A stretch of 64,000 bases of DNA from Mobula hypostoma. Lineage: Eukaryota. The DNA lies in assembly GCF_963921235.1 (NCBI RefSeq), contig NC_086108.1, positions 92,940,001 to 93,004,000 on the forward strand, read 5' to 3'. The position numbers and the translations under genes were made by a program. A model generated the notes under the pieces. That model saw nothing but the letters and a program-made list of their open reading frames with translations. It had not been told where the DNA came from and did not search any database. Positions 1 to 64,000 of this stretch are shown here, in pieces (positions within the stretch are counted from its first letter, which is position 1; each line of letters starts with the position of its first letter).

Positions 1-925
1 CTCTGACTATCCACACAATCAATGCCTCTCGTCATCGTATACACCTCTATCAGGTCACCTCTCATCCTCCATCGCTCCAAGGAAAAAAGGCCGAGTTCAC
101 TCAACCTAATCTCACAAGGCATGCTCCCCAATCCAGGCAACATCCTTGTAAATCTCCTCTGCACCCTTTCTATGGCTTCCATATCCTTCCTATAGGGAGG
201 CGACCAGAACGGAGCACAGTACTCCAAGTGGAGTCTGACCAGGGTCCTATACAGTTGCAACATTACCTCTCGGCTCCTAAACTCAATCCTATGATTGATG
301 AAGGCCAATGCACCATATGTTTTCTTAACCACAGAGTCAACCTGCGCAGCAGCTTCGAGTGTCCTATGGACTCAGACCACAAGATCCCTCTGATCCTCCA
401 CACTGCCAAGAGTCTCACTATTAATACTATATTCCGTCATCATATTTGACCTACCAAAATGAACCACCTCACACTTAACTGGGTTGAACTCCATCTGCCA
501 CTTCTCAGCCCAGTTTTGCATCCTATCAATGTCCCGCTGTAACTTCTGACAGCCCTCCACACTATCCGCAACATCCCAAACTTTGTGTCATCAACAAATT
601 TACTAACACATCCATCCACTTCCTCATCCAGGTCAGTTATAAAAATCATGAAGAGTAGGGGTCCCAGAACAGATCCCTGAGGCACACCACTGGTCACCGA
701 CCTCCATGCAGAAGATGACCTGTCTACAAACACTCTTTGCCTTCTGTGGGCAAGCCAATTCTGGATCCACGAAGCAATGTCCCCTTGGATCCCATGCCTC
801 CTTACTTTCTCAATAAGCCTTGCATGTGGTACCTAATCAAATGACTTGCTGAAATCCATATACACTACATCTACTGCTCTTCCTTCATCAATATGTTTAG
901 TCACATCCTCAAAAAATTCAATCAT
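1..925 (-). mobile_element. CR1-clade LINE, RT fragment (runs off window start)
   Basis: ORFs 440..733 ([24 protein letters not shown]) and 372..560 ([20 protein letters not shown]). Closely similar to the copy at about 20630-21530. Confidence 0.92.
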
Positions 926-2088
926 TTTACTTGGATTTTCAGAAGGCATTTGACAAGGTGCCACACACGAGGTTGCTTAACAAGATAAAATTCAATGGCG
1001 TTACAGGAAGGATACTGGCATGGATAGAGGAACGGCTGACAGGCAGGAGGTACTGAGTGGGAATAAAAGGGGCCTTTTCTGGCTGGCTGCCAGTGACTAG
1101 TGGTGTTCCTCAGGGGTCAGTATTGGGACCGCTACTTTTCACATTGTTTGTCAATGACCTGTATAATGGTGGCTTTGTGGCAAAGTTTGTGGATGATACG
1201 AAGATAGATGGAGGGGTAGGTAGTGCTGAGGAAGCAATGTGATTGCAGCAGGACTTAGACAAATTGGAAAAATGGGCAAAAAAAAGTGGCAGATGGAATA
1301 CAGTGCTGGGAAATGTATGATAATGCATTTTGCTAAAAGGAACAATAGTGCGGACAACTAATTAAATAGAGAGAAGGCTGAAACATCAGAGGTGCAGGGG
1401 GACTTAGGAGTCTCGTGCAAGACTCCCAGAAGGTTAATTTATAGGTTGAGTCCGTGGTAAAGTAGGCAAATGCAATGTTGGCATTTATTTCAAAGGGAAT
1501 ATAAAAGCAAGGTGATAGTGTTTATAAGACACTAGTCAGCTGCACCTGGAGTATTGTCAACCGTTTTAGGCCCCATATCTCAGAAAGGAAGAGCTGTCAT
1601 TGGAGAGAATCCAGAGGAGGTTCATGAGGATGATTCCGGGATTGAAGGGATTGACATATGAGGAGCATTTGGCAGCTTTGGGCCTGTACTCCCTGGCAGT
1701 TAGAAGAATGTGAGGGGATCTCACTGAAACCTACCAAATATTGATAGGACTAGATAGGGTGGATGTGGAGAAGATGCTTCCTATGGTGGGTGTATCAGAA
1801 CTAGTGGGGACAGCCTCAAAATTGAGGGGTGACCCTTTAGAACAGAGGTGAGGAGGAACTTTTTTATCCAGAGAGTAGTGAATCTCTGTCACAGACAGTG
1901 GTGGAGACCAAGGCCGTGGGTGTATTTATGGTGGAAGATGATCATTTCCTGATCGGTCAGGGAATCAAAGGATATGGCAAGAAGGCAGATGTATGGGGTT
2001 GATTGGGTATTGGATCAACCATGATGGAATGGCAGAGCAGACTTGATGGGCTGGATAGCCTAATTCTGCTCCTATGTCTTATGGTCTA
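926..2088 (+). mobile_element. CR1-clade LINE, RT to 3' tail, degraded
   Basis: [26 protein letters not shown] and AKFVDDTK motifs. 3' end is gggctggatagcctaattctgctcctatgtcttatggtct. Confidence 0.9.
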
Positions 2089-2089
2089 A

Positions 2090-2997
2090 ATCAGCTGGAA
2101 TTCTTTGTAGAAATAACAGGCAGGATAGACAAATCAAAGTCAATGGATGTTGTTTATTTGGATTTTCAGAAGGTCTTTAACAAGGTTCTGCACAGGAGGC
2201 TGCTTAGCAAGATAGAATCCATGGTAGTGCAGTAAAGATACCAGCATGGATAGAAGATTAGCTGACTGACAAGAGGCAAAGAGTGTGAATAAAAGGACTT
2301 GGTAGTCCTTGTGCAGAGTTGTTTAAGGATTAACTTGCAGATTGAATCAATGGTAAGAAAGGCAAATGAAATGTTAGCATACATTTCAAGAGGACTAGAA
2401 TACAAAAGCAGAAATGTAATGTTGAGGCTTTATAAGGTATTGGTCAGACCGCGCTTGGAATATTGTGAAGAGTTTTGGGCCCCTTACAAAAGAAGTGTTG
2501 GCGATGGTGAGGGTCCAGAGGAGGTTCTTGGGAATGATCCCAGGAATGAAAGGGTTAACCAATGAGGAGTGTTTGAAGGCTCTGAGCCTTTACTCGCTGG
2601 AGTTTAGAAGAATGAGGAGGGAACTCATTGAAACCTATCAAATACTGGAAGGCTTAAATAGAGTCAGTATGGAGATGATGTTTCCTATAGTGGGAGAGTC
2701 TTGCACCAGAAGGCACTCCCTTAGAATTGGGGGACATCCAGTTAGAACAGAGATGAAGAAAAAATTCTACAGTCATGGGGTGGTGAATCTGTGGAATTCA
2801 TTGCCACAGGCAGCTGTGCAAGCCAGGTCATTTTGTATATTTAGGACAGAGGTTGATAGGTTTGTGATTAGTAACGGTGTCAAAGCTTCCGGGGAGAAGG
2901 CAGGAGAATTAGCCTGACAGGGATAATACATCATCCATTACTGAATGGTGGAGCGGACTCGATGAGCCAAATGGCCTAACTCTGCTCCTATGTCTTA
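2090..2997 (+). mobile_element. CR1-clade LINE 3' fragment with internal deletion
   Basis: ORFs 2299..2565 (LYKVLVRPRLEYC) and 2465..2917 (LEFRRMRRELIETY..VVNLWNSLP), followed by a CR1 3' UTR tail. Confidence 0.9.
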
Positions 2998-3022
2998 AAA
3001 ACATCAACCACACAGAACTTAC

Positions 3023-3044
3023 ACTTTTAATCACGTCAAGAATG
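3023..3044 (-). CDS. Tentative 22-nt microexon of the minus-strand gene ((G)ILDVIKS)
   Basis: Minus strand reads ttttgaaaattctgtgtag|CATTCTTGACGTGATTAAAAGT|gtaagtt. Open in phase 2, matching the end phase of 3650-3683. Confidence 0.3.
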
Positions 3045-3649
3045 CTACACAGAATTTTCAAAATGACCACACCCACAACTGATTAACCTGGTATGTTTGT
3101 GAGTTGTACAGTTAGTGGGGTGACTGTGGTGACACGGGAAACACTGGTAAATTATAATTAGCTGTGAACATAACCCACGATGTCATGCAAACCCACCTTC
3201 CTTCCATTGACTCCATCTGCCTCTGGAAAGCAGCCAACATAATCAAGGGCCCCTTCTACCCCGGTCACTCTCACTTTTCACCCTCCCCTTTCCATCCAGG
3301 AAAAGTTAGGAAAGTCTGAAAGTATGTACCACCAGATTCAAGGATGGTTTGTATCCCACTGTTAACAGATCATTGAATGGGCCTCTCATATGCCAAGGAT
3401 AAATTCCTGATCTTCCAGTTGACCTCAGCACAGCCTTATGCTCTTTGTTTAGTTGTGTTCTACTTTCCCCATAGCTGTTGTGCTATATTCTGCATTCTGA
3501 TTTCTGTTACTACCTCGATGTACTTATGCGTGGAATGACTGTACTTTGTACCCATGACAGCAATAATAATAAACCAAACTATCTTTGAACACTCTGATCT
3601 TTACAGATCTCAATTCAGTTGCAGTTGACAGTAACCACACTCATTTTAC

Positions 3650-3683
3650 CCATAAATGGAAAAAGATTTTCTCAAACACTTAA
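3650..3683 (-). CDS. Tentative 34-nt exon of the minus-strand gene (xKCLRKSFSIYG)
   Basis: Minus strand reads poly-T attacag|TTAAGTGTTTGAGAAAATCTTTTTCCATTTATGG|gtaaaa. Open only in phase 1, so it needs an intervening phase-0-to-1 exon after 11146. Confidence 0.35.
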
Positions 3684-4627
3684 CTGTAATAAAAAAAAAA
3701 GAAACTGTTTTCCAAAAAGTGGAATAAAAAAAACGAAGAGTTCTAGCCATTCTAATGAGTGAAATTTTGCATTTTATTTTGTTGGGCATACAGAGTATTT
3801 GGGTTTATTCCAAGTTTTGAAAGATTTTTCAAACATACCCACATGAATTAGAAGATCACAAATCTACCCCAATTCCTGACACACTCACTTCTATCACACA
3901 CCTGACCCACGCTCCGGATCTCTGCTCTGACCGCACACACAACTGACCCACGTTTACCAAATCCCACCAACACTGGTTATAGACCCAGCCCATTTTCCTG
4001 ACCCTCAGTTCCAGCCACATACTTGACCAAATATCCTTCAGATTCACGGGCAGAAAAATTGAACCAACGTCAGTGTCCTCTCTTGTTTCAACAACCCCAG
4101 AAGCAGTGCCCTAATTATTCTTTGTCCACTACGTCTGACTACTCCCTTGTTCCCAGACTCAATACAGACACTGCAGTCTGAACATTGTTATGAAAGGAGA
4201 TTACCAAACAGACAGAGAAAAGATGTGGTCAGAACCCCCTTGGAGAAGAGTAAATTCAGATTTATTTATAATATGTACATTGAAACATACAGTGAAATGT
4301 GTCATTTGTGCTACAACCAACACACTCAATGATGTGCTGAGGGCTGCCCACAGGTGTCACCATACACCAACATAGAATGCCCACAAGTTCAATAGAACAA
4401 CATAAACAGCAACAACAACAAAATAAGACAACAGCATAACCGACCCCTTTTCCCACAAACTCACTCCTTCACATACAGACAGATCTCCAACCCCAGGACA
4501 GTCCACCTCTGGGCCTCCAGTCCTTGGCTCTGGACTCTGAGACTTGCAAACATCAGGCCTCCAACTTCAGACTTCGCACTGGGTTTGATGATCACAGGTT
4601 TGTCCTTTGGCATTAGACCCCCGATCT

Positions 4628-6300
4628 TGCCGATAACAAAGATTTTGCTTCCTGAATACTTATTGGGTGCACCTTATGGATTTTGGGCTTCTGATCATGA
4701 AAATCACCATGAATTTTCCATATCACACATCATTTGTTTGAAATTGCCATGTTATTTCAATTTATAATTCAAGTCAATTAAAATGTAAGTTGAAAAGTTT
4801 TTCTCTTGTCCAGACACAACTAGGCAGGGCAGATGCTCATGGCAGGCCAGGTTTCAGAAAGGCTATAAAAAGCATCTCACACACACACTGTACTGTGCAT
4901 TGCGTTTACATGTATATCATTTGCGATCACGTTGATACGCATGCTCTATGCGCATAGCATATTGTGTACTCATTATAATAATGTGATTTTATTTCCGGAG
5001 TATTTATGATAGCAAAGTATCTCACCGATGTTTCAACAGCCATGATACTTTGTTATATTTGTGGGAAGTATACATTTAAACGTCAAAGACAGAGCATGCC
5101 TCCTCTTACTGAGAAAGCCTGTAAAAGGGTGTAAAATTGGTGACCAAGACAAAGCCTGGGCTCCTCACGTTTGTTGCGCAACATGCGCTGTTGATCTTAG
5201 AGTTTAGCTCAGAGATACTCAGAAGTCAATGATGTTCGCTGTCCCAATGATAAGGAGAGAGCAGAAGGATCATGTAACAGACTGTTACTTCTGTCTGACC
5301 AGTGTGTCTGGTTTCTCTGCTAAAAACAAGAAGTCCATTGAATACCCCAATCTCCCTTCGGCTATGAGGCCTGTGCCTTATGATGATAGTCTTCAGTACT
5401 GAAGCCACCAGAGACACAGAATCAAGAGGAGGCAGACAAAGATGCCATGATGCATGAGCCAAAAATGGAAAACAACACTGATACTGATACAGATTTTGAA
5501 CCCTTTATGTCAAGTGAACCTCACTGGATAATTCAATCTGAGCTAAATGACCTAGTCAAAGACTTGGTTTTGTCAAAGGCGAAGTAGAATTACTGGGTTC
5601 AAGACTGCAAGGATGGAATTTTCTGTCACGAGGCACAAAAGTTTCCGTGAAGGATTCAATATTTGTGACAGCTGTTTCCCAGGGTAACTGATGCCAATAA
5701 GGAAAGTATTTTTCTTGGTCCACAAGTCAAACCGGTCATCAATGACAGTCAGCTCAAAGAACTTCGAGTTGAACCACAGAAAAATCACATGGAAGGCACT
5801 GAAGAATGTTGTTGAAACTACAGAGCACCAAACTACGTGGATCTGATTAACAACAGGCTTCAAAGTACAAAACCATGAAGTGCGACATGTCACTAAAGAT
5901 TCATTTTCTGCATTCCCATTTAGACTTACCCTGCACAGTCAGTGACGATCACAGTGAAAGGTTTCACCAGGACATTGTGATCATGAAGAAATGGTATCAG
6001 GGCAATTGGAATCCATCAATGCTGGCTGATTATTGTTGGACACTTAAGTGAGGAGTCTCAGACACTTAATAGAAATGAAAATGATCAAAACATTTTTAGC
6101 TAAGTTGAACTATTGCAAAGCATCAGTACCATTAATGCAACTAAAGGCATTATATTCAACGCAAGCTAATTTTTTGTTCTTCTAATTCCTACATGATACA
6201 AGTAGTCTGAAATTATATTTGTGTTCAGCTTCAAGTGGTCTATCATAACCACAAAATATTTCTGAGCTAGCAACACTTCCAAAATATTTGCTGTCCATTG
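4628..6300 (+). mobile_element. Degraded DNA transposon, probably Chapaev3-type (CMC superfamily)
   Basis: Broken transposase motifs QSELNDLVKDLVLSK..ELLGSRLQGWNF (about 5533-5622) and MSLKIHFLHSHLD..VSDDHSERFHQDI..YQGNWNPSMLADYCWTLK (about 5887-6048). Right end ..tttgctgtccattg resembles a decayed ..GTG terminus. Superfamily assigned from recalled motifs. Confidence 0.7.
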
Positions 6301-6689
6301 TAATGGGTTTGGGCTTTGGGCCCTGACTCTGGACTCACATGGACCTCTGAGACCCTGGTGTCCCAGGCCACAATGACTCCTTTGGATCTCTACTATTGGC
6401 ATTTGACCCTCGGGCTTCTACCTCTATACCTCTGGCCCATGATCGCTCAGAAAGGAGAAGGGAGATTCAGTATGTTATTAAGGAGCTCAGGCTCATGCAC
6501 TGGGGCCATCCAGAAGCCCTGTGTAAGTGGTGGAAGGAGAAGATGAACTCTCAATGTATCCACTCACCCACCCATCAGCCATCTCCTTCCACATCTATGG
6601 AAGAGATTGGTTCTGACATTGGTCTCAACAATCACCACAAATCAGCGCGGAGAAAGGCCTCTGAAGCCTCTAACAATCCTGTGCATTGG

Positions 6690-6990
6690 CTCCAGCAAAT
6701 CACTTGGTGATGGAACCAGTCAGAATGCTGTCCACAGTACATCTGTAGAATTTGCAAGAATCTTTGGAGACATACCAAATCTCCTCAAACTGCTAATGAA
6801 GTGTAGCCACTGGCATGTGTTTGTCTTGATTGCATCAATATGTTGGGCCCAGGATAGATCCTCTGGAATATTGATGGCCAGGAATTTGAAACTGCTCACT
6901 CTTTCCACGACTAACCCCTCAGTGAGGATTGGTGTATGTTCTCCTGACTTCCTTTTCCTGATCAATTTGTTGGTCTTGCTGAAGTTGCGT
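6690..6990 (-). mobile_element. Rex1/Babar-type LINE RT C-terminal fragment
   Basis: ORF 6720..6965, VERVSSFKFLAINIPEDLSWAQHIDAI..LRRFGMSPKILAN. Confidence 0.8.
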
Positions 6991-7065
6991 GCAAGCTAGT
7001 TTCCATCTTGAGGGACTGCTTAAGATGGTAAAGTGTTCAGATTTCCAGTATTGTCTGTATTGTGT

Positions 7066-7290
7066 GAAGCATGTGGCCAAGTGGTTAAGGCGTTCGTCTA
7101 GTTACCGCAAGGTCGCTAGTTCGAGCCTCAGCTGTGGCAGCGTGTTTGTGCCCTTGAGCAAGGCACTTAATCACACATTGCTCTAGTCTGTGCGAGGAGT
7201 GGCGCCCCACACAGACTTCCAATCTGCGCCTTGTAAGGCATGAAAATGCCCGACGCAGGCCTCTCATGGTCTGAGTCGGCATTCCCCTCC
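7066..7290 (+). mobile_element. Full-length tRNA-derived SINE with CORE-like central domain
   Basis: A box tggccaagtgg, B box gttcgagcc, core-like gtgcccttgagcaaggcacttaa. Exact 11-bp TSD ctgtattgtgt at 7055-7065 and 7291-7301. Confidence 0.88.
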
Positions 7291-9289
7291 CTGTATTGTG
7301 TCATTAGTCCAACTTTCAAAAATATGATTGGTAACACATTGCCACAGTTGATGACATTGGAAAAGCTTTACAGTGCAAGACAAATTAACCAAGGCGGCTC
7401 CAGTTAACAGCAAAATGCCCAAGCCAACTTGGTATTTATCCCAGGCTGCTACGGGAAGTAAGGGAAGAGATTGCTGGGGCTCTGACTGAGATTTTTAGTT
7501 CTTCATTGGACATGAGTGAGGTACCAAGTGAGGTTCTTCATTGGACATGAGTGAGATTTACGGTGACTTGGGAAAAGTCTGGTAATCACAGGCCTGCTCA
7601 CCTAACGTCAGTAGTAGGGAATATATTGGAAAATATTCTGAGATACGACAGAAGGAGTGAATGGAGAACAAAAATGGGGAATAGAAAAAGAGAGAAGGAG
7701 ACGGAAGGGGGAAGAAATTACTAAAGTTAGAGAAATTGATGTTCAATGGCCTTCATTGGTCAATGCAATGAACACAAGAAAAGGCAGGTTATGCTCCAAT
7801 TTGTGAAACATCGTTCAGATATCATCAGGAGTACCATTTGCAGCTCTAGTCTCTGCACTAGAGGGAAGATGTGATCAATATACTTTGTTACCTCTTCAAA
7901 ATAAAAGTTCAGTCAGATTGATCAGACAGGATAAGAAGCAAGGGCATTTTTTCCCTAGGAATGGAGGGCAAGCAGGGATAAAATGATGAGGGGTACAGAT
8001 AAGGGACACTTCAGGAAACTATCCAACATATCATAGGTGGATAAAACTGGAAGCAGCAAGAGATTTAGAGAGGATTCACCGGCAGTGATAGTCGGCCGGT
8101 GGTGGACTTTGAGACGAATGGTCCTGAGATCGAATCCAATCAGCTCTGTGCATGCTTTCCATCTGTGCTGGGTTGAGCAGTGGTCGAGCTAGCAACTCGG
8201 CCTTATTTAAAAAAAACATTCAAAGGCATGAAAAGGAACAACACCACCAATATGATGAGGACCTGGATTAACTTGCCAGAGAGAATGAAGGAAATAAAGT
8301 CCAAGGCCTGTCTGCTCTAGATGATCGTTTGAATTGCTTATATACAGAAACCTACAGGCTAAGTGCTGGAAGTATGGATGAGTCCGCACTGGGCATCATG
8401 GACGTGCTGGTCAAATGGTCTGTTCCATGCAGTGTGACACCATGGCACAAGGCCAAAACCAATCTACAATTATCCCGTCCCTATACATAGAACTAAACAA
8501 TAAATCCAGAAGCCAGAGGTATTTCAAGTTTGGGACTTATTTTGTAAACCCTTTAAGAAAACATAACCTTCACATAATGCGATTTCAGAAGTTTCAGGCA
8601 CCCCTCAGTGTATAAGCAGATCACACAACAAAGCCATGGTGTTCCGCAAACTCTCTGATTCACCTTGTGAAGAAGATTGCATCTCCAGACAGCCCACGTC
8701 ATTAGTGATTAGATTGACTTTCTATAATATCCTGAGATTTCAACATGATGTTCTTCTGGGTTTATTTATGAGGCTCAGTTTCAGCAATCATCATGGTTTC
8801 ATGTTGCTTTATGAGCAAATTAATCAGCACATGGAATAATTATGAAAGGCCAAGAACCTAAACAATTTAAAGCTCCATATTGTTGACAGGAAACATCCTG
8901 TTGAATCTCCTCTGCAGCCCTTCCGACATTCTCACATTTCTCCAGCAGTGTGGTAAACAGATTCATATATGTTACTCAGAACCATCCCCATTCCATACCA
9001 CATCTTGTTGATTACATGCAGGAAATTGTGACCTTGAATTTACTGGAATCATCTTGTGTGTACCATTAGAGGCTTTGGATCATTGCATAAGCTAAACAAT
9101 GATTATTTAATTGCAGATTATCTGTAACGCACAAAGCATTCATGTTTTATCATTTGGGATGGATCCATCTGGACTAGTGCCTGAATCATACACCAAGCAT
9201 TCCATTTTATGGTTTTAACTCACTAGTCAATAGCTGCCAGTAACATTAGTTTAATAATTTTGGGATAAATGCAAGTCTGTGCTAAAGAG

Positions 9290-10740
9290 CAACACACACA
9301 AACTGCTGGAGGAACTCAGCAGGTCAGGTAGCATCTCTAGAAAGGAATAAACAGTCGATATTTCGGGCTGAGACCCTTCATCAGGACTGGAAAGGGGGAA
9401 GATGCCAGAATAAGAAGGAGGGGGGAGGGGGGAGAAGGAATACAAGCTAGAAGGTGATAGATAAAGCCAGATGTGTGGCAGAGGAGGAAATGAAGTAAGG
9501 AACTGGGAGGTACTAGGTGGGAAAGATAAAGTGCTGGAGAAGACGGAATCTAATGGGACAGGAGATTGGACCGCGGAAGAAAGGGAAGGTGGAGGGGCAC
9601 CAGGGGGAGCTGACAGGCAGATGAGGAGTGGGGCAAGAGTGGGGAAATAAAGAAGAGGAAGGGATGGGGGAGGAGTAGGAAAAAATAACCGAAAGTCGAA
9701 AAAATTGATGTTCATGCCATCGGGTTGGAGGCTACCTAGACTCCCTTCTGTCTCAGTCCTGAAGAAGGGTCTCAGCGCGGAACATCTTCTGTCTACTCCT
9801 TTCCATAGATGCTGCCTCAACTGCTGAGTTCCTCCGGCATTTGGTGTTACACCCTCCAAGCTGAGAGTGGTCTCATTGTGGTAGAAGAGGAGGCCATGAA
9901 CCCACATGTTGGAATGGGAATGCCACTTGCAGAAATAAGTGCCAGAAGGGAGATTATTGGGGAGGGACAGATGGACAAGGGAATCACGGAGGGAGTAATC
10001 CCCACAGAAAGCAGATAATGGAGGAAGGAGATAAGGATGCGTTTGGTGGTAGGGTCCTGTTGAAGATGGCAGAAGTTTCGGAGAATGATGTGTTAGTAAG
10101 AGGAGAGGACAAGAGGAGATCTATCCCTGTTAAGGCAGCGGGAAGATGGGGAGAAACCGGACATCTGGGGAATGGAGGAGATGCAAATGAGGGCAGCATC
10201 AATGATGTAGGAAGCAAAAGTCTGTTCTTTGAAGGAGGAGGACGAAAGAGTCTCTTGTGCCAAGATGAGTCCACCCTTTGAGTAGAAGAGCAACACCTTA
10301 TATTCTGTCTGGGTAGCCTCCAACCTGGTGGCAAGAGTATCAATTTCTCCTCTTGTAAACAAATTTCCCCTCATCCTTCTTCCTCTGTTCCCCACACTGA
10401 CTTTTTTCCCCTTCTCACCTGCCTATTAGTTCCCCGTGTCCCCTCCTCCTTCCCTTTCTCCCATAGTCCACTCTCCTCTCCTATCAGATCCCCTCTTCTT
10501 CAGCCCTTGACCTTTCCCACACACCTGGCTTCACCTTTCACCTTCCAGCTCGCCTCCTTCCCCTCCCCCCACCTTTTTATTCCAGCATCTTCTCCCTTCT
10601 GTCTCAGTCCTGAAGAATGGTCTCGGCCCGGAACGTCTCCTGTCTATTCCTTTCCATAGATACTGCCTCAACTGCTGAGTTCCTCCAGCATTTAGTGTGT
10701 GTCGCTTTGGATTTCCAGCATCTGCAGACTTCCTCATGTT
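9290..10740. mobile_element. Penelope-like element fragments in both orientations, with pseudo-LTR termini
   Basis: C-terminal motif EEQHLIFCLGSLQP (+, about 10285-10330) and LGSLQPDGMNINF (-, about 9700-9740). tgctggaggaactcagcagg terminal modules carry hammerhead-like motifs. Confidence 0.8.
9352..9389 (-). ncRNA. Minimal type I hammerhead ribozyme motif (Penelope-associated), intact core
   Basis: Minus strand CAGUC-CUGAUGA-A-GGGU CUCA GCCC-GAAA-UAUC-GACUG: stem I CAGUC/GACUG, stem II, palindromic AUAU in place of stem III, AUC cleavage triplet. Confidence 0.75.
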
Positions 10741-11145
10741 TATAAAGAGGCTTTGTTTGTGTTTGGGATGGAATAATAATGAAGAACGATTGTTTTTTCA
10801 AAATTCTTGTTTATGTTTGTGTTTGTTGACACAAGAGCCTGAAGATGCTGGAATCTGAAGAAGCAAGCAATCTGCTGGAGGAACTCAGTGGGTTGAGCAG
10901 CACTTCTGGGAAGGAAAGGAATTGGATCAACACCCTGCATCAGGAGTGGGAGGTGTCATACTAAATCGCTGAACCATCCTGCAGCAGACAATTCCTTTCC
11001 TCCCACAGACGAGACACTGCTTAACTGACCGAGTTCCTCCAGAAGATTTTTTGAAACTCCTGCCTATCTTTGTTCAAGAGCTTATGTTCAATTTGATTCT
11101 CTGTATTAACAACGCTAAAACTGGAGACTTCAGGAATGTGCCTAC

Positions 11146-11194
11146 CTGTGGTGAGCCGCCCCGCTCAAATGAAATGTGGGCATTGTGGCAAAGC
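11146..11194 (-). CDS. Putative coding exon 3 of unidentified minus-strand gene ((Q)LCHNAHISFERGGSPQ)
   Basis: Long pyrimidine tract tttttttttcatttttctgatccctgggcag and donor CAG|gtaggc. 49 nt, open in phase 2, as required by exon 2. Confidence 0.6.
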
Positions 11195-11295
11195 CTGCCC
11201 AGGGATCAGAAAAATGAAAAAAAAATTCTTTTTTCCCCATCTGTAGTGGTACAACAGTAAGTCAGTAAAGATGAAGTGAAAGAATGCATTACCTC

Positions 11296-11524
11296 ATTAC
11301 CTCAAAATGCATTTTTTTTTCTTTTTTCATGATTTTTCTCTAGTTATTTTCTTTTCGTCCTGTATTATTCATTGGTATCCTACATGATTGGGAGTTTTGT
11401 CAATTTATACTATTTGGTTTTATAATTACTCATCTTAAGTATAACAATGTATTCCAAACAATTTTGTATTATTGCTATGTTATGTTTATATTTTATGAAA
11501 CTAATAAAAAGATTGAAAAAGAAA
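11296..11524 (+). mobile_element. 5'-truncated L1-type 3' UTR insertion
   Basis: T-rich body ending in aataaaaagattgaaaaagaaa. 18-bp TSD gaaagaatgcattacctc at 11278-11295 and 11525-11542. Confidence 0.8.
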
Positions 11525-12727
11525 GAAAGAATGCATTACCTCTAAGATCAGGTATTCTCTGCCACACATTGCCCTCACTTCATTGTATCCCACAACGGGC
11601 ACTCCTCCTCATTCTTCACTTCCACATCATTTTGACTTTGAAGTTGCTAACAGCATGTCCTGACTCTTTGGCACCTGATACCTTAGTGAGTGATGTACCA
11701 GCAGTGTCAACTTCCCAAACAATGATAGGCAAGTCAAAGCTGATGATGGCCAATGCTACCAAAGTGCAGAGTCAAACTATCTGCTGGATCACATCAGTCC
11801 TGATGCAAGGTTTTGACAAAAAACATTGATAAAACATCCTTTCCCCCATAGATGGTGCTCGACCTGCTGAGTTCCTCCAGCAGATTGTGTGTTGCTCCAG
11901 ATCCCAGCACCTGCAGTCCCTTGTGTCACCACAAAAGTGAAAACAGGATCCTACAAACATACAGGTAAGGCACGGGGAAGGAGCAAGGCATTCTGGTCCT
12001 AGGGTCTGATCTGTTGTTCAATGAGATCATGGTTGATCTTCAGTCCTGACATCACTTCCTGCCAAATCCCTGTATCTCCCAGATCCTTTGATATGTGGAA
12101 TATCAGAGAGAAGGTACAGACCCTGAAGACTGAAGACCCACACAGAAGGTTTCAGGAACTGCTTCTGTCCAATTGCCATTGGATTTCTGAATAGTCCATG
12201 AACTCATTGACACTACCTCACTATTCGTCTTTGGCACTACTTATTTCTTCTTCACTGTAACTTGTAGTAATGTTTATGTCTTGCACAGTACTGCTGCCAC
12301 AAAACAACAAATTTCATATCTCAATGGTAATATACAGTTGTTCTGATTCTATCGACCTTGGGTCTGAACAACTCAATGATGGTGCCTCCACACCCCTCAG
12401 GGCAGAGGTTCATCACTTCTGAGTGAGCACACCTCTCTTCATCTCAGTTCCAAATTGTCTACTCCCTGTCTGAGTCTGCAAACCCTCAGTTAAGGGAAGC
12501 TTTCTCTTGGTGTCTACACTGTTAAGCCATCTGAGAACTTTGATTGTTTCAGAGATCAGCTCTTATCCAAACACTTAAGAAAGCAGTTTAAACTATTGTA
12601 TCTCCTTGTGTGGTAGACATACCATCCCAATAACCAGCCTGGTGAATCACTGCTGTACTCCTATACCAGGTAGAGTACATCTATTTCTTACGATAAGAAA
12701 ACCAAACAAAATTTTAAAGAAAGGATC

Positions 12728-14490
12728 GAGTGCTTTCCCAGCATATATGATGAATAAACTCTTCTTGGACTTCCAGCCTGGTATAAGTATCAATTAAAAC
12801 TGATGTTTCAATGATAGTTCTCCATCTTCCTCAGGGATGATGCCTGAACATATCTAGTCTGGAGGTATTCATACCCCATAATCTGTCTCCCATTCCCCCC
12901 CCCCCCGGATTGGTTAGTCCTCATCCAATCAGATTTCCACTGTCCCACTTTGTAATCGAATTCCAGTTCTTACTTAGAGCAAGCCTTTGTCTTTATTAAA
13001 ATTGTTTTCCTCTGGTTTTATTTCAATTGCTTCCTTCATCAGGCAGCCCCAAAAGCAATTGACGTGGCACAGTAGTTTTGTGTCATTGAAGTCAATCCTA
13101 TGGCCATTGCGAATACAATATTCTGCTACCATCGATTTCTCTGGGTAACCCAAACGGATACACCTCCTGTGCTCCTTGATGCGGGTTTCCACCGTGCGTC
13201 CCGTCTGGCTAACATACTCTACTCCGCATTCACAGGGAATCCTGTAAACACCAGCCCAGCTGAGTCCCAGCTCATCTTTGACCCACATAAGCTGCGACTT
13301 GAGCTTCCTTACGGTTTGTGAATGTTATTAATCTGGAACTTCTTCAGGATCCTGGTGATCCTTCCAGAAACCATGGGAATATAGGGAAGACAGGTGGGTT
13401 CCTCCTCGTTGTTAGGTTTCCTGGTTTTTCAGTCAGCCCCTTTAAGAGCCCAATTGATTTCATTCACCTTGTAGCCATTCTGTAGGAATATCATGCATAA
13501 GTGTTTTATTTCTTTAGGGAGGCTCTCTGGGTCCAAAATAGTTTTCATACTGTTAAAGTAGAAAGAACCGCTCTACATTGGGAGGCATGATGGCAACTGT
13601 TATTGTTTGTTGAGGTACGAGTCCATGTGAGTGGGTTTCCAAAAAAATGCCGTGTCCGAGGCTATTGTCCGGTTTCCGTTTTATTACAATGTGGAGGCAA
13701 CCATTCTTCTCCATCTCAATCGTCAATTCAATGTTTGGATGTATGCTGCTCCGATGGTGGAGTGCCTGGAGTCCACGAGCCCACACTGTGAAGGTGTCAT
13801 CAATGTATCTGAAAAAGTATTTGGGGCGCAAGGGGAATGAACTCAGAGCCCTCTCCTCAAAGTCCTCCATGTAGAAATTAGCAATCAACGGTGACAAGGT
13901 GACACGGTCACTCTGTCCCTTTGTTCATTGTAGTTCCCTTTATAGAGGAAGTACGTCAATGTAAGGGTGTGTTCAAACCTTATCAACCCTTGACTGTAGG
14001 AGGACTAAGCTGTCGGTAATGGGAACTCTCGTGAACAGGGACACCACATTGAAACTGACCATTATGTCCTCCAGGTTCAGCTGAATATTTGTTACCGTTT
14101 TAATAAAGTCCGTTGAATTTGTGATTTGTTGCTCAAAGCCCCCAACAAAGGGAGACAGGATGGACATTAAATGCTTAGTGAGGTAGTCAGTCGGAGAACC
14201 TATTCCACTGATGATAGGCCTCCGGGGGAACCCTCCTTGTGCATCTTAGGGAGCCCGTAAAGCCTTGATGGTACAGGTGCCAGAGGCAGAAGCGTCTTGC
14301 ATATGTCTGCTGGCAATCCGGATTTCTTCCGTAAAGCAGAAGTCATCCTTACAATTGAATCCATGGGATCCCGCTGTAGAACTCTGAAGGCGGGATCACC
14401 TAGAATCTGTTGGCCTTTCCTGTGGTATTCCTTCGAGGACATCAGGACCACTGCATTTCTTTTGTCCACTGGTAAAATCATGAAGGCCGG
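12728..14490 (-). mobile_element. Penelope-like retroelement (RT + GIY-YIG endonuclease), frameshifted
   Basis: ILPVDKRNAVV, RLYGLPKMHK, VSFNVVSLFTRVP, SPLIANFYMEDFE, FFRYIDDTF and AGVYRIPCECGVEYVSQTGRTVETRIKEH. Decayed hammerhead CUGAGGA..GAAACAUC at about 12800-12836. Confidence 0.93.
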
Positions 14491-15227
14491 GCTTCGCCAT
14501 AGAGGGCGTAGACCCAGCGAGTTTCCCCGAGGAAGTAAGATGATTATGCATGATGTTTAGCACAAGCACGTCACAAAGTAGGTTATTCACAGTGACGATT
14601 AGATCTCCTGCAGTCATGGACATATGTTCAGAGGGATGCAAGCAGAGATCTGTTGGAACAATAGGCGAAGACTTGGAGCATCAGAACACACTCAAGAATT
14701 CCAAGACAGAGGTGGAGTTGGATATGGGATATAAGTCTGCAAAGACAAGGGCCTTGGAAAAAAAAACTGTTGTGAGACAGGATGGTGAGAACAAGTGGTG
14801 GACAGGTGAGGGTAGCTAGTGGGCCTCATACCCCACTGAGATAGAGGCATGCCTGTTCTAGCAGGCAAAGTCAGCAAAGCCGGACTGGGAGGATGAGACC
14901 CGGTTCTGCAATCCTCCAGAGGGCATGGCGAGGCACAGAAGATGTCATGATCATCCAGTGCATCCAAGGAATGGCGAGGACGAATGCTTGGCAAAAGACA
15001 AAAGGAAAGTTAACCACTCCAAATGTTAAAAAGCCTGAGGAGGTAGAAAAGGAAACTAGGTGGCAAACTGCTTTGCGGGGACAGGATCAAGTGCGTCAGA
15101 AGTGGGTCACATGGAAAGCCTACGAAACTAAAAGAAGATTCTAAAGGAAAAAGGTGACAAAGGAGACTAAGAACAGGAAAGGTGTCCAAGCAAATGCACA
15201 CATCAAGACAAAACATTCACAACCTAC

Positions 15228-15274
15228 TGGCAGTGATGGGGGCGGATGGGGCAGCCCATGTAGGAGCAGTAGTG
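15228..15274 (-). CDS. Putative coding exon 2 of unidentified minus-strand gene (HYCSYMGCPIRPHHC)
   Basis: Minus strand reads ttcgggtttgttttcag|CACTAC...CACTGCCA|gtaggt. 47 nt, starting in phase 0 and ending in phase 2, linking exon 1 to exon 3 in frame. Confidence 0.6.
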
Positions 15275-15528
15275 CTGAAAACAAACCCGAATTTCCTATA
15301 AGTGCCTGCCGGACACTATGGTGAATTCCCCAGTCCTTCTGCAGACTTGTGCATTCCGATCTTTAGCATCAATCTTGCAGAGTTTCAATTGAACATCTTA
15401 TTTGAACAACCATAACTCCAGTAGTGCAGAAATCTCTGCACCATACCCGAGTACTCCAGATCTCTGTACTCAGGTCTCCAACTCCCCAGACTTGTCTCCT
15501 AGAGTACAACCCACCAAAACTCCCACTA

Positions 15529-16029
15529 CGAGGGGTGATTGATAAGTTCATGGCCCAAGGTAGAAGGAGTCAATTTTGGAAAACCTAGCACATTTATTTT
15601 TCAACATAGTCCCCTCCTACATTTACACACTTAATCCAGCGGTCGTGGAGCATACGGATCCCTTCTTTGTAGAAGTCGGCGTCTTGGACCTCCAGAAAGT
15701 GGTCCACAGCAGGGGTGATTGATAAGTTCGTGGCCTAAGGTAGAAGGAGATGAGCTATTAACTTCAAACTTTCTGCATAATCACTCAAAGAGTTGAACTG
15801 TAGATGCATGCAATCAGAGCTGTATAACTCATCTCCTTTTTCCTTAGGCCACAAACTTATCAATCACCCCAGCTGTGGGCCACTTCTACAAAGAAGGGAT
15901 CCGTATGCTCCACGACCGCTGGACTAAGTGTGTAAATGTAGGAGGGGCCGATGTTGAAAAATAAATGTGCTAGGTTTTCTAAAATTGGCTCCTTCTAACT
16001 TAGGCCATGAACTTATCAATCACCCCTCG
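15529..16029. mobile_element. Palindromic mariner-derived MITE
   Basis: TA flanks at 15527-28 and 16030-31. TIR cgaggggtgattgataagttc, with roughly 150-bp inverted arms. The right arm encodes the mariner transposase C-terminus FYKEGIRMLHDRWTKCVNVGGADVEK*. Confidence 0.92.
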
Positions 16030-16676
16030 TATTTCAGAATCAGACCTTATTCATGATGAAAAAAATACAAACAAATATTGCAAAAGCCCTTTATATTCTT
16101 TGTCAGCATATTGTATAATGTAAACTTTAGAGAGAGGGGAAAGAACAGAAGAAATTCAGCACCTCCCTGTTGACCATTACCAATTTTATTGATGCACAGT
16201 GGAAAGCATCCTATCCAGATGCATCATGGCTTGGTACGGCAACTGTTCTACATATGATCCCAAGAAATTGCAGTTGCAGAATTGTGGCCACAACTGAGCA
16301 TGTCATGGCAACCAGCCTCTCCTCCAAGCACTTTGTCTATCTATACTTCTCTTTTTTTTTTGTAATTTATTTTTTATTGAATTTCATCATCAAACAACTA
16401 CTTCTCATTGCCTCAGTGAAGCAGCCAGCATAATCAAAGACCCCACACCCACCCTAGGCATTCTCTCTTCTCCCCACTCCTGAAGGGCAGAAGATGCAAA
16501 AAGCCTAGCAGTACCAGGTTCGAGGACAGATGAGAAAGCCTGCAGATGCTGGAAATCCAAAGCAACCCATACAAAATGCCAGAGGACCTCAGCAGCTTGG
16601 GTAGCATCCATGGAAAGGAGTACAGAGTTGATGTTTCTCACCTAGATCCTTCTCCAGGACTGAGGCAGAAGGGTCT

Positions 16677-16714
16677 TGGTCCTGATGAAGGAGCTCGGCC
16701 CGAAACGTCGACTG
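16677..16714 (+). ncRNA. Minimal hammerhead motif in an inverted pair of Penelope terminal repeats (about 16525-16770)
   Basis: tggtc-ctgatga-aggagctcggccc-gaaa-cgtc-gactg. Core intact, with one stem II mismatch. Confidence 0.65.
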
Positions 16715-17219
16715 TTTACTCTTTTTCATAGATACTGCCTGAGCTACTGGGGTTCTATGTGTGTTGCTTTAGGTTTAAGGACTGCTTCTACAGATTGTTT
16801 TAGAGTATTAAATGGCCCCTTGGTCCATTACGATGGACTGGATCTCACCATCTCTCCCCTTGATCTCACAATCTCTCATTATGATCTTGCATATTGTTTA
16901 TCCTGCACTTCCTCTGTTGTTTCTACACTTTTCTCTACTTTAGTCCTATCCGTGTAATGATTTGATCTGTATAAACAGTATGCAAGACAAGCTTTACACT
17001 GTATCGCAATCAATAATAATAATGCACTATTGCTATCCCATGACCCCAATGAGGCGATACCTTTTTCATTGTTCGACCCACCAAGACTATCGACGTTTTG
17101 GGCAGTGGAGACCCCCTCATGCTCCACCCGGCACCTTTTACGTGGCAAGCCTAGACCAGGGCAAATGAGCCATTAAAATCCAAGTGCAATATAAGGAATT
17201 ACATGTGATAGATTCCTGT

Positions 17220-18025
17220 AACAGGCGCTGCTAATAGCTGAGAGCCGATGGTTCGAGTTCTTGTTTGCTTTGGTAAGTAAAACATCCTTAAAAAGCCAGC
17301 GGTTTCAGCCCCCGCCAGGCTTTCAGAGTTTCCGTTCCAAGCCGAACCTATTGCTGAGCGAAAGAGCTATATATCTTTGGCCCCTTAGTTACGGATCTCT
17401 CTAAGTGAGCACAGCTTGAATTAAATAAACATTATACGAATAAACAAACATTTTCTGCAGAAGTAGAAAAGACAAATGACGGAACGCCCACAGTGGTTGT
17501 GATTAACTCGCCGTGGGCCAGCGCCCCTCATTAAAGCACACACTTGACCGTATAATCGGCTTTTCACCCACTCGCCTCTCCTCCAGGGCGGCCCCGAGCT
17601 CATTAAAACAAAGACCAAGAGAAATCCTGACCCCCCCGAACCTGCTGCAGTTCAATAGTGTATCCTGGGATCCGAAATCAGTTCCAGCGGCGGGGACTCG
17701 CCCTTCGCAATTAAATTGAGTTTAAGAACATGATTTAGCTATCACTTCGCTCCCGGTTTGTGCCGGCTTAAGACACTGAGATAATAAGCAAACTCTGGAA
17801 CAAAGAAGCGGGGCTCGATGAGGAGGGTCCCTGCCAACAATTCGGGTCATACTCACCTCGTACTGGCCACAGCAGGACATCCCGAGGCCCAGGAAGGTTT
17901 GAGCAGCAGCTGTCAATCCCAATTAGCGACAGAGCGAGTGAAGTTTCTCCTAAACTTGCTGTTGCTGTTTCCGCCGCCACTGCCCCTGCTCACCTGCACG
18001 GCAGGGGGCGATGGTGAGCTCAACG
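17220..18025 (-). promoter_or_regulatory. CpG-enriched promoter / first-exon region
   Basis: Unique sequence with conspicuously retained CpGs against a CpG-depleted background. GC-box-like motifs, a CTCF-like cacggcagggggcga at about 17997-18011, and a strong GAG|gtgagt donor. Confidence 0.65.
17857..17880 (-). CDS. Putative first coding exon of unidentified gene (MSCCGQYE)
   Basis: Minus strand reads ctcgggATGTCCTGCTGTGGCCAGTACGAG|gtgagtat. Purine at -3, consensus donor, inside the CpG-rich region. Confidence 0.62.
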
Positions 18026-18271
18026 AGCTTCTACCCACCTTCACCACCTGGAGTACAAAGTACCACATGGAACACCCCATCTACAATCCATTGCTACTCC
18101 TTTCACACACCAGCAGGCAAACCAACCAATTCCTGTCGGTTTGCAGACACAGTTCTTTTGATTACATTGTTGATTCCTTGTATAAGGAATGAATAATAAA
18201 CTAATCGCAATGAAGTTTAGATTCATTGACAGAAGGTTTTGGAATTGGGATTGGTATATTATTATCGTCAC

Positions 18272-18306
<35 letters not shown>

Positions 18307-18374
18307 AATAACGTTTGTTAAAGACTGCAGTCTCATGACATAGAGACCCTTCCCACCCTATTCATTATATGTAT

Positions 18375-19015
18375 ATCATATAGAATCATTTACAATAGTA
18401 CAGCACAGTACAGGCCCATCGGCCCACAATGTTGTGCTGACCCTCAAACCCTGCCTCCCATATAATCCCCCACCTTAAATACCTCCAGATACCTGTCTAG
18501 TAGTCGCTTAAACTTCACAAGTGTATCTGCCTCCACCACTGACTCAGGCAGTGCATTCCACACACCAACCACTCTCTGAGTAAAAAAAACTTCCTCTAAT
18601 ATCCCCCTTGAACTTCCCACCCCTTACCTTAAAGCCATGTCCTCTTGTATTGAACAATGTTGCCCTGGGGAAGAGTTGCTGGCTGTCCGCTCTATCTATT
18701 CCTCTTAGTATCTTATACACCTCCATCATGTCTCCTCTCATCCTCCTCCTCTCCAAATAGTAAAGCCCTAGCTCCCTTAATCTCTGATCATAATGCATAC
18801 TCTCTAAACCAAGCAGCATCCTGGTAAATCTTCTCTGTACCCTTTCCAATGCTTCCACATCCTTCCTATAGTGAGGCGACCAGAACTGGACACAGTACTC
18901 CAAATGTGGCCTAACCAGACTTTGATAGAGCTGCTTCATTACATCGTGACTCTTAAACTCTATCCCTCGACTTATGAAAGCTAACACCCCATAAGCTTTC
19001 TTAACTACCCTATCA
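18375..19015 (-). mobile_element. CR1-clade LINE 3' end
   Basis: ORF 18544..19032, LYQSLVRPHLEYCVQFWSPHYRKDVEALERVQRRFTRM. Confidence 0.92.
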
Positions 19016-19599
19016 TCGGGGGAAGTTACCACTGGGGATGAGACAGCGCTGAAGGGGATGGGGAAGGGGATCAGTCAACTATGTTGGTAGTTGACCACTT
19101 CTTGCTCAAAAGGATTGAAGGCTAGTTATGATTGGACATGTGTTTAAGGTCACCAAGAATATTGTCAGCGATGGAGCTGAGCTGGCATGCACAGCAAAGG
19201 TGGAGATAAATAAATACTTCAAGAGTTTTTGAGAAATTGAGGGTAAAGGGTAATGGGAACAGAAGGACAATTAAGGCCACTATTGATTAGTATTGAACAT
19301 ATTGAACTGCAGCCTCAATGTGGCCTACCCCAGCTAATATTTTCTCATGCTATTGTGTGCACAGACGCCCTTTATCTTGTTCTGGAAACTGTCGGCACAT
19401 TAGCACCATTTAAAAGGTACTTGGACAGGTGCATGGATAGTAAAGGTCCTAACATGGGCAATTAGAACTAGTTTAGATGGAAATCTTGGTTGGCATGGAC
19501 CAGTGGGGCCGAATCTACAAATCAATGAATATACTGCCCTTCTAACTCTGTGCACCTTATTTGGTAAATTGATTAATTATTATTGTTGTGTCCAATCAG

Positions 19600-20045
19600 A
19601 GGTAACTCACTCACCTTTGGTCCCCTCCGGACACTCAGCTCTCACCTGTGACTCCAAGTAGCTGTTTGCATGCGACAGCGGCCACTCCCTGGTACACCAT
19701 TACCACAGACAGGCTAGACCAGGTGAGGGTAGCCGGCGGCCTTGTACCCTGGTGAGACAGGGACGTGCAAAGTCAGCTTCGGCAAACTGGTTGGACGAGA
19801 CCTACAGTGAGATCCAACAGTCAGGAAGGCAGCGCTGCAGTGCTCCACAGAGTGCAAAGGGCATGTCAAGGTCATGGTCATCCACTGCAACCAAGGGAGA
19901 CCCCGGTTTGTGACGCTTGCTTTTACCACTGGGCTTGGACTTCTGACGTGAAGAGTGCGGGACTGTGCCAATGCAACGGGTTTTCCACTTTAAAAACTCT
20001 TCCGCACAGGTTTCCTGTCATTGTCCAATATGATGAACAACGACC
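19600..20045 (+). mobile_element. Non-autonomous retroelement (RTE-tail SINE-like); related pieces at about 14800-14970 (+) and 55626-55765 (-)
   Basis: Shares caggtgagggtagc..aagtcagc with about 14803-14875. Shares the 3' tail cactttaaa..cacaggtttcctgtcattgtc with the reverse complement of about 55630-55690. Confidence 0.55.
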
Positions 20046-20299
20046 GTACATTGTAACATGTACTGAGATAGAGTGAAAAACTTTGGTCTGCGTGCAATCC
20101 ATAAAATGATACAGTTACAGAAGAAGTGTACTGCAGGCAGACAATGAAGTGCAAGGTCACCACAGGGTAAATTGTGACATCAAGAGTGCATCTTATAGTT
20201 CCAGGGGACCTTCAATAGTCTTATAACAGCAGGGTAAATATTCTGGATCGCCACCTGCTCTGTGTCACCTATGTGCACTAGACTGTCGACATCAGAAGC

Positions 20300-21800
20300 A
20301 CAGAAACATAGAAAACCTACAGAACAATACAGGCCCTTCAGCCCACAAAGCTGTGTCGAACATGTCCTTACCTTAGAAATTACTTAGGGTTACCTATAGC
20401 CCTCCTATTTTTCTGAGCTCTATGTAACTGTCCAGGAGTCTCTTAAAAGACTCTATCATGTCCGTCTCCACCACCGTCACCAGCAGCCCATTCCAAGCAC
20501 TCCCCACTCTCTGCGTAAAAAAAACTTACAACCGACATCTCCTCTGTACCTACTTACGAGCACCTTATGACTGTGCCCTCTCGTGCTAGCCATTTCAGCT
20601 CTGGGAAAAGGCCTTTGACTATCCCCATGATCAATGTCTCTCATCATCTTATACACCTCTACCAGGTCACTTCTCATCCTCCATTCCTCCAAGGAGAAAA
20701 GGCCGAGTTCACTCAACCTAATCTCATAAGGCATGCTCCCCAAACCAGGCAACATCCTTGTAAATCTCCTCTGCACCCTTTCTATGGTTTCCACATCCTT
20801 CCTGTAGTGAGGCGTACAGAACTGAGCACAGTACTCCAAGTGGGGTCTGACCAGGGTCCTATATAGCTGCAACATTACCTCTCGGCTCTTAAGCTCAATC
20901 CCACGATTGATGAAAGACAGTGTATGCTTTCTTAACCACAGAGTCAACCTGCGCAGCAGCTTTGAATGTCCTACGGACTCGGACCCCAAGATCCCTCTGA
21001 TCCTTCACACTGCCACGGATCTTACCATTATTACTATATTCTGTCATCATATTTGACCTACCAAAATGAACCACCTCACACTTACCTGAGTTGAACACCA
21101 TCTGCCACTTCTCAGCCCAGTTTTGCATCCTATCAATGTCCCGCTGTAACCTCTGACAGCCCTCCACACTATCCACAACACCTCCAACCTTTGTGTCATC
21201 AACAAATTTACTAACCCATCCCTCCACTTCCTCAATCAGGTCATTTATAAAAATCACGAAGATTAGGGGTCCTAGAACAGATTCCTGAGGCACACCACTG
21301 GTCACCGACCTTCATGCAGACTATGACCCATCTACAACCACTCTTTGCCTTCTGTGGGCAAGCCAGTTCTGGATCCACAAATCAATGTCCCCTTGAATCC
21401 CATGCCTCCTTACTTTCTCAATAAGCCTTGCATGGGATACTTTATCAAATGCCCTGCTGAAATCCATATACACTACATCTACTGCTCTACCTTTATCAAT
21501 GTGTTTAGTCACATCCTCAAAAAATTCAATCAGGCTCGTAAGGTACAACCTGCCTTTGACAAAGCCATGCTGACTATTCCTAATCAAATTATGCCTCTCC
21601 AAATGTTCATAAATCCTGCCCCTCAGGATCTTCTCCATCAACTTTCCAACCACTGAAGTAAGACTCACTGGTCTATAATTTCCTGAGCTATCTCTACTCT
21701 CTTTCTTGAATAAGGGAACAACATCCGCATCCCTCCAATCCTCCGGAACCTCTCCTGTCCCCATTGATGATGCAAAGATCATCTCCAGAGGCTCTACAAC
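20300..21800 (-). mobile_element. CR1-clade LINE, RT domain to 3' tail
   Basis: ORFs 21321..21782 (NYRPVSLTSVVGKLME..QHGF..VVYMDFSRAFDKV), 20895..21305 and 20477..20989. ttctatgt tail. Confidence 0.95.
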
Positions 21801-22352
21801 CTAATTGTTTAGTTGTTTTAATATGGAGGCTAACAACTACCCAGAGTGAATAAACAGAGAACCTCTGCCAACACTCATCAGGTCAGGCAGCTTCCGTGGA
21901 GAGAGATGAAGGGTCTCACGAATGGTCATTGGGCTGAAAAGTTTTCTCTCCACAGGTGTCTGGCCTGCTGAATGGTTACAGTAGTCTTTGCCTTTTTTAG
22001 GCAATCCTGGAGTTTGCCTACTTCCTGTGCTGCAGAGATGGTCCAAAACATGGACATCACTGTTTGATTTTTGTAGTGATGATTAGCTATGCTGGTAATT
22101 CCAGGAATACTTTTCTAGAACATAATTTGCTTGGAAAACTGGAGAGAAAACAAATAAAACAATAAAATAGAAAACATTGGAAGTGCTCAGTAGGTTGGGG
22201 AGAACTGTAGACACAAAAGTGATTTATGTTTTCAGTTGAAGACCTTTCATAGTTAATGACGAGTTTGATTTTTGTCCTGGTGGAACTAGATCTAAAGTAG
22301 GAGAGACAGTTAATTTGAAGTGAGAAGCTTGGAAGCTGCAAAACCTACTGTA

Positions 22353-22914
22353 CACTCAGTGACCAGTTTATTAAGCGCCTCCTATATCTACTAAAGTGGC
22401 CACTGTGTGTATGTTCGTGGTCTTCTGCTGCTGTAGCCCATCCACTTCAGGGTTCGATGTTTGTGTATTCAGAGATGCTCTTCTGCACACCACTGTTGTA
22501 ACGCGTGGTTATTTGAACTACTGTCACCTTACTGTCTGCTTGAACCATTTTGACCATTCTCTGACCTCTATCATTAACAAGATGTTTCACCTACAGAACT
22601 GCCACTCACTGGATGTTGTTTGTTTTTCGCACCATTCTCGGTAAACTCTAGAGAATGTTGTGCGTGAAGATCCCAGGAGATTAGCAGTTCCTGAGACACT
22701 CAAACCACCCCAGCTGGCTCCAACAATCATTCCACAGTCAAAGTCACTTAGATCATATTTCTTCACCATTCTGATGTTTGGACTGAATAACAACTGAACT
22801 TCTTGACTGTGTCTGCATGCTTTTATGCATTGTTGCAACTACACGATTGGCTGATTAGATATTTGTGTTAATGAACAGGTTTATAGGTGTACCTAATAAA
22901 GTGACTACTGAGTG
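22353..22914 (-). mobile_element. Non-autonomous Tc1 element
   Basis: TA-flanked TIRs cactcagtg..tttatt / aataaagtgactactgagtg. Transposase N-terminal HTH remnant in ORF 22587..22838. Confidence 0.88.
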
Positions 22915-22989
22915 TATAAATGGGAAAGGGTAATGGAAGATTAGATTTAAGACACAAGGCTAGCACGAGAGGCACATGTAATTAAAATT

Positions 22990-24150
22990 CTAGAGGTGCA
23001 ATAAAAAAGCCCTTAATGTGCTCTAGTGCTTAGCTGGGTAGTACTGGGGTGTGAATAGGAGGTCACGCAAACAAGTGTATATTGCTTTAATCAGATCGTA
23101 CTTTGATTGTGGATGTGTTGCTTATGGATCAGCCTCACCTGCAGTCCTAAAACCCCTAGATAAAGCTGAAGCTCAAGCATTGAGATTACGTTGTGGTGCT
23201 ATTGAATCGTCCCTAATTTCAGTATTACTGGTAGAAATGGGAGAAGTACCTTTACATCTTCACAGGTTAGAGTTAGTAATGGTTTATTGTGTAATGTAAG
23301 AGAACATAAAGTTGGTCATCCAATATTGACAACATTAGTAGAGTGTTGGGAGCACTGTATTCATAAGGTCTTCAGTGTTGGGTGGATGGGGAATAACCGG
23401 GCACAGAATCTTGGGTTGTTATGGTCCCAGGGTACCCCTTTATTTTGGTCCTCCATGGTTTTCCCTTTGCCTGTGGTTGACTTGGGCGTTCAGGAGAAGA
23501 TCAAGATGAGGAGTGGTTGTTTATCAGTGGCACAGGACGTTCAGCAATATATGCAAGGCAGATATGATGGATTCTTACATATTTACACAGATGGTTCAAA
23601 AGATCCAGTGACAGGTCGTTCAGGTGTTTCTGTTTCTCTTCCAAAGTTTCAGGTGACTATGAAGAAAAGATTATCAGACAAAGTATCAGTAATCACATCT
23701 GAGACGGTTGCTACCATTTTAGCCTTGGAATGTGTCGAAGAATTATGCCCTGATTCTGTGCTCTGATTCATTCTTGGTTTTGACATTTATTAAAACAGTT
23801 ATTTCAAACTGTAGGGCAGACACTGTTCTTGAGATTGGACAACACATGTTGAAGCTGCAGGGTCTAGGCTTGTGTATCCATTTCCTATGGGTACCTGTCC
23901 ATGTTGGGGTTGAAGGAAGTAAGGTGGAAAGCTTTCTAGTCAAGCAATCAATGAAAATTAAGGATGTAGATGTAGTGCTAGCTTTGCATAAGGGGGGAGA
24001 TGGCAATCAGGAAAAGAAAGGACAGCATTTATATAAAATTCAGAGGATGGTGGAACCCAACTGGGAGATGGGTATAAAAGGACGGAAGAAGTTATACTTA
24101 CACATTTACGTATTGGACATATATAATAATTCTTTGTTCAGAATTATTCC
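22990..24150 (+). mobile_element. I-group (Nimb-like) LINE fragment with RNase H domain
   Basis: YIALIRSYFDCGCVAYGSAS..QALRLRCGA, followed by RNase H motifs IYTDGSKD, SETVATILAL, CSDS and FLWVPVHVGVEG. Confidence 0.85.
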
Positions 24151-25270
24151 TTGTTGAATAAATCCTTAAACACAAGGAAATCTGCAGATGCTTGAAATTC
24201 AAGCAACACACCCAAAGTGCCTGTGGACTGACGAATGGTCTCGGCCCGAAACGTCGACTGTGCTTCTTCCTATAGACGCAGCCTGGCCTTTTGAGTTCCT
24301 TCAGCATTTTGAGTAATTCCTTGATCAGAATTAATATGCATGATACAGGCATTTTTAGGGAGTTTTCAAGAAAAGGTCAAGATTAAGATTAATTGTATAT
24401 CCATGGCCCAAGTAGTTCAGTAATACACAGTATGCAAGACAGATATTCTGGCTTCTTATGTATCCATATAGATAGTTCAAAAGCTCCAGTGACAGGTCGA
24501 TCAAGTGTTTCTGGTTATGTACCAAAGTTTCAGATGACCTGGCAGCTGAAGGCATGGTTGCCATAGGTGGGGAAGTTAATTTAAGGATGAGCAAAACTCT
24601 AGGTTCACAGAGGAAGGCAGATGCCAGGACTGGAGGGAATGACAAAGATTTTGAGGAATATTTAGAGTAATCCCATACAAATATTGAGCCACAATTAACA
24701 TTTTTCAGGAACCCCATTATGGCATGGCCATGAAATCCATTGAGAAGGCAGCTTAGTTTCATCAGGATTGTTGCTGGATAGGAGGAGATTTGAGGACTCT
24801 GTTCACTGCAGCAGCAAAACAAAAGAGATTTAATAGAAGGTTTCAGTTTATGAACAGATCCAATAACATTAAGTGGACAATACTACTTCCTCTGTTTGAG
24901 AAACAGTAATAATGGATTATTATTTTAAGACTGTAATTGAGAACCAGGGAGAGATGTAAGGAGATACTTTTTTATCCAAAGGGTGTGTTATTGGCTGAGA
25001 TCATTGAATCCTTTAGCCAGAACAGAGGGACCTCGGAACGTGAGTGCATAGTTCGCTGAAAGATACATCACTATAGGTAGTGAGGTTAAAAAGGCATTTG
25101 GCACGCTGGCCTCTACAAGTCAGGGCATTGAATATAGGGGCTGGAAATTTATGTTGCAATTATATATGATGCTGGTGTGTTGTCTACAGCTTCAGTCAAC
25201 CTGTTATAGTAAAAATATTATTAAACTAGAAATCTGTATTGTCTGTGGTCTCCTAATGAGGAAGACAAGG

Positions 25271-25495
25271 ATCCAATTACAGAGGGATGTTCTGTACAGT
25301 ATTGTCATAGATCTAGTTACAGAGGGATGTTCTATAGAGTATTGTCATAGATCCAGTTGTAGAGGGATGTTCTGTATAGTATTGTCATAGATCCAGTTAC
25401 AGAGGGTTGTTCTGTACTGTACTGTCATAGATCCAGTTACAGAGGGATGTTCTGTATAGTATTGTCATAGATCCAGTTACAGAGGGATGTTCTGC
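25271..25495. repeat. Minisatellite, 40-bp unit, about 5.6 copies
   Basis: Unit atccagttacagagggatgttctgtatagtattgtcatag. Confidence 0.95.
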
Positions 25496-25689
25496 AGGGT
25501 AATGTAGTAGGTGGAAATTGGCATATTTCCCAACCACCAACATTGAGTTCGGGTCTGATGTGATGACATAATTACGTGAAGCTTTTTTTTTACCGGAGTT
25601 GCTTTATATAATATGGTTGAAGGACAATAAATGAGTTGTTATATTTTTTCTTAAACATTAAGTACCTCATGCCATTTTATTTGTGAAAA

Positions 25690-26150
25690 CCTACAGTACA
25701 GAGGCCCAGCTTTTGAAGCTCCTTGAGTAGTAGATAAGGGCTGATGCTGTTAAACGCTGAGCTGTAATGGATACACTGCAGCCTAATGTATGTTCTACTG
25801 TTGCCTAGGGGCTTCAAAGCCGAATGGAGAGCCAGTGAGATTGTGTTCACTGTAGACCTATTGTGGTGATAAGCAAATTGCAGCGCATCCAGGACCTTGC
25901 TCAGGCAGGGGTTAATTCTAGCCATGACCAAACTTTCAAAGCACTTCATCACGGTAGAAGTGAATGCTGCCAGGCGGTAATCGTTGGGGCAGATGAACTT
26001 GCTCCCTTAGGCACTGGTACGATTGGTGCCTTTTTGAAGCAGGTCCAACTGCATTCAAGTTGCCATACCCAGACTGTGAAGCACCCAGTCAGGATATTTT
26101 CAACAGTACATCTGTAAAATTTTTTTTTACAATATTTGGTGACATCCATC
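25690..26150 (-). mobile_element. Rex1/Babar-type LINE RT fragments
   Basis: MKCFESLVMARI..LDALQFAY..YSSAFNSI and FYRCTVENILTGC. Confidence 0.8.
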
Positions 26151-27399
26151 CATTTGAGAGAGCTAACAGGGCTTTGGTTTAAAATCTCACTCAGAAGAGA
26201 GTAGTGTAGAAATGGGCACTGGTAAATTAATTTTTGTGCTCAGGAATCTGGAGTAAGGTTTGAGTCGTTGGCCTTTGACTTAGAGGTGATTGGTACATCA
26301 GACACTGGCATCCTGTCTATATAAATGGTGACTCCCAACTTATAGGGGCTGCTTTGCTTCTTAAAGCAGCCGGTGCATGGTACATTTCATCCTTAAATGT
26401 TACAAGCAATGAGCAGCTTAAGCACTGATTCTCACAGGGATTATAATGGTTGCTTGAGAACAGGGTAAAGAGTTTGCTTTAGAGATTAGTTTGGTTTAAA
26501 TTTTGTTCATTTAAGAGGATTACATGTAAATTTCAAATATTACATTCTTATGCAAGCTTGTAACTCCAGATTCTTGGATGCCAGGTGAAATGTGAGTCAT
26601 CTTTATTAGTAAAATGTAACGTGACATTCATCTATGTTGGGTGCAAGAAACATCAAAGCAAAATCAAACCTACAAAGTAGTCAAAGAAATGTTTGTGCAC
26701 TCAGGTTATCCATGATTTCTGGTCTGTTTGATTAAGTAGATCAAAGATAAGTTTTCCACAAATTTCCTGCATTCTTGAATCCTTTCTATAACTTGGGAAA
26801 CAAATAATATTCTCACGGTTTATCTCATTATCAGCTAATGGACGCAAGTTGTAGTGGTTTAGTTACATATTATGTTTTCTTGGCAAGAGAGTTTTGTACA
26901 TGCATTAAATGCATCTATTCTCCATCCCCCAATGAAAGCAGGATTTGGAGAAATTAGATTGCATATTCTAGGGTGGTTCAAAATATGTAAAACCTACATT
27001 CTCCTCAAAGATGGTGGGTTGGTGCAGTAGCAGAGTGGTGCTTTACAGCACCAGTGATAGGTAGAGCAATGCCAGAGTCAGGGGTGGAGGGTTCAATGCA
27101 AGCCCATAGAGGTGGGGCGTAGAGGTTTTGCTGGCTGGTGGCTGTGCAGAGCCTACTTTCTCCTTGGCATTACGGGGGCTGCAAAGAAAAGAACCATCAG
27201 GACCATCACAGAGGCTGCTGAGCGAGCCTCCAGGTGGCTATGGATCAAGACGGTGTGACTCGTGGACCATTGCTGCTGAGATCACAAGCCAGGGCCCGAT
27301 CAACCCTGGCTGGGTCACCAGGGCAAAGGTGTCTGATGTTGAAAGACCTGAAGCACCTGAGGACCTCGGATTACGTCACTGATGGTGTATCTCAACATC

Positions 27400-27670
27400 T
27401 TAGGGGTTCAATTCCCACCACTGTCTGTAAGGAGTTTATACATTCTCCCCGTGGCTGTGTGGGTTTCCTCCGGGTGCTCCGGTTTCCTCCCATATTCCAA
27501 AGACGTACAGGTTGGGGTTAGTAAGTTTTGGGCATGTTATGTAGGCACTGGAAGTGTGGCAACGCTTGCAGGCTGCCACCAGCACAACCTTGGACAGTGT
27601 TGGTCGTCGACACAAATGAAAGATTTCACTGCATGTTTCAGTGTACCTGTGACAAATAAAGCTAATCTTT
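27400..27670 (+). mobile_element. V-SINE
   Basis: B-box-like ggttcaattcc and V-domain gtgggtttcctccgggtgctccggtttcctcccatattccaaagac. Confidence 0.8.
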
Positions 27671-28099
27671 TACTTTAAAAGATCATCAGAATTACTGGCA
27701 TTTACGAAAATCATGGCATCTGTAATGCTGTGATGTCTGCGAGTAAATCTAAGTCTTTGTTATCACTTGCCGGCATAGAAACATTTTCCCTCATGTCACC
27801 CCCCAGTTTCACTGTTCATCAGCCTTCGGCTAATGAAAATTTCAACTGTTGCAACCCACCCTGGTGGAGAGAGAACATGGAGCTTTGGCCTACGTTCACA
27901 CTTCATGAGGAATCCAGTGTTATTGTGCCCATCAGTGGAGGCAGCCATGATCTCAGTATCGGAATCACAATCAGAATTAAGTTTCCCATTACTGGCATGT
28001 CATGAAATTAGTTGTTTTATAGCAGCAGTACAGTGCAATAGATAAAAACACTATAAATTACGATAAGAAATATATATATGCATATGAAATACATATATA

Positions 28100-28470
28100 T
28101 AAATTATATTAAATAAATAGTGCAAAAAGAGAGCAAAAATGGTGAGGTAGTGTTCATGGGTTCATCGTCCATTCACAAATTTGATACCGGAGGGGAAGAA
28201 GCTGTTCCCGAAACAATGAGTGTGTGTCTTAGAGGCATCGCCTCTTGAAGGTATCCTTGATGCTGGGAGGTTAGTGCCCATGATGGAACTGGCTAAGTTT
28301 GTAACTTCCTGCAGCTCTTTCCAGTCCTGTGCTGTGGCCCCTCCATACCGGATGGTGATGCAACCGGTTACAATGCCCTCCATGGTACAGCGGTAGAAAT
28401 TTGCCGGAGTCTTTAGTGACCTGCCATGTCTCCTCAAACTCTGAATGAAATATAGCCACCGCATGCTGCA
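28100..28470 (-). mobile_element. Rex1/Babar-type LINE 3' fragment
   Basis: ORF 28162..28464, FYRCTMEGIVTGCITIRYG..FGNSFFPSGIKF. Confidence 0.8.
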
Positions 28471-28494
28471 AAAGGATCAGAATCAGGTTTAATA

Positions 28495-29455
28495 GTGCGC
28501 ATGTGCCGGTCGTGCAGGCAGCCTGTTACAGCCGTTCCAGATCAGTATTCTTACTTTTTAACTTACGTTATGTTTTATTTTTTTTTTGGACGGTAACATG
28601 TCGAAGCTGCATCCTCTCTAACATGCTGGTAGAGAGAGTTTTATTTGGGTTTTTAGTGCTGGAAATAGTTACATTCTGACACGTCTCATTAGCGGGACAG
28701 AAGCATGGTAGCATTGTTTATTCCAGGGACCAGCTGATTGATCTTATGCAGCCGGTTTAGCGAGCACAGCGGCGGACACCTCTGCTGAAATCTGGAGGAA
28801 AACACACAGAGGATGCAGAGGGGGATGACAAAGTCGAGGAAAGAGGACCGGGTCGAGACAACAGAGACTTATGGAGAAGAGGAGTTCGGTGGGTAATAAA
28901 ATGGACAAGTGCACAGCGCTAGCCAGACGTCAGAGAACATTTCAGGAGTGCAGTGTTATGTGTTATACTGGAACGTGGCTGCACGTGGACATACCCGACC
29001 AAAACTTTTCCATGGAGGGCTTCCAGACCGTTCGGGCTGACCGGAAGTGCACTGAGAGCGGTAAGCGTAAAGGAGTTGGGTGCTTACTGTTCTGGTTGAC
29101 AAAAGATGGTGCAATCCGAGTCATATTACGATCGAGGAATGTGTTTGTAGACCGGGTATTGAACTTTTTGCTGTTGGACTCCGGCCATATTCCACTGAGA
29201 TACAACACTGGGCGGCACGGGAGGTCACTCCTGCCAGTGGCCATCGAACTTTGCAGCTCCTCCCGTGGAGGGTCAGGCACCCTGAGCCAATAGGCTGGTC
29301 CTGGACTTATTTTCCATCTGGCATAGTTTGCATATTGTTGTTTGATTGTTTGTGGTTTTTGTATTGCTATATTTATGCTCTATTCTTGGTTGGAGCGGCT
29401 GTAACGAAACCCAATTTCCCTCGGGATCAATAAAGTACATCTGTCTATCTATCTA
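28495..29455 (+). mobile_element. Internally deleted Rex1/Babar-type LINE (5' end + APE start fused to 3' end)
   Basis: ORF 28871..29293 joins APE motifs (SVGNKMD..CYTGTWL..FQTVRADR) to the RT C-terminus (GRSLLPVAIELC). (tcta)n tail and a taata duplication of the host repeat. Confidence 0.78.
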
Positions 29456-29524
29456 TCTAATATCACTGGCATATGTTGTGAAATTTATTGTTTTGCAGCT
29501 GCAGTACATTGCAATACATAATAA

Positions 29525-29980
29525 CATGATTGTGAACACAGCCCAGCACATCACACAAACCAATCCTCCGTCCTTGGACTCACTTTACACCGCACGCTGT
29601 CGGAGCAGTGCTGCCAGGATAATCAAGGACACAACCCACCCAGCCAACACGCTTTTCATCCCTCTTTCCTCCGGGAGAAGGCTCAGGAGCTTGAAGACTC
29701 GTACGGCCAGATTTAGGAACAGTTTCTTTCCAACTGTGATAAGACTGCTGAACAGATCCTGACCCGAATCTGGGCCGTACCCTCCAAATATCCGGACCTG
29801 CCTTTCGAGTTTTTTTTTGCACTATCTTACTTTCCCTTTTCTATTTTCTATTTATGACTTATAATTTAAATTTTTACTATTTACTATCGATTTGTACTCC
29901 AGGGAGCGTGCAGCACAGAACCAAATATCGCTGTGATCATTGTACATTCTAGTATCAATTGTTTGGTGACAATAAAGTAA
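29525..29980 (+). mobile_element. Rex1/Babar-type LINE 3' end
   Basis: AARIIKDTTHPANTLFIPLSSGRRLRSLKTRTARFRNSFFPTVIRLLN. Confidence 0.85.
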
Positions 29981-30014
29981 ACTAAAAATGTAATATAAAA
30001 AACTATAAATTACT

Positions 30015-30028
30015 ACACACACACACAG

Positions 30029-30057
<29 letters not shown>
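30015..30057. repeat. (CA)n microsatellite
   Basis: Direct read of the sequence. Confidence 0.95.
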
Positions 30058-30062
<5 letters not shown>

Positions 30063-30924
30063 TGTATGTACATATACAGTATATAAATTAAATAAGTACT
30101 GCAAAAAGAGAGCAAAAGGAAAAGAAAGACAATAATAGTGAGGTAGTGTAAATGGGATCATTGTTCAATCAGAAATCTGATGGTGGAAGAAGCTGTTCCT
30201 AAAACATTGACTGTGTGTCTTACCTCCTCTCTGGTGGTAGTATTAAGAAGAACGATGGGTGTCTGGGGAGATGGACATAACAGAAACTTTCAAATCTACT
30301 TTTAGCCCTTTCTTTCGATGAGGCCAACAATAAAGTCTTCAGATCATCCGTCCTGTTGTGATGTGCCATCTCTGAAACACATAATTCTGCTAAATCTGAC
30401 CGTTACCTTTCCAAAGCTCTCGTCCTTCCTAATGTGACGCCCTGAATTGGAATCATACAACAACTCAGCTTTTGGTGTATTTTTACCACAACCGCCATTT
30501 TTCTTCCGTTTATAAGTACTGTACCAGTGTTCCACATGGCCTGCTCACTGCTTTCAAACACCTCTGGCACCTTTCTTCTTGCAGCATGCATCACTAAGGA
30601 GTCTCACCATCTGGGTCATGCCCTTACCCGGTTACTATCTTCAGAGAGAGGAGCTACAGGAGCCTGAAGACACATACTCACCGATTCTAAATGTTTTCTC
30701 CTCTCTGCAATCAGATTCCCGAATGCTCCATGAACACTCTCTCTGTTCCTTTCTTTTGCACCGTGTGTTGAATTTGTAATTTATAGCAATCTTGTGTCTT
30801 TGCACTGTACTGCTGATGGAAAACAACAAGTTTCACATTATACAAGACAAGGAATCAGAATCAGGTTTATTATCACTACATACGTTTTGGAATTTTTTTC
30901 TTTTTTTGGCAGCAGTACAGTGCA

Positions 30925-31280
30925 ATAGGAAGCGAGCAAGCAGCATCATTGTAGACCCATCACACCCTGGACATCACCTGTTCCAACTCCCTCCTTCTGG
31001 TAGGCACTTTAGATCACTGTATGCCAGGACAAATAGGTACAAGAACAGTTTCTTTCCGTATGCCATCAGTCTTATGAACACGTGACTTTTAGTCTATTAT
31101 AAACCAAGTCCACCTGTACATACACAGGTATACCTCATTGTATATAGTTCATGATTATCTGCACTATTGTTTTGTTTGCTTTTTGATTCTGTACAGCGAG
31201 AGCTCAGGGAAACCGGCATCAAATTCCCTGTACGTGTCCACATACTTGGCGATAATAAAGGATTCTGATTCTGATTCTGA
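30925..31280 (+). mobile_element. Rex1/Babar-type LINE 3' end
   Basis: ASSIIVDPSHPGHHLFQLPPSGRHFRSL..KNSFFPYAI, with a (gattct)n tail. Confidence 0.82.
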
Positions 31281-31770
31281 AAAAGAATATACAACAGTTT
31301 TGGACTGCCCAGCACAATCCTTGCTGATTTGATTTCACACAAACAATGTATTTCACTGTCTGTTTCAATGTGCACGTGACAACTCAAGCTAATCTTTTAA
31401 AGATCTTTACTGGTGAAAAAAAAAGAGAAAAATAATCAGCTAGTGATCATGGGTTCATGAATCATTCAGAAATCTAATGGCAGAGGGGAATAAGCTGTTT
31501 CCAAAACACTGAGTGTGTGTTTTCAGGTTTCCCTGCCTCCTCCCTGATGGTAGTAATGAGACAAGGACGTGTCTTGGATGGTGATGGTCCTTAATGATGG
31601 ATGCTGCCTTCTTGAGGCATCGCCTTTTGGAGATGTCCTCGACGGTGGGAAGGCTTGTTCTTGTGACAGAACTTGGCTGAGTGTACAACCCTCTGCAGCC
31701 TTTTCCTACCCGAGCATGGGTGTCTCCATACCAGACGATGATGCAACCAGTCAGAATACTCTCCACAGTA

Positions 31771-32090
31771 CGAGGGGTGTTTGCTAAGTCCGCGGCCTAA
31801 GATAGAAGGAGATGAGTTATACAGCTCTCGTTACACGCACGTGCAGTTCAACTCTTTGAGTGATTATGCAGAAAGTTTGACGTTAATAACATCTCCTTCT
31901 ACCATAGGCCACGAACTTATCAATCACCCCTGCTGTGGACCACTTTCTGGAGGGAAGGGATCCGTATGCTCCACGACCGCTGGACTAAGTGTGTAAATGT
32001 AGGAGGGGACTATGTTGAAAAATAAACGTGCTAGGGTTTCTAAAATTGACTCCTTCTACCCCAGGCCACAAACTTATCAATCACCCCTCG
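31771..32090. mobile_element. Mariner MITE (shorter relative of 15529-16029) inserted into a Rex1 remnant
   Basis: TIRs cgaggggtg / cacccctcg. It splits the Rex1 motif ctccacagta|catctgtag with a TA/CA duplication. Confidence 0.88.
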
Positions 32091-33049
32091 CACATCTGTA
32101 GATACAGCAAAAAGAAACCTGGATCTAATTCTGACTCTGACTCTGATATGCAGTGATGCCCGGCTTCACATCTGTGCTCCTGTGATGTTTACTTGGCTCT
32201 GCGATGAACTGAGCTTGTGGCCTGATCTAGCTGCCATATTGCCTGGCTTCATGTCTTTCATAAAACTTCAGTTCTGAATGCTGTTTGCCCAATTGTTTTT
32301 TCTCTCTCTGGGCATTGGGTATTTGATGGTCTTTTTTTAATGGATTCTTCGGGGGTTTCTTTGTTTTGTGGCTGGCTGTAATCTCAAGGTAATATACATA
32401 CTTTGATAATACATGTACTTTGAACTTTGATCTTTGATATTCCTTCCCCTCATAATGTCAAACACTTTCTGTTTCTCTCATGCAGATGCCTCACATGAAC
32501 CTATCCCACAAGATTGTCAAAAGTCCTCTTGAAGTCTGTTATTATTTACACCATTCTCATAGTATCATAGGCACAGGAAAATGATGGTTATTTTATGTGT
32601 CTGTAGGTAACTTGTAGGTTGAAAGCAGAATGCACAAGTTTAGTTTTATTCTTGATGGGTGGCTAAACAATGGGATGGTAGTTTTTGTTTGTTAAGTAAA
32701 TGCAGGTGATGTACATTTGCCGTATGGTGGGTTTTTATACATTGAAAAAAATTCTCTGCTAGAACGAGAACATACTGTCAAAGTAGCCCCTCAAAAAGAT
32801 AGGTTGACAGTTTAATTGAACAAGTTTCAACCAGGCAAATCGCATTTAATCTCTAGGAGGACTTTTGAACCTATACAGATGTTGGAATTGGAATTGGTGT
32901 ACTATTGTCACATATACTGAGGTACAGTGTAAAACTCATCCAACAAACTTTTCATACAGATCAAATCATTACACTGTGCACGGTTGTACTACACAGTAGT
33001 ACAAGGTAAAACAATAACAGAATGCACTGTAACAGCTACAGAGAAAATT

Positions 33050-33915
33050 CAAAGTAAATTTATTATCAAAGTACACATACGTCTCCGTATACAACCCTGA
33101 CATTCATTTTCCTGCAGGCATACTGAATAAATCCATAATAGAATCAATGAAAGATCGCAGCAACTTGGGCATTCAACGTGTGCAAAAAGGAACAAACTAT
33201 GCAAACACAAAAAGAAAGTAAGAATAATAATAGGTAAGTAAGCAATAAATATCGAAAACATGGGATGAAGAGTCCTTGATAGTGAGTCCATTGGTTGTGG
33301 GAACATTTCAAAGATGGGGCAACTGAGATTGTGAAGTTCAAGAGACTGATGGTTGAGGGATAGTATCCATTCCTGAACCAGGTGGTGGAGGTTCAGAGGC
33401 CCATGTATCTTCTTCCTGATGGAGTATGTCCTGGGTGACGGGGGTCCGTGATGGTGGGTGCTACTTTCACATAGATTGGCTCCATAGAGGGCTTTACCCG
33501 TGATGGACTGGGCCGTATCCACCACTTTTTGCAGGATTTTCCGTTCAGGTGCATTGGCGTTTCCATAACAGTCTGTGATGCAGCCAGTCAGTACACTCTC
33601 CGGTACACATCTATGGAAACTTAAAGTTGCTGGCCCTCTCTACCTCTGATCCTCCAATGAGGACTGGCTCATGGACCCCTGGTTTCCTTCTCCTGAGATC
33701 AATAATCAGCTCCTTGGTCTTGCTGACACTGAGTGAGAGGTTATTGTTGTGGCGCCACTCAGTCAGGTTTTCAACCTCTCTCCCTTATGCTGTTTTATCA
33801 CCACCTTTGATTCGACCAACAGCAGCAGTCTCATCAGCAAACTGGAATACGGCATTGGAGCCGTGCTTAGACACACAGTCGTATGTGTAAAGCAGAGGGT
33901 AAGCACACAGCCTTG
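33050..33915 (-). mobile_element. Rex1/Babar-type LINE RT-3' fragments
   Basis: LYTYDCVSKHGSNAVFQFADETAAVGRI and VDTAQSITGKAL. Confidence 0.8.
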
Positions 33916-33979
33916 TGGTACTCCTGCGCAGATACAGTAAGTGGAAATTAAAGCTCAAGATCATAACGAGGGAGATTAT

Positions 33980-35060
33980 TGAGCCCTGTCCACAACCTTT
34001 CTCTGCAACTTCTGCCATCTCCACAAGTTTCTTCAGTGGGATCTTACCACCAAACACAAATCTACCTCCCCCTCACTCCCTGCTTTCCTCAGGGATTACT
34101 TTCTCTCTGATTGCCTTGCCCATTCATCCCTCCCCTCTGATCTCCCTCCTGGCACGTACCCCTGCAAGCAGAAGTGCAACACCTGCCCCTACACCTCCCT
34201 GCCTCACCACTATTCACAGCCCCAAACAGGCCTTGCAGGTGAGGTCCTGATGAAGGGTTTTGGCCTGAAACGTCGACTGTACCTCTTCCTAGAGATGCTG
34301 CCTGGCCTGCTGCGTTCACCAGCAACTTTGACGTGTGTTGCTTGAATTTCCAGCATCTGCAGAATTCCTATTGTTTACCTGTGAGTCTGTTGGGTCATCT
34401 ACTGTGTTCACTGCTCTGGGTGTGGCCTCCTCTATATCACTGAGACTAACGTAGGTCGATGTCTGCTTTGTCAAGCACCTTTGCTCTGTCAGCAAAAGCA
34501 GGATTTTGCAATGGTCAACCATTTTAATTCCACTGCCCACTCCCATTCTGACATGTCAGTCCATGGTCTCCTCCACAGCCATGATGAGGCCACTCTCAGG
34601 TTGGAGGAACAACACCTCCTATCCTGTCTGAGTAACTTATTGGCATATACATTGATCTCTCTAACATCCAGTAATTTCTCCTCTCTTTTTATATTACCCA
34701 TCCTGGCTCCATTGTTATGCCTCCTCTTCTTCTCGTCTGCCTATCACCTCTCTCTAGTGACCCTTCTACATCCCTTTCTCTCATAGTCCTCTCTCCTCTC
34801 CTATTAGGAACCTTTTTCTTCAGCACTTTACCTTTTCCACCAGCCTCTCACCATCCCCCCCCTGTCCCACCCATATACCTTCCCCCTCACCTGATAGCAC
34901 TTTTCTCTTTCCTTTCCCCCCACCCAGCACCTTATTCTGTCTTCTTCTCTTTCCTTTCCAGTTCTGATGAGGGCTCCCTGCCGAAAATGTCGGCACTTTA
35001 TTCCTCTCCATAGATGCCGGCTGACCTGCTGAGTTCCTCCAGCATTTTGCATGTGTTTCT
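33980..35060 (+). mobile_element. Penelope-like element 3' portion with two hammerhead-bearing terminal modules
   Basis: PGTYPCKQKCNTCP, decayed LYITET (GIY-YIG) and LRLEEQHLL motifs. Hammerhead motifs at 34243-34279 and, decayed, at about 34959-34996. Confidence 0.8.
34243..34279 (+). ncRNA. Minimal hammerhead motif, intact core
   Basis: ggtc-ctgatga-a-gggt tttg gcct-gaaa-cgtc-gactg. Confidence 0.68.
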
Positions 35061-35369
35061 CCACAATTCCTTGCATCTTCTTGCTGTCATGTGCAGAGTT
35101 ATAGCCATGCCAAGGTGTGATGTGCAAAGTTATAGCCATACCAAGGTGTGATGCATCCAGGCAGGATGCTTTCTATGGTCCATTGATAAAAATTGGTAAG
35201 GGTCAAAGGGGACATGCCAAGTTTTTTTTAAAAGTCTCCCAAATAAGTAGAGGCATTGGTGAGCTTTTGTGGCCATGGAATTTAGGTGTTTGGGCTAGGG
35301 CAGGATATTGTTGATGTTCACTCCTAGGATCTTGAAGCTCTCAGCCCTCTCAACCTCAGCTTTGTTAAG

Positions 35370-35880
35370 CTAGAACAGGTCCTTCAACCCACAATCTTGT
35401 GCTGACTCTTTAATCTACTCCAAGAACAATCTAACCCCTAACTCCCACATAGTCCTCAATTTTTCTTTCATCCATGTGCCTATCTAAGAGTCTTTTAAAC
35501 GTCCTGCCTCTATCAGCACCCCAGGCAGTGCGTGCTATGCTCCTACCTCCTACCTCCCTCTGTGTAAAAAAAAACCTGCCTCTGACATCCCTCCTATGCT
35601 CCAAATACATTAAAGTTATGCCCCCTTGTATTGGCCAATATCTTCCCTGGGGAAAAAGTCTCCAGCTGTCCACTTGATCTACACCTCTTATCATCTTGTA
35701 CACCTCAGTCAAGTCATCTCTCATTCTCCTTCTCTCCAAAGAGGAAATCTCTAACTCGCTCAACGTATTCTCCCTCGATATCCTCTCTAATCCAGGCAGC
35801 ATTTTGGCAAGCTTCCTCTGCAACTTCTCTAAAGCTTCGACATCCTTCCTCTGATGAGGTGATCAGAACTGAACACATTA
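35370..35880 (-). mobile_element. CR1-clade LINE 3' end
   Basis: ORF 35431..35823, SLERRRMRDDLTEVYKMIRG. Confidence 0.85.
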
Positions 35881-36140
35881 ATTAAAGTTGTGCACCAACC
35901 CCTTTCCTCTATCTTGTTGACATTGAGGGAACGGTTGTCATGACACCATGTTACAAAGTTCCTGTACTCCTATTCATCATCATTTGAGATATGGCCCACA
36001 ACGGTGGTACTGTCAGCTTTATGGCAAAGATGACAAGATTTAGACAGTGTGGAACACATAATGTGTTAATTTCATTGGCTGCATTATTTTAAGTAAGTAT
36101 TTGGCTCGCTAATCTTGCAAAGGATAAGAATTTGGATCTA

Positions 36141-36700
36141 TATTCAGCGGCCACTTTATTAGGTACATCTGTACACCTGCTCATTAATTCAAATATCTAA
36201 ATGGCCAATCATGTGGCAGCAACCCAATGCATAAAATCATGCAGGCATGGTCAAGAGGTTCAGCTGTTGTTCTGAACAAGTGTCAGAATGGGGAAGAAAT
36301 GCGATTCTGGTGACTTTGACCTTCGAATAGTTGTCGCTGCTAGACAGTGTGGTTTGAGTATTTCAGAAACTGCTGATCTCCTGGGATTTTCACACACAAC
36401 AATCTCTGGAGTTTACAGAGAATGGTGCAAAAGACAAACAGTATTCAGTGAGTGGCAGTTCTGTGGACAGAAATGCTTTGTTAATGAGAGAGGTCAGAGG
36501 AGACTGGTCCAAGCTGACAGGAAGGTGACAGTCACTCAAATAACCATGCGTTACAACAGTGGTGGGCAGAAGAGCATCTCTGAACACACAACACATCAAA
36601 CCTGGAAGTGGATGGGCTACTGCAGCAGAAGACCACGAATATACACTCAGTGGCCACTTTATTAGATGCAGGAGGTACCTAATAAAGTGACCTCTGGGTG
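36141..36700 (+). mobile_element. Non-autonomous Tc1 element (same family as 22353-22914)
   Basis: TA-flanked TIRs. ORF 36288..36665, MGKKCDSGDFDLRIVVAARQCGLSISETADLLGFSHTTISGVYREW (paired-like HTH). Extra internal TIR at about 36642. Confidence 0.88.
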
Positions 36701-38042
36701 TAGATATTACATTTAAAAATATTGAAAATATCCAGTGGAAGGACATCTACTCACCAATGTCCTGGTTCAGTTTCAGCAGGGCCACTCAGTTCTAGATTCA
36801 CTGTCTGATGTAACTGTGGAGATTTTTCTATTTTCGTGTTTAAATTATGTCATGCTTACTTTAACCACTAGATGCCAGTATTGAGCCAAGCTGGATTAGA
36901 ATTTATGATATTTATGTACAGTATCTGAAATATATCTTATGGAAAGTCTTGTTTGATGATGAACTTCAATAAAAAATAAATTACAAAAAAAGTATAACTG
37001 AATCTCTGGGCTAGATTTTCACTATCGCATGTTAAAAAACTTACTTTTTGAGTAATGGGTTACATAGCAAGTGGTCTGAGCAGCCTCTAGGCCTCAAACC
37101 GGAGCAATAATGGGCCTGTTCTTTATTTCTCATTTCCTCCAAACTACAGGGTCAATATGCTGACAATTCTTGGCAGGGTGAAAGAACAGAGGGATCCTGG
37201 GATCCACATCTGTAGATCCCTCAAAGTTTTCAAGCAAGCTTTTTGGAGTATTGAAGAAGGAGTATGGGTCCCTACCACACATCCTCAATCTCTTTGACCC
37301 ACTACCATCAGGAAGGAGGTACAGGAGCATCAGGACTAGGACTGCCAGACTGGGTAACAGCTTCTTCCTTCAGGCTGTGAGACTAATGAATACCCTACCA
37401 CCACCGAGGTCTTGTCACCAGGTCAGTTTACCGTTTACTGTTTACCTGTGCTGCACACTACATACATTTTAAATTATATTTTATTAACTTTGTACTTCAC
37501 GTTTTCTGAGGATCCAACATATTGATACAATTACAAAGATAACATAACAGCGGCAATATTTCATTAGGGGATTGGGGAGAGTTGGTACGTCACCAAAGAC
37601 ACTTACAAATTTCTACAGATGTACTGTGGAGAGCATTCTAACTGGTCGCATCACTGTCTAGCGTGGAGGGGCCACAGCACAGGATCAGAAAAAGCTGCAG
37701 AAAGTTGTCAACTCAGCCAATTCCATCATGGGCAGTAGACTCCCCAGCATCTAGGACACCTTCAAAAGGCAATGCCTTAAAGGGCTGCATCCATCATCCA
37801 GGACCCCCTTTACCCAGGACATGCCCTTTTCTCATTGCTATGATGAAGGTGATGCACAGGAGCCCAAAGACACACACTTAATGTTTCAGAAACAGCCTCT
37901 TCCCTTCCACCATTAGATTTGTTGAATGGACAATGAACACATAAGCACTTCCTCAGTATTTCTTCTCTCTCTTTTTACACTACGTCTTTATTTTAAAAAA
38001 AAATATTTACATCTTGTTGTAATTTATAGTTTTTATTACTAT

Positions 38043-38942
38043 TGTTACATACTTCATGGATATATTGTGACTGTCTTATAAGGCTGATGTAATGGTCTTG
38101 CGGAGGTCACATCATGCAATTTTCCCGCCGATGTGAGGTCACGTGATGACCTGTTCTCACCAGGTATATAAGGGTAGACCCCTGCTGATGCAGTTAGTTT
38201 CAGTTTAAAACATCAGTCAGATACTCCGCAATGCTACATATTCGACCCATGATGCAGTTTAGTTTTAAAACAGAGTTTTACTTTATATTGTAAGGTACAG
38301 AAGTGTTGGGCCGGCAGTTTCACCAATAGCTGCCAGCTTTGTTGGTGTACCTTTTCAGTATTGGAGAGTGAAGACATTCCTAAGGTACAGAACCTGAAGG
38401 AGTCAAGTAAAGCTGATATCGTTCAGTGGTATTGGAGAGGATCGACCATTATTGAATCTTTGTTCAAGAAAGAGTGATCTGCATGAGATAACCTCTGCTA
38501 AAGCAGAAACGGTTGTGCAGCATCTTTTCTACAGAGGAAAAGGTCAGTTCCTTTTAAGCCGTTTATTTCCGTCGTGGTGAATCCTGCGGACAAGGCAGGT
38601 TCTGGCTGGGATCAGCATAACGTCAAGTCGGCGAGGAATTCTTTACTTCAGGAAAGTCTCTCCTAATTGACTGTATAAATCTCTTGGACTTTCAAATTTA
38701 CCATTCACATTACACATTAGAACTGTGTTCTAATTTACCACTTTAAGACTTGTGTTCGCATTTACGGCTTTAAGAACTAGTACTGAGTTTGGTGGTTTGT
38801 TCAATGGCCGCATAGCAGTTTACTTCCGGTTAAGATTTTCGTTTGTTTATCTTGTTACTAATATTGAGTAGAGTTTAATAAATGTTTATTTGCTTATAAA
38901 ACCTGACTCATTTCTGTATTCATTGTTGCCCGTCACGTGACA
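38043..38942 (+). mobile_element. Probable solo LTR
   Basis: tgttac...gtgaca termini, TATA (ggtatataagg) at about 38163 and aataaa at about 38877. Interrupts a Rex1 3' UTR. No clear TSD. Confidence 0.55.
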
Positions 38943-39109
38943 CAACAGATTTCATGTCAGTGATATTAAAACTGATTCTGACTCTGGTAATATTTTATAT
39001 TTTGTGCTGTGTGTGATATATGTCTTGTTGGTACACCGTGGTGCAGAGGAACATTATTTTGATTGGTTGTATATACGTACAGTCAGATGACAATACACTT
39101 GAAATATAG

Positions 39110-40710
39110 CAAAATCAGTAACAGATACTGATCTAAATGTACTGTACTTAAATGCACGCAGCATTAGAAATAAAGTGGATGACCTTGTTGTACAGCAACA
39201 GGTTAAAAGATATAACGTTGTGGCCATCACCAAGTCACGGCTAAATGATGGATGTGATTGGGAGCTGAGTGTCCAAGATACACAGTGTGTAGGAAAGATA
39301 GGAAGGTAGGTAAAGGGGATGGCGTGGCCCTGATGGTGAGCAATGATATCAAATCACTAGAAAGAAGGGACATAGGATCAGAAGAGGTAGAATCCTTATG
39401 GGTTGAGTTAAGAAATGGCAAGGGTAAAAAGACACTAATAGCAGTTATATACAGGCCTCCAAACAGCAGCTGGGATGTGGACTACAAGTTACAACTGGAA
39501 ATAGAAAAAGCGTGTCAGAAGGAAAATGTCAAGATAATTACGGGGGATCTTAATATGAAAGTGGATTGGGAAAGTCAGAAAGTTACTGGATCTCAGGAGA
39601 GGGAGTTTGTAGAATGCCTATGGGATGGTTTTTTGGAGCAGCTTGTCCAGAAGCCCACCAGGGGACCGGCTGTTTTGGATTCGGTGTGTAACGAACCTGA
39701 GACGATTAGGGAGCTGGAAGTAAAGGAACCCCTTGGAAGTAGTGATCATAATATGATTGAGTTCAGTTTCTGATTTGAAAAGGAGAAGCTAAGTTTGCGG
39801 AAGACACCAAGATAGGTGTTGGAGCAGGAAGTGTTGAAGAAACGGAAAGGTTGTAGAGAGACTTGGTCAGTTTAGGAGAGTGGGCAAAGAAATGGCAGAT
39901 GAGATACAATGTTGAGAAATGTACGGTTGTACATTTTGGAAGAAGAAATATCTGGCAGATTATTATTTAGATGGGGAGAAAATTCAAACATCGGAAGTGC
40001 AAAGGGACCTGGGGGTCCTTGTGCAGGATACCCTAAAGGTTAACCACCAGGTTGGACTGGCAGTAAGGAAAGCGAATGCTATGTTGGCATTCATTTCACG
40101 AGGAATAGTGTATAAGAGTAAGGAGGTGTTGATGAGGCTCTATGGGGCACTGGTGAGACCTCATCTGGAATACTGTGTGCAGTTTTGGGGCCCCTATCTT
40201 AGAAGGTTGGAAGTTGGACAGAGTTCAGAGAAGATTTACGAGGATGATTCCTGGAATGCAGGGGCTAACATATGAGGAGCGTTTCTTGGCTCTTGGACTG
40301 TATTCATTAGAGTATAGAAGAATGAGAGGGGATCTCATAGAAACATTTCGAATGTTGAAAGGGTTGGACAGAGTAGATGTGGAAAGGCTGTTTCCGTTGG
40401 TGGGTGAGTCCAGGATCAGAGGCCACAGTCTTAGAATTAGAGGGTACCCATTTAAAACAAGAGATGAGGAGAATTTTTTTTAGCCAGAGGGTTGTGGATT
40501 TATGGAATTCGTTGCCACATACAGCTGTGGAGGCCGGATCATTGAGGGTGTTTAAGGAGGAGATTGATAGGTATCTAATTAGTCAGGATATCAAGGGATA
40601 GGGGAGAAAGCCAGAAACTGGAACTAGTTTAGCTCAAGTTGGAGTGGCGGAGCAGACTCGATGGGCCGAATGGCCTACTTCTGCTCCTTTGTCTTGTTAT
40701 CTTGTGATCT
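39110..40710 (+). mobile_element. CR1 ORF2 with internal deletion (APE fused to RT C-terminal half)
   Basis: LKCTVLKCTQH/NARSIRNK region and ORF 39258..39773 (VIYRPP, GDLN, LGSSDHNMIEF), then an abrupt jump to AKFAEDTK at about 39790. cttgtgat-type tail. Confidence 0.9.
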
Positions 40711-42374
40711 TGAACTTGAGATTGAAATTCCCAGTCTTGTATTGCGCCATTCAGCTAAACTGTCCTGAGCCTTACTCATGCTGACCTCAGGAGACAATCA
40801 TCTAATTCCCAAGAGTTGGTGAATCTCCTTCTGTTCTAAGAGGATGACTTTATTCACAAAATTTCCACATATACAATACAATTCATCTTCCTGTTTCCAC
40901 TTGCAAGGCAAACAATATCATTCCATGTATCAAGGTGACATAAGTTTTCCTTTACATATATTCCTTCAACTAAACAAAAATTCAAAGAGTTTTTGTTCAA
41001 ATTGTTCCAGCCCCTTAACATGCAATGTTGGGAAGTCCTGAAAATGTACCCATTCTCAAAAAAGCCTTTGTAAAGATTGCCCATAATCCTCTACCTTGGA
41101 ACTTATCAGTCATTCGTCCAAACTTCAGATTGCTTCTCACTCTAAGACCCGGGTCCTCTCACGTTGATATGCCCGGGCCAGGGCCCCGCTGCCAAGTTTC
41201 GGCCCCTATCTGGCCTTTCAAAGTACTTTGTTTTACAGGCCATCCATGCAGTCCATTCCACTGCATCAGGACATTGAGGGAGTACAAGGGAAACGGAATA
41301 ACAGAATGCATAATGCAGTGCTACAGGTACAGAGGAAGTGAAGTGCAATGCGTCGTGACAGAAACTGCTCTTGAGCCCGGTTGTGCCTGCTTTCAGGCTT
41401 TTGTATCTTCAACATGGTAGGACAGGTGAGGAAAGAGAACGTCTGGAGAGGGAGGGATCTTGGATTATCTTGACAGCTTTTTCGGGTCAGCGAGAAATGT
41501 AGACAGAGAAAATGGACGGAAAGTTGGCTTTCGTGATGGGCTGAGCTGTGTCTACAGCTCGCTACGTGTTTTCTTTTGCAGTCAGCTGCCAGACCAAGCC
41601 GGGAAGCACCAGGTAAGATGTTTTCCATAGCGCATCTGCAAAAATTGGTGGTGGTCAATGGGAACATGCCACATTTCCTTACCTTCTGAGGAAGTTAGGG
41701 TGCTGATGCATTTTCTTCACCTTGGCACCTGGTGGCCGGACATCAGAAATCTGATGGCACTGGGGCAGAAGCCGTTCCCAAAATGTAGAGTGTGAGACTT
41801 CAGGCTTCTGAACTTCCTCCCTGACACTAACAATGAGAAGGTGGCATGTTCTGGGTGATTCAGGTCCTTAAAGATTGATACCACCTTTTTTGAGGTGCCC
41901 CTTTTGAAAATGTGCTTGATGTTGAAGATATGATAGATTTTTGATTTCTGGATGAACTATTAAAAGGCTTAGGTGAGTGTAGCATGGCATGGCATATGAA
42001 CCATATTTACAGCAACACCCAGAACACCAGGCACCTGGCGAATGGGTTCTCCTCACAGGTGAGAGTCGGCTCTGTTACCATAATCCCAGTTTCTGCTGTC
42101 TATACATGCCAGCCGTTTCTCGGTGCACTCTCAAAACCACCAGACTGTATTTTCAGCCCCTTCCAACCTTGAAGGGAAGAAGATAAAAGATTGGTTGTAT
42201 CGTTTGCCTCACCTCTGCTGCCATTGACCCTGGGCCCAGAGCCAGTTCAAACTAGTCACAAATGCACATCGATCAAACTGAGGCAGTGGATCCCAGTGGA
42301 AGATGGTAGCATGGTCCATGGCCTCAGAGCTCCAGGGATCTGGGCTTGATCCTGACCTCTGGTACTCTCTGTTT

Positions 42375-42830
42375 GGGAATGAGAGGGTTACTTATGAAAA
42401 GTGTTTGATGGCTCTAGGCCTGAACTCACTGATGTTGAGATGAATGAGGGATAAATCTAATTGTAACTTATCGAATATTGAAAGGCCTAGATAGAGTGGA
42501 CAGAGGATGTTTCCTATAGTGGGGAAGTCTAAAACCAGAGGGCACAACCTCAGAATATAAGGACGTCTCTTTAGAACAGAGATGAGAAGGAATTTCATTA
42601 GCCAGAAGGTGGTGAAACTGTGCAGTTTGTTGCACACAGATGGCTGTGGGGGTCAAGTGATTGGGTATATTGAAAGTGGAGATTGATAGGCTCTTGATTA
42701 GGAAGGATGTGAAAAGTTTCAGAGAGAAGGCAGGAGAGTGAGGTTGAGAGGGATAGTAAGTCAGCCATGCTTGAATGGGGGAGCAGACTCGATGCGCTGA
42801 ATGGACTGATACTCTTGGTGTTTTTGTCTT
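42375..42830 (+). mobile_element. CR1-clade LINE 3' end, degraded
   Basis: Same 3' sequence as 2530-2997 (tttagaacagagatgagaaggaatttc..gagcagactcgatg). Confidence 0.82.
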
Positions 42831-43546
42831 ATGGAAACTGTAGCACCCAAAGGAAACCCAGGTGGATTTTTTGTTTTATGGCAGCAGTGCAGTGCAATAA
42901 ATCAAAAATTACCAAGGTTATGATAAGAAATATGGAATAAATAAATGAATCGTGCATAAAGAGAGCAGAAACAGTGAGGTAGTGAAGATGACGCCCTTCT
43001 TCAGGAGATTCTGATATATTGCCATCTAGACCCATAACACTGACTATTTCTGGCAGATCTGGGCCCGTCCAGTGCCACAGAAACAAACACAACTGAGCTA
43101 CCACTTCCAGGAGTTTCACTAATCTTGAAGAATGGGACTGTCCTTGTCAGCTTGTCCAGCCTCAAGCACTCGCTGTAATCTAAACCTTCTTGGATAGGGG
43201 ACAGAATGTTCCAGGGAGGCTGTGGTTCTGTGGCATTCAGATCATGCAGGTAGATTCCCAGCCTTTGTTTTGCCATGGGCCCCTACCATTAACTAAGGGT
43301 CTGTGGACCCTGAATTGGGAAATCCTGAGCTAGAAAGAGTTGCAGATCCCTACCATGTCAGCCTGAGGTTACTGGCATAAGGAAACACCAGTGATTCTGC
43401 AAAATGCTGGAGGAGCTCAGTCGGCATTTTGGCCCAAGACCCCTCATCAGGGAATGGCCCAAAATGTCTTCTGTTCATCTCTCTCCATAGATGTTGCCTG
43501 ACCTGGTGAGTTCTTCCAGCATTTTGTGTACTTTACTTTGGACATC

Positions 43547-43584
43547 CAGTCCTGATGAAGGGTCTCAGTCTGAAACATCGACTC
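43547..43584 (+). ncRNA. Minimal hammerhead motif, partly decayed
   Basis: cagtc-ctgatga-agggtctcagtct-gaaa-catc-gactc, within a cluster of Penelope terminal modules (about 43400-43930). Confidence 0.5.
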
Positions 43585-43939
43585 TTTATTCCTTTCCATA
43601 GATGCTGCCTGACCTGCCAAGCTCCTCCAGCATTTTGTGTGTGTGTTACTGCAAAGTATCTTTAACTTCCTTTCCAAAAATACAACATATTTATAACATT
43701 TGCTTACAAGTATAAGACATTGCCTTTCCTTTCGTAAGCATACCCTGAGTGAAAAGGTGAGAGGTGGTGGGATGTCTTCGAAGCTCATGACTTCAAAGCT
43801 CATCTTATTAATAGATGTTATATGATGAAAAGTCTTGGCCTGAAACGTTGGCTGTTAATTCCTCTCCATAGATGCTGCCCGAGCTATTGAGTTCCTCCAG
43901 CATTTTGCATATGTTACCTTGGATTTGCAGTAAAAGGAG

Positions 43940-44622
43940 GGAGGAGAAGATGGCAACGCGACGCAGCTCGCAGCGGCCACTCCAGTGGTGATGTCTCTTG
44001 TTTGTCAAGTAGGATGCCGTGCACAATCCTGATTTGATAGAGATGGACGTGAGAGCATCGAGGAACATCTGGTGAAATTTCTGAAATGCCTGCTTCGCTG
44101 CTGCTGCTACTGTGTGGTCCAGAATCTCCGGAGGGGAAGGCCCCGAGTCCTCGGCTTTGCTTGTTGCTCGGCGGCCGGGGCAGGGTCGAGTGCTCGGCAG
44201 AGGATGGTGCTCGGAGAAGCTGTGTTGGAGGGGCTGGGTGGAGGCTCGAAGTTTTTGGATGGACTCAGAGTCCGCTGCAATCAGGTGCTTCCAATGGTGT
44301 TGCATCGGCAAGTTGTGGTGCTTGGAGGTTCATGGTAGGGAGAGTTTCTCTCTTCTGCCGCCTGCATGAGATGATTAGGCTATCGAGACTTTGAGACTTT
44401 TTTTTTACCGTGCCCATGGTCTGCCCATAATCAAATTATGGTATTGCTTTGGACTGTTGTAACTATATGTTATAATTATGTGGTTTTGTCAGTTTTAGTC
44501 TTGGTTTGTCCTGTGTTTTCTTGTGATATCATTCTGGAGGAACGTTGTATCATTTTTTAATGCATGCATTTGTAAATGACAATAAATGATGACTGCGTGC
44601 CCTCATAATCTAATCTAATCTA
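43940..44622 (+). mobile_element. Non-autonomous retroposon of about 0.68 kb with (ctaat)n tail
   Basis: Starts ggagaagatggc and ends aataaa..cctcataatctaatctaatctaat. Second copy inverted at 47241-47885. Confidence 0.75.
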
Positions 44623-44734
44623 ATAAACCTGCACAATCTCTTGTGTTCATACTTAGACTGGGAAGCTGTAATCAATCATCCTGGTTAGTTACCTAGTTCA
44701 TTCATCTTTACAAACATCATAGACTATTTATTTA

Positions 44735-44950
44735 TTCAGTGGAATAGGCTGTTTCGACCCTTCAAGCTGCGTGAACCAGCAACCCCCAATTTAACCATAG
44801 TCTAATCATGGGACAATTTACAATGACCAATTGACCTACCAACTGGTAAGTCTTCAGACTGTGGGAGGAAACCGGAGCACCCGGAGGAAACCCACGTGGT
44901 CACGGGGAGAATGTACGGACTCCTTACATTCAGCAGCAGGAATTGAACTG
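44735..44950 (-). mobile_element. V-SINE
   Basis: gtgggaggaaaccggagcacccggaggaaacccac is the reverse complement of the V domain. Confidence 0.8.
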
Positions 44951-47240
44951 GTGTGCTCACGACTATGCTACTGGGTCATTCCGGTTCTGACTCTCTTAGA
45001 CCACCTGACCTCAATAGACGTCAGTTTCAGCACAAATGAGTTATCCTTTCATGCCATTTAGCTTATTTGTGAAATTCAAATGAAATGATGAGTCAATGGC
45101 TTGCTAGAATTAGAACTGGGATCTCATTTGCATTTCTCGTAAACAAAAAATAAATTAGCATTGACTGTATGTGGGAGCAAGAGGTTTTTCATCATCAGCA
45201 TCCAAAGTGCTGGCATCTGAGATTAACGTCATAGCAACAAAAAACAACTGAGTATTCCCTAGCTGCAATTTATATATGTACTATCTTTCAAAGGATGAAC
45301 ATTCTCTCATGGGAAACAGTTTCCCATGGCTGTAGAGCTACGCAATTCCTGCCACCGCCCAGGTCTCATTACGATTGGTGTGCCAGTAGTGTCATACTTT
45401 TTACCTTTTAATTTATTAGATTAGATTATTTGTTCATTTATTTGCGGTAATATTACTTTGTGTTGTGTGTGAGCTTTATGTACAGTGTTTGCACCTTGGT
45501 CCAGAGGAACGTCGCTTTGTTTGGTGGTGTGCATGTGTAATTTTGAATGACGATAAACAGAACTTGAACTTGATATGGATTAGTCTCCAAAGAATGAACG
45601 CACTCCCATGAAACATGGCACACATTGAAAATGTATTATGCATTTGTGCAGCACTTTGTACTTATGTGAGATTTTACTACTGTGGTCAATCAAAGTAAAG
45701 AGGATTGAATTGGAGACACAAGAGACTGCTGATGATGGAATTGGGAGCAACAAACAATCTGCTGGAAGAACTCAAGGGGTCAAGCAGAATCTACAAGTGA
45801 AAATTTTGGGTCATGGAGTCACAGAAGAGTACAGCACATAAACAGGCCCTTCAGCCCATCTAGTCCATCCCAAAAGCATTTAAACTGCCTACTCCCATCG
45901 ACTGCACCAGGAGCTTAGCCCTCCATATGCCTACCATTCATGAACCTATCCAAACTTCACTTAAATGTTGAAATTGAGCTCATTAGTGGGATTAGACGCT
46001 GAGAAAGCTTTTGATTCCGTTAGTTGGCTACTCCTATACAGAGTGTTAGGAAGATACGGCTTTCAAGAAAAGTTTTTTAAGGTAATCCAGACTTTATATG
46101 ACAGCCCTACAGCTCGAATTAAGATAAATGGGGACCTCTCTGACTCTTTTATTTTAGAGAGAGGAACTAGACAGGGATGCCCAATTTCTCCTCTCCGTTT
46201 TGCACTATACATTGAACCTCATGCCCAACTAATAAGACAGAGCAAAATTGTAAAAGGTATCAAGGTGACAGGGATTCAACAGAAGGTGATGCTATTCACA
46301 GATGATGTTCTAGTCTATTTGAGTGAACCAGAAAAATTATTTATAGCATTGTTTACACTGTTGGATGAGTTTGGGAAAATATCAGGTTATAAAATTAATG
46401 TAAAGAAAACACAGATTTTGTCCTTAAATTATACAGCATCCAGAAAACTGCAGGTTACATATGATCTTAAGTGGGAAGCTAAATCATTAAAATATTTAGG
46501 AATAACCCTGCCAAAAGATCTTTCAACATTGTCACATGTAAATTATGGGCCATTAATTTCAGAGATAAAAGCAGATATATGTAGGTGGAATCTTATCCTC
46601 TTTTTAAGTTTAAATTCAAGGATAAGTACCATAAAAATGAATATTCGCCCTCAGTTACTTTACCTTTTCCGGACTTTACCTGTGGAGGTGGACGATAATA
46701 AATTCAGGGAATGGGACAAATGGATTTTCTGCTTTATCGGGCAAGAAACCTAGAACCTGATTTAACACCTTACAGTTAGGAAAGGAAGGAGGAGGTATGG
46801 CACTTCCTTGTTTGAGAAATTATTTTTATGCTTCACAGATAACCCCTTTGTTATATTGGTGCAATAGGGAATATAAAGCTAGATGGAAGGAAATAGAATT
46901 TGGATTGATTGACAGTTTTCCTCTACAGGTCTCAAAAGCAGACAAAGAATTGATGGCCCAATTGGAAAAGATTAAAAATAGCTGGGTAAATCTCACATTA
47001 AAAGTAATCAATAACATGTTAAAACTATTCAGATGGCATGTTCATGATACTGAATTTCTTCCCAGCAGCAGAGATAAAAGATTTGAACTGTGGATAAAGA
47101 AAGATCTTACAATCTACCTCTCATTCACACATAAAAGTGTATTACAAAGTTTTCAATCCCTGCAGGGCAAACATGTCCGAGAACACAATAACTTTTTTAG
47201 GACCTTCAAGTACGGCATCATGTTAACCAGAGTTGCAGAT

Positions 47241-47885
47241 ATTAGATTAGATTAGGTTATGAGGACATGCAGTCCTCGTTTATTGTCATTTAGTAATGCA
47301 TGCATTAAGAAATGATATGATGTTTTTCCAGAATGATATCACTGAAAGACGTGGCAAACCAAGACTGAAAAACTAACAAAAACCACATAATTATAAAATA
47401 TACTTACAACAGTGCAAAACAGTACCATAATTTGATAAGAACAGACCATAGGCATGGTACAGTCTCAAAGTCTCTCGAAAGTTCTATCATCTCACGCAGA
47501 CGGTAAACCTCCAGCGCCGCAAACTTGCCGATGCAGCATCCCGGAAGCATCCGACCACAGTCCGACTCCGAGTCCATCCGAAAACTCTGAGCCTCCAACC
47601 AGCTCCCAGACACCGATGCACCGAGCACCATCTCTGCTGAATGCTTCGACCCCGGCAACAGGCAACAGGCAAGGCCAAGGAATTGGGGCCTTCCCTCTGG
47701 AGATTCTCAATTGCACAGTAGCAGGGGCAGCGAAGCAGGCATTTCAGAAGTTTCTCCAGATGTTCCTCCGTGCTTCTTCACATCTGTCTCTATCAAATCA
47801 GGATTGTGCACGGCAACCTACTTCACAGATACGATATCAATTCGAAATGGCTGCGCGCTCTGTGTTGCACTGCCATCTTCTCCTC
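47241..47885 (-). mobile_element. Second copy of the 43940-44622 retroposon, nested in L1 ORF2
   Basis: Reverse-complement homology along its length, with an (attag)n tail at 47241. Confidence 0.78.
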
Positions 47886-48832
47886 CCTCCTTATCAAGAC
47901 TTATACAGACTTATCAACAGTAGAATTAGAATTTTTCAAGATTCTGAATTTGGCTTACAGTTTAATACCAAGTAAATCAATTTCTCAATAATATAATGCC
48001 CTCTCTCATGCCAAAAAATGAAAACACATTGTATGTTAAAGAGAAGTGGGAGAAAGAAGCGGGGTTGGTACTTTCAGAGGAGGCTTGGGGGAAAATATGC
48101 AGCTTCCAGTGGTCTTTGACTAACTCTTTGATTTGGAGAGAACATTGTTGGAAAAATATAAGATACTTCAAGACCACATACCAGGAAAAATATAAAGACA
48201 CAAACATGGCATGCTGGAGAAGGTGTGGCTCCAAGGAGGCAAATTATTTCCATATTCTTTTGGGGTTGCCCAAAATTAAGTTTATTTTGGGAAGGTATTC
48301 ACAGAACATTAGTTGAGGTATTTAAGACTCAGATACTTCTGAACTTGGAGACTCTCTACTTGGGGCATGTATTGTTTTTGGAACAGAAGAAAGATATAAA
48401 GCTGCTGCTGGCCCTTTTAGCGGCAAGTAAGAACTCAATCACCAGAAAGTGGTTAAATCCAACATCACCTACATTAGAAGATTGGCATGAAATCATTTTG
48501 GAAATTTTTAAAATAGAAAAGATGACCTACTCTCTGAGAATTCAAAAGGAAAAATTTTTTTTAAATCAGATTTGGAATAAATGAATTGAATTTATAACCC
48601 CAGAGCAAGCAGACTTTAGATGACTCTCCGAATGGTTTATACTGTTTGTCTCACCAACATAGTAATAGTGCTAACATAAGCACCCTTGGCTCGAATGTTT
48701 ACTGTTCTTTTATTTGGAAAATGTGGAATTAACACAAGTAAAGAAAAGATCTGGGGAAATTTTGGACCAGAAAGAAATGGACCAGAAGAGAAATTAGTAT
48801 TCCACCACTATTATTAATATTTTTTCTTTTCT

Positions 48833-49467
48833 TTTAAAATCTTTTTATTATTATTATTATATTCAAAAATAACACGAGTACATCGAAGTAAACAACACTT
48901 ACAACGTCTCTAGGGAAAAAAAAACATTTTAAGGATTGAAAAATTTTGGTGATAATTAAAAAAACCCTACTAAGCAGAAAAAGTGGGGGGAAAACCCATT
49001 AGGTGTACAACCCAGAGCCATGTGTCATACAAAAAGCTTCTAAAGATAAACATCAAACTGCCAGCAAGAAAAAAAATACCAAAAATTTACAATTAGATCA
49101 TGGAGGAAATCTATCAATTAACTCAAATGATAATAACGAGCAAATGAACCCCATCTTTTCTCAAAATCAAATAAAGGTTCAAAGGTTCGACTTCTAATTT
49201 TCTCTAAACTAAGACATAGCATCACTTGAGAGAACCATTGTGATAAAGTGGGAGCTGACGTATCCTTCCACTTCAACAAAATGGCCCTCCTAGCTATCAA
49301 TGTAACAAAAACATGTTGGTCAGACACAGAGATACCACGGATATTTTGATGACTTATTCCAAAAAGCACAGTTAATTTGTTAGGTTGTAAATTAATTTTA
49401 AGTGCTTTAGAAATTGTGGAAAAAACTGACTTCCAGAACTGTTCCAGTATAGAACAAGACCAAAATA
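48833..49467 (-). mobile_element. L1 3' end of a different family, nested in the L1 3' UTR
   Basis: ORF 49118..49369, LIARRAILLKWKDTSAPTLSQWF..LEKIR..FEKRW. Confidence 0.88.
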
Positions 49468-49883
49468 TCTTTTATATCAACCATTATCATTATTTAGTTT
49501 AATAGAGTGGAATTACAATTGCACATAAACATCTATTTGAGTGCCTAATTATTTTCTATATTATCTCAATGTGCACTTGTGAATGTACAAATTAATACAG
49601 ATTTACTCACATAAAAATGGAAAAGGTTATATATGTTAAAAAAAAGTTTGTGTATTACTTGTGAATACCTTATCCAAATAAAAATAAAATTAAAAAAAAA
49701 AGAAATTGAGCTTGCATGCACGAACTGTGCTGGCAGCTCATTCCACCCTCTCACAACCCTCTGAGTGAAGAACTTCTCCCTCATGTTTCCCTTAAACTTT
49801 TCACCTTTCACCCTGAACCCATGACCTCTGGTTGTAGTCCCACTCAACCTCAGTGGAAAAAGCCTGCTTGCATTTACCCTATC

Positions 49884-50255
49884 AGTGAGGGCCTCCGTCG
49901 GTCAGAGTTGACCATAGATATTGCATCCTAACAGCCGAGGTATGCAAGCATGGGCAGTACAATATGGAGAGCAAGCAGTTGCCCATTTATCAAGCTCCCC
50001 CTCTCCACGCATCTGATGAATCCAAAGGAATGGCAGAGACCGATACAATTTGGTACCAGCAGCATTGCAACAGTTGCCAGTCAGTATTGAACTCAATATA
50101 GGACTGCCTTAGGAAATCCAGCTCCAGATTTTTCCCTTGGGGTTTACTCCTGACGCCCTCCCCATGAGTGGGTATAGCCACAAGGCGGCAGAGGCTTGAG
50201 ATCAGAGTTTTCCCTCTCCTAGATGAGCTGCCAATCACAGCTGACTGTCCCGATC
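49884..50255 (-). mobile_element. Non-coding retroposon (RTE-partner SINE-like) nested in CR1
   Basis: 9-bp TSD taccctatc at 49875-49883 and 50256-50264, interrupting continuous CR1 sequence. Confidence 0.7.
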
Positions 50256-52685
50256 TACCCTATCTATACCCCTCATAATTCTTATACCACTCTTAAGTCT
50301 CCTCTCAATCTTCTACTTTCTAAAGAATAAAGTCCTAACTTATTCAATCTTCCCTTATAAGTCAGATCCTCCAGACCAGGCAACATCATTGTAAATTTTC
50401 TCTGTACTTTTTCAATCTCGTTGTCATCTTTCCTGTAGGTGGGTGACGAAAACTGCACACAATGCTTCGGATCAGGCTTCACCAACATCTTATATAATTT
50501 CAGCATAACATCTCAACTCTTGTATTCAGTACTTAGGTCTATGACGGCCAATGTGCCAAAAGCCTGTTTTACGACCCTATCGACCTGTGATGCCACCTTC
50601 AATGAAATATGGACCTGTATTCCCCAGGTCCCTTTGTTCTTCCACACTCCTCAGTGTCCTGCTGTTCACAATGGTTAACAAAGTGCAAAACCACACACTT
50701 GTGTGCATTAACTTCCATCTGCCATTTTTCATCCCATTTTTCCAGATGATGCAGATCCATCTGCAAGCCATGATAGCCTTCCTCATTGCCACGACACCCC
50801 CAAGCTTGGAGTCATCCCAAAATTTGTTGATCAAGTTAACCACGTTATCATCCAGGACATTGATATAGATGACAAACAACAATAGACCCAACACCGTTCC
50901 CCGTGGCATAGGCCTCCAGTCAGAGAGGCAACCATCTACTACCACTCTCTGGCTTCTTCCACAAAGCCAATGTCTAATCCAATTTACTACCTCATCTTGA
51001 ATGCTGAGTGATTGAACTTTCTTAAACAACCTCCCATGTGGGACCTTGTCAAATACCTTGCTAAAGTCCAGGTAGACAACATCCACTGCCTTTCCATCAT
51101 CCACTTCCCTGGTAAGTTACTTGAAAACATCTGTAAGATTTTTTAGACTTGACCTACCATGCACAAAGCCATGCTGACTATCCTTAATCAATCCATGTCT
51201 ATCTAAATACTTACTGTATTTATCTGGTGCCTTAGAATACCTTCCATTAACTTTCCCATAACTGATGTCAGACTCACTAACCTACAATGTCCTGTTTTGT
51301 TTGGAACACTTTTAAAGAGTGGAACAACATTGGCTATTCTCTGGTCCTCTAGTACCTCTCCTGTCGCTAAGGATGATTTAATTATCTCTGCTAGAGTCCC
51401 AGCAATTTCAGCACTTGCCTCCCATAGGGACCAAGGGAACACTTGTCAGGCCCCGGGGATTTATCCACCCCGATTTGCCTCAGGGTAGCAAACGCCTCCT
51501 CATGTTCAGGGTCCATGAAGTTGATGCGGCTTTGCTTCCCTTCTATAGACTCTGCGTCTATCTCCTGAGTAAATATAGATGCAAAAAATTATTTAAGATC
51601 TCTCCCATCTGTTTTGGCTCCATGTATAGATTACCATTCTGATCTTCCAGGGGATTAATTTTGTCCCTTGCAATCCTTTTGCTCTTAACATATCTAGAAC
51701 CCCTGAGGTTCCTCCTTCATTTTGTCTGCTAAAGTAACTTCATGCCTCCTTTTAGCCCTCATGATTTCTTTCTTAAGTGTTCTCTTGCAATTCTTGTACT
51801 CCATATGCATCTCATTTGTTCTTACATCCCTATACTTGCTATGCATATCCTTCTTTCTCTTAACCAGGGTCTTTTGCTTTTCTCTTAAAAAGCAAAGTTC
51901 ACTACGCTTGTTATCTTTACCTTTTATTCTGACAGGAAATTACAACCTTTGTAGTCTCAAGCTCTTGCCCTCAAAGGCCTCCAACTTACCAAGTACACCT
52001 TTGCCCTTTGCCAGAAAACAGCCTGTCCCAATCCAAACCTGCTAGATCATTTCTGATACCATCAAAATTGGTCTTTCTCCAATTTAGAATCTCAACCCAT
52101 GGACCAGTCCTATCTTTTGCATATTTACGTTGAAACTAATGGCATTGTGGCCACTAGATGCAAAGTTCTGCTATTTTCCCTGTCTCAAACTAAACGGTTG
52201 AGCATGGTGCAACTAGCGTCCTGAGCTGTGTATATTTTAATGCAAGAAGTATTGTAGGAAAGGCGGATGAGATCACGGCATGGATCAACCTGTGGAGTTA
52301 TGACATTGTAGCCATTAATGGGACTTCTACGTACTGATCAAGGAAACTTTGACAGTCCTTTGGACATCTAGTCCTTTGACAATATGGGAGTCCCAGTTAA
52401 TATGTGGAAAGCTAAAATCACCTACTATAACAATCTTATGTTTTTTTGTAACAGTTTGTAATCTCTCTACAAATTTGTTCCTCTATATCCCTCAGACTGC
52501 TGGGTGTTTTAAACCCCACTATGCAGCATTACCAAACCTTCCTGTTAGGATATTAGTCCCCTTGCAGTTCAGGTGCAATCTGTCTCTTCTGTACAGCTCC
52601 CACCTTCCCTAGAAGAGGATCCGAAGATCCAAAAATTTTATGCCCTCCCTCCTATACCAACTCCTTTACCATGTGTTAAACTATA

Positions 52686-53720
52686 TGTCATGGGGGGGGT
52701 GGTGTTGAGAGGTAGACCCAAATGTAAGACACAGACACTGAAGTACGAAGGAACTGGACTGGACTAGGCTTAGGGATGGGATAGGACACAGACTAGGAGC
52801 TGGGACAAGAACACAGACTTGGGCTAGGACTTGGCTAGGAAAGCGGGACCAGGACCAGGAACTAAGAACTAGGAGCCTGGGCTTGGACTCCGAGCCAGAG
52901 ACTGGACAAGGACCCAGTAACTGGGTCTTGACTCAGGCTCAGACTCCAGAACTGGGCGAAGACGTGATGTGGCTACAGAACTGGATGTGGAACTCCTGCA
53001 CAGGACGAGGCACATGGATAGGACAAGAACCCGAAGTCTTGACTTGGTCTTGGGAGAACGGGCAGCAGAGACCTGGTCTTGGCAGAACAGGAACGCAGAG
53101 ACCTGGTCTTGGCAGAACAGGAACGCAGAGACATGGAACACAGAGCCAGGACCCCTCCTTCGGAACAGGACTTGGGGCCAGGGCTCTACACAGAGTCAGG
53201 ACCCCTCCTAGGGATCAGGACATAGGGCCAGGACTCTTACACAGAACACAGAGAGACAGTTTCCAACAAAAGGTAGCAGCAAACAGCCGGACCTACCTAG
53301 CAAAGGCGTGGACATGGAGACGGTTCTCAATGCAAGGTAGCGGCAAACGGCCGGACCTACCTAGCGAAGGTGTGAACACAGAGATGGTTCCCAATATAAG
53401 GTAGCAGCAAACGGCCAGACCTACCTAGCGAAGGCATGGACATACAGACAGTTCCCAACACAAGGTAGCAGCAAACAGCCAGAACTACCTAGCGAAGGTG
53501 AGGACACAAAGAGGCAGTTTCAAACAATGAAAGACAGTTCCTTATCTAGACACAGCAAGGTTCCGGTCTTGTTCCGGTGGTAGAACTTGACGTGAGAATA
53601 GGCAAGGACGCAGGCGAGGCTTCAGCCAAGGGCTACAGAAGGAAGGGGAGGGGAAGGGAACAGTCCAGCCACCCAAGCTGAACCCAGGAGCTATTTATAT
53701 AGCAGCCCAAAACGAGAATC
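52686..53720 (-). mobile_element. LTR-like insertion with internal tandem repeats
   Basis: Begins tgtcat. 30-bp repeats at about 53064-53135, four roughly 62-bp repeats at about 53260-53520, and a minus-strand TATA (tataaatag) at about 53692. Confidence 0.55.
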
Positions 53721-56033
53721 ACCTTTGCCTCTTCTCCCCGCTTCCCTTCTGAGTCACAGAACAGAACCAGACTCAGTCGCAGAGACCCGATCACTATGAC
53801 TTTCCTCTGTTAGGTCATCCTCAACAGTATCCAAAGTGATATACCTGTTGTTGAGGGGGATGGCCACAGGGATACCCTACATTGTCTCCTTAACCCTTTT
53901 CCTCTTTCTGACTGTCACCCAGTTTCCTGTGTCCTGCACCTTGGATGAAGCTCCTCTCTATATGTCCTATCTGTCACCCCCTTTGCCTCCCGAATGATCC
54001 AGAGTTCACCCAGTCCCAGCACCCACTTAACATGGATTGTTAGAAGCTGCAGCAGGATGCTCTTCTCACAGTTGTAGTTGTCAGGGACACAGGAGGCCTC
54101 CTTGCCTTCCCGAAGAGCTAAAGCCTCCAAATCTCCACTCCGACTTTACCCACTCCGACAGTGACTGCTCTGCTTGCCTGTGCCTTACTTTAATTTGTTC
54201 TTGCTAATCAATCCCAAATGCCAATTGGCCACTGATCAAAGTTCCAAAAGCAAATTGCCGTGAATTGCTGAATTTAAAAGTCGATCAGCGAACCTGAGTG
54301 AATTATGTCTTCTGAAATTTCTGATCTCTCTGATTGGTTGCTGGCCACACCCTGCATAAGGACTCCAAGGCCTCGAGTCCTGCCAGGAGAAAGATTGAAT
54401 TTGATCCAGAGCAAGTTGTTTGTTTTCACTTTAGAACATAATAATATATGAGAATTATATATAAACTCCTATGTTTTTGCAATTCCTGAAGAATCCTCCA
54501 TTTAAAGCAGAAATAAATATGCAGCACCCATTTTGGTTTTAATGTTGGTTGGCTGCATGACAGATAATTAAAGCAGAATCTAGGAGTGAGGCTGCCCTTC
54601 TGATGTTTTAAGGAAGCTGCATTCCTGTAACCTAGCACTATGTCTCACTGACACAAGAGATTCTGCAGGTGCTGGAAATCTTGATCAACGTGCACAAGAC
54701 ACTGGAGGAGCTCAACAAGTCAGACAGCACCTACAACTCCTCTTCCCCTCCTCCAACCTGCTGGCTTCTGCCCCCTTCCTTTCCAGTTCTGATAGAAACA
54801 TCTCAGCTGGAAACATCAACTGTTTATTCTCCTGCCTGACTTGCTGACTTTCTCCTGCATTTTGAATGTGTTACTCACTCCTAGAGCCCAGTTTTTCAGA
54901 CTTAACGGGGAAGTCAGCTTCTGAGGTACTTAGAGCAGTACTGCACAATACAGGCCCTTTGACCATGATGTTGTGCACACCTTTTAACCTACTCCAAGAT
55001 CAATCTGACCCTTTCCTCCCACATAGTCCTCCTTTTACTTTCATCCATAAGCCCATGCAAATGTCCCTAATGTACCTGCCTCTACCACCACCCTCAGCAC
55101 TGCACTCCATGCATTTACCACTCTCCGTGTAAAAATACTACCTCGGACAACTTACCTTTGACATTCCCACTGTACTTTCCACCAATCACCTTAAAGTTAT
55201 GCCTCCTCTCTGCCCTGAGGAAAAGGTACGGACTGTCTACTCTATCAATGCCTCTTATCATTTTGTACACAGGTAGAAGCTTTAGAGAGGGTGCAGAGAA
55301 GATGTTTCAGGATGTTGCCTGGATTAGAGAACATGCTTTATGAAAATAGATTGAGCAAGCTTGGGCTTTTCTCTTTGCAAAATAGAAGATAAGAGGTGAC
55401 TTAATAGAGGCATCACTTGAGTGGACAGACAGAGACCTTTTCACAGGGCAGAAATGGCTAATACGGGGGGGGGGCATAATTTTAAGGTGATTGGAGGAAA
55501 GTATGGTGGGGATGTCAGAGATAAGTTTTTTTACACAGAGTTGTAGGTGTATGGGATGCCCTGCTGGGGGTGGTGGTAGAGGCAGATCTTTAGGGACATT
55601 TAAGAAACTCTTAGATAGGCATATTATGGTTGTCCATCATGTCTGACAATGACAGGAAACCTGTGCAGGAGAGTATTTAAAGTGGAAAAGCCATTGGACT
55701 GGGGCAGTTCCACTCTCCCGACTTCAGAAGTCCTGGTCCAGTGGTACTAACAAGCATCACAAACTGCGGGGCATGAATGATAAAAAAAAAGAGGGCTATG
55801 TAGGAGGGAAGGGTTAGATTGATCTTAGAGTAGTTTAAAAGATGGGCACAACATTATGGGTCAAAAGTGCTGTACAGTACTGTAGTGTTCTGTGCTCTAC
55901 TTCCAACTCGATCAAGTCACCGTTCATCCTCCTTCGCTCCAAAGGGAAAAGTCCTAGCTCACTCAACCTCTCCTCGTAAGGTATGCTTTCTAACCCAGGC
56001 TGCATCCTGGTAAATGCCCACTGCCCACTCTCT

Positions 56034-58055
56034 TTTTTTTAATATAATTTTTATTGAGTTTTCAAAGTAATACATGAGAAAAAAAATATCTACCCTCCCC
56101 CCTCCCCTTAACCCTCCCCCCCCGATATATACTCCTACCTAAAAAGAATGGAAAAAAATGGAACTGCCTGAATATTGGAAGGTTTGCACATGCTCCATGG
56201 GATAAAAATAAATTTAATATATATTTGTTACTTTCCCCCAAGGAACCAAGATCTTCATCATCGGAACTATAAATAAGGGCTCCAAATATTCAAAAATGTT
56301 ACATATTTGTCTCTTAAAATCTAAAACATTACTTAGCTTCTCAACCCTCATAGTTCCCTGGGGAATCTCTTTGAACTTCACCATGTTGCTATGTGTTGCC
56401 CTCCCAATCATCCAGGCAAAAAGAAAAAAAAGATAGATAAGATACAAAAAAAGAAAAAACAAAATACCCCCCCACTAATGTTGTGAATGAAAAGATACAC
56501 AACACTACCCCCCTACATTGTGCAGGTCGTGGCTATTGCCACGTTTGCACACATGAATAACGCAGCGATTGGTCAGTGTTTCTTCCAGCTCCACTGTAAC
56601 AAAAAAATTATATATATATAGAAAAAAAAAGTTATTATTCCCAGCTAATATTCATCAAATTTTAACTTTTCTTCCTCTCCCTCATATAATTAATAATATA
56701 CTTATATATTCATCCACCTAAAAATTCAACAGGCCTAATCCTTGATCCAGTCTTCATCTTCAATCCATCTCGCTCCCCTAAGTTTGTTCTTGTATCTGGT
56801 GAATATTCAAAGAATCTCGCACAAACTCCTCCGCTTTCCGGTAATCATCAAAAAATCTTTTTTCTCCACCAGGCAAAAAAATCTTCAAGGTTGCAGGATA
56901 ACACAATATAAATTGATAACCGTGATCCCACAGGGCTTTTTTCACTGGATTAAACTTCTTCCTTCTTTTCAAAAGTTCATAACTTATGTCAGGGTAGAAA
57001 AAAATTTTCTTCCCTTTTATCATCAGTGGCCCTTTTCTCTTCTTGGCAGCTTGGGCAGCTGCCTGTAGAATCCTTTCTTTGTCTTGAAATCTTAAGAATT
57101 TTATTAAAATTGATCATGGATATTGGTCATCTTGTGGTTTTGGTCTTAGAGCTCTAGGTACCCGCTCAATTTCAATTGATCGGTCTTCCTCTTTCATTTG
57201 CAAGGTTTTCGGGACCCATCTTTGAAAAAATTCTATTGGATTATCTCCCTCTATACCTTCTTTAAGACCAACAATATTAATGTTATTACGTCTACTAAAA
57301 TTTTCCAACACGTCCACTTTCTCCAAGAGTCGATTTCTTTCCATGTTCCAGACAAGCACATTATTTTCTGTTTTTTCCACTCTATCGTTAATACGCTCCA
57401 TTGTTCTTTCCATCTTCTGAAGTTTCTTATCCATTTTATCCTGTCTTTTCATAGCTTTATCATAGCACATCTTCACGTCTCTAAGCTCTGTTCTTAATTT
57501 TCTTAGTTCAGCCGTTAATTGCAATAAAGCCTCTCTTATGTCTCTGTCGTCTCCTTTACTTCCAGTCTCTTCCAGTTCTTCCTCCTCTTCTTCATCTGTA
57601 TTCTCTGCGATATCGAATTCTGACTCTGAGTCACTTTCAGCTGCAGTGGCCGTCGGTTCTTGTAGTTTAAATTGTGTCGGTTTGCGCATGCGCTCTTCTT
57701 TGCGCATGCGCAGTTCCAGCATCTTCTTTCGAGAGACCGCTACCGCCGTCATTGCTCCCCGTTCTTCTACGCCAGAGATAAAATGCATCTCCTCCGAAGG
57801 AGATCCAACCTGAATCCGAGGCTCCATCGCTGCAGTAGGCCCTTTTTTCTTCCCGTCTCGCGGCGACTTCACAACAACAGACTTCTTCTGTTGCGGTTTA
57901 CGAAGCATATCGTAGAGTAGTCTTACAAAGTTTATAAGTAGTTTTCAGAAAGTATTTATTAACTTTACTTTGTTTAACCGGTACTTTGCTGATTTTTTAC
58001 GGGAGAGCTGGATTTACACGTCTCAATCCTACGTCATCACATGACGCCCCCCCCC
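56034..58055 (-). mobile_element. Complete ORF1-only L1 derivative (about 2.0 kb), inserted in a CR1
   Basis: G-rich 5' end, ORF1, inter-ORF spacer, only the last 16 or so codons of ORF2, 3' UTR, aataaa and polyA. 17-bp TSD cccactgc(c/a)cactctct at 56017-56033 and 58056-58072. Confidence 0.88.
56778..57908 (-). pseudogene. L1 ORF1p (coiled coil, RRM, CTD) with one in-frame stop
   Basis: ORFs 57114..57908 and 56778..57023 are in the same frame. Motifs LENFSRRNNINIVGLKEG, IEIER, IFFYPDIS and YPATLKI. Confidence 0.9.
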
Positions 58056-58994
58056 CCCACTGCACACTCTCTAAAACTTCCACATCCTTCCTATTATGGG
58101 TGACCAGAACTAAACACTATACTCCAAGAGTGGTCTAACCAGAGTTTTACAGAGATGCACCATTTGAACTCGATGCACCAGCTCTTGAACTCGATCCCCC
58201 AATTAATGAAGGCCAACACACCATTCGCCTTCTTAACCACCGTATTAATACATAGCAAATTTGAGGGAACTATGCATGTGTACCCCAAGATCTTTCTGTT
58301 CTTTCACACTGCTAAGAATCCTGCCATTAACCAGAGTAGAGAAGGAGAGCCAAACCAACTAGTTAAGTGTTTGCCCAGAACTGCCTGCAAGATGAGAGGA
58401 GCACAAGGCTGTTATGCACATCACCGTCCTCACTTTCACCCAAACCTGGCACCATCTGTGAAGGATCAGGTGACCAGAACTCTAAATGTACTTAAGTAGA
58501 CTGTTATCTCTCTTCCATGTCCAGAGGATTTCAGAAGAAGCTCATTGATAGCAGGGTGAATCTGGGAGGGTCTACTCATGTTCCTCTCCAATGACATACA
58601 GTTCTGAAACTAGATTATTTTTCTACTTCCTTTGGTGGGCCTTAAAGATTAAACACAGATTGCCTTAGTTTGTCACATGTACATCGAAACATGGAATGAA
58701 ATATGTTGTGTCTGTCAAATCCAATCAGTGAGGATTGTGCTGGGAAGCCCACAAGTGTCTGAAAAATCAAATTTCCAAGTAAATGTTATTATCAAATTAC
58801 ATAAAGTATATGTCACCACATACAACCCTGAGATTCATTTTCCTGTGGTCATACTCAGCAAATCTATAGAATAGTAACCATAGCAGGATCAATGAAAGAT
58901 CAAGTAGAGTGCAGAAATCAACAAACAGTGCAAATGCAAATATAAATAAATAGCAATAAATAACGAGAACATGAAATGGCAAGGTAGTGTTCTT

Positions 58995-60105
58995 GTCTAT
59001 GAGAATAGACAATAGACGGCAGGTGCAGGAGTAGGCCCTTCGGCCCTTCGAACCAGCACCGCCATTCACTGTGATCATGGCTGATCATCCACAATCAGTA
59101 CCCTGTTCCTGCCTCCTCCCCATATCCCTTGACTCCGCTATCTTTAAGAGCTCTTGCTAACTCTTTCTTGAAAGAATCCAGAGAATTGGCCTCCACTGCC
59201 TTCTGAGGCAGAGCATTCCACAGATCCACAACCCTCTGTGTGAAAAAGTTTTTCCTCAACTCCGTCCTAAATGATCTATCCCTTATTCTTAAACTGTGAC
59301 CTCTTGCTCTCGACTCCCCAAACATCAGGAATATGTTTCCTGCCGCTAGCATGTCCAATCCTTTAATAATCTTATATATTTCAATCAGATCCCCTCTCAT
59401 CCTTCTAAATTCCAGTGTATACAAGCCCACTCGCTCCAGTCTTTCAACATATGATATTCCTGCCATCCCTGGAATTAACCCAGTGAACATACGCTGCTCT
59501 CCCTCCATAGCAAGAATGTCCTTCCTCAAATTTGTAGATCAAAACTGCACACAATACTCCAGGTGGGGCTCACCAGGGCCTTGTACAACTGCAGAAGGAC
59601 CTCTTTGCTCCTATACTCAACTTCCCTTGTTATGAAGGCCAACATACCATTAGCTTTCTTCACTGCCTTAGTTTGAGTAGGTTGAGGGAACTTGGCCTTT
59701 TCTCCTTGGAGTGATGGAGGATGAGCAGTGACCTGATAGAGGTATACAAGATAATGAAAGGCATTGATCGTGTGGATAGTCAGAGGCTTTTTCCCAGGGC
59801 TGAAATGGCTAGCACGAGAGAGAGCACAGTTTTAAGGTGCTTGGAAGTAGGTACAGAGGAGATGTTAGGGGTAAGTTTTTTTTTACGCAGAGAGTGGTGA
59901 GTGCGTGGAATGGGCTGCCGGTGTCAGTGGTTGAGGCATATACGATAGGGTCTTTTAAGAGACTCCTGGGTGGATACATGGAGCTCAGAAAATAGAGGGC
60001 TATGGGTAAGCCTTGGTAGTTCTAAGGTAAGGACATGTTCGGCACAGCTTTATGGGCCGAAGGGCCTATATTATGCTGTAGGTTTTCTATGTTTCTCTAT
60101 GTTTC
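58995..60105. mobile_element. Two CR1 3' ends joined head-to-head (58995-59670 minus, 59670-60105 plus)
   Basis: ORF 59095..59529 (-), and a plus-strand copy matching the 20300-20720 family with a ttctatgt tail. Confidence 0.85.
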
Positions 60106-60552
60106 TAAGTGAAATCATTGGTTGTGGGAACATCTTAATGGATGGGCAAGTGAGTGTAGTTATCCCCTTTTTTTCAAGAGCCTAACTGGACTTTCAATAA
60201 AGAATCTTACACAGAAATATCCTGAGTGATCCTAAAAGCCAGACGTTTGTTCAACATGTGTAAAGACCAAATTTTATATGTTCCATTGACTTGTAGATGT
60301 GAGTAATTGTTCTTGAGAAGATAAAGGTCAGCCTGGAACCCTGCATGATCTTCTGGTGAAGGTACATCAGTGTAATTGTCTTGGGAGTTCCATTATTTTG
60401 ACCCAGTGATAATTAGGAAAGGGGGTTAAATTTTTAAGTCAGGATAAAAGATGGTTTGTGACTGAGAAGGAATCTTACATTCTTCTCATGCACCTGCTTC
60501 CTTTGTCCATCCCTGGGTGGTTCTGAGATGTGCTTTTGAAGAAGCCTTTGTG

Positions 60553-61147
60553 ATAGACCATTAGACATAGGAGCAGAATTAGGCCATTCGGCCCATCAAG
60601 TCTGTTCTGCCATTCTATCATGACTGATTTATTATGCCCCTCAACCCCATTCTCTTGTCTTCTCCCTAACACCTTTGATGTCCTAACTAATCAAAAACCT
60701 ATCAACTTCCCTTTTAAATATACCCAATGACTTGACCTCTACTGCCATCCATGGCAATGAAATCCACAGATTCACATTCTAGCTAAAGAGATCCCTCCTC
60801 ATTCACAGTTCTAAATGAATGTCCTTCTATTCTGAAGTTTGGTCCTAGACTTCCCCACCATAGGAAACATCCTCATTGCATCCATTCTATCTAGGACTTT
60901 CATTATTCGATAGGTTTCAATGAGATTGCCCCATATCTTCTAAGCTCCATTGAGTATGGGCCCAGAGACATCAAATATTCCTCACTTTACTTTCCTGGGA
61001 TAATTCTTGTAAACCTTTTCTGGATCTCTCCAGTGTCAGCACATCCTTTCTTCGATAAGGGGCCCAAAACTCCTCACAATACTCCAAGTGCGGTCTGACC
61101 AATGCCTCATAAACCATCAGCATCACATCCTTACTTTTATATTCTAA
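60553..61147 (-). mobile_element. CR1-clade LINE 3' end, degraded
   Basis: Tail agaccattagacataggagcagaattaggccattcggccc and remnant VRPHLEY (actccaagtgcggtctgacc). Confidence 0.82.
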
Positions 61148-61254
61148 AGCATTTATATAGCACTGTGTACTTTATAAATGCAGGCACGGTACCCAGAGGC
61201 AGAAAAAGTGAATGTTTCAAGAAGTGAGGTCTATGGTCCAGTCGTCATCAGGTA

Positions 61255-62010
61255 GCAGAGGTGGAGAGTTTCAGTAACTTTAAATTCCTTGGTATTATCA
61301 TTTCAGAAGGTCTATCCTGGGACCAGCATGTAAGAGCCATTACAAGGAAGGCATGGCAGTGCCTTTACTTCATTATAAGTTTGTGTAGATCCAGCATGCC
61401 ATCTAAAACTTTGAAAAACTTCTATAGATGCACAGTGGTGAGTACCTTGACTGGTTGCATCACGGCCTGGTATGGAAACACCAATGCTCAAGAATGGATA
61501 CAGGCCTGTGCGTCACCGGTAAAGCTCTCCCCACCACTGAACACCCCTCAAGCAGCAACCATCATCATCAAAGATCCCCAGCATCCAGGCCATGTTCTCT
61601 TCTCACTGCTGCCATCAAGAAGGAGGTACATGAGTCTTAGGTCCCACACCAACAGGTTCAGGAATAGTTATCACCCTTCAACCATTGGGCTCCTCAGCCA
61701 GTGTGGATAACTTCACTCACCTCAACACTGAACAGATTGCGCAACCTGTGGACTCACTTTCAAGTACTCTACAACTCATATTCTCAGTACTATTTCTTTA
61801 TTTTTTAAATTTATTTTTATTATTTGTTTTTTTTGTATTTGCACAGTTTGTCTTTTGTACATTCGCTGTTTGTCAGTCCTTGTGTGTAGTTTTTCCATTG
61901 TATTGTACTTCTTTGTTCTACTGTGAATGCCTGCAAGAAAATGAATCTCAGGGTAGTATATTGTGATATATGCATGCATAGTTTGGGAATAGATTTACAT
62001 CTAACTTTGA
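61255..62010 (+). mobile_element. Rex1/Babar-type LINE 3' fragment and 3' UTR
   Basis: ORF 61261..61710, NFKFLGIIISEGLSW..FYRCTVVSTLTGCITAWYG..IIKDPQHPGH. Confidence 0.85.
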
Positions 62011-63229
62011 ACATTCAAGGAGTTATGAATGGATAGGTGATCGGTAAAATCCCTGTACCTGATCCACAGAAGGAGGAGGAAAGGTCATTGCAGATGCAAA
62101 TAAAGATGTTTGGGCCTAAGATATTGACTTGTAGAAATCCTGCAATGATATCCAAGGTAGAGACAATTGTCCTCCAGCAACTTCTGCCATTATCTCTAGT
62201 CAGAAGAAAGTCCAAGCAACTTCATCTTAGGTAAGGTTCCTTATTGCTGCACTTTGTCAAATGCTCTCTTGAACTTAACTCTGCACATTTCTTGCCACAC
62301 CTTTGGATTTCAGTACTTTAGTTGTTATTTGGCAAGGCTTTACGGCATCTTGAGCCACAATCTGTCTGGTTTGTGAATATCTCTCTATGCTCATTAATTT
62401 TCTCATTGAGCTGGTCCTGGCAGGCTGCCCAGAACACTCTGACAAATGTAGAAGTTGGCTGCAGCGAACCTGAATACTCCCACAATACAGCTTCCAAAGA
62501 TAAGTTCAAAACTATGAAATCATTCTTTTTGTACTTTAAAGGTATTTTCAGGGCATTTGATTTATTATAAAAGATCCTAGCTGTACTAGGTTCCAAATGT
62601 GACTAACAATTTCTTGTGAAAAAGTAGCATTGTAATTGTGAAAATGACAGTGTTTTATCTGTGTGAATTGCTACATAATCTCTTATCAGTAGTATTTCAG
62701 AGCTATAGAATTTCAAATAATATGCCATTAATCCCTGTAAGTATTAAACTCTGTAATTCATTCAATCCAGTTTTTCATCACTTGTCATTACTTCTTCTCT
62801 TTGCAAGTTATTTGAATATTTTTAGACCAGAGATAAACTCAGAAAATGTTTCCGTTCATTCCTCATCTTACCCTATTAATTTCTGGTAGAGTTGCCAGAA
62901 ATCATCAAAAATTTATCAGAAATAAGCTGTCAGAGGAATTCAGAATGAGATCTTCTTCTCATTCCACCGTGGTTCTGTCCTTCACTATTTTAACTCCCAC
63001 AGAAGGCTCAGGGTGTAACATTAAAGTAACACACACAAAATACTGGAGGAATTCAGCAGGTCAAGCAGCATCTCAAGGCTTAGCTCCATCCCTAAACGAT
63101 GAACAATTTGAAGGTCCAAGAGTGTCTCCCTTACACTCGGGATTTATTTAATCCCTCAAGAGTCTTTGCATGATATGATTATCATCTAGTCACAACCAAA
63201 GCAGAGCTCACCTCTCTTAATAACTCATA

Positions 63230-63700
63230 CCTCCCAGTCCCAGTAACATTCTTGTGAATCTTCTCTGCACCCTCTCAAGTTTAATAACATTCTTCTTATG
63301 ATATGGTGCCCAGAATTCCACAGAATATTCCAAGTGTGGTCTGATCAAAGTTTCATAGACCTGTAACATAACTCCCCAGTTTTCCTACTCAGTGCCCCAA
63401 ATGATGAAGCCCAAGTGTGGCACATGCCTTCTTCATCAACCTGTCTACCTGAGTTGCAACTTTCAAGGAACTATGTACCTGTAGCCCTAGGTCTCTCTGT
63501 TCTACAATGCTCCCCAGGATCCTGTCATTCACTGTAGGTGTCCTTTGCAAAATGCATCACTTTGCACTTGTCTGTGTTAAATTCCATGTTCCATTCCCTT
63601 GGCCACTGTCCCTGCTGATCAAGAACCTGTCATAAGTTCAGGCAACCTTCTTCACTGAGCTGTCCACACCACCATATTTGACATTATCTGCAACCTGACT
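63230..63700 (-). mobile_element. Old CR1-clade fragment
   Basis: ttccaagtgtggtctgatc and tgaatcttctctgcaccctctc motifs match other CR1 copies. Confidence 0.75.
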
Positions 63701-64000
63701 AATCAAAGTTGTCCAAGAGGATCAGTCTGACACTCTCTGGAATGTAAGGCAGAGTTTTAACCTCCTTGACCTCACCCGTCGATTCTAATGTTTGGCATTT
63801 ATGCAGGTGAACACATCAGAGAGAAACTGATGGTCATCGAGGCTCATGTGTCCCACAGAGTGAGTTCTTGGGACAGTGAAACCTCAGGATTCAGGCCTGT
63901 CACTGTTATGGCCCCAACATTCGCACTGGCAAGCAGAAATTGCCTGTGAAGAACTTCTACTGTGGGAGAGCGTCCAGTGCATAGCCAATAAAGTATTCTA

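What the first reader, a model, noticed from the sequence alone, without database searches (positions are those of the whole stretch)
11146..17880. Hidden minus-strand gene built from tiny exons, encoding a Cys/His-rich N-terminus
Seen in sequence: three short unique islands among TEs (17857-17880, 15228-15274, 11146-11194) carry canonical splice sites with phases 0/0 and 2/2. They join into the stop-free peptide MSCCGQYE-HYCSYMGCPIRPHHC-QLCHNAHISFERGGSPQ, which is invisible to the ORF track. It has 6 Cys and 5 His in the first 30 residues. Inference: this could be a metal-binding module (RPHHCxxC loosely recalls DHHC and FYVE zinc motifs) or an S-acylated N-terminus (MSCC). I do not recognise the protein. 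It may be a novel gene or a lineage-specific alternative N-terminus of a known gene lying beyond the left edge.
Basis: partly seen in the sequence, partly recalled or inferred. Interest (0 to 1): 0.7.

Follow-up and report, generated by a model that had tools for sequence, protein, structure and literature searches.

The report
First exon of ray CTL3 gene
The supposed hidden gene is the start of an already annotated membrane-protein gene (slc44a3, choline transporter-like protein 3) in a devil ray; its first tiny exon is real, while the two other Cys/His-rich pieces are likely chance exon look-alikes inside its first intron.

Summary
The three segments exist as described, with canonical splice dinucleotides and a stop-free join, but they are not a new gene. 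Segment A (17857-17880) is the first coding exon of slc44a3 (CTL3), a 16-coding-exon minus-strand gene running about 147 kb past the left edge. It matches the RefSeq-named Mobula protein P0087. In 58 of 136 fetched homologues this exon joins directly to the next canonical exon, and 0 of 136 carry any 5-mer of segments B or C. Contigs of 3 of 4 likely-RNA runs (one study) join A to exons 24 or 51 kb downstream, across B and C. In-frame pseudo-exon pairs with equal splice scores occur in 47 of 53 control tiles. Segment C has a second copy in an inverted duplication and is no better conserved than its flanks. Against this reading, no control tile reached the pair's Cys+His level, B is single-copy with a strong 3-base rhythm, and the B-C junction was not tested directly. 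A rare ray-specific cassette is not excluded (about 7%). Ordinary finding.

The parts
17857..17880 (-). First coding exon (8 codons, MSCCGQYE) of slc44a3 / CTL3, phase-0 donor GAG|gtgagt
   Evidence: Identical to the start of P0087 and P0001; contigs of X2, X3, X4 leave the genome here for downstream exons
17881..17975 (-). 5' untranslated part of exon 1 (minimum extent; contigs cannot give the true start)
   Evidence: Contigs of X2, X3, X4 reach 17965, 17975 and 17971
17001..18000 (.). CpG island, likely the promoter of slc44a3
   Evidence: CpG o/e 0.77-0.78; promoter role inferred
1..17856 (-). Intron 1 of slc44a3 (24,445 nt; continues to the canonical exon 2 at G000:C50:92933411-92933307, beyond the left edge)
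   Evidence: junction letters in X3 and X4 match exon 2
15228..15274 (-). Segment B: intronic, AG/GT-flanked, likely a pseudo-exon; single-copy, C-rich (23 of 47 nt), 13 of 15 third positions C
   Evidence: Acceptor 5.9 and donor 5.0, the donor below all 14 real slc44a3 donors scored, 5.5-12.1; absent from 136 homologues; 1 genome match; periodicity matched by 3 of 467 candidates, B included
11146..11194 (-). Segment C: intronic, AG/GT-flanked, likely a pseudo-exon; lies in an inverted segmental duplication
   Evidence: Scores 8.4 and 8.7, within the range of real exons; second copy at G000:C50:93109616-93109876 on +; 5 of 49 mismatches against 13 of 313 in the flanks; absent from 136 homologues

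Best explanation
Segment A is the first coding exon of the ray slc44a3 (CTL3) gene and is spliced to an exon 24 kb downstream, beyond the window, while segments B and C are likely unused exon look-alikes within that intron. Shown: gene identity, 16 coding exons, a 657-aa product, the A-to-exon-2 and A-to-exon-3 joins in RNA contigs, and conserved neighbours. Inferred: transcription from the CpG island; a ten-helix membrane protein with a short cytoplasmic N-terminus like CTL1; S-acylation of Cys3/Cys4 without N-myristoylation, because there is no Gly2. The substrate was not tested. The family is named for choline transport, but a 2026 preprint found lipid binding and no choline transport for CTL1. 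The Cys/His richness comes mostly from B being a C-rich stretch read in one chosen frame.
For: An exon found left of the window hits 86 proteins, nearly all named CTL3, the best at 96% identity. P0087 (657 aa) is encoded exactly: 652 residues over 15 exons with AG/GT ends and the last 5 by a 16th exon. Pfam Choline_transpo E 7e-104; human CTL1 structures E 4e-236 over residues 1-634. 58 of 136 homologues join exon 1 directly to exon 2, 4 join it to exon 3, 74 have other starts, and 0 of 136 hold a 5-mer of B or C. These include all 5 members of the Mobula cluster and all 8 of the stingray cluster. X3 (2690-nt contig) and X4 join A to exon 2; X2 joins A to exon 3. Chance pairs are common, 47 of 53 tiles. 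C is no better conserved than its flanks between the two copies. Calponin repeats lie about 19 kb past the stop on the opposite strand and a tissue-factor match about 315 kb upstream, as in the human F3-SLC44A3-CNN3 order (recalled).
Against: The B+C pair is the most Cys+His-rich of all pairs examined: 0 of 53 control tiles reach 25%. B has a 3-base rhythm confined to its AG/GT ends (uncorrected p 4.5e-4; 3 of 467 candidates, B included) and sits in single-copy DNA. C has splice scores like real exons, and both copies keep AG/GT. B+C is 96 nt and would keep the frame into exon 2. The RNA evidence is four runs of one study, library type guessed, tissue unknown, held as contigs that drop rare forms. 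Protein databases would not show rare or non-coding isoforms.
Confidence: 0.88

Rival explanations
1. B and C are a real but rare or tissue-restricted cassette of slc44a3 that would insert 32 Cys/His-rich residues into the cytoplasmic N-terminus of CTL3 in this ray lineage.
For: Phases 0-2-0 keep the frame into exon 2. Highest Cys+His share of all pairs tested and a codon-like rhythm in B. C has good splice scores.
Against: 0 of 136 homologues carry it, including all 5 Mobula isoform proteins. Three runs' contigs join across both segments. B's donor is weaker than all 14 real donors scored. B's 13 of 15 C-ending codons differ from the gene's 201 of 652. C differs from its copy at 3 of 16 residues, with 4 of 5 changes non-synonymous, though these could have arisen in the copy.
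Confidence: 0.07
2. B or C is used singly now and then as a cryptic exon; neither length is a multiple of three, so inclusion would shift the frame and likely send the RNA to nonsense-mediated decay. This would be splicing noise or weak regulation, with no Cys/His protein made.
For: Lengths of 47 and 49 nt; C has a strong donor. Such forms would be invisible in protein databases. Compatible with the best explanation.
Against: No direct evidence of use; the alternative B donor at 15224 scores -0.5.
Confidence: 0.04
3. A, B and C are the start of a separate, novel small metal-binding protein gene.
For: Only the stop-free join and its composition.
Against: A is the start of slc44a3 by identity, homology and RNA joins. 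The B frame has no Pfam match.
Confidence: 0.01

Closest known systems
slc44a3 / choline transporter-like protein 3 of Mobula (RefSeq XP_062920685.1 = P0087; XP_072129587.1 = P0001)
   Same: P0087 is encoded letter for letter by exon A plus 15 downstream exons; same 8-residue start.
   Different: None of the annotated isoform proteins (P0087, P0088, P0089, P0001, P0090) contains segment B or C.
Human CTL1 / SLC44A1 (PDB 7wwb, 9qu3)
   Same: Aligns over residues 1-634, E 4e-236; MSCC aligns to MGCC and ray Cys27 to CTL1 Cys26. CTL1 is reported as myristoylated, palmitoylated and geranylgeranylated at C26 and C512 (bioRxiv 10.64898/2026.10.02.755950, section 6).
   Different: A paralogue, not the orthologue; the ray protein has Ser, not Gly, at position 2. 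The section read does not give the palmitoylated sites.
DHHC and FYVE zinc motifs
   Same: Only Cys and His close together in the B frame.
   Different: No Pfam family at E up to 1 for the 23-aa open B frame; no evidence that B is translated.

Membership tests
SLC44 / CTL family | Choline_transpo domain PF04515 | tested here: met
   348 bits against a cut-off of 26.9, residues 290-601 of P0087
SLC44 / CTL family | Full-length homology to structurally solved CTL1 | tested here: met
   Residues 1-634, E 4e-236
SLC44A3 (CTL3) orthologues | Closest relatives named CTL3 across jawed vertebrates | tested here: met
   86 hits, nearly all named CTL3 or choline transporter-like, 68-96% identity; no tree against CTL1, 2, 4 and 5 was built
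SLC44A3 (CTL3) orthologues | Short first coding exon of the M-x-C-C-G-x-Y-x type joined in phase 0 to the REWRP exon | tested here: met
   58 of 136 homologues; RNA contigs of X3 and X4
SLC44A3 (CTL3) orthologues | Position between F3 and CNN3 (human order, recalled) | tested here: met
   Calponin repeats at C50:92769898-92773736 (+) and Tissue_fac at C50:93272905-93273117 (+); identified to family level only
SLC44 / CTL family | Transport of choline or binding of phospholipid | not testable with these tools
   Needs an assay; disputed for CTL1 (abstract of bioRxiv 10.64898/2026.10.02.755950)
Real cassette exons (B and C) | Junction reads into and out of the exon | tested here: inconclusive
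   Contigs of 3 of 4 runs join across both; the A-to-B join was not seen; the B-to-C join was not resolved because the tables were cut
Real cassette exons (B and C) | Presence in annotated isoforms or relatives | tested here: not met
   0 of 136 proteins share a 5-mer
Real cassette exons (B and C) | Conservation of frame and splice sites in other ray and shark genomes | not testable with these tools
   No related genome is held
DHHC or FYVE zinc modules | Profile match and ligand spacing | tested here: not met
   0 Pfam families for the 23-aa B frame; only B was scanned, not the joined peptide
N-terminally S-acylated membrane proteins | Thioester-linked fatty acid on Cys3/Cys4 | not testable with these tools
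   43 of 136 homologues begin M-x(1-2)-C-C; the paralogue SLC44A1 is listed in a palmitoyl-proteome table (PMC8583988)

The most novel reading that the evidence does not exclude
Devil rays have exonised two intronic segments into an in-frame 96-nt cassette that, in a tissue not sampled here, gives CTL3 a new 32-residue Cys/His-rich, zinc-binding or multiply acylated cytoplasmic N-terminus: a module born de novo inside a conserved membrane-protein gene.
Probability: 0.07. Interest if true: 0.4.

Novelty: already known. Interest (0 to 1): 0.08.

Why it matters
Little as it stands: the gene is already annotated, and the unusual peptide is most likely a product of picking two splice-site-flanked stretches out of a 24-kb intron. 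It is a useful calibration for the scan, since phase-compatible, stop-free tiny-exon chains occur in 47 of 53 control tiles. If the cassette were real it would be a modest case of de novo exon birth. A side lead may be worth more: an in-frame skip of exon 2, seen in a ray RNA contig and in 4 of 136 proteins (devil ray, sawfish, sturgeon, squirrel), removes most of the first membrane helix and would be predicted to change the protein's topology.

Tried and rejected
1. Laying four runs on 1-18200 at 90% likeness was swamped by repeats: 15 of 1251 joints were shown, so it says nothing about the B-C junction. 2. In one search no contig joined A to B in 4 of 4 runs; contigs drop rare forms, so this blank is not counted as evidence. 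X1 gave only an unspliced contig (17443-17883), which may be pre-mRNA or DNA. No holder is on record as RNA. 3. Is B part of a repeat? The neighbouring DNA is: a reverse-transcriptase element at about 13180-14500, 62 matches (RVT_1 E 0.005, below cut-off; 'Penelope-like' is recalled), and a short repeat at 14803-14971. The stretch 14975-15525 gave 1 match only. Not shown to be a repeat. 4. Is B's rhythm the antisense shadow of an old plus-strand gene? The 47-aa plus-strand frame over B found only itself in the genome and 0 of 1.84 billion proteins. Not supported. 5. The joined 40-aa peptide was not searched against protein databases; the test used was a 5-mer look-up in the 136 fetched CTL3-type proteins, so an unrelated protein resembling B or C is not excluded. 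6. The first exon walk failed at exon 5 because the range was too narrow and was redone. There the script overshot the donor of exon 15 by 2 nt, so that donor was left out of the 14 scored; the end was corrected. 7. The first tile control included real slc44a3 exons and the claimed pair; I report the rerun with these masked or left out, 53 tiles. Exons of other genes such as the calponin gene were not masked. 8. Paper searches: SLC44A3 + palmitoylation gave 0 papers; SLC44A3 + choline transporter + CTL3 gave 6, listing only; SLC44A3 + splicing terms, listing only, none read. 9. No earlier scan notes nearby.
Full report
Observation. A (17857-17880) begins with ATG and ends at GAG|gtgagt; B (15228-15274) and C (11146-11194) are flanked by AG and GT; the join is 120 nt and stop-free. 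A sits in a CpG island, 17001-18000. The window is G000:C50:92940001-93004000. Coordinates outside the window are given as C50 positions or as window-relative numbers (C50 = 92,940,000 + x).

Finding the gene. I took 400 kb to the left and 200 kb to the right and listed low-copy, splice-flanked open segments with a home-made splice matrix built from recalled approximate vertebrate frequencies. One 47-aa exon left of the window, searched by reference, returned 86 proteins, nearly all named choline transporter-like protein 3, led by Mobula at 96%. The cluster look-up gave the isoform proteins. P0087 (657 aa) is encoded exactly by A plus 14 further exons for 652 residues, and its last five residues and stop lie in a 16th exon at C50:92792854-92792837. 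It carries PF04515 (E 7e-104) and aligns to human CTL1 over residues 1-634 (E 4e-236). Calponin repeats lie about 19 kb beyond the stop on the opposite strand, and a tissue-factor match lies about 315 kb upstream. This fits the human F3-SLC44A3-CNN3 order, which I recall and did not look up. The gene is slc44a3.

Exon A is its ordinary first coding exon. Of 136 proteins fetched, 58 start with this exon type and run directly into the canonical exon 2, with 7-11 residues to its first Trp. Four join it to exon 3. The other 74 have different starts: truncated models, alternative first exons or the bird type. The 8-residue start is identical in several rays and sharks and recognisable in chimaera, amphibians, turtles and marsupials. 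None of the 136 shares even a 5-mer with B or C; this covers all 5 members of the Mobula cluster and all 8 of the stingray cluster.

RNA. Five runs hold part of the exon-1 region, all with RNA status guessed. On 17380-18200, four runs of one study gave five contigs. X3 (2690 nt) and X4 leave the genome at the A donor, and their loose letters are those of canonical exon 2, 24 kb on. X2's are those of exon 3, 51 kb on (checked against the genome). These contigs join across B and C. X1 gave unspliced intron contigs only. The limits are one study, unknown tissue, and contigs that drop rare forms. The B-C junction was never resolved, because the wider laying was swamped by repeats.

Are B and C more than chance? 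B scores 5.9 (acceptor) and 5.0 (donor); C scores 8.4 and 8.7. The real exons score 5.9-13.6 and 5.5-12.1 (14 each). At the claimed exons' own thresholds, intron 1 holds 25 low-copy candidates and 5 in-frame stop-free pairs. Without the copy filter it holds 17 pairs on the sense strand and 14 on the antisense strand. In 53 control tiles of the same length, with slc44a3 exons masked and the claimed tile left out, 47 hold such a pair (median 5) and 17 hold one as biased for some pair of residues as B+C is for Cys+His. C lies in an inverted duplication. The two copies differ at 5 of 49 exon positions against 13 of 313 flank positions (Fisher p 0.08), changing 3 of 16 residues: no sign of constraint, though the changes may belong to the copy.

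Results against my reading. No control tile reached 25% Cys+His, whereas B+C has 28%. B has C at 13 of 15 third positions, a rhythm matched by only 3 of 467 candidates including itself, about what 467 trials would give after allowing for 12 base-by-frame tests. It lies in DNA that gave a single genome match. I looked for an older source of that rhythm on the plus strand and found none. B's codon endings are unlike this gene's (201 of 652 C-ending). B+C would keep the frame into exon 2. These points leave about 7% for a rare real cassette.

How it most likely works. Shown: exon A splices to exon 2, or sometimes exon 3, to give CTL3. Inferred: the CpG island is the promoter; the product folds like CTL1, which has ten helices and cytoplasmic ends (bioRxiv 10.64898/2026.10.02.755950, section 6); the MSCC start is S-acylated but not myristoylated. 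MSCC aligns to CTL1's MGCC, and 43 of 136 homologues begin M-x(1-2)-C-C. CTL1 is reported palmitoylated and myristoylated in that preprint (abstract, passages and section 6 read; sites are not given there, and its supplements are closed and may hold them). SLC44A1 is also listed in a bovine palmitoyl-proteome table (PMC8583988, table passages only). A search for SLC44A3 with palmitoylation found no paper. The preprint's abstract reports no choline transport for CTL1 and proposes phospholipid binding, so the function of ray CTL3 is assigned only at family level. The papers not named here were seen as search listings only.

Verdict. Already known gene. Interest 0.08. The exon-2-skipping form, seen in one RNA contig and four species' protein models, is the more useful lead.

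Noticed in passing
window 17857 joined to G000:C50:92906418 (exon 3): In-frame skip of exon 2 (105 nt): contig of run X2 and 4 of 136 proteins (P0088 devil ray, P0009 sawfish, P0022 sturgeon, P0083 squirrel). It removes most of the first membrane helix (peak hydropathy in the first 90 residues 2.62 to 1.30) and the Cys matching CTL1 Cys26. Predicted to alter topology; may be only a tolerated splicing by-product.
   Followed up: partly
G000:C50 about 93152424-93152456 (window coordinate 212424-212456): RefSeq-named isoform P0089 (three accessions) begins with an 11-codon exon about 195 kb upstream, with no second copy in the 664 kb examined. It also ends in C-C-x-Y-E with a phase-0 GT donor. 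No DNA similarity to exon A was found; upstream non-coding exons were not traced.
   Followed up: partly
window 1-12708 against G000:C50:93108468-93121045: Inverted segmental duplication of about 12 kb of intron 1, 71-95% identical in blocks, about 150 kb upstream of exon 1.
   Followed up: partly
window 3194-3325 (-): Matches the first 44 residues of the Hypanus isoform P0091 at 86% with a stop, in both copies of the duplication: that annotated alternative start is likely intron- or repeat-derived and not conserved.
   Followed up: no
window about 13180-14500 (-): Decayed reverse-transcriptase element with 62 matches genome-wide at mostly 72-86% identity, a lower bound; a 321-nt part has a 98% copy at C50:93999477-93999797.
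   Followed up: partly
G000:C50:92769898-92773736 (+) and 93272905-93273117 (+): Calponin-repeat and tissue-factor family matches flank slc44a3, likely cnn3 and f3.
   Followed up: partly
window 45965-47255 (+) and 57114-57944 (-): ORF fragments that look like L1-type ORF2 and ORF1 pieces (labels recalled, not tested).
   Followed up: no
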